A stretch of DNA of 63,715 nucleotides, counting the filler, from Octopus bimaculoides (lineage: Eukaryota), in assembly GCF_001194135.2 (NCBI RefSeq). It is 8 parts of 8 records of this genome, joined end to end, with 100 filler letters (N's around TTAATTAATTAA, not from the genome) between each part and the next. Parts side by side here need not be neighbours in the genome. Positions count along the whole stretch, not along the records: positions 7,786 to 26,773 come from NC_069006.1; 7 more parts are not named here. One strand, given 5' to 3'. The translations under genes were made by a program, and so were the position numbers. Below are positions 1-63,715 of the stretch, piece after piece; within the stretch, counting starts at the first letter, position 1; each line of letters opens with the position of its first letter. The notes below the pieces were generated by a model, which worked only from the letters and a program-made list of their open reading frames with translations, had not been told where the DNA came from and did no database searches.

Positions 1-273
1 ACCCTTAACGTAGTTCTCGGGGGAGATTCAGCGTGACACAGTGTGACAAAGCTGACCTTTTGAATTACAGGCGCAACAGAAACAGGAAGTAAGAGTGAGA
101 GAAAGTTGTGGTGAAAGAGTACAGCAGGGTTCGCTACCATCCCCTGCCGGAGCCTCGTGGAGCTTTAGGTGTTTTCGCTCAATAAACACTCACAACGCCC
201 GGTCTGGGAATCAAAACCGCGATCCTATGACCGCGAGTCCGCTGCCCTAACCACTGGGCCATTGTACCTCCAC
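1..273 (-). mobile_element. tRNA-derived SINE family C (5' part; head at right end)
   Basis: Near-identical to 24123-24388 and 58953-59334. The reverse complement of the right end is a tRNA-like head with A/B boxes. Confidence 0.8.
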
Positions 274-1550
274 TATCTCCAGCGTTAGAAGCTGTGCAAA
301 AGCAATGATAATAATAATAATAATGCTTTCTACAATAGGCGCAAGGCCTGAAATTTGGGCGGAGTGGGCTAGTCCATTACGGCAAACCCATCGTTTAACT
401 GGACCTTATTTCATTGGTCCCTAAAAAATGAAAGGTAAAGTCGACCTTGGTAACGTAAAGCCAAAAGAAATGCCGCTAAACATTTTGTCCGACGCGCTTA
501 GCGATAACGCATTCTTGGAGGTCAATAAGTACCAAATAGTAGTTGCAGTAATGCTTACTATTACAGGCGCAAATGTTGAAATTGGGGTGTGGAGCTGTTT
601 ATCCATTTCATCGACCCCAGTGTTTTCTTTCCGTGGTTTGTTGCAGTTGCGGAAGCGTTGGTGAGGCTGGTCGAGATAAGCGGTGGATGTGTTGACGAGT
701 GTGGTGTTGGAGGATTTGGTGTTGCTGTAGGTGTGTCTGTGGCTGCTGTAGGGTGTGCCTTCTATGTTTTTGGTGCGTGGTGGGGTACGTGTGTTGGTGT
801 GGGGCATGATGATTTATTGTCTTTGTGGGTGGGGGATCACCCTCATTTTCACTGCATAATGCAGAGGTATCTATGTCTGTAGAATCGGGGTGCGAGTCAA
901 TGTATGTATTTGAGTTTAGGAGACTGTGAGAGAGGGAGGAGAGAGAGGGAGTTTCGTTAGGAAGGACCCTAGGTGTTGTGTGTGTCCGCTGTACTTTGAA
1001 CTTGTTAACTGCTCTTCTCCCCTTCCATTTGAGAGTAGACTCTGAGGTATCTTACAATTCGCTATCAGAGCGATATTAATTATTTTACAAGATGAATGAT
1101 CCCGCCTTCTCTTGTCCATTTTTATAGCTTAATAAGAAACGGAAGGGCAACAGGGCAACGTGCGTCATGTTGTTCACTCTGACACTGATGAAAGCAGGTT
1201 AGAAAGCCTTGCTCAGATTGAAAACATGGCTTGAATGATTACAACACAATGGGCTCGTCTAAAGTCCCCACACTACACTGACTAAAGATAGTATCAAACA
1301 GGTGACGGATTGATTCAACTAGGCATCAACAGAAACAGTCCATCCAACACGCTTCCACACAGTTTCCGTCTATAACAAATTTCCCTCACAAGACTTTAGT
1401 CAACTCGAAGTTTGGGGGTGGGAAGGCATTTTACTGAAAGTGGGATAAAACAGAATTATCCGAGAATGTTTAATCACGAACATGAGACGTTTTGGCGCTC
1501 CCTTTTTGGCCTCGCTGAATTATGTGACATCTAGCGTTTTAATATTACTT

Positions 1551-1643
<93 letters not shown>

Positions 1644-2260
1644 GTATATATGTACGTATGTATGTATGTATGTATGTATGTATGTACGTATGTATGTATG
1701 CGTGTGCGTGTGTGTATGTGCCTCTGTGTGTGTGTGTTTGGGCGTGAGAAAGAGAGACCACGTTTTTGTTTATGTGTAAGAGGAAAATGTTTATGCCAAT
1801 CGTAGTCTCCGAATTTCTCGCTCTCTCCCGCTCTCTCCCGCTCTCTCCCGCTCTCTCTCTCTCCCTCTCTCTCCCACTCTATCTGTGTGCATATATTTCT
1901 ACGCTCACGCATGTACGTGTGTGTGTGCTAGCCTCCAGTGCCAAAACGTACTGTCGCCAAAACAAGTTAAAGATCCAATCAGCTGTACCAAATTGCCAGA
2001 GTTGAAACATTTGTGACCAATTATTTTATTCCGTGTAATCGCAAAGCGGACGTCTTTACTACGCAACAATACCTCCTCCGCTCATATTAAGCCGCCTGCA
2101 TATGACGTAACGAAAATATACTTTAATGGTTAAGAAACGCTAAGTGTTTAGATGTTATTTTAGTAAAGACAGCAGCAATTTCAGTAAAGTGTTTGTGGAA
2201 AACATGGAGATAATCCAGTTACAAAGTTAATGAACATCGTTGTGGACAATAATTCCAGCG

Positions 2261-2417
2261 CAGGCGTGGATGTGTCGTAAGAAGCTTGCATTTCAACCAC
2301 ATGGTCCCGGGTTCAGTCTCACTGCGTAGCACCTTGGGAAAGTGTTTTCTATTATAGCCTCGGGCCGACCAAAGCCTTGTGAGTGGATTTGGGAGACGGA
2401 AACTGAAAGAAACCCAT

Positions 2418-2462
<45 letters not shown>

Positions 2463-2704
2463 ATCTTTGTGTGCGTATCTTTATGTCTGTGTTTGTCCCC
2501 TCCCCCATCACCACCGCCACCGCTCGAAAACTGGTGTTTGTGTGTTTACGTCCGCGTAACTTAACAGTTCTGTAAAAGTGACCGATATAATGAGTACCAA
2601 GCTTTTAAAAAAATAACTTCTGGGATCGATTTGTTCGACTAAAACCCTTCGAAGCAGTGCCCCAGCATGGCTGCAGTCAAAACTGGCTGGAACAAGTAAA
2701 AGAT
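2261..2704 (+). mobile_element. Bipartite SINE family A (tRNA-like head, internal (TA)n(TG)n, conserved 3' module)
   Basis: Recurs at 10040-10600, 32237-32430, 34417-34826, 43769-43895, 44150-44290, 46025-46405, 47340-47570, 48003-48915, 52142-52432, 53277-53425, 54820-55290, 59593-59746, 60403-60570, 61380-61560 and 62905-63105. Confidence 0.8.
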
Positions 2705-2984
2705 ATATTTTAGAGAATTAACCCATGTGAATCTCTAGAAAAGGAATATTCGTGTTTTTCACTAAGTCATAGTGAAGTTATTATGTTCTGTCTCTTACAC
2801 CACGCAGGTCTATCCATGACTGAAGATTCAGAACCAGCAGAGACAATTAGCAAAACGGGTTAAGAAGAACATATCAAATTCAAATATTTTAAGGTAATGA
2901 AAATTGAATCACTATTTGAGTACAAGGAAACAAAGAAAATTTTTTTTTAAAAAGTGGGGTTGCGCAACAGAACAAATGACTTAT

Positions 2985-3191
2985 TCAGCTGCACCCTACG
3001 GGCGTGACTCCGATGGTGTTGCTGCGAAGAATGATCAACGATACTTGCCGCAGCAGCAACACCACCTCGCAGAACTCTTTTCTCAGACGTTCCACAATTA
3101 TCCGTATTTTGCGAAGGAAATCGGTAGGCCGGGATCCGAGAACACTTGTGGTCTCAACGACAACCGGTACAAATTGATAGCAGCCAGCCAA
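2985..3191 (-). mobile_element. Degenerate C-terminus of a CRE-like (restriction-like endonuclease) non-LTR retrotransposon
   Basis: YQFVPVVVETTSVLGSRPTDFL...VSLIILRSNTIGV resembles the YxFxPxAxETxGxxG...RxSxxxxRGNA terminus of CRE-clade ORFs. Confidence 0.55.
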
Positions 3192-3992
3192 GGCTCCAAT
3201 ATATATTTATTTTCCTCTCCTCTGTATGGTCCCGGGAACAGGGGGTGCAGGTGGTGAAAGTGCACCCCCTAGAATTTTTGCGGAGTGCAGAACCAAAATT
3301 TGCAGCCCTATTTATTTTTCTCATGTTTACAAAACAGTGAATAAAAAAGTGATGTGTAAAAATTAGCTTGAAGTTAGGTTCCTTCTCAAAGAACAAATCA
3401 CAAAGATAAATAACAGAAAAAAAAAGACCTTGTTTGTAAAATATTTTGGACCTGGGTCTGCACCCACTAAGAAAATTTCGTTCCTGAGCCACTGCTCCTC
3501 TGCATTACAGACGACGATACCCGGGTCTGCGGCCGATGCAGGAAGGCTGGAGTCAGAGAGCGTGTCGCTGTACGTCGCGTCCCAGGTTACACGAGATATA
3601 CAAACCGACTCTTGATTAGTAATCACAAGACAAGTGGATAGATTAGGTGATAGAATAACCACTTCTGTGACAGCTAATATTCACTGATGAGTGCGTAATA
3701 AAACTATCTATTTCTCTGAGAACCAGCATCCAGTATAGGTTGAGTAACAGAACAATCGATAAAGACCCTTCGGAATGAAATTGTTGCGTCACATGTCATT
3801 TCATGTTGAACTTCAATAACTATTAAAAACCTTTCTATTACTATTGGTCAGTGTGAATTTACTGCACTTCTCATCGTAAAACAGTCAACTGAGTCACCAA
3901 GTTTAATCAATACACAACATCTAATGGTCTTGTGTAAACGAACTTAGCAAGCTTACAAAGAAATTGGCTAATTTCACGCACGCACACGCACG

Positions 3993-4024
<32 letters not shown>

Positions 4025-4139
4025 TGCACATATGCACACACCGCCTAGCCTCATCAGATAAGGTTGATAAATGGATGTTGGCACTTGCTTTTAATTACTG
4101 ATTCATATTGGCATCATATTCATCATCGTTATCATCAAT

Positions 4140-4453
4140 ATTATTATTATTATTGTTCAGTAGTTTTATTTTTATAACGTGCTTTCACTTCACTACCGAG
4201 CGCAGCTCTGTGCGCCTTGGGTATGTGCTGTGGTTTGCTGTGGTGCTCTTATGTTTACTGTATTGAAAGTACTTTGCGTAGAATGTGTGCAGTACCCAGT
4301 AGTGCAATTTTCTGTATGTTATATATATTTGTAAGTCCTGGTATTTTTGTTATGTATTTGTCTGAATATTTTTTTATTATACCTAAGGCACCTACTATGA
4401 TAGGAATTGTTTCTGTTTTTAGATTCCACATTCGAGTTATCTCTATTTCCAGG
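4140..4453 (-). mobile_element. R4/Dong-like LINE 3' end with (TAA)n tail
   Basis: LEIEITRMWNLKTETIPIIVGALG...ALLGTAHILRKVLSIQ*, then 3' UTR and TAA repeats. Confidence 0.75.
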
Positions 4454-5006
4454 NNNNNNNNNNNNNNNNNNNNNNNNNNNNNNNNNNNNNNNNNNNNNNN
4501 NNNNNNNNNNNNNNNNNNNNNNNNNNNNNNNNNNNNNNNNNNNNNNNNNNNNNNNNNNNNNNNNNNNNNNNNNNNNNNNNNNNNNNNNNNNNNNNNNNNN
4601 NNNNNNNNNNNNNNNNNNNNNNNNNNNNNNNNNNNNNNNNNNNNNNNNNNNNNNNNNNNNNNNNNNNNNNNNNNNNNNNNNNNNNNNNNNNNNNNNNNNN
4701 NNNNNNNNNNNNNNNNNNNNNNNNNNNNNNNNNNNNNNNNNNNNNNNNNNNNNNNNNNNNNNNNNNNNNNNNNNNNNNNNNNNNNNNNNNNNNNNNNNNN
4801 NNNNNNNNNNNNNNNNNNNNNNNNNNNNNNNNNNNNNNNNNNNNNNNNNNNNNNNNNNNNNNNNNNNNNNNNNNNNNNNNNNNNNNNNNNNNNNNNNNNN
4901 NNNNNNNNNNNNNNNNNNNNNNNNNNNNNNNNNNNNNNNNNNNNNNNNNNNNNNNNNNNNNNNNNNNNNNNNNNNNNNNNNNNNNNNNNNNNNNNNNNNN
5001 NNNNNN

Positions 5007-5232
5007 TTATTATTATTATCATTCAGTATTTTTATTTTTATAGCATGCTTTCACTTCACTACCGAGTGCAGCTCTGTGTGCCTTGGGTATGTGCTGTGGT
5101 TTGCTGTGATGCTTTTATGGTTACTGTATTAAAAGTGTTTTGCGTAGGATGTGTGCAGTGCCCAGTAGTGCAATTTTTCTGTATGTTATATGTATTTGTA
5201 AGTCCTGGTGTTTTTGTTATGTATTTATCTAT
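5007..5232 (-). mobile_element. Second R4/Dong-like 3' fragment bounded by (TAA)n on both sides
   Basis: Near-copy of 4160-4360 (DKYITKTPGLTNTYNIQK...). Confidence 0.72.
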
Positions 5233-5240
5233 TATTATTA

Positions 5241-5289
<49 letters not shown>

Positions 5290-5329
5290 GTTGTTGTTGT
5301 TGTTATTGAAGGCGTCGCACTCCAATATT

Positions 5330-5800
5330 GTCATGCTGTAGATTGAAGCTACTGTGTGTACCGGTGATTGTACTGTCTGTCAAGTCACAACAAGCACCTC
5401 AGACAGACAGTACTCTACGCAATACGCATGCAGTTCCAAGTGACGCCGATTTTTGCAACATACCAAGGCTATAGGCTGTTTCTAAAGTTTCTAAATGTTT
5501 CCTCGGGTTGGGTGGTGTTAAACCCAATGCTCCGATGACAACAGGAACAACCTTTATGCTTGACTCACGCAGCTGCCACGATCTTGGTGATCTCAAATTC
5601 CGGGTCACCATATTTGTCGACCTTTTCTCTTTCTCTCATGACAATATGTTTACCTCCGAGCACTGCCACGTTAATTATTAAGCACTCTTGCTTGTTCCGC
5701 TTAAAGGCTACTATATCTGACCTTCGGTGCTCTAACATCTTGTCTATCTGGAAGTCAAGCTTCCAGACGATCTTTGCCTTCCAGTTTTTGTCCATTACCT
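5330..5800 (-). mobile_element. Older R4/Dong-like fragment with RLE-domain remnant
   Basis: HRRSDIV...CLIINVAV...EREKVDKY followed by VVPVVIGALG...SASLGTACVLRRVL (PD-(D/E)xK-type motif, frameshifted). Confidence 0.65.
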
Positions 5801-5858
5801 TTTCTGGTGTATATTAGTACCAAGCACCCGTTACCTTGTATCCATACTTCCGGCACAA

Positions 5859-5937
<79 letters not shown>

Positions 5938-7371
5938 GGTGGTGGTGGTAGTTGCTATGATTATTATCATCATCATCATCATTCGCCTTCCTGCCAAGCT
6001 TTTCTGTCTGCTTTGCATGGTTTCTACGGCTGGATACCCTTCTGACGGCAACTACTTTACAGAGTGTAAAGGGTGCGTTTTACGTGACACCATCAGCGGT
6101 GAGGTCACCAAGTAACTTGCTACAAGACAAGACCCCCTTCAACTGAGGCGAGGAGTAGTATTAAAGGAGGTGTCTTTTTACCAGGTGATGAGCAGTTAGA
6201 GTATGAATAACAGGACAGAAACGGGTTTTTTGCAGCAGTGGGAATACATGGCTACCTCAGTTGAGGAGAGAGAGAAGGGGTGGAGAGAAAAAGTGTAGAT
6301 ACAGAGAGGAGACAGAGTGGAGAGGGGAGAGATAGAGGGCGAGGGGGAGAGAGGGGGAAAGAGGGGGAGAGAGAGGGAGAGAGAGGGAGAGAGAGGGAGA
6401 GAGAGAAAATGTAATATGTGATGGGGTGTACACCCAAGTTACAAAGCAATGTATATTGTGAAGTGAACCAGAGATTGGATAGGGTATGTAGGTGGATAAA
6501 TTCAAGACAACTGGAAAGCCGAATCGTTGGCACGTCTAACAAAATGAGTAGCGGTATTTCGTCAGTCTGGACGTCCTGAGTTCAAATTCCGCCGAGGTCT
6601 ACTTTGGCTTTCATCCTTTTGAGGGTCGATAAAATAAGTAACAGTTGAGTACTAAGATCTATATAATCGATACGCCCCCTCCCCCGATATTACTGGATTT
6701 GGGCCAAAATTATTATTATTACTATTATTAATATTATTATTATTATTATCATCATCATCATCATTATTATTATTAATGTTGTCGTGTGTTTGCAGATAAA
6801 AGTCGTTGTGTTGGAGCTTGTATGTTGTTATTGAAGTTTGTTATTTTCTGGGGAAATTTTGAAACTTTTTAATAGTGAAGTTACATATTTACAAAGAACA
6901 ATATGGCTCCGAAAGACCGGTGGGAGGGGAAGTTAGCTGTTCCAACAGACAATACAATTCTAATTTCCCACTGCTACCTGTTAACAGAGAATGTATGAGC
7001 AACAACACCGACGGAAGACTTTTGAGAGCAATTCTCTCGCTGCCACCACTGCCACCATCAGTACGAACCGAAACAACAACAACAACAATAAACGGGGAAA
7101 ACAGCAGAAAAACCAAATTATTAATTCAATACATCTGAGAATTCCACATCTGCCGCCACCACTACCATCAATATCAGCGTAAAAAAAAATAAAGAGATAA
7201 CGAATAGCAAATTTTGCTTTGGCGGGTTCGCTGGCACCGTGTTCCAGGTAGAAGTGGTGCAACTGTCGACTCAAGATTTTAAAAATGCATAAAACATTCA
7301 TTCAAAGTCTGAACGAAAAGTAGAATTAAATATACCACAATCTAAAAGATAACAAACGAGCCTGATAACTA

Positions 7372-7685
7372 TCTATATATATAAAAATGAGAATGTGTGT
7401 CTGTCTGTCTGTCTGTCTGTGTGAATCCCTAAAACTCGAGAACTACGCAACTAATTTCATTCAAACTTTACAGATGCCTTACTTAGGGTTCCAGTTGTGT
7501 TTTAGTCAAACAAAATTTAACTTCTTCCAGAGTTCGAGCCCACAGCAACATAATATCTCCTCCACTATTTAAGTATTACGTGTCAAAAGTGAAACAAAAA
7601 CACTCATGTCAAATACTTTCACTTTAAAAATGAAACTATTCCACTAACTGAAACAATCACATTTCGATACTGTAGTGACAGATAC
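7372..7685 (+). mobile_element. Non-autonomous Helitron-like element 5' end (truncated at join)
   Basis: A|TCTATATATATAAAAATGAG start followed by (GTCT)n, typical of Helitron/HINE termini. 3' end not visible. Confidence 0.45.
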
Positions 7686-7785
7686 NNNNNNNNNNNNNNN
7701 NNNNNNNNNNNNNNNNNNNNNNNNNNNNNTTAATTAATTAANNNNNNNNNNNNNNNNNNNNNNNNNNNNNNNNNNNNNNNNNNNN
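7686..7785. other. Synthetic scaffold join: 44 N + TTAATTAATTAA + 44 N
   Basis: Identical 100-bp construct at 7686, 26774, 30097, 32431, 43669, 52042 and 62344. The 12-mer has stops in all six frames. Confidence 0.92.
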
Positions 7786-8105
7786 GGGGGGGGGAGAAAA
7801 AGATATTTTATATGACACACTCTACCAGTATCCCAACTTTGAAAGTGTTTCGTTAAGAAAACAAGTGGTGCCCGTCAATTTAGAAAGATCAGTAGTGTGA
7901 GATGAGCAAACACATACATACTTTCACACACACACACACACACACTCACACACACACACACACACATACACACACACACATACAAACGTACACACATACG
8001 CGCACACACATGCACATGCAATACATATGTCTGCATACGTATGTATTAATCAATACATGTAACTCTTAAGTGTGGAGTATCTTTTTCTTTCACTTGTCCA
8101 CACAC

Positions 8106-8152
<47 letters not shown>

Positions 8153-8824
8153 CGCGTGCGTGCGTACATACATACATACATACATATATTACCGCCTTAT
8201 CTTCGAAACGTCGAGTTAGAATAGAGGCAGCTGACGAAGGATTAATTCCAAGTGGCCATCTGTTTTCCTATGTGTTCGTTCCGTGGTCTGTAGTTCATTG
8301 TTCTAACGTCCTGTACCCTGATATGCATCTATATACACATGTAGATGTAAGTATGGACATATATGTGTATATAAATGCATATATATTCTTTGTATTTTAT
8401 ATATATATATATATATATNNNNNNNNNNNNNNNNNNNNNNNNNNNNNNNNNNNNNNNNNNNNNNNNNNNNNNNNNNNNNNNNNNNNNNNNNNNNNNNNNN
8501 NNNNNNNNNNNNNNNNNNNNNNNNNNNNNNNNNNNNNNNNNNNNNNNNNNNNNNNNNNNNNNNNNNNNNNNNNNNNNNNNNNNNNNNNNNNNNNNNNNNN
8601 NNNNNNNNNNNNNNNNNNNNNNNNNNNNNNNNNNNNNNNNNNNNNNNNNNNNNNNNNNNNNNNNNNNNNNNNNNNNNNNNNNNNNNNNNNNNNNNNNNNN
8701 NNNNNNNNNNNNNNNNNNNNNNNNNNNNNNNNNNNNNNNNNNNNNNNNNNNNNNNNNNNNGTAGTTGCAACAGCTGGTGGTGGTGGTGGTGAGTGTTTTT
8801 CTTATTGTTGCTGTCGATGGTGAT

Positions 8825-8836
8825 TATATTGAGTGT

Positions 8837-8867
<31 letters not shown>

Positions 8868-9210
8868 GATGATGATGAAGATGATGATGATGATGATTAT
8901 GATGATGATGATTATGATGATGATGATGAAGATGAGGAGGAGGAGGAGGAGGATGACAACAACGACGACAATGATGATGCCAATGGTTGTTTTTGTTGTT
9001 GTTGATGACGACGACGACGACGACGACGACGATGATGATTATGATGATGATGATGATGATGAAGAAAACGACGACGAAAACGATAACAACGACGATTGTG
9101 ATGGTAATTGTTTTTGTTCTTGTTGCTGCTGCTGATGATGAAGACGATGATGATATTTTCAATGGTGACAGTAGTTTTTTTTATTATTATTGTCATTGTT
9201 GATGAAGTGG
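8825..9210. repeat. Compound (GAT/GAC/GAG)n trinucleotide microsatellite field
   Basis: Seen directly. Similar fields at 5858-5982, 26874-27235, 28455-28860, 31780-31900 and 53810-53935, and dinucleotide fields at 1555-1740, 26490-26773 and 30197-31305. Confidence 0.95.
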
Positions 9211-10082
9211 ATGATAAGCAGACCTATTTATTTATGATCAATAGTATACCAGACATAACGTTCTTATCATTTTGTCCCACTCTTCTAATATTACTCCATT
9301 CAATGCTGTGACAGATAACGTTTGATTTAAAGCCAGTCACCAAAAAGCCTGATTCTTGTTGTAGTTTGGAGGCTTGTGTGCCTCAATGGCTCTAAGAGCT
9401 ATTCCAGCGGAGAGCAAGCTCCTCATAGAGTCTTCGATGTCCGTCGTCAGCCCCGTCGCATGACCTTTAGAGGCTCCTGCAACTTTTTGTTTCGAGACCC
9501 CCATCCCTTCAATCAAAATTCGTAATCTATGTAAGGTTTAATCAAATTTTGAAAATGATAAACAAAAGTTGTTGAGGAAAAATAGAAATACAAAAGAAAA
9601 CAACAACAAAAAACAAACTCACAAATGACTGGGATTCAAATAGTTTTCGTGTTAATTCAAATAACAGGGAAAGAACCGAAGAAACTTTATTATTCATGTA
9701 CACACACACACACACACATAGATAGATAGATAGATAGATAGGTATCTGAAGAAGCTAAATCAGATTAGTTAAACAAAAGTTCTCATCAACCGACAACATT
9801 CCAGCGACTGAATCCGGTTAGCCATATTGTTAGTTTCTTATCTGACTAGTTTGCCGAATGTTTAAATAAATACCTACACTTCAGTTAATTCTTTCAGATG
9901 CTATTATAAATACTAAATGTAAGTATTTTATTGCAAGGTCAAGACATTTCAATAGGTAATGAGATTCAGAGGAATACAATCTATTTATCAGTTTCATAGT
10001 CATTAAACTATTCAGCTATTCAAAACGTACCTTTGTAGTAAGACATTTGCTCCTCATCAACATGATTCCGGGTTCAGTTGTA

Positions 10083-10282
10083 CAGGGTGCGGCATAAATA
10101 CCTCCCACATTTGAAAGGAAAAAGAAACAACATTTATGAAAAATTAATTTTACTGTTGTTTAAACAAAGGGTTACAGTTTTTGTTCATTAGCTAAATGAA
10201 AACATCATTGGCACTTGCATATGATCGTTAGCAACACATAGGTGAAAGTTTAAAATGTGGGAGGTATTTCTGCCGCACCCTG
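10083..10282 (+). mobile_element. Tc1/mariner-type MITE, 200 bp, nested in a family-A SINE
   Basis: 30-bp TIRs (CAGGGTGCGGCATAAATACCTCCCACATTT, 1 mismatch) with TA duplication at 10081-82 and 10283-84. Confidence 0.88.
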
Positions 10283-11563
10283 TACCTTGATGAAGTGCCT
10301 TCTTCTATAGCTCGCCGGGGCCGACCAAGGTCTTGTGAGTGGATTTGAGAAATGGAAACTGAAAGAAACCCCATCGTAGATATTCTTTTAGTCTTTTTCT
10401 TGCTTCAGTCATTTGACTGCAGCCATGCTGGAGCAGCGCCTTAAAGGGGTTTTAGTCGAAGAAATCGACCTCAGGACTTATACTTTGTTAGCGTAGTGCT
10501 TATCCTATCTCTTTTGTCTGTTTTGCCGAACCGCTGGGTTACGGGGACATAAACACACCTGCCTTGGTTGTCAAGTAATGGCAGGGGGACAAACACACAA
10601 ATATATATATACATATATATATATATATANNNNNNNNNNNNNNNNNNNNNNNNNNNNNNNNNNNNNNNNNNNNNNNNNNNNNNNNNNNNNNNNNNNNNNN
10701 NNNNNNNNNNNNNNNNNNNNNNNNNNNNNNNNNNNNNNNNNNNNNNNNNNNNNNNNNNNNNNNNNNNNNNNNNNNNNNNNNNNNNNNNNNNNNNNNNNNN
10801 NNNNNNNNNNNNNNNNNNNNNNNNNNNNNNNNNNNNNNNNNNNNNNNNNNNNNNNNNNNNNNNNNNNNNNNNNNNNNNNNNNNNNNNNNNNNNNNNNNNN
10901 NNNNNNNNNNNNNNNNNNNNNNNNNNNNNNNNNNNNNNNNNNNNNNNNNNNNNNNNNNNNNNNNNNNNNNNNNNNNNNNNNNNNNNNNNNNNNNNNNNNN
11001 NNNNNNNNNNNNNNNNNNNNNNNNNNNNNNNNNNNNNNNNNNNNNNNNNNTATATATATATATATTCAGTTTTAATTTATTTTGTTAAGTGTCCATGTAT
11101 GAAACTCTGGTCCCACGAGTCATTTTTATAACTTTCTACTTACTAAGAAATAATGAAGTATTAATTCTTTGTTTCTTTTTCTTTCTTTTTTGGGAACTGT
11201 TAATCTCGAAGTACATAAAGCTGTAGATAATACACTTTTGAATAAAAAAAAATCGAAGGCTACCTGTGGGATTTGATCCCACACCTCCGGTAGACACAAC
11301 AGGCGACCAATCATTGGACGTCAGCAATGATATATTAATTTCACATCTTGTCCTTTTGTTCTCTATCTCTATAAACCACATATAATAACACTGAAGCAAT
11401 CCATAACCACGATAACAAACATGTTGCTTGAGTACGCCAACAAATTGTATTATTTGCTATTCAAACCTGAAAGAGAATCTTCTTTCAATTAAGTTACCAA
11501 ATAATATTAATGTACTTCGCATCTTCCATACCTAACAGTGTTAACCGTGTTTTGTTCATGACA

Positions 11564-11587
11564 TGACGTCAATACTGAGCAACCAAT
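11564..11587 (+). promoter_or_regulatory. Putative XBP1 proximal promoter: palindromic CRE (TGACGTCA, 11564-11571) and CCAAT box (11583-11587)
   Basis: Motifs about 200-225 bp upstream of the XBP1 ATG in unique non-repeat sequence. Function and TSS are inferred. Confidence 0.5.
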
Positions 11588-11787
11588 CAAATCGTTTTGT
11601 TCACCACTGTTTCCCCCACTTCTTGTTTACGTTATTTCTGTTCGTTCTCAGTTTACTCCAAGAAGCAGAACAAGTAACATCAGATCAACATCATACTGGA
11701 CTGGAAAGAGTGTTTAAAGATTATTATACATGCTAGTTGATTTATTTAAATAAATCATCTTTTACTGGTTGTCTTATATCAACAAAG

Positions 11788-12248
11788 ATGACAGCAATAG
11801 CCGAGTTTCAGAAACCCGATACGTTAATTATAACGACCAACGGAGGCAGAAGTACTGTTCGACGTGCTGCCATAGTGGCAACATCGGCCACGAATGGTGT
11901 CGCGCAACACAGACCAGCGACATCTGTGATCACTGTGAAACCCATAGTGAAAACAGCCCCAAACGTTTGTAAAATTCAGTCGAACGTGACCGGCCTATTC
12001 ACCACCAGTCTGCTATCGCCTAAGCAACAGCAAACACAACAGCAACAAGTGCAATCACAAACAAGACTGCAACAGCAGACGGAGAAGAATATCGTCCTGG
12101 GTTCACATAGCGAAAATATGAACGTATTCCGATTAACATCTACCGCTGTTGCAGACGATGAAGACGCCAGTTCGATCGGCAGTGACGGAGCACCTCGTAA
12201 AAGACGAAGGCTAACACATCTGAGTCCCGAAGAGAAGATACAACGGAG
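11788..12248 (+). CDS. XBP1: XBP1 coding exon 1 (N-terminal region to start of basic region; ends phase 2)
   Basis: ATG at 11788 (aaagATGa). Encodes ...GAPRKRRRLTHLSPEEKIQR(R), the XBP1/HAC1 pre-basic motif. Donor AG|GTAAAA at 12249. Joins in frame to exon 2 (AG+G = Arg). Confidence 0.93.
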
Positions 12249-12305
12249 GTAAAAATTAATCTTTCACGTCTTGGCTTTTATTAATTTTTAAGGGATGATG
12301 CAATC

Positions 12306-12363
<58 letters not shown>

Positions 12364-14033
12364 GTATATATATATATATATATATGAAAGAAATTGTATA
12401 GTGCTGAAGTGCACTATCTATCTATCTATCTATCATCTGTCGATCGATCGATCATTAGACTTGTGTGATATGTGGTTTATTGATTACGACATATAACCAG
12501 TAACTCCATATGTCCTGTTATATTTCAAAAGGATCCATATGTGACGAGCAAATGCCTTAATTATTCTGGTGATCCTTCCATTCCGCTCACATATAAATAA
12601 TATGTGGGTGTATACATGCACGCACACACACACACACACACACATATGAGGGTGAAAATCTGAGCGAAAGCTATTCCTAGAAGGCCTAGCTAGTGGAATA
12701 GGCATTTACGCTGTTTAAGTTCCTGTTTCATTCTCCAAAGAGGAACATCTGATCTTGTGTGTGCGTGTGTGCGTCGCAGGGAAGACTTGTCTCTATTTCA
12801 CCATTTAAACAGGAACAATACAATCTTGTTTGTGTGACGAAGGAGAGACATTATTTTCTTGACACGTTGAAAGCCTTGATTGTTCTTATATAGCCACATT
12901 AACTATTTCAAGGACGACCACCTTCCTCTCTTAGATTTATAAAATTACTTGGTCCACTTCCCACGGTTAAAAGAAAGTATTTATTTGGGTGTAGCTATGT
13001 TACATGTTTGGAATCATCATCATCATTTTCGTTATCATACAATATGTTGTTAGAAAATATTAACCATATCGGTAATTAAGTTAAGAAATTATTTAATCCT
13101 GTATCAACGAAATATTTTATTTATTCCCTTGTCTATACTTATGATATTACTACCGTATTATAGAAAAATTCACCTTTTTATTTCATCTTAAACCTGTCGT
13201 CACCAAATGATTTTTAAAATATGATTAATCACCATTGATCGTTACATTTTACTAATGTGAACTAATGTACCTACATACATACACAAATATTAAAATTGAT
13301 TTATTAATCAGTGGATGAACTATTTAATCTTTAGTCCCTAGTCTTCTTCATAGCCAAGTCATCCCCCTACACGAACCACGAACGTCTCGCCTTGTGTCTT
13401 TATTCACGATGCTATTTACTGTATTATAGTAAGATTGACCTTCTTTTTACTCCATCTAAAACCTATCGTCCACAAATATGGTTTTAAATTAGAGTAATCG
13501 CCATTGATCGTTACATTTTAGCAGAGTGAACTAACTAATTGAGGGTGAATCATGAAATATGCCAAGAATCTTTTGCCTGATGTTGCTCCACGCCCCCAGC
13601 TGTTCAACATCGTGGGCCTTTTATTTATGCAGAGCTGTTTAGTTATAAAATGGTGGAGACTGCTGTTTTTGACGCAGCTGAACAGATGTTACTTCCTGAT
13701 CGTGTACGATATTAGGAAATGGGTTACTCACACAAACCACATACGTACACTCCCCTACATGCGTGTGAACACTCACATTGTATACGTATAATATGTCACC
13801 AGTTAAATGGTGGTACAAGACACATACATAAACTTGTATGTATGTATGTATTATTCGAAGTATAAATATATTGATTATTATACACGTATTCGGAGAATAC
13901 ACACGCACACACACACTTGTTCATGCGCCGACACATGTTTGCATGTAGATCACGGATTTGATGATCGCTCCAAGCTGAGATTTTGAATTTCAGCCGTTGT
14001 TTGAAACGGATATGGAATAGCCAGAGAGAAAAC

Positions 14034-14106
<73 letters not shown>

Positions 14107-14160
14107 ACACACACATCTATCTATCTACAAATTTACGCGTCTCTATCTCTCTCTATATAC

Positions 14161-14196
<36 letters not shown>

Positions 14197-16063
14197 NNNN
14201 NNNNNNNNNNNNNNNNNNNNNNNNNNNNNNNNNNNNNNNNNNNNNNNNNNNNNNNNNNNNNNNNNNNNNNNNNNNNNNNNNNNNNNNNNNNNNNNNNNNN
14301 NNNNNNNNNNNNNNNNNNNNNNNNNNNNNNNNNNNNNNNNNNNNNNNNNNNNNNAACAGTAGCAGCACGGAATCGTGAAGTATATTTTCCACCTAAATGT
14401 GGCGAACCCATAAAGAAGCCCCAGGAAGACATCTCCTCCAGCTGGCTAACGACACACTGTCTGTGTCGTTATTGAATTCGGGACACACCCACTGGGGTAG
14501 GTATGCCGGTACATGCTTACGGAGCTAACCTATCCGGTTACTACTACAGTATAGTGTCACTATAATGATGATGCTCGCTGCTGGGTTAGTTGGTGTGAAA
14601 TGCTGTCGTGTTGGTGTCTTAGTCAAGTCGCTTTATTAGCACCGATATAGTACAAACTTACACCAAGCACAACGACCGACACCGCCATCATGAACCTCCG
14701 CCGCCTTCATCACAACTATTACTATCCCCCTCTCACCACCATCACCGTCACGACTACTAGTCCCCACCATCGCCACCAGAACCATCACTGCTATTCCATG
14801 CACTACCACCATTTCTACTATCCCCACCGTCATCTCTACTTCTGCTATTCCTTGCCACCACCGCTTCTATCTCCCCCACCATCACCAGCATCACCATTTG
14901 TATTATCCCTACGACTGCTGTCACTACTTCTACTATCCCCACCACCACCACCACCACTACAACATTTTAGCAGTCTGGCAATATTCCCGTTTCATACATT
15001 GTACCAGGCACGAACGAACGAACTAATTAGGGAACTTTGACGTGGTCGTTTGTCTTGCTAGAAATAGTAACCAAATCTTCAAATCACGTTATTTCTATCT
15101 TTTAAATAACAAATGGGTAAATTGGGATCTGTCCTGGAAATAATATACCTGGGGGAAAAATAAAATAATAATAATAAAGTGGTTGACTGGAATGTCTGAA
15201 CTGAAACTAAAAGCATTTTAGAACAGCAAAATTTCCAGACCAACCTGACAGACAGGACTGCACGTTTTACAACAGACGATTAGGAAAGCAAACGGCAGCT
15301 TTGAAACAATTAACCAACATTCTTAACACACACACACACTCTCTCTCTCTTTTTCTCAATCATTCACCCCCCCCCTTTCTCACTCAATCCCCTTCTTTCT
15401 CTATCTCTCTCTCTCACACGTTTCATATTCTCCATTCTGTAAAACCTGTTCACAAGAGACGGTTACATATATATATAGCTATCTTATATCAGGTGCCCTC
15501 ACAGTGTCTCCTATTTTTCATTACTTCATTGAATTTTTTTTTATGAGAATTTTTTAGAGCTGGTGTAATAAGTGCTTGTACAACGAGTTATATAAACCCA
15601 CGCTACCGTGGAAAACGGATGTTAAATGATCTATCTATCTATTCATCTATCTATCTATTCATCTATCTATCTATTCATCTATCTATCTATTCATCTATCT
15701 ATCTATTCATCTATCTATATGTGTGTGTGTGTAATGGTTGTTATATATTTTTCTTTGTAGTTTAATTTGAGCTACAGCTGTTTCCAATAGCCATAGTTTC
15801 GTTGTTTGATAGGTTTATTCAATCGACCCATTTGATCGGTTGGAAAAAATTGAACGACATTAGAACAATTAATGCTACTTTCGTCAGAGCCACTTCTGGT
15901 TATAACAAAGCAAGAATGGTGACGAACTATAAACCTCGGGGACCTTGCCACAAAAATACGTGGGGTTCTTCAGCTAATCTAAACAAAATTGTTAGGCTGC
16001 TGTACTAACAGAAAGTTTATTCGGTATTTTGCCCTGATTGATAAACCCTCACTAATAACTCTT

Positions 16064-16108
<45 letters not shown>

Positions 16109-16804
16109 NNNNNNNNNNNNNNNNNNNNNNNNNNNNNNNNNNNNNNNNNNNNNNNNNNNNNNNNNNNNNNNNNNNNNNNNNNNNNNNNNNNNNNNNNNNN
16201 NNNNNNNNNNNNNNNNNNNNNNNNNNNNNNNNNNNNNNNNNNNNNNNNNNNNNNNNNNNNNNNNNNNNNNNNNNNNNNNNNNNNNNNNNNNNNNNNNNNN
16301 NNNNNNNNNNNNNNNNNNNNNNNNNNNNNNNNNNNNNNNNCCATATGGCATTTATACTCACCCCTCCCCCTTTTTGTTTTTACTTCATATCGATCCAGCT
16401 TTGGCCTCTTCACATACGTGTGTTTGTGTGCGATAAGCCTTTCGAGAAATTCATAAGATCGAGTAGTAAACAACTTATCCAGTTTTATTAACCCACGCAC
16501 ACACATAACGTAGGCTTGGCTAGATTGTCGTATATATTTGTGTGAAAATCATTGCCTGACTACGCTCATTTTAATGTATATAATATATATTAAGAAAGAA
16601 TGCCATATAGGCAGGCATTGCACACCATTAAAACAGCTGGGAAAGAGTGACAGATAAAATATCTATATCGAAAGAATGCCATATATATATATATATATAT
16701 GGATTATTGTAATATAATGTAATATAAAGTTGAAGCAAATTAACACCAAATATACAGTGCGTGTGTTTTTATTGGCTAAACTGGCAATATGACCATCCCC
16801 AAGT

Positions 16805-16847
<43 letters not shown>

Positions 16848-17654
16848 NNNNNNNNNNNNNNNNNNNNNNNNNNNNNNNNNNNNNNNNNNNNNNNNNNNNN
16901 NNNNNNNNNNNNNNNNNNNNNNNNNNNNNNNNNNNNNNNNNNNNNNNNNNNNNNNNNNNNNNNNNNNNNNNNNNNNNNNNNNNNNNNNNNNNNNNNNNNN
17001 NNNNNNNNNNNNNNNNNNNNNNNNNNNNNNNNNNNNNNNNNNNNNNNNNNNNNNNNNNNNNNNNNNNNNNNNNNNNNNNNNNNNNNNNNNNNNNNNNNNN
17101 NNNNNNNNNNNNNNNNNNNNNNNNNNNNNNNNNNNNNNNNNNNNNNNNNNNNNNNNNNNNNNNNNNNNNNNNNNNNNNNNNNNNNNNNNNNNNNNNNNNN
17201 NNNNNNNNNNNNNNNNNNNNNNNNNNNNNNNNNNNNNNNNNNNNNNNNNNNNNNNNNNNNNNNNNNNNNNNNNNNNNNNNNNNNNNNNNNNNNNNNNNNN
17301 NNNNNNNNNNNNNNNNNNNNNNNNNNNNNNNNNNNNNNNNNNNNNNNNNNNNNNNNNNNNNNNNNNNNNNNNNNNNNNNNNNNNNNNNNNNNNNNNNNNN
17401 NNNNNNNNNNNNNNNNNNNNNNNNNNNNNNNNNNNNNNNNNNNNNNNNNNNNNNNNNNNNNNNNNNNNNNNNNNNNNNNNNNNNNNNNNNNNNNNNNNNN
17501 NNNNNNNNNNNNNNNNNNNNNNNNNNNNNNNNNNNNNNNCACGTTGGGATAGTGTGGTTCGTAGCAGCTCATCTTGCCGTGGAATGTCAACGGTCACAGA
17601 TGATTCGCTGACAATGCCACTGCCGATTATCGTGTGCAGATGTAGTCTAGGTTT

Positions 17655-17812
17655 GACATCATCATCATCGTCATCATTTAACGTCTGTTGTCAATGCTGG
17701 CATGGGTCGGTCGGTTTGACCAGAGCTGGCAAGCTGGGGGGCTGCACCAGACTCCTGTCTGATTTGGCATGGTTTCTACGACTGGATGCCCTTCCCTAGC
17801 GCCAACCATTTT
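17655..17812 (-). mobile_element. RTE-like LINE/SINE 3' end with (GAT)n tail
   Basis: catcatcat...tttaacgtc...catgctggcatggg motif, also at 19218-19400, 24008-24100 and 5960-6130. Confidence 0.55.
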
Positions 17813-18416
17813 ATAGTAGCTTCATCGAAGCCTCTAATATGAAGCTATGGAATGTTATTCGGGCACTCGACAAATGAGTTCACTGCATCTTATAGCTGAA
17901 AAAATCTGAAATCAATATGGAAGACAATACGATCCCTTTGCTCTCTATATTAACGACTGTTTTATCCCAGAATGCGTGTTGGAAGATGTTTAAGCTGTAC
18001 GCAAATAAACATACGTAAGGAAAGGTCGATGATCTAGAATCTAGGTCATCTCCATGAGATCTGTGTGAACAAGTCTTTGTTGACCAAGAGGGGCAGAATT
18101 GTATGCACTTATCAAGCATATACTGGTTTTCGCAGCTGATCAAAGTAGTTTCTTCCCGTCTCTCTTGAGTTTTCTCTCTTTCTCATCTTTTTCTTCCCAC
18201 CTGTCTCTTCTCGTTTTCTCTCACGCAACCTTCTTCTTTCTCTCTCACCTGTTTTCTCTCGATTTCTCTCTCTCTTCCTCCCATATTTTCTTTTACCCTT
18301 TCCTCCTACGTCTCCCTCTCTCTTCCATGCTTCATTTTTCTTTCTTTCTCTTAATCCTCTCTCAAATTCTATTTCTGTCGCACATTTTTCTTCTTCACTT
18401 GCCCTTTCTTTTTACT

Positions 18417-18454
<38 letters not shown>

Positions 18455-19066
18455 CCTTTCTTCTTCTCTCTTTCTTCCTTCATTTTGTCTTTCTTTTTCT
18501 CATTTCTATCCTTTCTATTACACATACATTCTTTTAACTCTCCCTCCCACTGCTTGCCTCTCATACACACTCTCTCTCACCATCATACACACACTCTCCC
18601 ACCACCCCTCTAAACCTCACTCCAGTACTCTCTTTCACCCTCTCTTTATCACATGCACTCAAACGCACTTTTCCTGTCTCTCACCTTCACCCCCAACACT
18701 CTCTCCCTCCTATTCAAAACAGAAACCTCAAGTAACTTGCTAAATTTAACTCACTCAAAACAAACTAGATCACCCAGCGGATAAAAACCACTATCGATTG
18801 GTCTTCTTCCCCAGTTATCTTCTTTATTATTTCAACCTGATAAAAATAATAAACATAGGTCTATACTTTGGTCAGTTAAGACAGCCAGGCTATTTATTCC
18901 ACCCTTTTACCAGTGATCTGTTCGTTTTTTATTCAGTGTGTCTGTGTGTATCTCCTGACTAATGTCAACTTTTGTGATGATTGGTTCAATGAGTTATAGG
19001 TAACTTGAGGTTCTAATGCACTTTGGCATCTTGTATATGTAATTGTGTTCTTGTGTGTGTGTATGT

Positions 19067-19104
<38 letters not shown>

Positions 19105-19654
19105 TGACCAGCGTCAACTTTCGTGATGGTTGGTTCAAACAATTACGATAGGTAACATGAGAAGGTTTGGTACTAATGCACTTTGGCATCTTGTGTATAT
19201 TCGTGATAATAATTACCATCATCGTTTAACATCCGTTTTCCATGCTGGCATGGGTTGGATGGCTTGAAAGAAACTGGTAAGGTCAGGCGGCCACATCAGG
19301 TTCCATAGTCTGTTTTTGCCTTGGTTTCTATGGCTGGATGTCCTTCTTAATGCCAACTACTTTACAGAGTGTACTGGGTGCTTTTTACATAGTACCATCA
19401 CCAGTGCTTTTACGTGTGTGTATGCATAGACATACACAAACACACATACATAGATATACACATATGGAAAAAATTATGTGGGTTCCAAATTCTTTAATTA
19501 AAATGGAATCAAAACTATCCACTTATAAGAGTTAAATATCTGGCATTTGCCAATGAAACACTGAGGTCATCCTGGCCCCCAAAATTGCTGCCCTTGTGGA
19601 AAAATGTGAAACTATTGTTATTATATTTTAAATATTAATATTATTATCTTTTAG

Positions 19655-20152
19655 GAAATTAAAGAACAGAGTTGCAGCCCAAACAGCCCGCGATCGGAAG
19701 AAAGCACAAATGTCTGACATGGAAATAGCCATTGATAAACTACAGAATGAAAACAAAAAATTGCTTCAACAGAACCTGATGCTACAGAAAAAGACTGACA
19801 CACTGGTCTGCGAAAACGCTGAGCTCCGCGAGAGACTGGGCCAGTTAGAGAACGGAGAATGCAACCACTTGTCCACAACAACAACTACAACCACATCGTC
19901 AGGAACAACATCCACATCATCACCATTATCATCATCATCATCATCATCGTTATCATCCAGCACATGTAACTACAACAACAACAACAGCATTGCTAACAGT
20001 AGTCTCTGCAAGAGTGAAAGCTTATCGTCGCCGGTGAAAACAGAATCAAAATGCCTACGGTCCGCAGTACCAATTGTTTCTCTGCCGCAGAAACACATTT
20101 TGATGCTGTTTCACTTGATGATACGTTGCAGCTTTTTGGCAGTAATGATGAA
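19655..20152 (+). CDS. XBP1: XBP1 coding exon 2 (bZIP, T/S/N low-complexity linker, IRE1 splice region)
   Basis: Acceptor ttattatcttttag| at 19654. Reads RKLKNRVAAQTARDRKKAQMSDMEIAIDKLQNENKKLLQQNLMLQKKTDTLVCENAELRERLG, a typical XBP1 bZIP. Donor GTAAGT at 20153. Confidence 0.96.
20065..20084 (+). other. XBP1: Predicted IRE1-excised unconventional intron, 20 nt (CAGTACCAATTGTTTCTCTG)
   Basis: 5' hairpin GGT[CCG^CAGT]ACC and 3' hairpin TGTTTCT[CTG^CCGC]AGAAACA have 7-nt CNGNNGN loops. They are closed by a long stem (20041-20053 with 20096-20108). Removal shifts the frame into the long exon-3 ORF. Confidence 0.88.
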
Positions 20153-20199
20153 GTAAGTTTAATCTTTAATCTTTAATCTTTTGTCTTTTTAATCTTTAA

Positions 20200-20480
20200 A
20201 CCTTTAGCATTCAGATTACTCTGTCAAATGTAATGCTTATTCACATCATCACTATTTAATGTCCGTTAAACTGACCATGTCCAGCCTAGATATTCTGCCA
20301 GTTTGATGTTCAGAGAGGTCAGGTCTGGCCTCTCACACCTATCCTGCAGTGTCATTCTAAATATAAGCAATAACATAATGAAAATCTTCGCTACAAGATA
20401 ATGCATGATTAATTCAAAATAATGTGAATAAAGAATAAATAAGCATTACGTTTGAGTGAGTTATCCGAATGCGAAAATAA
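20200..20480 (+). mobile_element. piggyBac-like MITE in XBP1 intron 2 (related copy 20607-20760)
   Basis: About 40-bp imperfect TIRs (tttagcattcagattactctgtcaaatgtaatgcttatt), TTAA at the left end. The second copy starts TTAA|CCCATTAGCA. Confidence 0.55.
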
Positions 20481-20797
20481 GTTTTTGTCCAACTCCTGCC
20501 AGCATGGCGAAAAGAGACCTCAAAATGATGGCAAAAAAATGTTTTTTAGTGAGTTAAACACTTGATGTGAGTTGATATGTTTTCTAGGCTCCAAAGACTT
20601 GATTAACCCATTAGCAATCTAATTACTCTGTGAAATGTAAGGTCTCTTTATTTACATTGTCTTAGATTGATCATGCTTAGAGATTTTGATGCTGTGATTT
20701 TAGAGATTTTCGATTTCTGAAACAATCTATAATAACCTGATAATGATCTTATGGCTAAGTTTAATTGTTTTTTTTTTTGTTTTTTTTTTTTCTCCAG

Positions 20798-20978
20798 CCT
20801 AGCAAATGGTGGAAATTTCTGGATGAAGTCTGCAATTCAGAATCTAAAAACCCAATCTCTTCACAGTCAGTTACAGATTCTTCGTGTCTTGGAGCTGCTG
20901 AGCTTCTCGCAAAAGAGAATTCCAATTCCATGGTGGGGACCGCAACAACACAACTGGACTCCCTCGATGAACTTATAA
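20798..20978 (+). CDS. XBP1: XBP1 exon 3, unspliced (XBP1u) frame: C-terminus with arrest-peptide-like motif
   Basis: AA+C = Asn join. Ends ...IPWWGPQQHNWTPSMNL*, resembling human XBP1u WGRHQPSWKPLMN*. Total 380 codons. Confidence 0.85.
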
Positions 20979-21634
20979 AATCTGACCATGTCTATGTCAA
21001 GCCTTCCCCATCTCCGTCTCCAGCTTCTGACAGTGGACCAAAGTCCCTGATGGAAGTTTGTGATATCTTGCCATGTGATGCTGCTGATGAAGGCGTGTTT
21101 GTAGACGAGGAAGCAATAGTGTCAGCAGTCAGCTCCACTGTAATTGTTCCTGACATTTCTAACATTGCCACTCAAGAATATGACGATATCAAAGACAACG
21201 ATGCCATCACTGACAACAGCAGCAGCAACATCGATGATGATAGTTATGATTTTGACCCTCTGGCCTTACTGCAAGATATCCTGCAAGAGTCGGTTGACAG
21301 CCAAGAAGGCAAAGAAACAAACGATATTCTACAACTGGCAGATTTAGAGCAGCTTGATACCTCTGATCTCGCTGAAGAAAACAACCCCATCTCCTCCCTC
21401 ATGCTCGATATGAAACTGAGGAAATCCTGTGACTCTACTGAAAGTGAAATGAAAATTCCCGTTGAAACAACTTATATGGATCAATTCAGTGACTCTGCCA
21501 GTGACTCTGGTATAAATAGTGAACCTAGCAATCCTGGGTCCCCTTACCAGGATCAGTTGACGACAATCCCTTTTAATGACATGGATCCAATGGATGACTG
21601 CATGTTGCCAGAGATATTTCCTTGTCTCGTTTGA
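20798..21634 (+). CDS. XBP1: XBP1 exon 3, spliced (XBP1s) frame: acidic transactivation region
   Basis: Acceptor (t)n-ctccag| at 20797. Phase-0 join after GAA in the IRE1-spliced frame. Contains LDELIKSDHVYVKP and terminal EIFPCLV*, matching XBP1s motifs ELIRFDHxYxKP and ELFPQL. Total 592 codons. Confidence 0.92.
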   Translation, partial: PSKWWKFLDEVCNSESKNPISSQSVTDSSCLGAAELLAKENSNSMVGTATTQLDSLDELIKSDHVYVKPSPSPSPASDSGPKSLMEVCDILPCDAADEGVFVDEEAIVSAVSSTVIVPDISNIATQEYDDIKDNDAITDNSSSNIDDDSYDFDPLALLQDILQESVDSQEGKETNDILQLADLEQLDTSDLAEENNPISSLMLDMKLRKSCDSTESEMKIPVETTYMDQFSDSASDSGINSEPSNPGSPYQDQLTTIPFNDMDPMDDCMLPEIFPCLV

Positions 21635-22691
21635 GCAGTGATATCTCTTTCCCTCTCTTCCTTTTGATCGAGCCATTGCTTGTGAGTGGCTGGATTATTC
21701 TGACCGGTTCCCCTTTGAGCTTATGTTCTCCAAGAACTAAAGCTAAAGCAGAACTGAATGATATTAATTACTTAATCACATCTAGTGCTGATTAAGCTGT
21801 ACTAATAGCTTAGCCAACTGAGGCAGTCAGCTTATCTTTTGCTAACCACTTCTCTGTTAAGTTGTTAAGCATCGTCTAGATACTACTCTACACCAAGGAC
21901 TAAGGCTAAGCAAAGTTTTTACTGACCTAATCATATTTAGAACTATCTCGTATTCACAAAGCTGTATCGTAAATTATTGAAGCTTGGCCTTTCGATGCAG
22001 TCAACCTATCTCTTCATTTCCTAAGACTTGCAGCATCCTGGTGCATTGTTTGGAATGAGACGAGTCTCTTATTTTACATAAAATGAGGGTGAAAGTGGTT
22101 CTCACTGTAGCCCCTATGCCTTCCAGCAGTCACCACCATCACTTCCACCATGTCGTTCTTGGTAGTTGAAGTAGTCAAGTAGTTAAAATATTAAGATAAA
22201 AATCTCAAAAACTTGTCTGACATCAATGATTTCTACAATTTAGATATATCTTATGAGAGTAATTTCAAATTTTCTCACACTCACACAAAAAAGCAAATAT
22301 AATTTGACTTCTTTATAACCTCCTTTACATTTATTCATTTTCTTTTTCTATTATTTCTTTTTGCCTCTTACACCTTCTCTAATCACTATCATTGAAAGCT
22401 TACATTTAATACTTAGGTTAAAAAATTAAACTTAGCATATCACTACAGCCATATCAATGCCCATATATCAAAATATTTATACATACATATATATATAATC
22501 ATAAATATATAGGGATTGACAGTAACCTGCTTCTCCAACATACTGAGAATTCAGAAATAGCAGTCAAAGAACTACTGATTTCAAAACTACAAATTATTAC
22601 TCCAGATTGATAGCGATATTTTTGATACACACAGAACAAAAAACAGTAGAGAAGAGTAAAAAAACCACCTGCCTTTAGTTACCTGCATATC

Positions 22692-22753
<62 letters not shown>

Positions 22754-23132
22754 TATGTATATATTTGTCTCTTTAGTTCAAGATGGAGTCCGTTCACCTT
22801 TCATCTTACATTCCTTGACATTAGCGGTACTGTTTATGTTTCTATTTTTACTTTTTCTAGTTACTTGAGGCAGATTGGTAGAATCCATAGAGTGGCCCTG
22901 ACAAAATGCTTTGCAGTATTTAGTTATGTCTCTAGTTATGTTCTGAGTTCCAGTCCTGTCCATGGTCAATAGAATAAGATACTCAACTCCTTGGGAACTG
23001 ATACAATCAGATTCTCCTTTCATTACCCCCTCCACCCTTCTCCTATCTCTAGACTTGTGCAAAAAGTAGAAATTACTTCACAGCAAAAATAGCATACAGT
23101 TTCATGAGCTTATATCATATATATATATAGAT

Positions 23133-23317
23133 CAGAGCTCTGCAGCTGTTATGTTTAACATACTGGTGTGTCATGATACGATGCTAGGAGTGCCGTAGTG
23201 TAACCTGAATATAATTTTTTCTCCTATACATTTAGTTATATTTTTAGTTCAGGTGTGCCACCGAATTTTGAAAAGAATATATATGTACCGCAAGTGAAAA
23301 AAGGTTCCGGAACACTG
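23133..23317 (+). mobile_element. hAT-type MITE, 185 bp
   Basis: CAG...CTG termini with imperfect TIR and a perfect 8-bp TSD ATATAGAT (23125-23132, 23318-23325). Confidence 0.8.
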
Positions 23318-23738
23318 ATATAGATGTATGCCTGTCTATCTGTCTATATGTTTATGTATAGTGTGAAAATATGATTTATTTTTATATAGTCATTATCTCG
23401 ATATCATACTTCATTTCATATATTTAGCTCCTATGATTTAAAAAGATATTTATTTTATTATGTTTTATTTATCAAAAGTTTGTCTTGTTTCTTTTTTTCC
23501 TTCTATCAAAATATTTCTTTCATATCTAATGTAAAATAGTATTATTTCTAGAATATTCTTATATCCAAGAGCACTGTTTTTAACTGAGTCACTGTAAATA
23601 ACATTGTTATTCATATGAAAAATGATTTTATAATTCCATATCATACTCTTTACAATTGTAAAACAAAAACAAAACTCCAAAATCAACATAGTTGTTTTCT
23701 TCAATCATGAGGTTTGAAAACCTAAATCTAGGTTGTTT

Positions 23739-23744
23739 AATAAA
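23739..23744 (+). terminator. Candidate XBP1 polyadenylation signal AATAAA (3' UTR about 2.1 kb)
   Basis: AATAAA followed by a T/GT-rich tract (23770-23835). No transcript evidence. Confidence 0.35.
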
Positions 23745-24122
23745 TTTGTTTCTGAAATAAGAAATACATTGTTGTTATTTTATTTTAATTTTTTAGTTTT
23801 TACTTTTGTGTACTTTTTTATACTTTTTTTTTTTAATGTAAATCCAGTTCCCAAGATACACTTAGTTTCATCTTAGATCTTTTTTTTTATTGGAGCTACA
23901 GGACATGAACCAACCTGCTTGCAGCAAAGTATGGCTGAACTTGGGTCCTTGGGGAAAGAATGTAACTCCTTAATGCATATGCTACAAATAATAATAATGA
24001 TAATAATCATCATCATTGTTTAATGTCTGCCTTCCATGCTGGCATGTGTGGGATGGTTTGACATGTGCTGACCAGGCAGGAGCCGGCACCAGACTTTTGT
24101 GCTCCTAGCGATGATGTTGTTG

Positions 24123-24388
24123 TTGGCACTCCGTCGAGGGTTCCAGTTGATCCGATCAACGAAACAGCCTGCTCGTGAAATTAACTTGCTGAGCACTCCA
24201 CAGACACGTGTACCCTTAACGTAGTTCTCGGGGACATTCAGCGTGACACAGAGTGTGACAAGGCTGACCCTTTGAATTACAGGCACAACAGAAACAGAAA
24301 GTAAGAGCGAGAGAAAGTTGTGGTGAAAGAGTACAGCAGGGTTCACCACCATCCCCTGCCGGAGCCTCGTGGAGCTTTAGGTGTTTTC
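24123..24388 (-). mobile_element. SINE family C, truncated by assembly gap
   Basis: High identity to 58953-59334. Confidence 0.8.
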
Positions 24389-24728
24389 NNNNNNNNNNNN
24401 NNNNNNNNNNNNNNNNNNNNNNNNNNNNNNNNNNNNNNNNNNNNNNNNNNNNNNNNNNNNNNNNNNNNNNNNNNNNNNNNNNNNNNNNNNNNNNNNNNNN
24501 NNNNNNNNNNNNNNNNNNNNNNNNNNNNNNNNNNNNNNNNNNNNNNNNNNNNNNNNNNNNNNNNNNNNNNNNNNNNNNNNNNNNNNNNNNNNNNNNNNNN
24601 NNNNNNNNNNNNNNNNNNNNNNNNNNNNNNNNNNNNNNNNNNNNNNNNNNNNNNNNNNNNNCTAATAGTTCATTAATATATCTCATTGAAAGTTAAGAGA
24701 AAAAACTCAATAAAGGATGTAACGTTAC

Positions 24729-24773
24729 CGTGTTTCCACAAAGGCCTGAATAAGGTAAATCAATTTTTCTTAA
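24729..24773 (-). CDS. Possible isolated 45-nt exon (LRKIDLPYSGLCGNT, phase 0-0)
   Basis: Acceptor gttttatgttttag, donor gtaacg, single open frame. Not linked to any model. Confidence 0.25.
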
Positions 24774-25856
24774 CTAAAACATAAAACTTTATACAACTTT
24801 CTCAAGCAAACCGTATATTTCTAGGGATTTTCACCAGTCTTCCTTTGCTTCAGACATAATTTCTGCTGTTCTCTGTTCTATTTTGATTTATTTTTTTCCT
24901 TCATCGTATTCTTTCTGTTAATTATATTATTTTTTTGTATAAATAGATAATATATAACAGTTACCGAACGTGAGTGTATATATACAATCGCCACATTTTA
25001 TTAATATATACATTTTTCGTCACCAGCCGACAAGACGGCTTTACCGAAGTCCCTTCGTTGTATACATATACAATTGTGTCCCCACCGACTTTGTTTCTTC
25101 ATAACTTACGGAAAAATGGATAATTTTTAATGGAATTTGCTACAAGTATCTTTCAGACGGTGTAGATTACGATTATATTGGTGGGAAAAAAAAAGAAGAG
25201 CAATTGGTGGATGCAGAGCCAACTTTCTCTGTTGGATGGTTTGACATGGGTATAGAAAAGAACAATGGAGTCTGCTGGGATTTTACTAAACAAAATTTTA
25301 TTCTTTTCCTACACAAAAACATGAATGTTGTTGCTACGAACGATAAAACGTCAATTTTTTTTATTATTGGTGTAGTCGTAGCAGCAGATAAAGTTGCTTA
25401 TTGTCTGCTAACTTCTGTCGTTCATCTTCCACTGCTCGTGGCCTTGTGTTGTACGCTGTTGGTCAACCCCTGGTGTCTGTCAATTCTTTCTCTGTTGCAC
25501 CCGCAAAGCTCTACGTCTGGTGGGTCCCGACAAACTGAATTTAAACTGATCGATAGGCTCAGAAGGAAGCGTGCTCAAAGAAAAGATTGTCGCTGGAGCC
25601 TGTTTGACTCGAAGTCCTGATTGGTCTGATTTTGTGGACAATATTCTAGCGAATCGTGATATCGGGCGATTGCTGAATATTCCGGCTACACATAGATCCG
25701 GGTTTTTAGAATAAGTACATATCGCGGTTTAAGTGCTGCAAAGAGGAAATGCAAAATTGACTATGGCAGGATTTGAACTCAGTATGTCCAGCTCTGTAAC
25801 TAAATGCCAAAATAAGGTATTTTGTCTGACACTTATGATTCTGTGAATTTACCACT

Positions 25857-25887
<31 letters not shown>

Positions 25888-26109
25888 CAATATAATCCTT
25901 TCTATTATAGGCACAAGGGCTGAAATTTTGGAGGAGGAAGGCAAGTCGATTACATTGACCCCAGTGCATAACTGGTACTTATTTCGTTGACCCTGAAAGG
26001 ATGAAAGGCAAAGTTGACCTCATCTGAATTTGAACTCGGAACGTATCGATAGGCAAAATACTGCTAAGCATTTCGTCCAGAGGGCTAATGATTCTGCCAG
26101 TTTGCCACC

Positions 26110-26144
<35 letters not shown>

Positions 26145-26605
26145 CATAATCATAATCATAATCATAATCAAAATCAAAATGGTAATATCAGAGGATTCAG
26201 ACTTTCTGCAAATATGTTCCCTTGAACACAAGACTATTCACACATACATAGATACACTATTTTATTGTTTTTAGTTTAATCATGTATTGTTTAGAAAAAA
26301 AATAATAAATAAATAAACAAACATGGAATAAGAAAATTAAAAAGAAAAAGAATAATTTTTTGAAACATTTTATATTTTTCATTTTGTTTCTTTTTTTTTT
26401 TCTTTAATTTTTGTTTTATATAATATTTTTAAAATTGAAAAAAAGTAAAAGGAAAAAAATTCAAAAATCTCCATGAGTATGCATTTTGTTATATGTGTGT
26501 GTGTGTGTATGTATGTATATATATGGATACATATATATATATATATATATGTATGTGTATATATATATATATGTATGTGTATATATATGTGTATATATAT
26601 ATGTG

Positions 26606-26637
<32 letters not shown>

Positions 26638-27149
26638 TGTATGTGTATATATATATATGTATGTGTATATATATATATATGTATGTGTATATATATATGT
26701 ATGTGTATATATATATGTATGTGTATATATATATGTATGTGTATATATATATATATATATATGTATGTGTATANNNNNNNNNNNNNNNNNNNNNNNNNNN
26801 NNNNNNNNNNNNNNNNNTTAATTAATTAANNNNNNNNNNNNNNNNNNNNNNNNNNNNNNNNNNNNNNNNNNNNATGATGATGGCTATGATCATGAGGAGA
26901 AGGAGGAGCTGGAGTAGAAGGATAATAATGGTAGTAGATAGTGGACGTTGTGGTTGTAGTGGTGGTGGTGGTGATGAATATGAAGTGGAAGGAGGAGAGA
27001 AGAGTATCCGGTGTGTATTGATAACGATGAAGATGTTATGATGATGATGACGATGAGGCTGATGTTGTTGATACTGATTATTCTAATAATGAGGCGAATA
27101 GCATGTTCACGATGATGATAATGATGATGATGTTGATGATGATGACGAC

Positions 27150-27188
<39 letters not shown>

Positions 27189-27307
27189 AATGATGATGAT
27201 GTTGATAATGATAATGATGAAGATGATGACGACGTTCAGTGGGACTGAACCCGGAAACGTTGTCGGTAAGCAAGCTACTTACCACACAGCCACGGCTGCG
27301 CCTATAT

Positions 27308-27339
<32 letters not shown>

Positions 27340-27810
27340 NNNNNNNNNNNNNNNNNNNNNNNNNNNNNNNNNNNNNNNNNNNNNNNNNNNNNNNNNNNNN
27401 NNNNNNNNNNNNNNNNNNNNNNNNNNNNNNNNNNNNNNNNNNNNNNNNNNNNNNNNNNNNNNNNNNNNNNNNNNNNNNNNNNNNNNNNNNNNNNNNNNNN
27501 NNNNNNNNNNNNNNNNNNNNNNNNNNNNNNNNNNNNNNNNNNNNNNNNNNNNNNNNNNNNNNNNNNNNNNNNNNNNNNNNNNNNNNNNNNNNNNNNNNNN
27601 NNNNNNNNNNNNNNNNNNNNNNNNNNNNNNNNNNNNNNNNNNNNNNNNNNNNNNNNNNNNNNNNNNNNNNNNNNNNNNNNNNNNNNNNNNNNNNNNNNNN
27701 NNNNNNNNNNNNNNNNNNNNNNNNNNNNNNNNNNNNNNNNNNNNNNNNNNNNNNNNNNNNNNNNNNNNNNNNNNNNNNNNNNNNNNNNNNNNNNNNNNNT
27801 GTGTGTGTGC

Positions 27811-27841
<31 letters not shown>

Positions 27842-28262
27842 CACGCATACATATATATATATATACATACATACATACATACATAAACCTGTTTGCTCCA
27901 AATTTTCGTCTTAATAGTCACGCACTCATATATTTCAAATCCAAGGAACAGGCCGTCACTCGCTTTCACATACATTAACATATCAAAAAAAAAACCCAAA
28001 AAAAAATTGGAAAGGAACGGAAATTACACAAAGACAGGAACATACACATCCATGCACTCAATGATTCCACTGAGCTCTCACGCTCTCATACATCTCTTTA
28101 GTAAAAAACGAGCACACACTCACAGACACAGAGCCACAAACAGTAAAACGCATCTTTGGAAAGTCGGTTGAGGGAGCTTAAAATGAAAGATGGGAAGATA
28201 TTATAAAATTTAGAGCTATATCGTCAATGAAATCCTATAAAAAAAAGACTGATTGAACTTAC

Positions 28263-28334
28263 AGATATTTTAAACTGGGCAGATTTTGGTAGGTGCCTGC
28301 TTGGAGTCGCTTGATCTCATTAGAACGCAAGTCA
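28263..28334 (-). CDS. Leucine-rich-repeat exon, 72 nt, phase 2-2 (DLRSNEIKRLQAGTYQNLPSLKYL)
   Basis: Acceptor ctcaattttatgttccag, donor gtaagt. Exactly one 24-aa extracellular-type LRR. Confidence 0.85.
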
Positions 28335-29456
28335 CTGGAACATAAAATTGAGTTAATAAGAAATTGTATACAACATATTTGTGACAGAATTTAGATGATA
28401 GAAGTGATGGAAAGTAGAACACGATGATGATTAATTCCATAAATTGCATGCGCTAATGATGATGTTCATGATGATGATCATAATGATGACGATGATGTTG
28501 ATGAGATGGAGAAGGAGGAGGTTGAGATGGACTGGAAGGTTAATGGTGGTGGTAATTTTGGTAGTAGACGCTGTTGTGGTGGTAGTGAGGAGAAGAGAAT
28601 ATTACATGGGTTTTGGTGATGATGACGAAGATGTTATGATGCTGATGATGAAGGTGATGTTGTTAACGTTGACTATTCTGGTAATGACGGTAGTTAGAAC
28701 GTCTATGATGACGCTGAATATAATATTGATTATGATGACGTTGGAGGGGATGTTAATGTGCGCGATTATTGTGAGTGTTGAAGATTCTGCATTTCGTGTG
28801 TTAATGAATAATGTTGATGATACAGAGGACAATGGTGAACGTGACAAATTTTATGATTGAGAAAGTTGACAATGAAAATGAGAAGTATGACGGCGATAAG
28901 GACATGGAGGAGGACGTCGACAATTTCCTAAGCAGATTTGGTTTCGAATTACATAGTATAGGATTTAAACGGATAGAGAATCGAGCGAATGATACAGAAG
29001 AGAGAAGCTACAGAGAGATCAGGGGAAAAAAACTGAAAAACAAAAAAACAAGGAAGACGTGAAGAAATGCTCCGTGTTTCCTTGTGTGTCTCCATTGTCA
29101 TGTTTTTGTTCCCAACGTTGACCCTCTATAAATGCTAACTTTTATTTTAGAATTTATCGCAGCAACTGTCTTTGAAGACTCATATTGACATTGAATGCTC
29201 GAAAGGAGGAGTAGTTAGACAGCCGACCTCTGATGAAGGGTCCTTTCTTCGTGTTTACTTGTCTTGTTTTCCATTTTGTTCTCGTTGTGTATGTATTTAA
29301 CACGTTTGCTTACGTATTTCGTGTAATTCGCACCGTTGGTGACGTCCTGTACCCATAGATGCATGTATATATATATTTACATACATGCATACACACACAC
29401 ACACACACACNNNNNNNNNNNNNNNNNNNNNNNNNNNNNNNNNNNNNNNNNNNNNN

Positions 29457-29500
<44 letters not shown>

Positions 29501-29827
29501 TTATTTATATATTCCGAATCGAAACAACAGGCCTTTACTCAAATTGACAGACATTAACATACATTAATACACAATTTGGACGAAGACATATTTTACACAT
29601 ACACAGAGACATACACATTCATTCACAAAATGCTTCCCCTGAACTGTCACGATCTCATATATACCATAACTCAGATATGGACACACACTCATACACACAG
29701 ATTCACAAACAATAAAACACATCTTTAGAACGAGAGCTGAGGGGCGTAAAATGAAAGATAGCAAGGTATTACACATTTAGATATATATCGTCAATGAAAT
29801 ATTATAAAAAAGATTTATTCAACTTAC

Positions 29828-29899
29828 AGATATTGTAAACTGTACAGATTTCGGAAAGTGCCCGGTTTGATTTCTTTCAGAGCATTAGAACTCAAGTAT
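29828..29899 (-). CDS. Leucine-rich-repeat exon, 72 nt, phase 2-2 (YLSSNALKEIKPGTFRNLYSLQYL)
   Basis: Acceptor ctcaatttcatgtttcag, donor gtaagt. One LRR, paralogous to 28263-28334. Confidence 0.87.
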
Positions 29900-30864
29900 C
29901 TGAAACATGAAATTGAGTCAAGAAGCAATTGTATAGAACATATTTGTGACTGAATTTGGCTGGAACATTAGATGAGAAATGTGGTGGAATGTAGATCAAG
30001 ATGAATGATTAATTTCTTAAAGTACATGGCGCTGATGATAATGCTCATGATGATGATGATAATTATGATGATGATACTGAGGAGGAGGAGGTAGAGNNNN
30101 NNNNNNNNNNNNNNNNNNNNNNNNNNNNNNNNNNNNNNNNTTAATTAATTAANNNNNNNNNNNNNNNNNNNNNNNNNNNNNNNNNNNNNNNNNNNNACAT
30201 ACATACATATGCCCCATACAGTCGTACACACACAAACACATATCCATACGCAGAAACATAAAGTCCACACGATTTGTTGAGATGGGAAAGCCACAGACAC
30301 ACACACACACACACTCAGAAGCAGATGCATAAAATACAAACACAGTTCACATATATACACTGACTCATACACACATATGCTTACATACATACACACACGC
30401 AGTATCACACATAGTGACACTTAAGCATGCGCACGTATTCAGACTCTCACAAAACACAAAGCAACATACATACAGTGGCCATATATACACACAATTATAC
30501 ACGCCCCACAAACACATATAAATGTTCGCACACTCACTTACTCACACACGCACGCACACATACACACTCAAACACACAGACACACACACACACACACAGA
30601 GAGGAACAAAGGATTTACTAAGATGTGCAAACCATAAATACACACAAGTATATACAAATACACGCACACACGCGCACGCACATGCACACACACAAATATA
30701 CAGACAGACACGAAGACGTAAACACACCTTTAGACACGAATACAATTTATTACATACATACATATATACATACATACACACACATGGTTTGGTGGGATGT
30801 AAAAGTCACAAATACTCACACCTACAAACGCACATGCATGCATGCAGGCGTAAATATACATATA

Positions 30865-30906
<42 letters not shown>

Positions 30907-31800
30907 TATGATTTGGTGTGAAATGAATGACACAAGTACACACACACACACGTACACACACAGGTACATATAGCTATGCATATACAAATACAGACTCACA
31001 CACACTTATATACAGAAATATATACGGACACACATTTACAGACGCATACATACATACATACATACACACACACACGCACGCATACATACATGTACGTATG
31101 CTGATATCTAATATATACACACATGTACATACACACACGACCACACACATTTACGCACACACACACACACACACACACACATATGCATACCCAAATACAT
31201 AGACATACATGTACATACACAAACACACATACGCATACACAAATGTATATTCATACATATGCACAGACATATACATGCGCATGACACAAATGCGTATACA
31301 TACGCNNNNNNNNNNNNNNNNNNNNNNNNNNNNNNNNNNNNNNNNNNNNNNNNNNNNNNNNNNNNNNNNNNNNNNNNNNNNNNNNNNNNNNNNNNNNNNN
31401 NNNNNNNNNNNNNNNNNNNNNNNNNNNNNNNNNNNNNNNNNNNNNNNNNNNNNNNNNNNNNNNNNNNNNNNNNNNNNNNNNNNNNNNNNNNNNNNNNNNN
31501 NNNNNNNNNNNNNNNNNNNNNNNNNNNNNNNNNNNNNNNNNNNNNNNNNNNNNNNNNNNNNNNNNNNNNNNNNNNNNNNNNNNNNNNNNNNNNNNNNNNN
31601 NNNNNNNNNNNNNNNNNNNNNNNNCATACACACATACGTAAATACATGCATGCATGAGCGTATTGGCATATGTTACCTTATGCATACATATGCATATTTT
31701 TAGGGAAGTGGGCGTTTGACCAGCCTCCAGCAAACATATCGTTTCATGCATTCACTGCTGCTGAAGCTCGTGAGTTCGATGTTGTTGTTGTTGTTGTTGT

Positions 31801-31865
<65 letters not shown>

Positions 31866-32635
31866 GGTGATGGTAGTTTTGCTGTTGATTGTTGTTGCTG
31901 CTGTTGTCGAGAACGCAACATGGCCGGATGGTTAAGATGTTCGCTTCGCAATCACTAGATCCTGTGTTCGATCTCATTATGTGAACAATTTGAGAAAAAC
32001 ATCTTTTACCATTTCTTTGGCTTGACACAATCTTCATGAAACGGAAACTGTGCGGAAGCCAATCGGATAGATGATAATTGCCTTTCAAAAGTACAGCCTC
32101 ATCACACATTCTCTCACGTGGATTCTGTCTGAGAATTACGTTAAGCGTATACGTTTCTGTGGAATATTCAACCACTTAATTCAATGGGTAGCTAATTTTG
32201 TTGATCAAACAACTGGATTCTCATCGTTGTATCTGCAGGCATGACTCTGTCGTTAAGAAGCTCGCTTTGCAACCATTAGGTTTCGGGTTCAGTCCCACTG
32301 TCCAACACTTTTGAAAAGTGCTTTCTACTATAATGAACGCAATTTGTGTGGAAGCCTATTATATATATATACTCTTTACACTTTTACTCTTTCACTTGTT
32401 TCAGTCATTTGACTGCGGCCATGCTGGAGCNNNNNNNNNNNNNNNNNNNNNNNNNNNNNNNNNNNNNNNNNNNNTTAATTAATTAANNNNNNNNNNNNNN
32501 NNNNNNNNNNNNNNNNNNNNNNNNNNNNNNAATATATATATATATGGGAGAATATACAAATAATAACAACAGACGAGGACAGGTGGTGTAAATAACAAAA
32601 GTATATATTAGTATGACGCTCGGGAATACGGAAAG

Positions 32636-32672
32636 TCTTTGACGTTTCGAGCTACGCTCTTCAACAGAAAGA
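32636..32672 (-). ncRNA. Minimal type I hammerhead-ribozyme-like motif in a Penelope-type repeat (core variant CUGUUGA)
   Basis: Minus strand TCTTT-CTGTTGA-A-GAGC(GTA)GCTC-GAAA-C-GTC-AAAGA: 5-bp stem I, 4-bp stem II, palindromic ACGU in place of stem III, GUC cleavage triplet. Confidence 0.55.
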
Positions 32673-32871
32673 ATACGGAGACAAGGAGAAAAACACGGAG
32701 AAAAAAAATATGAATTAGAAGCAGATTCAGATATATGAACAAAATCGAACACACATACAGAAGGCATACGTGGGTCTGCTGCGGCCTTTAGACGTAAGAA
32801 AATATACGATCTCTGCACCTGGTGTAAAGACAAAAAATAAAAAATGGAAGTAAGTCGTAGTCAAGCAACTC

Positions 32872-33188
32872 TGCCGTCCGGGACCAATCTTGTGCAACTT
32901 TGATTCCACAAAAGCGTTCTATAGAGGATTAGTGGAGGGGAGGTGCGACAACGATCTCGGGCAGAATCTGGGCGTCGAAGAGGAACACCTGACCCGCCTG
33001 TTCAGGACAACTTTCGGGCCGGGACTTATGGACAACCACCAGAGATCCCTGGCCTGGCAGTACTATCGAGAAGCATTACCCGTTCGGGATAAACTTTACA
33101 GGCACGGTTCGAGACACACCGGACCGACCTGTCCGAGATGCGGTCAGAGCGACGAAACCGTTCTGCCAGCACTCGTGTAGTGTCCAAA
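32872..33188 (+). mobile_element. Tx1/L1-like LINE ORF2 C-terminal zinc-knuckle remnant
   Basis: AWQYYREALPVRDKLYRHG...CPRCGQSDETVLPALV*CP, a zf-RVT-type motif with the His lost and a stop before the final Cys. Confidence 0.7.
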
Positions 33189-34416
33189 NNNNNNNNNNNN
33201 NNNNNNNNNNNNNNNNNNNNNNNNNNNNNNNNNNNNNNNNNNNNNNNNNNNNNNNNNNNNNNNNNNNNNNNNNNNNNNNNNNNNNNNNNNNNNNNNNNNN
33301 NNNNNNNNNNNNNNNNNNNNNNNNNNNNNNNNNNNNNNNNNNNNNNNNNNNNNNNNNNNNNNNNNNNNNNNNNNNNNNNNNNNNNNNNNNNNNNNNNNNN
33401 NNNNNNNNNNNNNNNNNNNNNNNNNNNNNNNNNNNNNNNNNNNNNNNNNNNNNNNNNNNNNNNNNNNNNNNNNNNNNNNNNNNNNNNNNNNNNNNNNNNN
33501 NNNNNNNNNNNNNNNNNNNNNNNNNNNNNNNNNNNNNNNNNNNNNNNNNNNNNNNNNNNNNNNNNNNNNNNNNNNNNNNNNNNNNNNNNNNNNNNNNNNN
33601 NNNNNNNNNNNNNNNNNNNNNNNNNNNNNNNNNNNNNNNNNNNNNNNNNNNNNNNNNNNNNNNNNNNNNNNNNNNNNNNNNNNNNNNNNNNNNNNNNNNN
33701 NNNNNNNNNNNNNNNNNNNNNNNNNNNNNNNNNNNNNNNNNNNNNNNNNNNNNNNNNNNNNNNNNNNNNNNNNNNNNNNNNNNNNNNNNNNNNNNNNNNG
33801 AGAGAGAGAGAGAGCACTTCGCTCTCATGTGTCTATTCTCTGCTGAGGTTACCATGGTCTTTTCCGTAGGCTTTTCTCTCCATGGATAAAGCTAATGTTA
33901 CCCCATTTTACACAATTGACATTTTCTGTGATATACGACCCCCCCCCTTTTCCCCCTAGCGATCCCTTTTGATCGGATTTGTTTGTTTTTTTTTAAAGAA
34001 AAGCTCTACAGTTGTATTTGTCCCCTCTGTGTGCAGCCCTGAGTGGCTAATAAAAGAAAGTTATCTATCTATCTTTCCATCTATCTATCTATCTATCTGT
34101 CAATCTGTCTGTTTGTCTGTTGTCTATCTATCTATCTATCTATCTATCTATTTGTCTGTCTATCTATATACATATACATACAGACACACCATATACAAAC
34201 GATATTCTATATTTAAAATCACTACAACTATTTTTAGACCTGTACATTGGTCAGATTTTGTGTAAACATTATCATTATAATTGTACTTTGTCACTATATC
34301 TATGGGTTTAATTTCTTTCTAACATGCTGAAAATGACACATCACTTTGTGTATGCATTCTTACACTGAGTGAATTGACAGTAGCATCTAACGAGAGACAT
34401 ATTTATACACTCATCA

Positions 34417-34826
34417 TAGGCGTCGGAGTGGCCGTGTGGTAAGTAGCTTGCTAACATACCACATAGTTCCGGGTGCTGTCCACTGTGTGGTATCTTGGGC
34501 AAGTGTCTTCTACTATAGCCTCGGGTCGGCGAAAGCTTTGTGAGTGGATTTGGCAGAGGGAAACTGAAAGAAGCCCGTCGTATATACGTATATATATATG
34601 TATGTGTGTGTGTATATGTTTGTGTGTCTGTGTTTGTATCCCCCCCAACATCGCTTGACAACCGATGCCTGTGTGTTTACGTCCCCATACGTTAGCGGTT
34701 CAGTAAAAGAGACCCATAGAATAAGTACTAGGCTTACAAAGAATAAGTCCTGGGATCGATTTTCTCGACTAAAGGCGGTGCTCCAGCATGGCCACAGTCA
34801 AATGACTGAAACAAGTAAAACAGTAA
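34417..34826 (+). mobile_element. SINE family A, full length
   Basis: Head ggcgtcggagtggccgtgtggtaag, internal microsatellite, 3' end cagtcaaatgactgaaacaagtaaaa. Confidence 0.82.
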
Positions 34827-35120
34827 AAGACTCACCTGACGATGCGCATTTTATACTTTGGTTGTATGTTAATGATAATACAAAATCTGACCGATGTACT
34901 ACAAGTGTGAAAATGTATCAAATTAAAAAAAACATTCGTTCGTTCCATTTCATAATATCTATTTATTATCAATTTTTCGGATACCACAGAATTCTTCATG
35001 TATATCCAGTAGCAGGAGCATTTCCATTGTATACTGATATCAGGTAGCCAATAACTTTTGAGGAGCTTTACATAGTAGTCTACAAGGTTTTTACCCGAAT
35101 CTCATTTAACATCTTACAAA

Positions 35121-35173
<53 letters not shown>

Positions 35174-35489
35174 AGATAGATAGATTACTGGAGCCGTTAA
35201 TAATGACAGGTAGTATGTTACTAAACTTTGTGATAATTATAATCTTTTGGTTTCTGTGAATTAATATTGAATTTGTCCACTTGTAGGTGTTGAAAACTCA
35301 ACTTGATGAACGTTAGTGTTGAAAGTATGAAGGTGTGAATAATCGTGTTAAAACAACTGGAACTAAATTATATTTATCAGTCCTCAATTATCAAAGAGGT
35401 TTGATTCACTTTAATACGTACAATATTTAGTAGTAAGTGATTCAGTCGTTATTTAAATTCTCTACCAAATTTCACAAATGTAGTACACA

Positions 35490-35553
35490 TATGTATTCAA
35501 AGCTAACAAATATGTATTCAAAACTAACAAATATGTATTCAAAACTAACAAAT
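35490..35553. repeat. 21-bp minisatellite, about 3 copies
   Basis: tatgtattcaaa(a/g)ctaacaaa repeated. Confidence 0.8.
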
Positions 35554-36028
35554 ATATGTAAATCCAAAATTATGTTCGTGATCTTGCAAGCAGAATACGT
35601 ACATTTTCTAAAGCTATTCAGTGGACAACAGTTTTAATTTATGCAACAGCTGCGCATTTAAAACATATCTGACATATTCCACTCAAAAGCTACAAATGTA
35701 CATAATAAGCATTATTATTCCCATTCACTGCAAAAGATCTTGGAAAACAATATTTTTTATAGACATACAAAGGCACCAAAATACCTTGGCGTTCTGAATT
35801 TTCAATCTGTAATTTCAAATTATTTCTGCTTTTGTATTTTGCTTAAAGCAGTACATGCATGACGTGTAATGAGTAAATAAGATGAAGTTGAATACATGAT
35901 ACCTTTCACTAAGATGAATATACACGGCATTAGTGGAATAACATGAATATAGTTGAATATATGAAGTAGAAAAAATTAATAGTGGAATAAGTGCATCTAC
36001 AGATTTATATGTATATATACACACACAC

Positions 36029-36062
<34 letters not shown>

Positions 36063-39000
36063 ATATTGTCTAAGAATATAGTATGCAAGTAAAATCAGGA
36101 AAATGAGTAAAAATATATATATATATAAGGGTAAATAAGGAGAGAGCAGGACGAGGTAAAGGAAGATAACATAAAAAAAAAAAATAAAATGATAGGTATT
36201 CAAAGAGAATAGTTAGTGCCAGTGATATTCTTCTTGTCTGTAGGAGTTGGAGAAGGAATCTAGTAGTAAGTGCTTGCGTCAGTTTTCTGGCTAAGGTCAG
36301 TGGTTGTAGAAATATTTTTAGCAATGAAGTTATGGATGTCTAGGTAGTCGTGAATGGAGAAACTAACGGGAATAAGAGTTAGAATTGAATATTAGGGGGT
36401 TTATTAGGTTAAGGTTTAAAAATAAATTAAAGAATTGATATTTATCTTATAAAGTGATAGGATGAAGTTGATAGAAGAGATATAGAAGGGTATGTTGAGG
36501 GCTTCTTTTAAGCAAGTCCACAAATGGAGTGATGGTTTTGATATGGGATACCAGAGACCATTGCAGAAGATTCAACGTTGTATACCAATGCACCGTTCAC
36601 AACACAGTAAATAACTCCAAAAGTTACTACATTCGACTTACCATAAATTTTCAGCAAATATATTATGAACATTTAAACTCGTTTACATATAAACCGAATA
36701 GCAATTCCACATCACTAGCCAGCCACGTACGCTATCTAATTTATAGAAAAATACAGTATAGACTCTCCTGGACAATAATAGACTCTGGTATCCTATATCA
36801 GGTCCAGCACTCCACTTGAGGACTCTGCTTAAAAGAAGCCCTGAAACTTTTAACCCATAGTCACCCCAATTGTTTAATGCAATGTTGTGTACCCTGTGTA
36901 TCTTGTATCCTGTTTATAAATTAATAATATCTCTATAGCTATTTTATGCTTGCAAACCAGTTATTATTATTTTTTATCAATAATAATATCGTTATATATA
37001 TATATATATATATATAACATTAATTTGATCACCAGAATTTTATGAATACAAAAAGTCTATTTCAAATTTATGAGACAAAGAAAACAGCAGAAGAACTTTC
37101 GAATACAAAATAAAAATAAATAAACAGTACGATTCCAGCCGGCGTTGAATAATTTAGCGTTCGTGTCGAATAATTTAGCACTTTTATAGAATGACTTAGT
37201 ACGTAAGTTGTATAAAGTGGAAGAAATTCGACATCTTCAGCTGCTTAAGTCTTACAAAAAGTGTATATATATACAAAAACGTGTTCCTAACCATCCCCAA
37301 CCCATACTGCTCGCAATCCATTCCCTGTACACATCTCCTTACACAGTCCCTCTCTCATATATTTGCACACATATTTCCTTCTCTTCTTGACTCCTCCCCA
37401 TTGAACTGTGTTCAAACCTGGCCCCTAAACCTTTTATTGTCTTTCTTATTTGCGTCTTTCCACCACTTCTCTTTGTTTCTTTTCTGTTATGAAGAATTTT
37501 AATGTTCGAAACGTCCAATAATCTTTTTCTTTTGATTTTTAAACCTTACAGGTTTGTGAAATGTTCTTCTCTGCTTTTTTAAAAATTTTATTTTTTATTT
37601 TTGTCCTTTTCCTCGTTCACTGAATACTATTGATCATAGGTGTTGTCATTTTAATTAACTAGGTATAAACAAGAACAATTTTAGATATATGTGCTGAAAA
37701 ATTTTGGTTGTTTTAATTAATGTTATTCATTATCAAAAATTAATTCATTTCCAAATAACCAAAGCAAAAATTTTCCGGAATCCCATTTAATGTCCACTTT
37801 TAAAAGTGACAACCAATGAATGTATAGATTAAGGGAAACTTTACACCTTAACTTCAATAAATTCGCCATTGAGCGATTTACGCAAAATTTTCATTGTACT
37901 AATTCAAATAGTATGTAAACTTAAATCCTAAGATACATTTGTTCGACAAGAAATCAGTTTGGTTATATCATTGCTATTTTAAATATAAGTCTCAGTAAAC
38001 CTAGACGTAATAATCAGTTATGAATAAAGGAATAAGTTTGACAAAAATGAACAGCACATTGGAGAAATAGTACGTTACGCTGTAAGTCCTTGTCTTCTTT
38101 ATGAAGCCATAGGGAGGCCCTCCTGTGACACACGGACTGTATTGGACATTTTGAGCTCAGCAGATCCTGTTTCTTTCCAGGTGTGATCACATTCGATATA
38201 TTTCAGAGAGAAAGAAACATGCAGAAAGAAAGAAATAAAAATGGAGGAGCATTGACTTCAGAATTGAGATAGAACATTATTATCTGAGCGACCTACCCGA
38301 CATTCTAACATCTTTGGATGCTGATCTAACGGACAAACAGTGGTTACAATACTGCTATAATATTTTTATAATACTAAAGTTTCATATGTATTTCGTTCGA
38401 CGTAGAAAGCAACCGCGATTGTAATCCTCTCGAGGTGATATGACAAAAATCGATAGTAAGTACCTCTCCTTAACTAATGTAGAAATTTCTTATTCTTCTC
38501 CAAGGGAAGTAGAATTACTTTCGGAATTTGCACAGTCAAGCTGTAAAGTAAGTCTAATTCCAGTACAAATATAATTTAGCACATTCTTCAAAGCAGAAAC
38601 AGAACAAATGTTTCTTCAGCTATTAACATTATAGTAACAACAATAGCGAAGCAACAATATATCGGATGTACTGAATCAGACATAAACAGCTAAACAGAAC
38701 ATAAGAACAAATATATAAAAAAACATTAAGTACAATTAACGACTTTTACCATGACTGTTGAAACTAGAATCATATTCCAGACACCTATATATGTAGATAC
38801 ATAAATATAACATCCTTTTGCTAAATAATGTTATGAAATTATTTTTCTGTAATCAGTCAATATTTTCAGTCCACTCTAAAGATTCCTTTGCAAAAGTGAA
38901 AACAAATAGGAGACAAAGAATACAACCAAATAATACAATTCAGAAAAATGAAACTATCAAATATAAAAGGGTAGTGACATAAAACGTACATTAATAAGAA

Positions 39001-39490
39001 AGGAGGTAAGGCACCTAAAACGAGAACAATAATCCATTACACAACTAATTTCATTGCAGAAGCATAGATGAAATGATACCCTGCTGAAATCTAAACGACA
39101 TTCTAGAGATACGTGGTAGAAGGCATGGAATATGTCTCAACATCCCAGCATAATAATACTACAGTAGTTTTTAATTCTCACTCAAATCTAAATTCATTTA
39201 TTCAGTGGCTGATGCTCTTAAAATATTTCAATTTATTCAGTTTATGAATCTCAAATGTGCACAATGAGGAATACTGTGTAAAAGACATGCTTAGAAATAG
39301 GTTTGAAAGTAAGTTTGAGTCATTTGTGGATGCGTTTCATAACTATATCGAACCGGTATTTTAATTATTAGGATCGATCAAATGATATTCATAATCCCGA
39401 TTCAAATCCCCGCAAGTTTATTCGTTTTTACCTTTCCTCATTCTGGTATTGTGTTTATGTCAGAAACCATTATACTGATTGTATAAATTG

Positions 39491-39550
<60 letters not shown>

Positions 39551-40948
39551 CATCTACCAAAATGAACTTCCTGTCTAGTGCACTGAGATAGTTTCTCTAT
39601 TAGCCACTTAAAATTTAATTAAACGGATACATTTCCCCCATTTTCTCTGCTTTCGATTGAAAACCGCCACAGGATAACGCAATAATATAAGTGATGAAAT
39701 TTGAATATAATCGGCCGAATTAATTGTTTCTACTTTAGCTACTTGATCTTTTTATATATATAATCTTTCTTCCTGGAGAGAGCAGAATAGAACTGCATGC
39801 AAAACATAAGAGAATTGTACCTTCAATGGTCACGAGAGGCCACTTCAATGACTATCCAAAAAGCTGTTAAGCGTTATTCTTTCTACCTACGGTATATTAG
39901 ATAATCAACACAACATAGTCATATATATTTACAATTATATACATGTGATGAAGGAAAAGGTCTCGTTCATACTGATTATAACATTTATGATTAAGTACGG
40001 TAACTATTAAAAGGCTCAGTGTTCTTTCAGAAAGCAACACGCATCCATGTTAGCACACACACACACTATATAATATATGTACAAGTTCATGTGTCTGTGC
40101 GTGTTGTGGGTATGTGTGTGTGTATGTGTGTGCGCGTGTGTGAATACTAATATGAGTTGTATGCACAGAAAGGCGGTACGTCTCTCAAAGGTTTAAGCAT
40201 ATTTGATCTCTGTTCTTGTAATGTAGCATTCCTTTTATCAATATTTTCCGTCCAACCTTGTGGCATGGCTTTGGAGGAACATTCTAAGTACATAAATTTA
40301 TTTACTCAACTATCCAATGTATCAAATTGTATGCGCCTTCACTTTTCTGTAGCTGGATGACCTCTGCAAGATTTTCTTATTAATTTCAAAAGTTTTGACT
40401 CCATATATATGTATGTATATGTAGGTACGTATGTTTGCATGCATTGGTATGTGTTTTTATATCAGGTAATAATATACATTATCCATTATACTGACGAGTT
40501 ACTCAATACTTTTTGTAGAGTACATATTTATTATTCCTTAACAAGTATGGTATTGGTTACAAATTTTGGCACACGGCCAGCAAGTTCGGGAGAAGGGCTA
40601 AGTCAACCTCAGTGCTCAACTGGTACTTATTTTATCGACCCTAAAAACATGACAGACATAGCCATCCATGGCGGAATTTGAGCGCAAAAATTAACGACGG
40701 ATGAAATGCCGCTAATCAATATTCTCGGCATACTAACGATTGTAGCTTAAACAAGAATAGTATTGACAGTGACTTCGATGTTTTGGCGTGGTAAGCCACC
40801 AATGGCTTAGTATTATATCCTTGAGTCATTATTATAATATCATTTCGCTATGCAAGGATTCTGTCTGTGATGGTATAAAAAGATACACAAGTATGTACTG
40901 TCTTCTTTGCTTTATCAAGTGCAGGAAAACCATAGCCACCACATGAAT

Positions 40949-41022
40949 ACACCTGCACAGACTTTACGATCATCAAATAGTAGGCTACTCTACATTATAT
41001 ATCGTAAAGTCTGCGCAGGTGT
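40949..41022. repeat. 74-nt hairpin with 22-nt arms (1 mismatch) and 30-nt loop
   Basis: ACACCTGCACAGACTTTACGAT ... ATCGTAAAGTCTGCGCAGGTGT. Confidence 0.85.
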
Positions 41023-41595
41023 TTAATTTGTTGTATATATATATATATTGGTGCCAGGTTTATAATATCTATCTTAAGACTGCAAAAAATTAAATTCCTA
41101 GCAATGGCGGTTTGCGAGACAAACGAGGCTATTTAGGAGCATTGGAAGAAGCTGGCTGCAAGTCTAAAAATTGCATAATCAGAATATGAAGTGTTGTACA
41201 CTTACTTTTTTTCAGCAAATAAACAATTGCTGCTGCACTAGGGATAGGACTTAGAAAGTCTTACTATCCACGTTACACTTGAGGTGGAGGTGATTTCCAG
41301 GACCATTAGAGGGTGGAAAAATTTCTAAGAGCTTGATACAGTATACTTTCGGGGCACTGTATATATTGTAGTTTTGTATTAGGGGTATGGTGATAGCTTC
41401 TTGTTTGCATTTGCACTGCTTGTGGAAATGGGACTCTTAAAAATAAAACTTAATAAATTCAGCAGACTCATCCAGAGGAAAAACATGTCAATACAAGGTA
41501 GTGTGATCATTGGCACATATTTAGACAATTCAGCAGAGTCGCTTATATTTTATAGCAAGCCGATAACATGTGATTTTTTCTGTGAATTTCGTGTA

Positions 41596-41632
41596 TCATT
41601 TAGGCCAAATCTTATAGATTATTTTGTGTTTT
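41596..41632 (-). CDS. Unassigned gene, terminal coding exon (QKHKIIYKIWPK*)
   Basis: Acceptor catttaccttttag. Phase 2 matches the exon 6 donor. TGA at 41598-41596. Confidence 0.45.
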
Positions 41633-42014
41633 CTAAAAGGTAAATGTACATAACTTGTTATAACAAGCAAGTAAAGGTAATTGGGATAAAAAATAGGTGC
41701 GCCATTTATCAAAAAATAAATCCCAAGATTTACATTGCATATTGGTTACTTTCCTATACTTCGTGGATCATAGGAATAACCTAAAACAGGCTGGAAGAGT
41801 TGTTAGAAAAACAGACACAAAATCGAAAACTATACTAGCAAACAAACCCATAAAAATTGGTTAAGGACATTTTCCTAACTAAATGTATGTGCAGCGAGAG
41901 AATAGCGTTGACCACGTTATATAGGGGAAGGAAGGAGATACGTTTAAATATAAGTATTTTAATCTGTATCTTATTTTCTATACTGGGGATGGGATGATGG
42001 TCAAATGTTCATAC

Positions 42015-42197
42015 TGTAATGACCGGAAGTACCAAAGCTTTGGTCCCGGAAATACAAATGAAGATAATTCACTTATTCTGGTCAGTGCTGGATGTGATAC
42101 ATCATCGTACCAACACTTATTAATGAATGACTGAAATGCAACATTTTCCAGTTCTAGCATGAAATACGATCTGGTGTTATCATTATGTGTAGAGGTT
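42015..42197 (-). CDS. Unassigned gene, exon 6 (TSTHNDNTRSYFMLELENVAFQSFINKCWYDDVSHPALTRISELSSFVFPGPKLWYFRSL; 183 nt, phase 2-2)
   Basis: Acceptor tttctgttgttatgtttcatag, donor gtatga. Lies inside ORF 41978-42241. Confidence 0.58.
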
Positions 42198-42354
42198 CTA
42201 TGAAACATAACAACAGAAATGAAGGTGGATAAAGACTTCACAAAATATTACTGATTCTTCTTTGAATATGAGGAAAACCGATCATTTTTTTTTATTCTTA
42301 CAATATATAATAGCAAACAAGGGAATGGTTTCGACAATTCATTGAATTACTTAC

Positions 42355-42419
42355 TGCACGGACTGAACTTTTTCAACATTTTTCCCCGAAATGAATATCT
42401 AAGAGCAGTCGATAACTAT
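42355..42419 (-). CDS. Unassigned gene, exon 5 (NSYRLLLDIHFG/KNVEKVQSV; 65 nt, one base too long)
   Basis: Branch-like ctaac plus aaacag acceptor, gtaagt donor. As assembled it reaches TGA at 42375-42373. Deleting one base in GGGGAAAAA restores phase 1-2. Confidence 0.5.
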
Positions 42420-42989
42420 CTGTTTTAGTTAGTATAAGATGGTGCGAGCACCACGTGACTTCAAATAGCTGGTCTCCAATGGCGTATGTTATATTTTTCT
42501 TAACATATCCATATTTCACCACATTTTTTATCCCTACCAAATTGACTAAGAGAATAATATTTTAAGTGGCTAAAACAATATAAAGTAATACTTCCGGTCT
42601 TCAATGAACAATTATACATAGCCTGGTAAAGATCTTCTTTCCATTGTTGATTGTTCCTGTGTATTATGATGATAAAGTAATGGTTAACGTCACTAATGTA
42701 GTCTTGATAAAAGAGCATAGCTATTTCATACTGCTTTGTTTACTTTATTCAACGCTTAAAATGTATATTATTTGAATAACGCTTTTATTGTGCTGTACTC
42801 TATATGTATGTGTGTATCATTGTATATTTATATAAGCATGTATGCATAGTTGAAAGACTAGTATCCGTTTGTGTATTGACCTGCCTGTGTATGTATACCA
42901 AATATGCACAAAGCCCTATAACATTCAATGGCTGCCTCAACATTAAATACGAAATTTTACAAGATGTTCTTGTGAAAACAATTACATAC

Positions 42990-43037
42990 TGGCAGATCGA
43001 AAGATCCAATGTCCGAAGTATACCCTATCTTCGTAAG
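42990..43037 (-). CDS. Unassigned gene, exon 4 (SYEDRVYFGHWIFRSA; 48 nt, phase 1-1)
   Basis: Acceptor tttctctttttgtaaaacag, donor gtatgt, open in the phase required by exon 3. Confidence 0.58.
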
Positions 43038-43302
43038 CTGTTTTACAAAAAGAGAAATTTTTACGTTTCTTCATACGAGTCGCCATTATCTTTCCTACAG
43101 CTTTCCAACACTACACGCTTTGAAAATAATCACATGGATTTTTTTTACAGTTGCGGCTCCTGGTTCATATAATCTGTCGGAGATTTGGCATAATTTGGCA
43201 TATTTATATATACTCTTTTTTTAACGACAATCAGAAGCTATATTTGTTTACTGTCAATGTTTACGGCCAGATCCCTTGAAGGTACAATATCTGCAAACTC
43301 AC

Positions 43303-43351
43303 ACACTAAAACATTGGTTCCCTGAATATCTAGATTTCTGTTGCATTTAGT
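43303..43351 (-). CDS. Unassigned gene, exon 3 (TKCNRNLDIQGTNVLV; 49 nt, phase 0-1)
   Basis: Acceptor atctttgtag, donor gtgagt. Only the phase-0 frame is open. Confidence 0.58.
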
Positions 43352-44069
43352 CTACAAAGATATTTTCATTCTTCCATAGAAATTGAGTTCTCTCCCGCTT
43401 TATTGATTTATACAACGCATGAACGTACACACATATATTCATACATAAGCGCAGATAGAAACAAACATACACATATACTCACATATATATGTATTTGTGT
43501 GTGTGTGTGTGTGTATGTGTGTGTGTAAATACACATGTATATATTCTCTTCACATATATGTGTGCATATGTGTTTATATACGAACAAATATACACATATA
43601 TCTTTGTCAATATTTATCTGTATATCTATATCTATATGTATATATATATACATACATACATACATATANNNNNNNNNNNNNNNNNNNNNNNNNNNNNNNN
43701 NNNNNNNNNNNNTTAATTAATTAANNNNNNNNNNNNNNNNNNNNNNNNNNNNNNNNNNNNNNNNNNNNATCATCGCTTGACAACCGATGTTGGTATGTTG
43801 ACGTCCCCGTAACTTAGCGGTTCAGATAAAGTTACCGATAGAATAAATACTAAACTTACAAAGAATAAGTCCTGGGTCAATTTGTTCGACTAAAGATGTT
43901 TATAATACAGAATGGGACAAGAACGCAAAACATCCAGACAGTTAGGTGATACAAGAAAGGGACAAAACATCTAGATAGACGATGCAAGGAAACAAGGACA
44001 GGTTATTTGGAGTTTTCTCTCTTCAGTCGAGATCCAGATTATCTTTGCAATTTCGGCTGGTTATTCTCG

Positions 44070-44119
<50 letters not shown>

Positions 44120-44471
44120 CATTTCTTTTATTAGCCACACAGGGCTCAACGAAGATGGGACGACGGGCTTCTTTCTGTTTCCGTCTACCAAATCCAGACA
44201 CAGGGCTTTGGTCGGTGCGAGGCTATAGTAAAAGACATTTGCCCAAAGTACCACGTAGTTGGGAAGCGAACTTCTTATCTCACAGCCACGGCTTCACCCC
44301 TGATGAATTATTTAAACTTATTTTAAATGTCATAAGCTAAAGCTTGATACTGGAGTTTCGCAGCAACACTGAAATGGTCGGCAAGCGATGTTTAATCGAT
44401 TTTGACGAAGAATGTCTTAATTTTGTTGACTTTGTATTTTATACAAACAAAACAAACGATATTTAACTTAC

Positions 44472-44522
44472 TGTATTTGATTCTTCTTCTGTAACATCCC
44501 CGCAGGACATGTGTCGTTTGAT
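44472..44522 (-). CDS. Unassigned gene, exon 2 (IKRHMSCGDVTEEESNT; 51 nt, phase 0-0)
   Basis: Acceptor gtttgttttcatttcag, donor gtaagt, open frame, phase-compatible with exon 1. Confidence 0.62.
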
Positions 44523-44707
44523 CTGAAATGAAAACAAACTGGAGATATAAAATATTGTTTTAAAAGATTTGATGTCAAACTTTGACGTCAAAGTTTATGA
44601 AAATAGCACAAAATTTTATGCCGAAGAGACATTCGTTTGAAACTCTAAGATTTTCTCCCTCATGTCAATAATTACCATATTCAATAAACATTTTAGAATT
44701 TAACTTA

Positions 44708-44944
44708 AGTGAAAGCGCGTGGCTTAGTGGTTAGGAGTATTCGGTTCATGATCGTAAGGTCAGGAGTTCGAGTCCACTCAGCTGGCGATAATGTATAGTA
44801 CTTGTAATTCAAAGGGTCAGTCTTGTCACACTGAATCTCCCTATGAATTATATTAAGTGTACACGTATCTATGGGGTATTCAGCCACTTGTACGTCAATG
44901 ATTGGATCAACTGCTACGTGCATCGTCGCAACTGACGAAGTGCC
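44708..44944 (+). mobile_element. Internally deleted copy of the 51040-51360 SINE type
   Basis: Head gtgaaagcgcgtggcttagtggttagg is fused directly to agtccactcagctgg, followed by the shared body. Confidence 0.65.
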
Positions 44945-45786
44945 ATCCCCCCCTTCTTTCTAAGCTTAACTTATCCAGTGAATATAGAATATAAGAAGTA
45001 TTGAGGGATTGAGTGTAATAAAATTCTCAAGCGCTGATTCCAACTGATCGCTGTTTAATGGAACTGGTAAAGCCGACGCTCTTAATCTAATGCGAGGTTC
45101 GAGGATTACTCTGCTCCTGTGGTTCACTTACAAAACAGCAAGTGATCGCATCGTAGTTCGATTCCCAGCTGGAACTATTTTCCTTTGTTTACAGTGGATA
45201 TGCATCGAGAAAAGATCAGAAATAACAGAAATACCCTCCCTCTGAAAATTCAAAGTTTAAAGCCTCCCAAACACACACACACACACACACANNNNNNNNN
45301 NNNNNNNNNNNNNNNNNNNNNNNNNNNNNNNNNNNNNNNNNNNNNNNNNNNNNNNNNNNNNNNNNNNNNNNNNNNNNNNNNNNNNNNNNNNNNNNNNNNN
45401 NNNNNNNNNNNNNNNNNNNNNNNNNNNNNNNNNNNNNNNNNNNNNNNNNNNNNNNNNNNNNNNNNNNNNNNNNNNNNNNNNNNNNNNNNNNNNNNNNNNN
45501 NNNNNNNNNNNNNNNNNNNNNNNNNNNNNNNNNNNNNNNNNNNNNNNNNNNNNNNNNNNNNNNNNNNNNNNNNNNNNNNNNNNNNNNNNNNACAACTCGA
45601 CGAGGCTTTTCTTTCCAACTTCAGCGGTTCCCATTAAAACTCGTTCAAAGACATTCGATGATGAAACTGATATCCTGCTTGATGGAGATTATGGAGTTGT
45701 GTATCTTTTGAACCACGTACTGTTTCCCAATCCTTTTATTTAAAGGAGTTTTCCCACGGACCACTTTTAATGTGCTTATCCTTTTA

Positions 45787-45988
45787 AGGCGGCGAGCTGG
45801 CAGAAACGTTAGCACGCCGAGCGAAATGCTTACGTCTGTCTTTACGTTCCGAGTTCAAATTCCGCCGAGGTCGACTTTGCCTTTCATCCTTTCAGGGTCG
45901 ATAAATAAGCACCAGTTGCGTACTGGGGTCGCTCTAATTGACTGCCCCGCTCCCCCGAAATTTCGGGCCTTGTGGGTAAAGTAGAAAA
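45787..45988 (+). mobile_element. SINE family B (ggcggcgagctggcagaa...gagttcaaattccgccgaggtcgac...)
   Basis: B-box GAGTTCAAATTCC. Related copies at 305-507(-), 6520-6720, 25895-26107(-), 40555-40740(-), 49060-49230, 51397-51595, 55405-55560(-) and 55565-55715. Often has a (TAA)n tail. Confidence 0.78.
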
Positions 45989-46024
45989 GAATATGCATAT
46001 CCTTATATAAATATATATATTCTT

Positions 46025-46405
46025 TTATTTGTTTCAGTCATTTGACTGCAGCCATGCTGGAGCACCGCCTTTAGTCGAACAAATCGACCCCAGGACATTC
46101 TTTGTAAGCCCAGTACTTATTCTATCGGTCTGTTATGCCGAACCGCTAATTTACGGGGACGTAAACACACTAGCATCGGTTGTCAAGCGATGGTGGGGAG
46201 GATTAACACAGACACACAAACACACATATCTATCTATCTATACATGATAAGCTTCTTTCAGTTTCCGTCTACCAAATCCACTCACAAGGCTTTGGTCGGT
46301 TCGAGACTATACTAGAAGACATTTACCGAAAGTGCCACGCAATGGAACTGAACCCGGAACCATGTGGTTGGGCAGCAAGCTTCTTACCACACAACCGCGC
46401 CTGCG
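46025..46405 (-). mobile_element. SINE family A, full length, inverted
   Basis: Reverse complement of the 34417-34826 type. Confidence 0.8.
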
Positions 46406-47345
46406 CCTCGTATTTTTCCGTCTTCGATCGTATTGTTGTTTACATTAAACGTATTTGGGTACAAAACGTCCTAACAAATCTGGTTATAATTTCTATTAAA
46501 AAAGCTATAGAGATGACCTTAATAAGTGATTTAATAACAGTGCTAACACGGCAGGACACACTATTGACTTATAAAGCATTTAATATACTTCGTAGTATGT
46601 TATGGTTGCGTAACGAAGTATTGTGGCCTTACTAGTAATTAATCTTAAAGTTTATGCATAAAATACTAGCTGACTTCAGAAAGCAAGAAAGGAAATTCAA
46701 AAGGTTTTTGTATTCCATTCTTTTTTTTTTTTTTTAATTTGCATCCGATATTCTGTTCTAATCCTTGACATTTAGGAATGAACAGAGCACAAACGTTCTT
46801 CGTGCGTCTCCTGTCAGAAATTTCCTGCAAATTGTGCTAACACTAGTTTTATTCTTACAAAACGTTTCCTTGTATAACAAACAATCCCAAATTCAAAGAC
46901 TCGAAAGTCATTATTTGAGAATTAAAAGTATGNNNNNNNNNNNNNNNNNNNNNNNNNNNNNNNNNNNNNNNNNNNNNNNNNNNNNNNNNNNNNNNNNNNN
47001 NNNNNNNNNNNNNNNNNNNNNNNNNNNNNNNNNNNNNNNNNNNNNNNNNNNNNNNNNNNNNNNNNNNNNNNNNNNNNNNNNNNNNNNNNNNNNNNNNNNN
47101 NNNNNNNNNNNNNNNNNNNNNNNNNNNNNNNNNNNNNNNNNNNNNNNNNNNNNNNNNNNNNNNNNNNNNNNNNNNNNNNNNNNNNNNNNNNNNNNNNNNN
47201 NNNNNNNNNNNNNNNNNNNNNNNNNNNNNNNNNNNNNNNNNNNNNNNNNNNNNNNNNNNNNNNNNNNNNNNNNNNNNNNNNNNNNNNNNNNNNNNNNNNN
47301 NNNNNNNNNNNNNNNNNNNNNNNNNNNNNNNNNNNTATATATATG

Positions 47346-47386
<41 letters not shown>

Positions 47387-48102
47387 ATCCCTCCAGCATC
47401 GCTTGACAACCAATGCTGGTGTGTTTACGTGCCCGTAACTTAGCGGGTCGGCAAAAGAAAACGATAGAATAAGTACTAGGCTTCCAAAGAATAAGTCCTG
47501 GGGTCGATTTGCTCGACTAAAGGCGGTGCTCCAGCATGGCCGCAGTCAAATGACTGAAACAAGTAAAAGAGACACACAATGTTTAAAAATTTTATTTTAC
47601 AGGGATTTTCCCTGTCACTAATTGATATGCTCGTTCCACGACATCGATTATCTATTATGAATATTCATCATTCAGAAAACATCAAACAACTTTATTTTTT
47701 ATCACCATTGAATCTATTTTCCTATCAGTCGCACTTATTTCGAAAGAGGGCGCTCCACTACGCCAGCTCGACTTGGATGAAGAAAATTACTTGGAAAGAA
47801 TTACAAGGAGATAACGATGCGATCAATCGAAACCATAAATACACGAACACGTGAATAAGTTATAGAATATCACTTCCGTGAAAGAGTTCTTCGTCTCGAA
47901 GAACAAGAATTGGTCTCAGTGTGGGATCAAAGAACTGACAGGAAGGACCGATTTAGACGGTGCAACACGATGGCCTATAACTAAGTATCTGTAATAGCTT
48001 TACTTGTTTCAGTTATTGGACTGCGGCCATGCTGGGGCATCGCCTTAAAGAATTTTTAGTCGAATTAACCAACTCCAATACTTTTTTTCTTTTTTTTCGC
48101 TT

Positions 48103-48655
48103 TTGGATCTTTTTTTAAAACGGGGGCCACATTTTTCATTAATGTTTTACGTAGTGCTTTTGGTACCGAAAGACTTTCAAACTTCGTATACTTATCTATT
48201 TTGTGTTATAGAACAGAAAAATATTTTTGTATTCGAATTTATTTCATGTAAAAAATTGTCTTATTTCGATAATTTCAACCAATCACTGACGTCCATTCAG
48301 TCGATATACATTAAGTGCCGACTACATAAACAAACGATTCTTCGTTTTATTTGCTTTTTTCATTTTAAATTTGCTTTAACCCTAACCCTAGGGTTAGAGT
48401 TAGGGTTAGGGTTAATTGTTTCAGAATCGTTTGTTTATGTAGTCGGCACTTAATGTATATCGGCTGAATGGACGTCAGTGATTGGTTGAAATTACAGAAA
48501 TACGACAACTTTAACATGGAATAATTTATGGATTTCTTTTTTTTTAAAGAAGACTAAGAGAAAAAGATGTTTTATATGACACATTCTACCAGTGTTCCAA
48601 GTTTCAAAGTGTTTCGTTAATGAAAAATGTGGCCCCCGTTTTAAAAAAGATCCAA
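48103..48655. mobile_element. Foldback/MITE element with long nested inverted repeats and a telomere-repeat core, inserted in a family-A SINE
   Basis: Outer IR about 40 bp (ttggatctttt...ggccacatttttcattaa), inner IR about 70 bp, centre (CCCTAA)/(TTAGGG), candidate TSD GCTT. Related left half at 63143-63345. Confidence 0.8.
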
Positions 48656-49285
48656 GCTTTTGCTGAACTGTTAAGTTACGACGACGTAAACTCACCAACA
48701 CCGATGGTCAATCGGTGATGGGGACAAACAGACCCAAAGACACACATATGTGCATATTTATATTCGACGGGCTTCTTACAGTTTCCGTCTACCAAATTCA
48801 TTCACAAGGTTTTGATCGGCTCGAAGCTATAGATGATGACACCAGCCCAAAGTGTCACGCAGAGGGATTGAACCCGGAACCATGTGGTTGGGTAGCAAAC
48901 TTCTTGCAGTCACGCCTACATATTCTATTTTTTTTACTTAGTCTTATATTATGGTTATATTATAAAAACAAATATTATCGTCTAAATCTCTCATACAATT
49001 GTTTTATATTTACAATATTTTCCTAATTCTAAGAACAAAAAGTTGTGATATTAGCTAAACGATGGCAGAATCGTTAGCACATTGGACAAAATTCTCGGCG
49101 ACGTCTCATCATTTAGGTTCTTAGTTCAAAATCAGCCGTGGTCGACTTCTTTCTTTCATCCCTTCGGGTCGTTAGAATAAGTACCAGCGGAGTACTGCAG
49201 TCGATGTAATCGACTATCCCTCTGCCCCGCATCTCTCTCTTTATTAGGAATCTTAAATTTACGAGTCAGCGACGTACCTCTAAAC

Positions 49286-49683
49286 CAGAGTATCCCAACC
49301 TTTTCTACCTCGAGGCACCCTTGCCAAGCCTTTCAGAAAACCACGGCACCTCTATTAGAAAATCTAATATGACAGTTGTTTTTTGATTCAACATTAATAT
49401 AACAAGACTTTGTCCCTGGATAACAACATCTGTGTAAGAAAACTATGTCCCTGGAATGGATAAAAGATTTTCCTTATTTCACCAATGTTGATATAATGAC
49501 CATAAAATAGATGACAATGCAAAAATGTAAGAAATAATATTTATTGTTAAAATAGTATCAAAATGTATTTTTGACTCTAAATGATCAATCATTATACCAC
49601 ATACGTATGTATATTTCGCGGCACCCCCTCGGTTGACCTCACGGAATCTCAGGGTGCCGCGGCACACCGGTTGGGCACCTATG
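49286..49683 (+). mobile_element. hAT-type MITE, 398 bp
   Basis: TIR CAGAGTATCCCAACC / GGTTGGGCACCTATG (11/15). 8-bp TSD CTCTAAAC / CTCTATAC (7/8). Confidence 0.78.
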
Positions 49684-49835
49684 CTCTATACGGTCGCTCA
49701 ACCCTTCAGAAACAGCGTTCAAATCTACCGCAAATCATACTGAAGTCATAACGAGTACAAATTTATTAACGGAGCCCTAGATACAGTATACCCGAGAACA
49801 AAAGAGACGGAGTGATCATGCCTTTAATTATAGAC

Positions 49836-49903
49836 TTAATTAATCAGGGTTGACAAGGCTAATTAATTGATCAGGGTTGACAAGGTTAATTTATCAGGGT
49901 TAA
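49836..49903. repeat. About 25-bp tandem repeat, 2.5-3 copies, just inside intron 1 of the minus-strand gene
   Basis: ttaatt(a/g)atcagggttgacaagg repeated. Confidence 0.75.
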
Positions 49904-49925
49904 CAACACAAATATTTCTACTTAC

Positions 49926-50066
49926 TACGTCTTTAAAATATTCCAGTTTTCCTTTATAACTATCTTCCGTATAATTCCTCAGACGTCTCGTAATTTTAAG
50001 TTTCTCCTTCTTGTATTTTTCACAACAATCGTCCATAGATCTCTCGTTAAACGACGAACACGCCAT
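49926..50066 (-). CDS. Unassigned minus-strand gene, exon 1 (MACSSFNERSMDDCCEKYKKEKLKITRRLRNYTEDSYKGKLEYFKDV; phase 0)
   Basis: aagATGG start context. Exact GTAAGT donor directly after codon 47. Confidence 0.6.
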
Positions 50067-51039
50067 CTTTTTTTTTTGTTTTGTTTCTAATTTGTTACAA
50101 GTTCGTTGAGTTTGATTTCAAATTTAGTAAATAAAATATCAAACTAATATAGAAGTCTTCAATTTAGGTAGATTTTTTTTGTATCCAAATGAACAAATGA
50201 ATGATAAAAAGCACTTAAGAATTTACTTTCTCGAATGTATATTTGAAAATATATTAAAATTACAATTTGAAGAAAAAAATACAGTGTCCTTCTCGAAATT
50301 TAAACATTTAGGTCTGTGAAATCTGCCGAAAGTGTTACAAACCTTAGTTTCTTCGGAAATAAAAGTGTATTAGCAAAATAAAAGTTCAAAGTCTTCTCTT
50401 AATAATAATAATAAACATCATCAGTAATTAAAAACAATAGGTACGATTGAACATGAAATATATTTATAATGCAGTCGATATATGTTGAACAAATTAAAAA
50501 AAAAAGTTGTTTCTTTCTTCTGGTAATGATTTAACAAATAAATAACCAATGGACTTTTACCGGTGAACCTTCGACAATTCCATTCAGACCAACACCCTTC
50601 TTTTGTTGGTTTATTCTATAATTGTTAAATATTGTTGTTTACAAACTTGTGCTCTTATCAATTCCTCTTTGAATAGATACAGAATAGACTCTCTCTCTCT
50701 CTCTCTTTTGTCAAGGGAGGATGTGTAGTTGATAAAATCGACTCTGTCATATTATTGGTGCTTGTTTAATCGACCTCAGTCTGAAGAATGATGTAACCCA
50801 ACAGTAGAATTTCAATTTAGAGCGTGGAACATTGAGCTTACGGAATGGCGTTTACCCAACACTCCACCCCATATTTTACACACACACACACACACACAAA
50901 CATTATTTTAGTCAAACAGAAACTAATTTTGCACAAATTTTTATTGTCCCATCCAGCATGTTCCTCCTCTTTGGTATTTGCGACGTCTAGTACCTCCAAC
51001 GTTTAAATTTTAAGAGAAATTACTAAAGCAGGTAAGAGC

Positions 51040-51360
51040 GCTCCGTCGGTTGCGACGACGAGGGTCCCAGCTGATACGATCAACGGAACAGTTTCCTCGT
51101 GAAATTAACGTGCAAGTGGCTGAGCACTCCACGGACACGTGTACCCCTAATGTAGTTCTCAGGGAGATTCAGCGTGACACAGAGTGTGACAAGGCTGGCC
51201 CTTTGAAATACAGGTATAACTCATTTATGCCAGCTGAGTGGACTGGAGCAACGTGAAATTAAATGTCTTGCTCAAGGACACAAAACGTCACCGGGAATTG
51301 AACTCACAACCTTACAATCGTGAGTCGAATGTCCTAACCACTAAGCCATGCGCCTTCACA
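51040..51360 (-). mobile_element. SINE with family-C 3' body but a different tRNA head and central module
   Basis: Shares about 170 bp of body, then diverges into GTGAAGGCGCATGGCTTAGTGGTTAGG...GTGTCCTTGAGCAAGACA...AGTCCACTCAGCTGG. Confidence 0.75.
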
Positions 51361-52001
51361 CTAAAAAAGGTGAAGAGTGATTATTCGGGTTTCTTAGGCG
51401 AGCTGGCAGGATTGTTACTGCGACGAGCGAAAAATGCTTTTTATCTGTGTTTACGTTCTGAGTTCAAATGCCGTCGAGCACAACTTCGACTTTGCTCCTT
51501 TCGGGGTTGATAAGATAATTACCAGTTGAGCACTGGGGGCCGATGTAATCGACTTCCCCACTTCCCTTAAAATTGCTGGCTTTGTGCCATAATTTGAATG
51601 CTATATTCTAATCTCGACCAAGATATGTTTTTTTTTTTTGCTTGAAAATTTATTTAAATATTTCATTTGTAAGAAAATCACTTCCCTTGTAAATACCCAG
51701 GACCTCCTTATGAACATATGATGCTCACAATGAGATGCTGATAGTAAGAATCAGAAACTATTGACACTCTTGGGGAAGGTTGGGGATAATCAGCACCACA
51801 ATGGAACAACCCATCAACCCACCTCAAACTGAGAAAGAAAAAAGAAGTCGACCGACAGCACGATAAAGCAGACCACATCAAAGGTGCCACAGAAGGAAGC
51901 AGAGGACTCCCAAGAGGGACACCCCAAAGGAACCACCACTAACCTTGTTCTAGGAGAGCCACGACAGACGGACAATGGTCAAAAAGAGATGAAAAATGAA
52001 C

Positions 52002-52041
<40 letters not shown>

Positions 52042-52141
52042 NNNNNNNNNNNNNNNNNNNNNNNNNNNNNNNNNNNNNNNNNNNNTTAATTAATTAANNN
52101 NNNNNNNNNNNNNNNNNNNNNNNNNNNNNNNNNNNNNNNNN

Positions 52142-52432
52142 GTGAGTGGATTTGGTAGACGGAAACTGAAAGAAGCCCGTCGTATATATGTACATGTATA
52201 TATATATGTATGTATGTGTGTGTGTGTGTGTTTATGTGTCTGTGTTTGTCCCTCCAACATCGCTTGACAACCGATGCTGGTGTGTTTACGTCCCCGTAAC
52301 TTAGCGGTTCGGCAAAAGAGAACGATAGAATAAGTACCAGGCTTACAAAGAATAAGTCATGGGGTCGATTTGCTCGACTAAAGGTGGTGCTCCAGCATGG
52401 CCACAGTCAAATGACTGAAACAAGTAAAAGAG
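52142..52432 (+). mobile_element. SINE family A (5' end cut by scaffold join)
   Basis: High identity to the other family-A copies. Confidence 0.8.
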
Positions 52433-53491
52433 AGTAAAAAAAAAAAAAGAGTATCTATATATGTATATATATATATACACAGACTCACACACGCATACAC
52501 ACACATTCTTTTACCATAGATAAAGGAAACCCTTAATATTGGCTGAGTAAGGAAATAGCTCACAATGCAGACGCACCCGTGGCATCTGTTCTGCTTTCTA
52601 CACGACTGACATTCAAGACTAGGTCGGTATTGGGCCAAATAGTCTTCGGTATGTGTTATATGTACGAAAGATTCCTTTTGTACGAACGTGTACGCTTGTA
52701 CATATAGTAATCTAAGCATACATACGTCTACACACATACTTACGTATGTATACGTGCATAAAAACATACATCCAAACGTACACACCTAGACAGATCACAT
52801 AAACACACGTGCAAACACACGCATACATGCATACACACACATATATGTATGTATGTATGTACGTATATATGTATATATATNNNNNNNNNNNNNNNNNNNN
52901 NNNNNNNNNNNNNNNNNNNNNNNNNNNNNNNNNNNNNNNNNNNNNNNNNNNNNNNNNNNNNNNNNNNNNNNNNNNNNNNNNNNNNNNNNNNNNNNNNNNN
53001 NNNNNNNNNNNNNNNNNNNNNNNNNNNNNNNNNNNNNNNNNNNNNNNNNNNNNNNNNNNNNNNNNNNNNNNNNNNNNNNNNNNNNNNNNNNNNNNNNNNN
53101 NNNNNNNNNNNNNNNNNNNNNNNNNNNNNNNNNNNNNNNNNNNNNNNNNNNNNNNNNNNNNNNNNNNNNNNNNNNNNNNNNNNNNNNNNNNNNNNNNNNN
53201 NNNNNNNNNNNNNNNNNNNNNNNNNNNNNNNNNNNNNNNNNNNNNNNNNNNNNTATATATATATATATGCACACAACAGGCTTCTTTCAGTTTCCGTCTA
53301 CCAACTCTACTCACAAGGCTTTGGTCGTCCCGAGGCTATAGTAGAAGACACTCGTCCAAGGTACCATGCAGTGGGACTGAATCCGAGACTATGTGGTTGG
53401 GAAGCAAGCTTCTTACCACACAGCCACACATATAATCATGCACACTCATTGATGCATACACACACAGCATACGTTCACATACATACACACA

Positions 53492-53526
<35 letters not shown>

Positions 53527-53543
53527 TTACGTAGATAAATATG

Positions 53544-53585
<42 letters not shown>

Positions 53586-53854
53586 TATCAAGGGAAAACG
53601 AAAAGATAAAGAAATATAGCCCCACCCTCCTATTTCTTTTGAATGGGATGAGATGGGTGCATGAGGTGTTGGACGTGGTGTTGGATAGGTACCCATTTCC
53701 CATATAACACATCGAAGGGGTCAGCAAGCAGCTTTGCACTGTTTCTATCGTCTGCTTTAAAAGTAATCACATTTTTATTTATTCCACCACCAACAGCAGT
53801 TAACAGTAGCAGAAACAGCAATTAGCAGCAGCAGTAGCTGAAGTAGTAGTAGCT

Positions 53855-53925
<71 letters not shown>

Positions 53926-54401
53926 GGTGGTGGTGNNNNNNNNNNNNNNNNNNNNNNNNNNNNNNNNNNNNNNNNNNNNNNNNNNNNNNNNNNNNNNNNN
54001 NNNNNNNNNNNNNNNNNNNNNNNNNNNNNNNNNNNNNNNNNNNNNNNNNNNNNNNNNNNNNNNNNNNNNNNNNNNNNNNNNNNNNNNNNNNNNNNNNNNN
54101 NNNNNNNNNNNNNNNNNNNNNNNNNNNNNNNNNNNNNNNNNNNNNNNNNNNNNNNNNNNNNNNNNNNNNNNNNNNNNNNNNNNNNNNNNNNNNNNNNNNN
54201 NNNNNNNNNNNNNNNNNNNNNNNNNNNNNNNNNNNNNNNNNNNNNNNNNNNNNNNNNNNNNNNNNNNNNNNNNNNNNNNNNNNNNNNNNNNNNNNNNNNN
54301 NNNNNNNNNNNNNNNNNNNNNNNNNNNNNNNNNNNNNNNNNNNNNNNTACCAGCCCCACCCCCACCCCCGTCAGCAACATCAGAAACACAATTAATTAGC
54401 T

Positions 54402-54439
<38 letters not shown>

Positions 54440-55937
54440 CGGCAACAGCAATATTAGCAAGAACGGCATTAGCAACGATATCTACAGCACCACACCTACA
54501 TATTTAATGTGGCGATGTTCCACACCTTTTGCTTAGTGCCAAACGGAAGGACGGAATTCCTACCAAAAAAAAAAAAAGAAAAAAGAAAAAACAGAAAGGT
54601 AATAATAAAGAAATATATGAATAAACAGACAAATAAATAAATAAAACAAAGAAAAGAAGAAATAAAAATTCAAGGAAGATCAAACAAGAAAAAGTCTTTG
54701 GATTTCAAACATGAATTTGTATCCATTATAGCCTGAACATTCCGGCACTATTGAACGCTCGTTAAGAAGGCGACGAGATGGTAAGGCAGTAGAAGTTTTT
54801 ATTTTTTTAAAATTCTATCTTGTTTCAATCATTAGACTGCAACCATGCTGGAGCATCGCCTTGAAAAATGTTTTTTTAGTCGAATAAATCGACCCTAGTA
54901 CTTGTATTTTGCTGAGCGATGTACTTATTATATCGGTCTTTTTTGCCGAACCGCTAATTACGGGTACTTATAACACACCAGCACCGGTCGTCAAGCGGTG
55001 GTGGGACTCTCTCTCACGCACGCACACATACACACACATAGACGTTTCAGCCCTAAGACTGTGGCCATGCTGGGGCACCCCCAATATAAAAAAATGCGCC
55101 CAACGTGGGGCGCCCGGCTACATATATGCGACGGGCTTCTTTCAGTTTCCGTCTCCGAAATCCACTCACAGAGCTTTGGTCAACCCGAGACTATATAATA
55201 GAAGATACTTGCTCAATGTGCCACGCAGTGGGACTGAATCCAGGACCATGTGGTTGGGAAGCAAACTTCTTACAACACAACCACGCCTATTTTATCTTAT
55301 TTAATTTTTGTATTCGGCCTAAAGCTCATAAGGCCCGTTACCTGGTTTCCGTTGTGCATAAGTGACGGAGATCACAACATTGATCCTATACGGTACAACG
55401 ATCGGTCGTGGGGCTCAAGGCCAGAAATTTTGAGGGCAGGGTAAAAGTTGGTAACATCGACTCCAGTTCTTGACTGCTACTTTATTTTATTGGCCCCTAA
55501 GGGATGGTAGTCAGAGCTGACCTCGGCAGCATTTATCGAAGTAAATCTGCCTTGACGTTCCCAATCCTGCCGAGTTCAGGTAAAATGTCTTGCTTTATCT
55601 ATTCTGGTTCTTTTGGGCTCTGAGTTCAAATCTCACCAACGTCAATTTTACCTTTCTTCCTTGAGGGAGTTGAGTAATGAAATACCAATCAACAGTATTG
55701 TTATGGTGGCGGGCTGAGGTTGATTCTTCTCCTTCTCAAGGAATTGGCTCAGGATCTATAACGTTAAAAGGATTGTGAGATACTACATACGAAGTATCTT
55801 ATATATGTTTCGCTTAGGCATTGTGAGAATAATAATCTGGTGTAGAACTCAATATACATATGCTTCAGAACAAAGGGTTCGAGGTTCCTATGATGCTATG
55901 TTACTTAGACACATAACTATGGGTCTACTACATATAG

Positions 55938-57760
55938 TGAGAAACGAAAAACGAAAACATAAAAACGAAAACAGAAAAACGAAACAGAAAACGAACTTTT
56001 TTCGAACAACGAAAAAAAAGAGAGAAACGAGATATGCAACATAAAGAGTATACCCCTTCGTCAGTTGTCCCGGTCCATCTACTCCGCGTTTCGAAGGCAA
56101 GGACAATACGTGACTTCGTTGGAACAGTCCTTCCCGCAAAGCAAATTAAATAAAATTTGGAATTGTTTGCGAAGGGTGAAAGTGTTAACAAGAACAGGAC
56201 AGTGAGAACAAGACAATAAAAACAACATAGTAAAAACATGTAAAAACACGACAGTAAAATCAAACGGTGAGGGCTGTTGGGCTCTCTCCCACCTCAATGA
56301 GATAATTTTTATCGTATTTCATACAAAGTTTCTTATTTGGGACATCTTTGTAATCGTGTCTGGCAGGTCGATTAATTCTTCGATATTCACCTCTGTGAAG
56401 GAAATAACGTTACATTTTTATTTTTGTCAAGTTACCATAATACTCTTTTAACGTTCATGCCTCTCAAAAGGGCATTTTTAAAAGCTTTGAAATATATTAT
56501 GTTTTCAATGTCAGTTTGTTAGAAGTTCGGCATCATGAAAAACAAAAAAAAAACAACAAAAAAAAAAAACAAAGAATTATTGAGGAAATAACACATTTCA
56601 GATACAATCTATACGTTCCACTCTGATCTTCAATTTAAAATCCTAATTTTCGCATTCAATGATGATTAGTTTGATAACGTACACCGTGATCATTAGTCAT
56701 AATTATCGATTTGAGATGAAAGGCCGAAAATTGGTTCCTACTGCTTGACATCTTGTTATGGTGACAGCTGCTTAATTACAAATGTTTCGTACTCGACAGA
56801 CATATAACTGGCCATTAATATTTAATACCCAAAGATTCGTAAATAATCAGTATGTTAACCTTAAATATTTGATGATCGGTACATAGATATGCATACACAC
56901 ACATACATACACACATATATATACATACACACACACATACATACATACACATACAGGAACACACACACATATATTTACATATATATATGTGTATGTATTA
57001 TTCAAAGTATTCAGTATTATAAAACCATTATTGCTGACCTTATCAATCGGTTTCGCACTAGGTATTAAAGCAAGGTGTTAGATAATAGTACGGTTAAGTA
57101 ATACTATATCTGCTAGCTCTGAAGAGCGCATTGTATTACTTCACCATGCTGTTATCTAACATCCGGTTTTAATACCCAGTACGAAACCGATTGTTTATAC
57201 TGTATACTTTAATTAATATACTCACTCTATCGACAAATTTGCGAGTGCATATTTTTTCTAACTTATGGATTCTTAGATGACTATGTATGTTTATATTTTG
57301 GCATTCATATAACATGATGAATATACGATATGTTTGATTGAATAAATATGTCTACAAAATCATGCCAATATTTTTGTTAAACATATGTTTAGTTTCCCAA
57401 TAAAATTAAAATCCATGATTAAATCACCAGGTTCCTTCGCAGCTTGATACAAGGATCGAAATAGATAGTTTCTTCTTTCTTAAGGCTCATCAGGAAGATA
57501 GCTTACATCTGCCTTCCAAACTACCCAACGAATATAGCGTTCAGTTATTTATTACAGATGTAAAAACAAGTTTGGGTTTTACATAATGGTAGACGGCTGG
57601 CGGCATAATTATAGGATCAAAACATTATATATCAAGAAAGACGAAACTATTTGTTTCGTTCTTCATTCTAACTCGCCGAAAGGCCTCGTATTTTAATCAC
57701 AGAGTCAAATTTTACATCGTGATTATTTATGTGTTTATCAAACATGTGAATATGCCCTCT

Positions 57761-57805
<45 letters not shown>

Positions 57806-58118
57806 ATATATATATATATATACAAGACAGTAAAAACAAGTAAAAACGCGACAGTCTTGTTCTCACTGTCCTGTTCTTCTTAACACTTTCACGCTCCGCA
57901 AAAAATTTCAAATTTTATTTAATTTGCTTTGCAGGAAGGACGGGTCCAACGAAGTCACGTATTGTCCTTGCCTTCGAAACGCGGAGTAGATGGACAGGGA
58001 CAACTGACGAAGGGATATACTCTTCAAGCTGCATGTCTCGTTTCTCTGTTTGTTTGTTTTTTTTTCGTTGTTCGAAAAAGTTCGTTTTCTGTTTTCGTTT
58101 TTCGTTTTTCGTTTCTCA
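55938..58118. repeat. Inverted pair of about 270-bp repeat copies (55938-56214 and 57854-58118)
   Basis: Arms are reverse complements over most of their length (e.g. cttcgtcagttgtcc...gtttcgaagg vs ccttcgaaac...ggacaactgacgaag). Confidence 0.85.
57044..57193. repeat. About 150-bp imperfect hairpin (small MITE-like foldback)
   Basis: 45-nt arms caatcggtttcgcactaggtattaaag... / ...taatacccagtacgaaaccgattg, plus inner aagtaatac/gtattactt. Confidence 0.75.
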
Positions 58119-58266
58119 TTGTGTTTAACGTTTTCTTGATATCCTGTACCCATATATGTATGTATGTATACATATAGATGTAGGTATTTACATATATGTA
58201 TGGATATATGCATATATCTATATATTTATATTATTATATGATCGAACGCCACGCATCCTTTTACAA

Positions 58267-58320
<54 letters not shown>

Positions 58321-58952
58321 CAACTGTTTGACATTAAAGTTCTTTGCATGCAAGAACGCTACTCATATTTAACAGGAAAAATCGTTAAAGCCTTCCAATT
58401 TGATGTTTTGTTCCAATAAGAAGTGCGTAGTATTTGAAGTGTGAATCCCAACAGGATTATGCAATTAAACACTGGGAGATATATCTAACGACGTCCTTTA
58501 ATTATATTCTTACTTCAAAGCCAAACCCAGAGCTGTTTAATGTTGTCTTTCATTACTCCAGTGTCGATAACATTGAGTACTAGTTACATATATGACAATT
58601 TTACTATATCTACTCTGGTCTTTGTGGTAAAGTTAGAAATCAATATTTCGCGCAGCAAGGCAAACAGTGCATTAATGACAATGGTAAGGCACCAGTTAGA
58701 TTATCATTTCTACCTTCTTGCTTTAGTCGTTTCATTTTATTTTGATTAATTTATTTTTCTATGTTTGGTTTTGTTTTTTTCGGTTTCGAAATTAAATTCC
58801 TGTCGAGATTACGGTTACATTGATTCTTAAGTTGCTGCTGTTGCTTTTGTTGTCTTTGTTTAGTCACGAGTTAGCCTATGATTAAAGGCATTCCAGTCGT
58901 GACTATTCCTTTCAATTTTTTTTTTTTCATATGTGCAGAGAAATTGTTGTTG

Positions 58953-59334
58953 TTGGCACTCCGTCGCTTACGACGACGAGGGTTCCAGTTGATCCGATCA
59001 ACGGAACAGCCTGCTCGTGAAATTAACGTGCAAGTGGTTGAGCACTCCACAGACACGTGTACCCTTAACGTAGTTCTCAGGGATATTCAGCGTGACACAA
59101 AGTGTAACAAGGCTGGCCCTTTGAATTACAGGCACAACAGAAACAGGAAGTAAGAGTGAGAAAAAGTTGTAGTGAAAGAGTACAGCAAGGTTCGCCACCA
59201 TCCCCTGCCGGAGCCTTGTGGAGCTTTAGGTGTTTTCACTCAATAAACACTCACAACGCCCGGTCTTGGAATCGAAACCGCGATCTTATGACCGCGAGTC
59301 CACTGCCCTAACCATTGGACCATTGCGCCTCCAC
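58953..59334 (-). mobile_element. tRNA-derived SINE family C, apparently full length
   Basis: Head GTGGAGGCGCAATGGTCCAATGGTTAGGGCAG...TTCGATTCC. Body shared with 1-273, 24123-24388, 51040-51360 and 44708-44944. Simple-repeat tail. Confidence 0.82.
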
Positions 59335-59748
59335 GCAGGGAAATTAGTACCACGTTATCCAACATCTCTATTTCCGTGGCAGTGGAGCGTAACGTAAGAG
59401 TAATTTAGCTACTACCTTCAGCAGAGGAAAGACGATGAAGAGGTTATCCCATAACCCTTTGGGTTATGGGAAGAGGAACTAATAAGGAAAAGCTGCACTG
59501 GTATCGATTCGATCGATTACACCAGTTTCCCTATCTAAATTGGTTCTGTATGTAATCACCGAAAAGAAAAATAAGAGAAAAAAACAATGACTGCGTTGTT
59601 AAGAAGCTCGCTTTGCAATCATGAAGTTTCGGGTTCAGTCCGTCTGCACGGTACTGTGGGCAAGTGACTACTATTATAACTCTTGGCCGACCAATACCTT
59701 GTGAGTAAATTTGTCAGATGGAAACTGCGTCGAAGTACGTCGTATATA

Positions 59749-60140
59749 CGAGCTGGTATCAAAAAGTTCCCGAGCTCGTTCTGTAGCACACCAACAGACG
59801 GCAGCACACGGTTGCGTGCGCAGTGAGAGCTAACAGTGATCTTCATGAAGTAGTGTGTTGAGCGACATTGCTATGTTTATTTTACAAGTTGTGAAATTTG
59901 TGTTTTTGTGATCGCGTATGTGCTGTACTCTGCGATTTTGTCAATGACAAGAAGTTGGAACAAAGAGCCAATGTGACATTTTGCGTTAAACTTAGGAAGT
60001 CTGTTACGGAGTCATTGAGCATGCTTCGGCAAACTTACGGTAAAGAGACAATGGGTCGTACGCAATGTTTCGAGAGGCACGGGCTCTTCAAAAGCAGAAG
60101 AATTTCTTTGATACGAAATGATTGTAGAATGCGGGCGAGA
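59749..60140 (+). mobile_element. Mariner 5' fragment (TIR plus transposase N-terminal HTH), inserted at TA in a SINE microsatellite
   Basis: TA|CGAGCTGGTATCAAAAAGTTCC terminus. EQRANVTFCVKLRKSVTESLSMLRQTYGKETMGRTQCFE. Confidence 0.82.
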
Positions 60141-60605
60141 TGAATGAAGGTAAATATATTTTAAAGTTATGCATATTATTTTCATAAAATATGAGGCTAT
60201 ACAGCTGAAGATGGTAATATGTATTAAATTTAAATCAAATTAATTTTAAAAATTAATCTATTTAGTTTGTGCACACACACACATAATTTGCCGCCGTCTG
60301 TCCACGGCAAGTTAGAAGCATGTTAAATTGTGAACGACAAAGCATGACTTTTTCTTTCTCTGTATACACTGGTATATATATCTATATATATATATATATA
60401 TACGACGGTCTCCTTTCAGTTTCCGTCTACCAAATCCACTCATACGGCTTCGGTCATTCCAAAACTATTGTAAAAGGCACCTGCCTAAGGTGCCATGCAG
60501 TAGGACTGAACTTGGATCATAGTAGTTGGGAAGAAAACTTATTACCACACAGCTACACCTGCGCCTATACGCGCATGCATACATACATACATACATACAT
60601 ACATA

Positions 60606-60654
<49 letters not shown>

Positions 60655-61005
60655 TACACACATACATACATTAACTGGTCAAGAATATATCTTACTGACA
60701 CATTGTGACAAGTTCAATTATTTTACCATTACAGCTTTTGGAAGTCAATCAATTATTCTTGACAATAAATCAATATTTGATGAATATAGAGTTCGTTTTG
60801 CAGTCGCAAAACTCAGGTCATTCTGCTAAAATAACGTCTAATATCTTTGGACTCCAATCCAATCAAGAACCCCCACTAACGACCAAGACCGACATCATGT
60901 TGCTCTCCATGATATAAATCTTTCAAAGGCTTTCTATAATCCATCTTTGATGCCTTGGCTATACAAATCATTCAAACTGCATTCTGAATGTCAGCATGTA
61001 ACATT

Positions 61006-61215
61006 CAAGGGGGTGCTGTAAAGTTTCTGGCTTTGGGTAAAAGAAAGTACAGGAGAATCCGTTAATTATGATTTTATTCAACATATTCCCCTGTCAGATT
61101 CGCACACCTATTACAGAAGTCCTTCAGATTTTCTAAACCCTGTAAAAGAATTCGGATGGTTGGACTTCTAACCAGGCTTTTGGCGATACCTTTAAAGGTA
61201 GGGACTCTACCGCTC
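61006..61215 (-). mobile_element. Mariner 3' fragment (transposase C-terminus plus TIR)
   Basis: AWLEVQPSEFF/QGLENLKDFCNRCANLTGEYVE* (frameshifted) next to a gggggtgctgtaaagtttctggc TIR. Confidence 0.75.
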
Positions 61216-61669
61216 TCCGAACTCCTCGATCTACAAACACATCGACCCTAGCTCTCTCTGCATTGTGAATATCTATCTCATTCCACAAAGTTATCGTTCT
61301 TAGTGGTATCAATACTGACAACTTTTAGCTCTCAGAGTTCTTTCGTATTGATTTGCCGCAGTAGAAACTGAATACAGGAACGCAAATATAGTTATGTTCA
61401 CAAACACGTAATTTTGTATTCCATCCCACTGCGCAGCTTTTTGTGGAAAGTGGGGAAATTAGTACTGGGGTAGATCTGATAGACAAAGGAAACCCCACAA
61501 GCCTGTATGCCAGCATGGCTGCAGTCCAATGACCGAGACAAGCAAAAGTAAAACAAAGGTAGTTGTAAACATCGTGGTCACAAAAAAGAAGATCGAGCGA
61601 TATATATATACACATATATATATATATATACATACACACATACATACATACACACATACATACATACAA

Positions 61670-61701
<32 letters not shown>

Positions 61702-61702
61702 A

Positions 61703-61757
<55 letters not shown>

Positions 61758-63100
61758 TCATTCGTCATTGCTCTTTAATTTACATTTAACAGTTCGAGAT
61801 GAAATTGTATTTATAGCCACTATTATAAAGTACTTTATTAGATCGAATGCACCGATTTGCGTATTTGAAACTTTCTTGAATACTTGTTCTATGAAATATA
61901 TTTACTGATTCATTAATAGTGTTGTTGATGTTATGATATGCTGCAGAATAAACACAGATTTTTGCTACAGAATAATGGCAGATATTAATACAATTTTACT
62001 GTGAATAAAAAGGTAGGGATTGGTTGCACTCTGGATTCAATTGTCGTTAGATTCTTATCAGAAATTGTTTCCTTCGTTCATAACTGTTTACAATGAAATT
62101 ATAATTCTTATTACAATATTTTGTTCTTGTATACTACATAATCCCATCTTTTTCACTTACACGCTAGAAAATTTCCACACAAAAATCATAACTAGTGGAT
62201 CTCCGTCGTTCAGCATGGGGGATTCAGTTGTTCAATCAACTGAGTTATATATATAAATCTGTGTATATGTACATATAATTATACACTCACACACATACAC
62301 ATAAACACACATATATGTATCTATATATATATATATATATATANNNNNNNNNNNNNNNNNNNNNNNNNNNNNNNNNNNNNNNNNNNNTTAATTAATTAAN
62401 NNNNNNNNNNNNNNNNNNNNNNNNNNNNNNNNNNNNNNNNNNNATTACAGAGTATAAGTATCTACGGAGCATAAGTATCACATTTATTTTTAAACTTAAC
62501 TTCAAACTTCATTTGTTTTCTATTTTGATAAATTCTCTCTGTTGAAAATTATATTTTTATATTTTAAATAATTTGCAATTTCAGGAAATATGTTTTTATA
62601 TTAAATTTGTGTTTTCTAATAATTGATAGATAGATACATAGTAGATAGATATCAGTAAGTAAGTAAGCCAAAGTATCAACTCAAACCAGCAGACAGACAG
62701 ACAGACGGACACACAGATAGCTCAGCAGGCAAGCAGGCAGACAGGCAGACAGACAGCGACTACTTTCACTTCTGACATCTAATAGCGTGATAGTGCCGAA
62801 AAGTGTAAAATAATAAACGATCTGATAACCTGGAATACTTGTCATTCCCTAATATATATATATGCATGTATGTATATATATATATATATATTTATGTATA
62901 TATTATTCTTTTCTCTGTTTTTATATGTTTGTCATTTGACTGCGACCATGCTGGAGCACCCCCTTTAGTCGAACAAGTCAACCCCAGCACTTATTCTTCG
63001 TGTGTGTAGTACTTATTCTATCGGACGTTTATTGCTGAACCGCTGTATTACGGGGACGTAAACACGCCAACATCGGTAGTCAAGCGATGGTGGTGGACAA

Positions 63101-63142
<42 letters not shown>

Positions 63143-63715
63143 GGATCTTTTTGGTTTGACAGGCAACATTTTTCATTTATTTTTTATGTAGTGTTTTTGA
63201 TACCGAAACACTTTCAAACTTCGTATACTTGTATATTTTGTGTTATAGAACAGATAAAAATGTTTGTATTCGAAGTTGTTTCCTGTTAAACATTGTCTTA
63301 TTTCGATAATTTCAACCAATCACTGACGTCTATTCAGTTCAATACAGTTACTGCTGTGGGGGTGTATATGTTATTAATCCCTGTTAGTTCTGACAGCCAA
63401 CAATAAATATTCCAAATGAACAAACTGACCCACACTTTCCAACTTCACTATGAAATAACAGAATCTATATATACTCTCTCGGTGGAAGAAGTATCATAAT
63501 TACCAAATGGTAATCGGTTAGCATATGCGGGGCCAGTTTGATTTGAAGAAGATTTGGCTGCTATTTCTAGGAAATGAAGCACTTGGTGGAGGTGCATAAA
63601 TAATTCTGCCAGCTCCAATAACAAGTGCAGGCAATATTCAAGTATTTTGATGGCTCTTTCCCCTTATTAGCTATTATTCAATCAACTGAAAGAAGTAGAA
63701 TAGTGTAAGTCAAGC

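What the first reader, a model, noticed from the sequence alone, without database searches (positions are those of the whole stretch)
20085..20978. XBP1u keeps a hydrophobic HR2-like segment and a ribosome arrest-peptide-like C-terminus in a dual-coding region
Seen: the unspliced frame reads HILMLFHLMIRCSFLAVMMNL (hydrophobic), then about 57 residues ending WGPQQHNWTPSMNL*. The 13-mer at 20934-20972 matches human WGRHQPSWKPLMN at 7 of 13 positions (W,G,Q,W,P,M,N). The same bases encode LDSLDELIK in the spliced frame. Established: mammalian XBP1u pauses the ribosome through this peptide so that HR2 targets the mRNA to the ER via SRP. Inference: pausing-based mRNA targeting is conserved in this lophotrochozoan, with one extra C-terminal Leu.
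Basis: partly seen in the sequence, partly recalled or inferred. Interest (0 to 1): 0.7.

Follow-up and report, generated by a model that had tools for sequence, protein, structure and literature searches.

The report
Octopus XBP1u pause peptide, conserved
This is the ordinary XBP1 stress-response gene of Octopus bimaculoides: its unspliced reading frame keeps the hydrophobic segment and the C-terminal ribosome-pausing peptide known from mammals and flies, and these are selected in their own frame, so it is a well-supported new example of a known mechanism, not a new one.

Summary
The piece is the Octopus bimaculoides XBP1 gene. It has twin IRE1 hairpins around a 20-nt intron (20065-20084). 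The dual-coding stretch is 20085-20152 plus 20798-20978. The u-frame reads HILMLFHLMIRCSFLAVMM, then 58 residues on, WWGPQQHNWTPSMNL*. The same bases give MVGTATTQLDSLDELIK in the spliced frame.

The tail W-G-x2-Q-x2-W-x-P-x-M-N is present in 86 u-form XBP1 proteins, from molluscs, an annelid, a nemertean, a starfish, sharks and mammals. In a nine-species codon alignment, the s-frame wobble sites inside the motif are about 4-fold less variable than control wobble sites (0.14 vs 0.57, p=6e-6). The most variable class is u-frame third positions, so the u-frame is selected as a peptide. A hydrophobic HR2 lies 39-67 residues upstream in all 85 u-forms measured.

Pausing, SRP targeting and IRE1 splicing were not observed in octopus. 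No spliced reads appeared in 15 RNA runs, and vertebrate Leu259 is Ser here.

The mechanism, its conservation in Drosophila and XBP1 dual coding are already published. This is a new member of a known kind, of low to moderate interest.

The parts
11788..12248 (+). XBP1 coding exon 1 (Met1 to ...SPEEKIQR, donor GTAAAA at 12249)
   Evidence: ORF scan and exon joining reproduce the NCBI protein P0001 exactly.
19655..20152 (+). XBP1 coding exon 2. It holds the bZIP basic region (NRVAAQTARDRKK at 19665-19703), the leucine zipper, a Ser/Thr-rich linker, the IRE1 site and HR2.
   Evidence: Translation. RNA-seq depth is 100-300. Pfam bZIP_1/bZIP_2 are recorded for P0001.
20041..20108 (+). IRE1 substrate element: an outer stem enclosing twin hairpins. 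The 5' hairpin is 20059-20071 with loop CCG|CAGU. The 3' hairpin is 20075-20095 with loop CUG|CCGC.
   Evidence: Rfam RF04247 'bZIP non canonical Hac1/Xbp1 intron' matches over the full model at 28.7 bits (below the gathering score of 41), E=7e-4 on 151 nt. MFE is -19.5 kcal/mol, z=-2.7.
20065..20084 (+). Predicted 20-nt IRE1 (unconventional) intron, CAGUACCAAUUGUUUCUCUG. Its removal shifts the frame from u to s.
   Evidence: The loop cleavage positions. The same 20-nt spacing occurs in 4 other cephalopods, Patella, Aplysia, Tubulanus and Asterias, against 26 nt in shark and bear. The Argonauta s-form protein reads RSAAETR. Excision was not observed in octopus reads.
20085..20152 (+). First part of the dual-coding region. 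The u-frame reads PQKHILMLFHLMIRCSFLAVMM(N). The s-frame reads AETHFDAVSLDDTLQLFGSNDE.
20094..20150 (+). HR2-like hydrophobic segment of XBP1u (residues 301-319, HILMLFHLMIRCSFLAVMM)
   Evidence: It is the only strongly hydrophobic 19-residue window in the protein (Kyte-Doolittle 1.80; human HR2 scores 1.62). It lies 58 residues before the predicted P-site Met (human 53). T occupies 13 of 19 s-frame wobble positions against a 24.8% background, p=8e-5.
20153..20797 (+). Conventional spliceosomal intron (GT..AG) inside the dual-coding region
   Evidence: 316 spanning reads in three RNA runs join 20152 to 20798.
20798..20978 (+). Second part of the dual-coding region: the u-frame linker, the arrest peptide and the stop
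   Evidence: The mRNA matches the genome with no A>G editing at >=1%.
20931..20972 (+). Arrest-peptide-like motif WWGPQQHNWTPSMN (residues 365-378). The predicted P-site Met377 codon is 20967-20969 and the A-site Asn378 codon is 20970-20972.
   Evidence: W(-11), G(-10), Q(-7) and W(-4) are present in 86/86 tails and P(-2) in 84/86. The variability has u-frame periodicity. The same five residues and the same pause position are reported for fly, fish and mammals (PMC8152447).
20973..20978 (+). Extra Leu379 codon (TTA) and the XBP1u stop codon (TAA)
   Evidence: The extra residue follows from the s-frame Leu codon CTT followed by ATA-A. Other taxa have none, L or S.
20930..21004 (+). Conserved s-frame motif MVGTATTQLDSLDELIKSDHVYVKP of XBP1s. 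It overlaps the arrest peptide and runs past the u stop.
   Evidence: Alignment of 12 species. Human XBP1s has VGTSSAKLEAINELIRFDHIYTKP (P0054).
20979..21634 (+). s-frame-only C-terminal (activation) part of XBP1s, with stop TGA at 21632-21634. XBP1s is 591 aa.
   Evidence: The C-terminus ...LPEIFPCLV matches the conserved ELFPQLISV-type end of other XBP1s proteins.

Best explanation
The region is the C-terminal, unspliced-frame-specific part of the Octopus bimaculoides XBP1 orthologue.

The proposed mechanism is as follows. In the unspliced mRNA, ribosomes read through the IRE1 site into the u-frame. They make a moderately hydrophobic helix-like segment (HR2, residues 301-319). Fifty-eight residues later they reach WWGPQQHNWTPSM-N. 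By homology with the human and Drosophila peptides, this sequence folds into a turn in the exit tunnel. It slows accommodation of the next tRNA, with Met377 in the P site and the Asn378 codon in the A site. At that moment HR2 has just left the tunnel and can be captured by SRP or the ER membrane. That brings the mRNA, with its twin IRE1 hairpins about 900 nt upstream in the pre-mRNA and about 250 nt upstream in the mRNA, next to IRE1. Excision of the 20-nt intron then switches translation to the s-frame and yields the 591-aa activator XBP1s.

Shown here:
- gene identity and exon structure;
- the IRE1 hairpins;
- the presence and geometry of HR2 and the motif;
- purifying selection acting on the u-frame peptide itself;
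- the unspliced mRNA as the dominant form in the sampled tissues.

Inferred only: pausing, SRP/ER targeting and IRE1 cleavage in octopus.
For: Identity: 100% match to NCBI XBP1 isoform X1 of O. bimaculoides.

IRE1 element: a full-length match to Rfam RF04247 and twin 7-nt CNG|CNG loops. The 20-nt spacing is shared across non-vertebrates.

Motif conservation: W, G, Q and W are invariant in 86/86 u-form tails, P in 84/86 and N in 81/86. The taxa include molluscs, Owenia, Tubulanus, Asterias, sharks and mammals.

Selection on the u-frame (9 species):
- s-frame wobble sites inside the motif have a mean pairwise difference of 0.14, against 0.57 at control wobble sites. That is 7/13 invariant against 1/22; Mann-Whitney p=6e-6, Fisher p=0.002.
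- The most variable class is u3 (0.40), then u2 (0.14) and u1 (0.06).
- Octopus versus Argonauta in the last 15 codons shows 0 changes at u1, 1 at u2 and 6 at u3.
- s-frame residues under P-[HQ]-Q vary freely among S, T, A and P (all NCN codons). That is what u-frame first-position C imposes.

Stop position: every u-ORF stops 0-1 codon after Asn.

HR2:
- It is present in 85/85 u-forms, ending a median 55 residues (range 39-67) before Asn. Octopus scores KD 1.80 with a gap of 58; human scores 1.62 with a gap of 53.
- s-wobble T is enriched in HR2, p=8e-5.

Literature:
- Human pause with Met260 in the P site (PMC6624018).
- A ribosome-profiling peak at the homologous position in Drosophila, with the same five conserved residues (PMC8152447).
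- Deleting HR2 plus the C-terminal region in Drosophila lowers splicing from about 40% to 23% (PMC4138184).
Against: No functional data exist for octopus.

No read or contig lacking the 20 nt was seen in 3 raw-read RNA runs (depth 150-220 each) or in 12 contig runs. IRE1 splicing at this site is therefore inferred from structure and from the Argonauta gene model only.

The Rfam score is below the family's gathering threshold (28.7 vs 41).

Human Leu259 contacts C4398 and is described as essential for stalling. It is Ser in octopus and in all 80 non-vertebrate tails.

In the human S255A reporter, the single changes L259S, H252Q, P254H and A255N give fFL=1, meaning no measurable arrest under strong pulling force. 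L246I and F245P strengthen arrest. That assay also scores the wild-type human Ser255 as 1, so it cannot decide the matter.

The region upstream of WWG (human Y241, P244, L246) is not conserved in invertebrates.

Two of 88 u-form tails are degenerate: P0039 and P0063.
Confidence: 0.8

Rival explanations
1. By-product of s-frame constraint. On this view only the XBP1s motif VGxxxxxLxxxxELIxxDHxYxKP is selected, and the u-frame tryptophans, proline and Met-Asn merely fall out of the codons it uses.
For: The s-frame motif is itself strongly conserved. It continues for 9-10 codons beyond the u stop, where no u-frame exists. The second half of the block is conserved in both frames (u W-x-P-S-M-N, s L-E/D-x-L/I-N/D-E-L).
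Against: Fourfold-degenerate s-frame wobble sites are invariant or nearly so across phyla. These are Val GTG/CTG, Gly GGG and the NCC/NCA codons. In contrast, wobble sites of the equally conserved bZIP basic region and of the downstream FDHxYxK block are saturated (0.14 vs 0.57, p=6e-6). The s-frame amino acids at codons 4-7 change freely (T, P, A, S, L) while the u-frame residues stay fixed. Variability has u-frame periodicity.
Confidence: 0.03
2. The u-frame tail is selected as a peptide, but for a role of the finished XBP1u protein rather than for ribosome pausing. Candidate roles are a C-terminal degron or a regulator and escort of XBP1s/ATF6.
For: XBP1u protein is reported to bind and regulate the product of the other frame (PMC1868773). 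Sequence conservation alone cannot distinguish a nascent-chain function from a mature-protein function. Ser replaces the mechanistically important Leu259.
Against: The conserved residues are exactly those framing the tunnel turn in the human cryo-EM structure: W249, G250, Q253, W256 and P258. They always sit at a fixed distance from a stop placed 0-1 codon after Asn. Drosophila, which shares only these five residues, shows a ribosome-profiling peak at the same place. The HR2-to-motif spacing of 39-67 residues is kept although the linker sequence is not. That pattern fits a tunnel-length ruler. The two roles are not mutually exclusive.
Confidence: 0.12
3. Constraint at the RNA level: a structured or protein/miRNA-bound element in the mRNA, not a peptide.
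For: A run of about 45 nt is highly conserved at the nucleotide level across phyla.
Against: RNAalifold on 10 species finds essentially no consensus structure: -2.1 kcal/mol, with a covariation term of +0.48 that does not support it. The sites that do vary are every third base, the u-frame wobble. That is the signature of coding selection.
Confidence: 0.03

Closest known systems
Human/mouse XBP1u arrest peptide plus HR2 (Yanagitani 2009/2011; Kanda 2016; Shanmuganathan 2019, PMC6624018)
   Same: Orthologous gene. Both have a bZIP domain followed by IRE1 twin hairpins, and a u-frame hydrophobic segment 53-58 residues before a C-terminal W-G-x2-Q-x2-W-x-P-x-M-N followed by a stop. The overlap with the XBP1s motif ...L-x4-ELI-x-x-DH-x-Y-x-KP is the same, and the frame relation is the same (u = s shifted by one base).
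   Different: The IRE1 intron is 20 nt rather than 26. Six of the 13 motif positions differ (R251P, H252Q, P254H, S255N, K257T, L259S), including Leu259, which contacts the peptidyl-transferase centre in human. The upstream half of the human peptide (Y241-Q248) is not conserved. There is an extra Trp before WG and an extra Leu after Asn. The N-terminal region is much longer (379 vs 261 aa). There is no experimental evidence in octopus.
Drosophila Xbp1-unspliced HR2 and C-terminal region (Coelho 2014, PMC4138184; Chyzynska 2021, PMC8152447)
   Same: This is an invertebrate XBP1u with HR2 and the five core residues W(-11), G(-10), Q(-7), W(-4) and P(-2). Published data show a ribosome-profiling peak at the homologous codon and reduced splicing when the tail is deleted.
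   Different: [quoted passage not shown] Octopus keeps Met-Asn as in vertebrates and has Asn at -5. The fly intron is 23 nt (my own knowledge, not checked here).
XBP1 as a classical dual-coding gene (Chung 2007, PMC1868773, which cites an earlier analysis of XBP1 overlapping frames)
   Same: Two overlapping frames in one mRNA are switched by IRE1, and both are under selection. That paper describes the dual-coding region as conserved from worms to mammals.
   Different: Those analyses were centred on mammals. The codon-level comparison here spans lophotrochozoans, an echinoderm and vertebrates. It shows which frame dominates in which part of the 14-codon block.
Plant bZIP60u ribosome stalling (PMC11077094)
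   Same: The logic is the same: a hydrophobic segment, then a stall site downstream, next to an IRE1-spliced intron.
   Different: The arrest sequence is unrelated, so this is an analogue and not a homologue of the motif.

Membership tests
XBP1 (bZIP transcription factor, IRE1 substrate) | Orthology of the bZIP protein to XBP1 | tested here: met
   100% identity to NCBI XBP1 isoform X1 of O. bimaculoides. The best hits are XBP1 of molluscs, annelid, echinoderm and vertebrates. The basic region NRVAAQTARDRKK is invariant.
XBP1 (bZIP transcription factor, IRE1 substrate) | Twin stem-loops with CNG|CNG 7-nt loops flanking a short intron whose length is 2 mod 3 | tested here: met
   Loops CCG|CAGU and CUG|CCGC with a 20-nt intron. 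Full-length match to Rfam RF04247, E=7e-4, but 28.7 bits against a gathering score of 41. The arrangement is conserved in 8 other non-vertebrate sequences.
XBP1 (bZIP transcription factor, IRE1 substrate) | The intron is actually excised in vivo | tested here: inconclusive
   No 20-nt-skip reads or contigs in 15 RNA runs. The tissues were probably unstressed and contigs drop rare variants. Only the Argonauta hians gene model (RSAAETR) implies the spliced form.
XBP1u translational arrest peptide | Core residues W(-11), G(-10), Q(-7), W(-4), P(-2) relative to the P-site residue, at the extreme C-terminus of the u-frame | tested here: met
   W366, G367, Q370, W373 and P375, then S376, M377, N378, L379 and the stop. 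The residue set is as defined in PMC8152447.
XBP1u translational arrest peptide | Human-defined critical residues outside the core (L246, R251, H252, L259) | tested here: not met
   Octopus has I, P, Q and S at these positions. In the human reporter, H252Q and L259S give fFL=1, R251P weakens arrest (0.61 vs 0.46) and L246I strengthens it. Ser at -1 is the rule in non-vertebrates (80/86).
XBP1u translational arrest peptide | Peptide-level (u-frame) purifying selection rather than hitch-hiking on the s-frame | tested here: met
   s-wobble variability is 0.14 vs 0.57 in controls, p=6e-6. The order is u3 > u2 > u1. There is no conserved RNA structure.
XBP1u translational arrest peptide | A ribosome pause at the Met/Asn codons | not testable with these tools
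   No ribosome-profiling data for octopus were available. Only an unexplained RNA-seq depth step at 20941-20956 was seen.
HR2-mediated co-translational ER targeting | A hydrophobic segment about 50 residues upstream of the pause site, so that it is exposed when the ribosome pauses | tested here: met
   KD(19)=1.80 at residues 301-319, 58 residues before Met377. Human is 1.62 and 53. All 85 u-forms measured have such a segment 39-67 residues upstream.
HR2-mediated co-translational ER targeting | SRP/Sec61-dependent membrane association of the mRNA-ribosome-nascent chain complex | not testable with these tools
   This needs biochemistry. It is known only for mammals (PMC6624018, PMC4456659).

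The most novel reading that the evidence does not exclude
The non-vertebrate form of the arrest peptide, WWG[PS][HQ]Qxx W[NT]PSMN, may be the ancestral bilaterian version. It is more rigidly conserved than either the vertebrate peptide or the XBP1s motif it overlaps. Because it carries Ser instead of the PTC-contacting Leu259, it may silence the peptidyl-transferase centre in a somewhat different way from the human peptide. Pausing at this site might also leave a footprint in ordinary RNA-seq: the depth step about 30 nt upstream of the A-site codon could reflect collision-linked cleavage.
Probability: 0.2. Interest if true: 0.5.

Novelty: new member of a known kind. Interest (0 to 1): 0.25.

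Why it matters
This result extends a well-studied regulatory device to cephalopods and, in passing, to a wide spread of lophotrochozoans and an echinoderm. In that device a nascent peptide pauses its own ribosome so that its mRNA can be taken to the ER and spliced by IRE1.

The codon-level data show that the pause peptide is itself the selected object. In the first half of the overlap it dictates the sequence of the XBP1s protein, rather than the other way round.

There are two practical points. The true XBP1s of O. bimaculoides (591 aa, 20-nt intron removed) is not in the NCBI annotation, which instead lists the s-frame tail as an 'uncharacterized protein isoform X2'. RT-PCR assays of ER stress in cephalopods should expect a 20-nt size shift, not a 26-nt one.

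None of this changes the accepted picture of the unfolded protein response.

Tried and rejected
- A 23-nt IRE1 intron (20065-20087) was my first reading. I rejected it for 20 nt because of hairpin geometry, the Rfam alignment, the decapodiform 3' site CAG|CUG and the Argonauta protein.
- I searched for spliced XBP1 mRNA in octopus using 3 raw-read runs and 12 contig runs and found nothing. A protein search with a junction-spanning XBP1s query found only the Argonauta model, plus separately called s-frame tail ORFs.
- RNA editing could in principle recode the tail or its stop, which is a real possibility in cephalopods. No A>G at >=1% was seen in 20798-21040.
- A conserved RNA structure under the motif was not found.
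- I tried to use the human saturation-mutagenesis table to predict octopus arrest strength. It was uninformative, because the assay also scores wild-type human Ser255 as no arrest.
- One protein look-up (Mizuhopecten, P0097) returned no contig.
- I did not use structure prediction, the exhaustive representative search or the metagenome scan. The question was settled by the labelled genomes.
- Arthropod, nematode and cnidarian tails were not sampled here.
Full report
**What the piece is.** The usable part of the window (7786-26773) carries one gene on the + strand.
- Joining 11788-12248, 19655-20152 and 20798-20978 gives a 379-aa protein.
- That protein is 100% identical to NCBI 'X-box-binding protein 1 isoform X1 [Octopus bimaculoides]'.
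- Three raw-read RNA-seq runs of the same species cover the exons at depth 100-300. 316 reads span the conventional GT..AG intron from 20152 to 20798.
- The gene and its u-form protein are therefore real, expressed and already annotated.

**Checking the observation.**
- The u-frame reads ...LRSAVPIVSLPQK HILMLFHLMIRCSFLAVMM NL ... RIPIPW WGPQQHNWTPSMN L*.
- HILML starts at 20094. The 13-mer is at 20934-20972, the Met codon at 20967-20969 and the TAA stop at 20976-20978.
- Against the human residues 249-261, WGRHQPSWKPLMN, 7 of 13 positions match.
- In the other frame the same bases read MVGTATTQLDSLDELIKSDHVYVKP.

**The IRE1 site and the true start of the overlap.**
- The stretch 20041-20108 matches the whole Rfam model RF04247 ('bZIP non canonical Hac1/Xbp1 intron'). 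The score is 28.7 bits, below the curated threshold of 41, with E=7e-4 on 151 nt.
- It folds as an outer stem around two small hairpins. Their 7-nt loops are CCG|CAGU (20062-20068) and CUG|CCGC (20082-20088).
- Cleavage after the third loop base removes 20 nt, 20065-20084.
- I first read the 3' site three bases further on, which would give 23 nt. That version has no stem.
- The 20-nt spacing recurs in Octopus sinensis, Argonauta, two further cephalopod-like transcripts, Patella, Aplysia, Tubulanus and Asterias. Shark and bear have 26 nt.
- The Argonauta hians gene model reads ...RSAAETR..., as expected for removal of 20 nt.
- The dual-coding region is therefore 20085-20152 plus 20798-20978, or 83 codons.
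- XBP1s is 591 aa and ends at TGA 21632-21634.

**Is the u-frame tail conserved in relatives?** Yes, strikingly.
- Of the 120 best database hits, 86 are u-form proteins ending in the motif.
- Numbering from the P-site Met as 0: W(-11), G(-10), Q(-7) and W(-4) are present in 86/86. P(-2) is in 84/86, N(+1) in 81/86, S(-1) in 80/86 (Leu in the six vertebrates), M(0) in 66/86 and a second W(-12) in 80/86.
- The named sources include octopods, gastropods, bivalves, the annelid Owenia, the nemertean Tubulanus, the starfish Asterias, sharks and mammals.
- Six unlabelled transcripts (P0004-P0009, 352-377 aa) align with the octopus protein over its full length. They are probably decapodiform cephalopods, and they end WWGPHQ[HQ]NWTPSMN(L).
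- Two tails are degenerate (P0039, P0063).
- After Asn, 71 proteins stop at once, 10 add Leu and 5 add Ser.

- In this overlap, the s-frame codon positions 1, 2 and 3 are the u-frame positions 3, 1 and 2. A silent change in the s-frame therefore always hits a u-frame second position.
- I compared nine phylogenetically spread species: octopus, a decapodiform-like transcript, Patella, Aplysia, Owenia, Tubulanus, Asterias, shark and bear.
- The 13 s-frame wobble sites inside the motif have a mean pairwise difference of 0.14, and 7 are invariant.
- The 22 control wobble sites are the FDHxYxK block just downstream, where only the s-frame codes, and the invariant bZIP basic region. They have a mean of 0.57, and 1 is invariant. 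Mann-Whitney p=6e-6; Fisher p=0.002.
- Inside the motif, the most variable class is the u-frame third position (0.40), then u2 (0.14), then u1 (0.06). That is the periodicity of a peptide selected in the u-frame.
- Under u-frame P-[HQ]-Q, the s-frame amino acids wander among T, P, A, S and L. These are NCN codons forced by the u-frame's first-position C.
- In the second half of the block, both frames are conserved (u W-x-P-S-M-N, s L-E/D-x-L/I-N/D-E-L).
- Within cephalopods the picture is the same. Octopus versus Argonauta shows 0, 1 and 6 changes at u1, u2 and u3 in the last 15 codons. The linker between HR2 and the motif changes about equally at all three positions, with 8, 12 and 13 changes of 43.
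- An RNA-structure explanation finds no support: the consensus fold is -2.1 kcal/mol with no covariation support.

**HR2.**
- The octopus segment HILMLFHLMIRCSFLAVMM is the only strongly hydrophobic 19-residue window in the protein, with Kyte-Doolittle 1.80 (human HR2 scores 1.62).
- It ends 58 residues before Met377. The human gap is 53.
- All 85 u-forms measured have such a window (0.9-2.1), ending 39-67 residues (median 55) before the terminal Asn. The sequence of the linker is not conserved.
- This is what a ruler set by the length of the ribosomal tunnel would give.
- In octopus, 13 of the 19 s-frame wobble bases under HR2 are T, the base that makes u-frame second positions hydrophobic. 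The background elsewhere in the CDS is 24.8% (p=8e-5).

**What is known already.**
- The pause with Met260 in the P site, the W249-W256 turn and the roles of HR2, SRP and Sec61 are established for the human peptide (PMC6624018).
- Coelho et al. 2014 reported that HR2 and the C-terminal region are conserved in Drosophila. Deleting them lowers Xbp1 splicing from about 40% to 23%. They concluded that the mechanism is probably conserved across metazoans (PMC4138184).
- Chyzynska et al. 2021 found a ribosome-profiling peak at the homologous codon in fly, zebrafish, mouse and human. They narrowed the shared residues to exactly the five seen here (PMC8152447).
- XBP1 is a textbook dual-coding gene, described as conserved from worms to mammals (PMC1868773).
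- I found no paper on XBP1u in cephalopods.

**Caveats.**
- Nothing functional was or could be tested.
- No read or contig lacking the 20 nt was seen in three raw-read runs (depth 150-220 each) or in twelve contig runs. A protein search with a junction-spanning XBP1s query found only the Argonauta model. The tissues were presumably unstressed, and contigs drop rare variants.
- Leu259 contacts C4398 in the human structure and is described as essential for stalling. It is Ser in octopus and in all non-vertebrate tails.
- In the human S255A reporter, L259S, H252Q and P254H each abolish measurable arrest, whereas L246I and F245P strengthen it. That assay also scores the natural human Ser255 as no arrest, so it cannot settle the matter.
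- The fly result shows that pausing tolerates large differences around the P site.

**The extra Leu.** The pause is predicted before Asn is added, so Leu379 lies beyond it. The extra residue arises because the s-frame Leu codon is CTT, which gives u-frame TTA. The s-frame ATA-A that follows then supplies TAA. Species with CTA or CTG stop at once (TAA or TGA), and CTC gives Ser.

**Verdict.** The octopus sequence is an orthologous, selectively maintained XBP1u HR2 plus arrest-peptide module. I put about 0.8 on it working as in mammals and flies. It is a new member of a known kind. The gene is annotated and the mechanism is published, including for an invertebrate. Interest is low to moderate.

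Noticed in passing
window 20053-21634: NCBI's 'uncharacterized protein LOC106880675 isoform X2' (P0121, 312 aa) is the s-frame read from the unspliced mRNA. It starts at an internal ATG (20053-20055, MPTVRSTNCFSAAETHF...). It is not XBP1s. The true 591-aa XBP1s is not annotated for O. bimaculoides, and O. sinensis has the same problem (P0122).
   Followed up: partly
window 20065-20084: The IRE1 intron is 20 nt in octopus, four other cephalopod sequences, Patella, Aplysia, Tubulanus and Asterias. It appears to be 17 nt in Owenia and is 26 nt in shark and bear. All of these lengths are 2 mod 3.
   Followed up: yes
window 20941-20956: RNA-seq depth rises by 40-90% within about 15 nt in all three raw-read runs, and 27 molecules begin exactly at 20943 in one run. 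This lies 11-26 nt upstream of the predicted P-site codon and about 30 nt upstream of the A-site codon. It could be library bias or duplicates. Collision-linked cleavage is only a speculation.
   Followed up: partly
window 20166-20241 and 20390-20432 (inside the conventional intron): An inverted-repeat element has RNA depth above 100, while the rest of the intron is near 0-5. It shows 'opposite strands' read joints and many low-level A>G and T>C mismatches. It is probably a dispersed repeat expressed elsewhere, possibly edited double-stranded RNA.
   Followed up: no
window 20032: A C>T change appears in about 60% of reads of one RNA run and 0% in the other two. It turns codon CCG into CTG (Pro to Leu) in the linker just upstream of the IRE1 site. 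It is a heterozygous polymorphism.
   Followed up: partly
window 19870-19990: A Thr/Ser-rich low-complexity coding stretch (TTTTTTTSSGTTSTSSPLSSSSSSSLSSS) is built of ACA/ACC/TCA repeats. It attracts many cross-mapping reads and spurious 'goes back' joints.
   Followed up: no
window about 20816-20830: A second small island is conserved in both frames among cephalopods: u-frame FWMK over s-frame FLDEV. It appears homologous to human u-frame AFW over s-frame ILD, at the C-terminal edge of human HR2.
   Followed up: no
P0039 and P0063 (unlabelled transcripts): Two u-form XBP1 tails have a degenerate motif (WWEPQQLMLAPSMN and EKLWLNQKSLNPSKT). They may be paralogues, errors or lineages that lost the pause peptide.
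   Followed up: no
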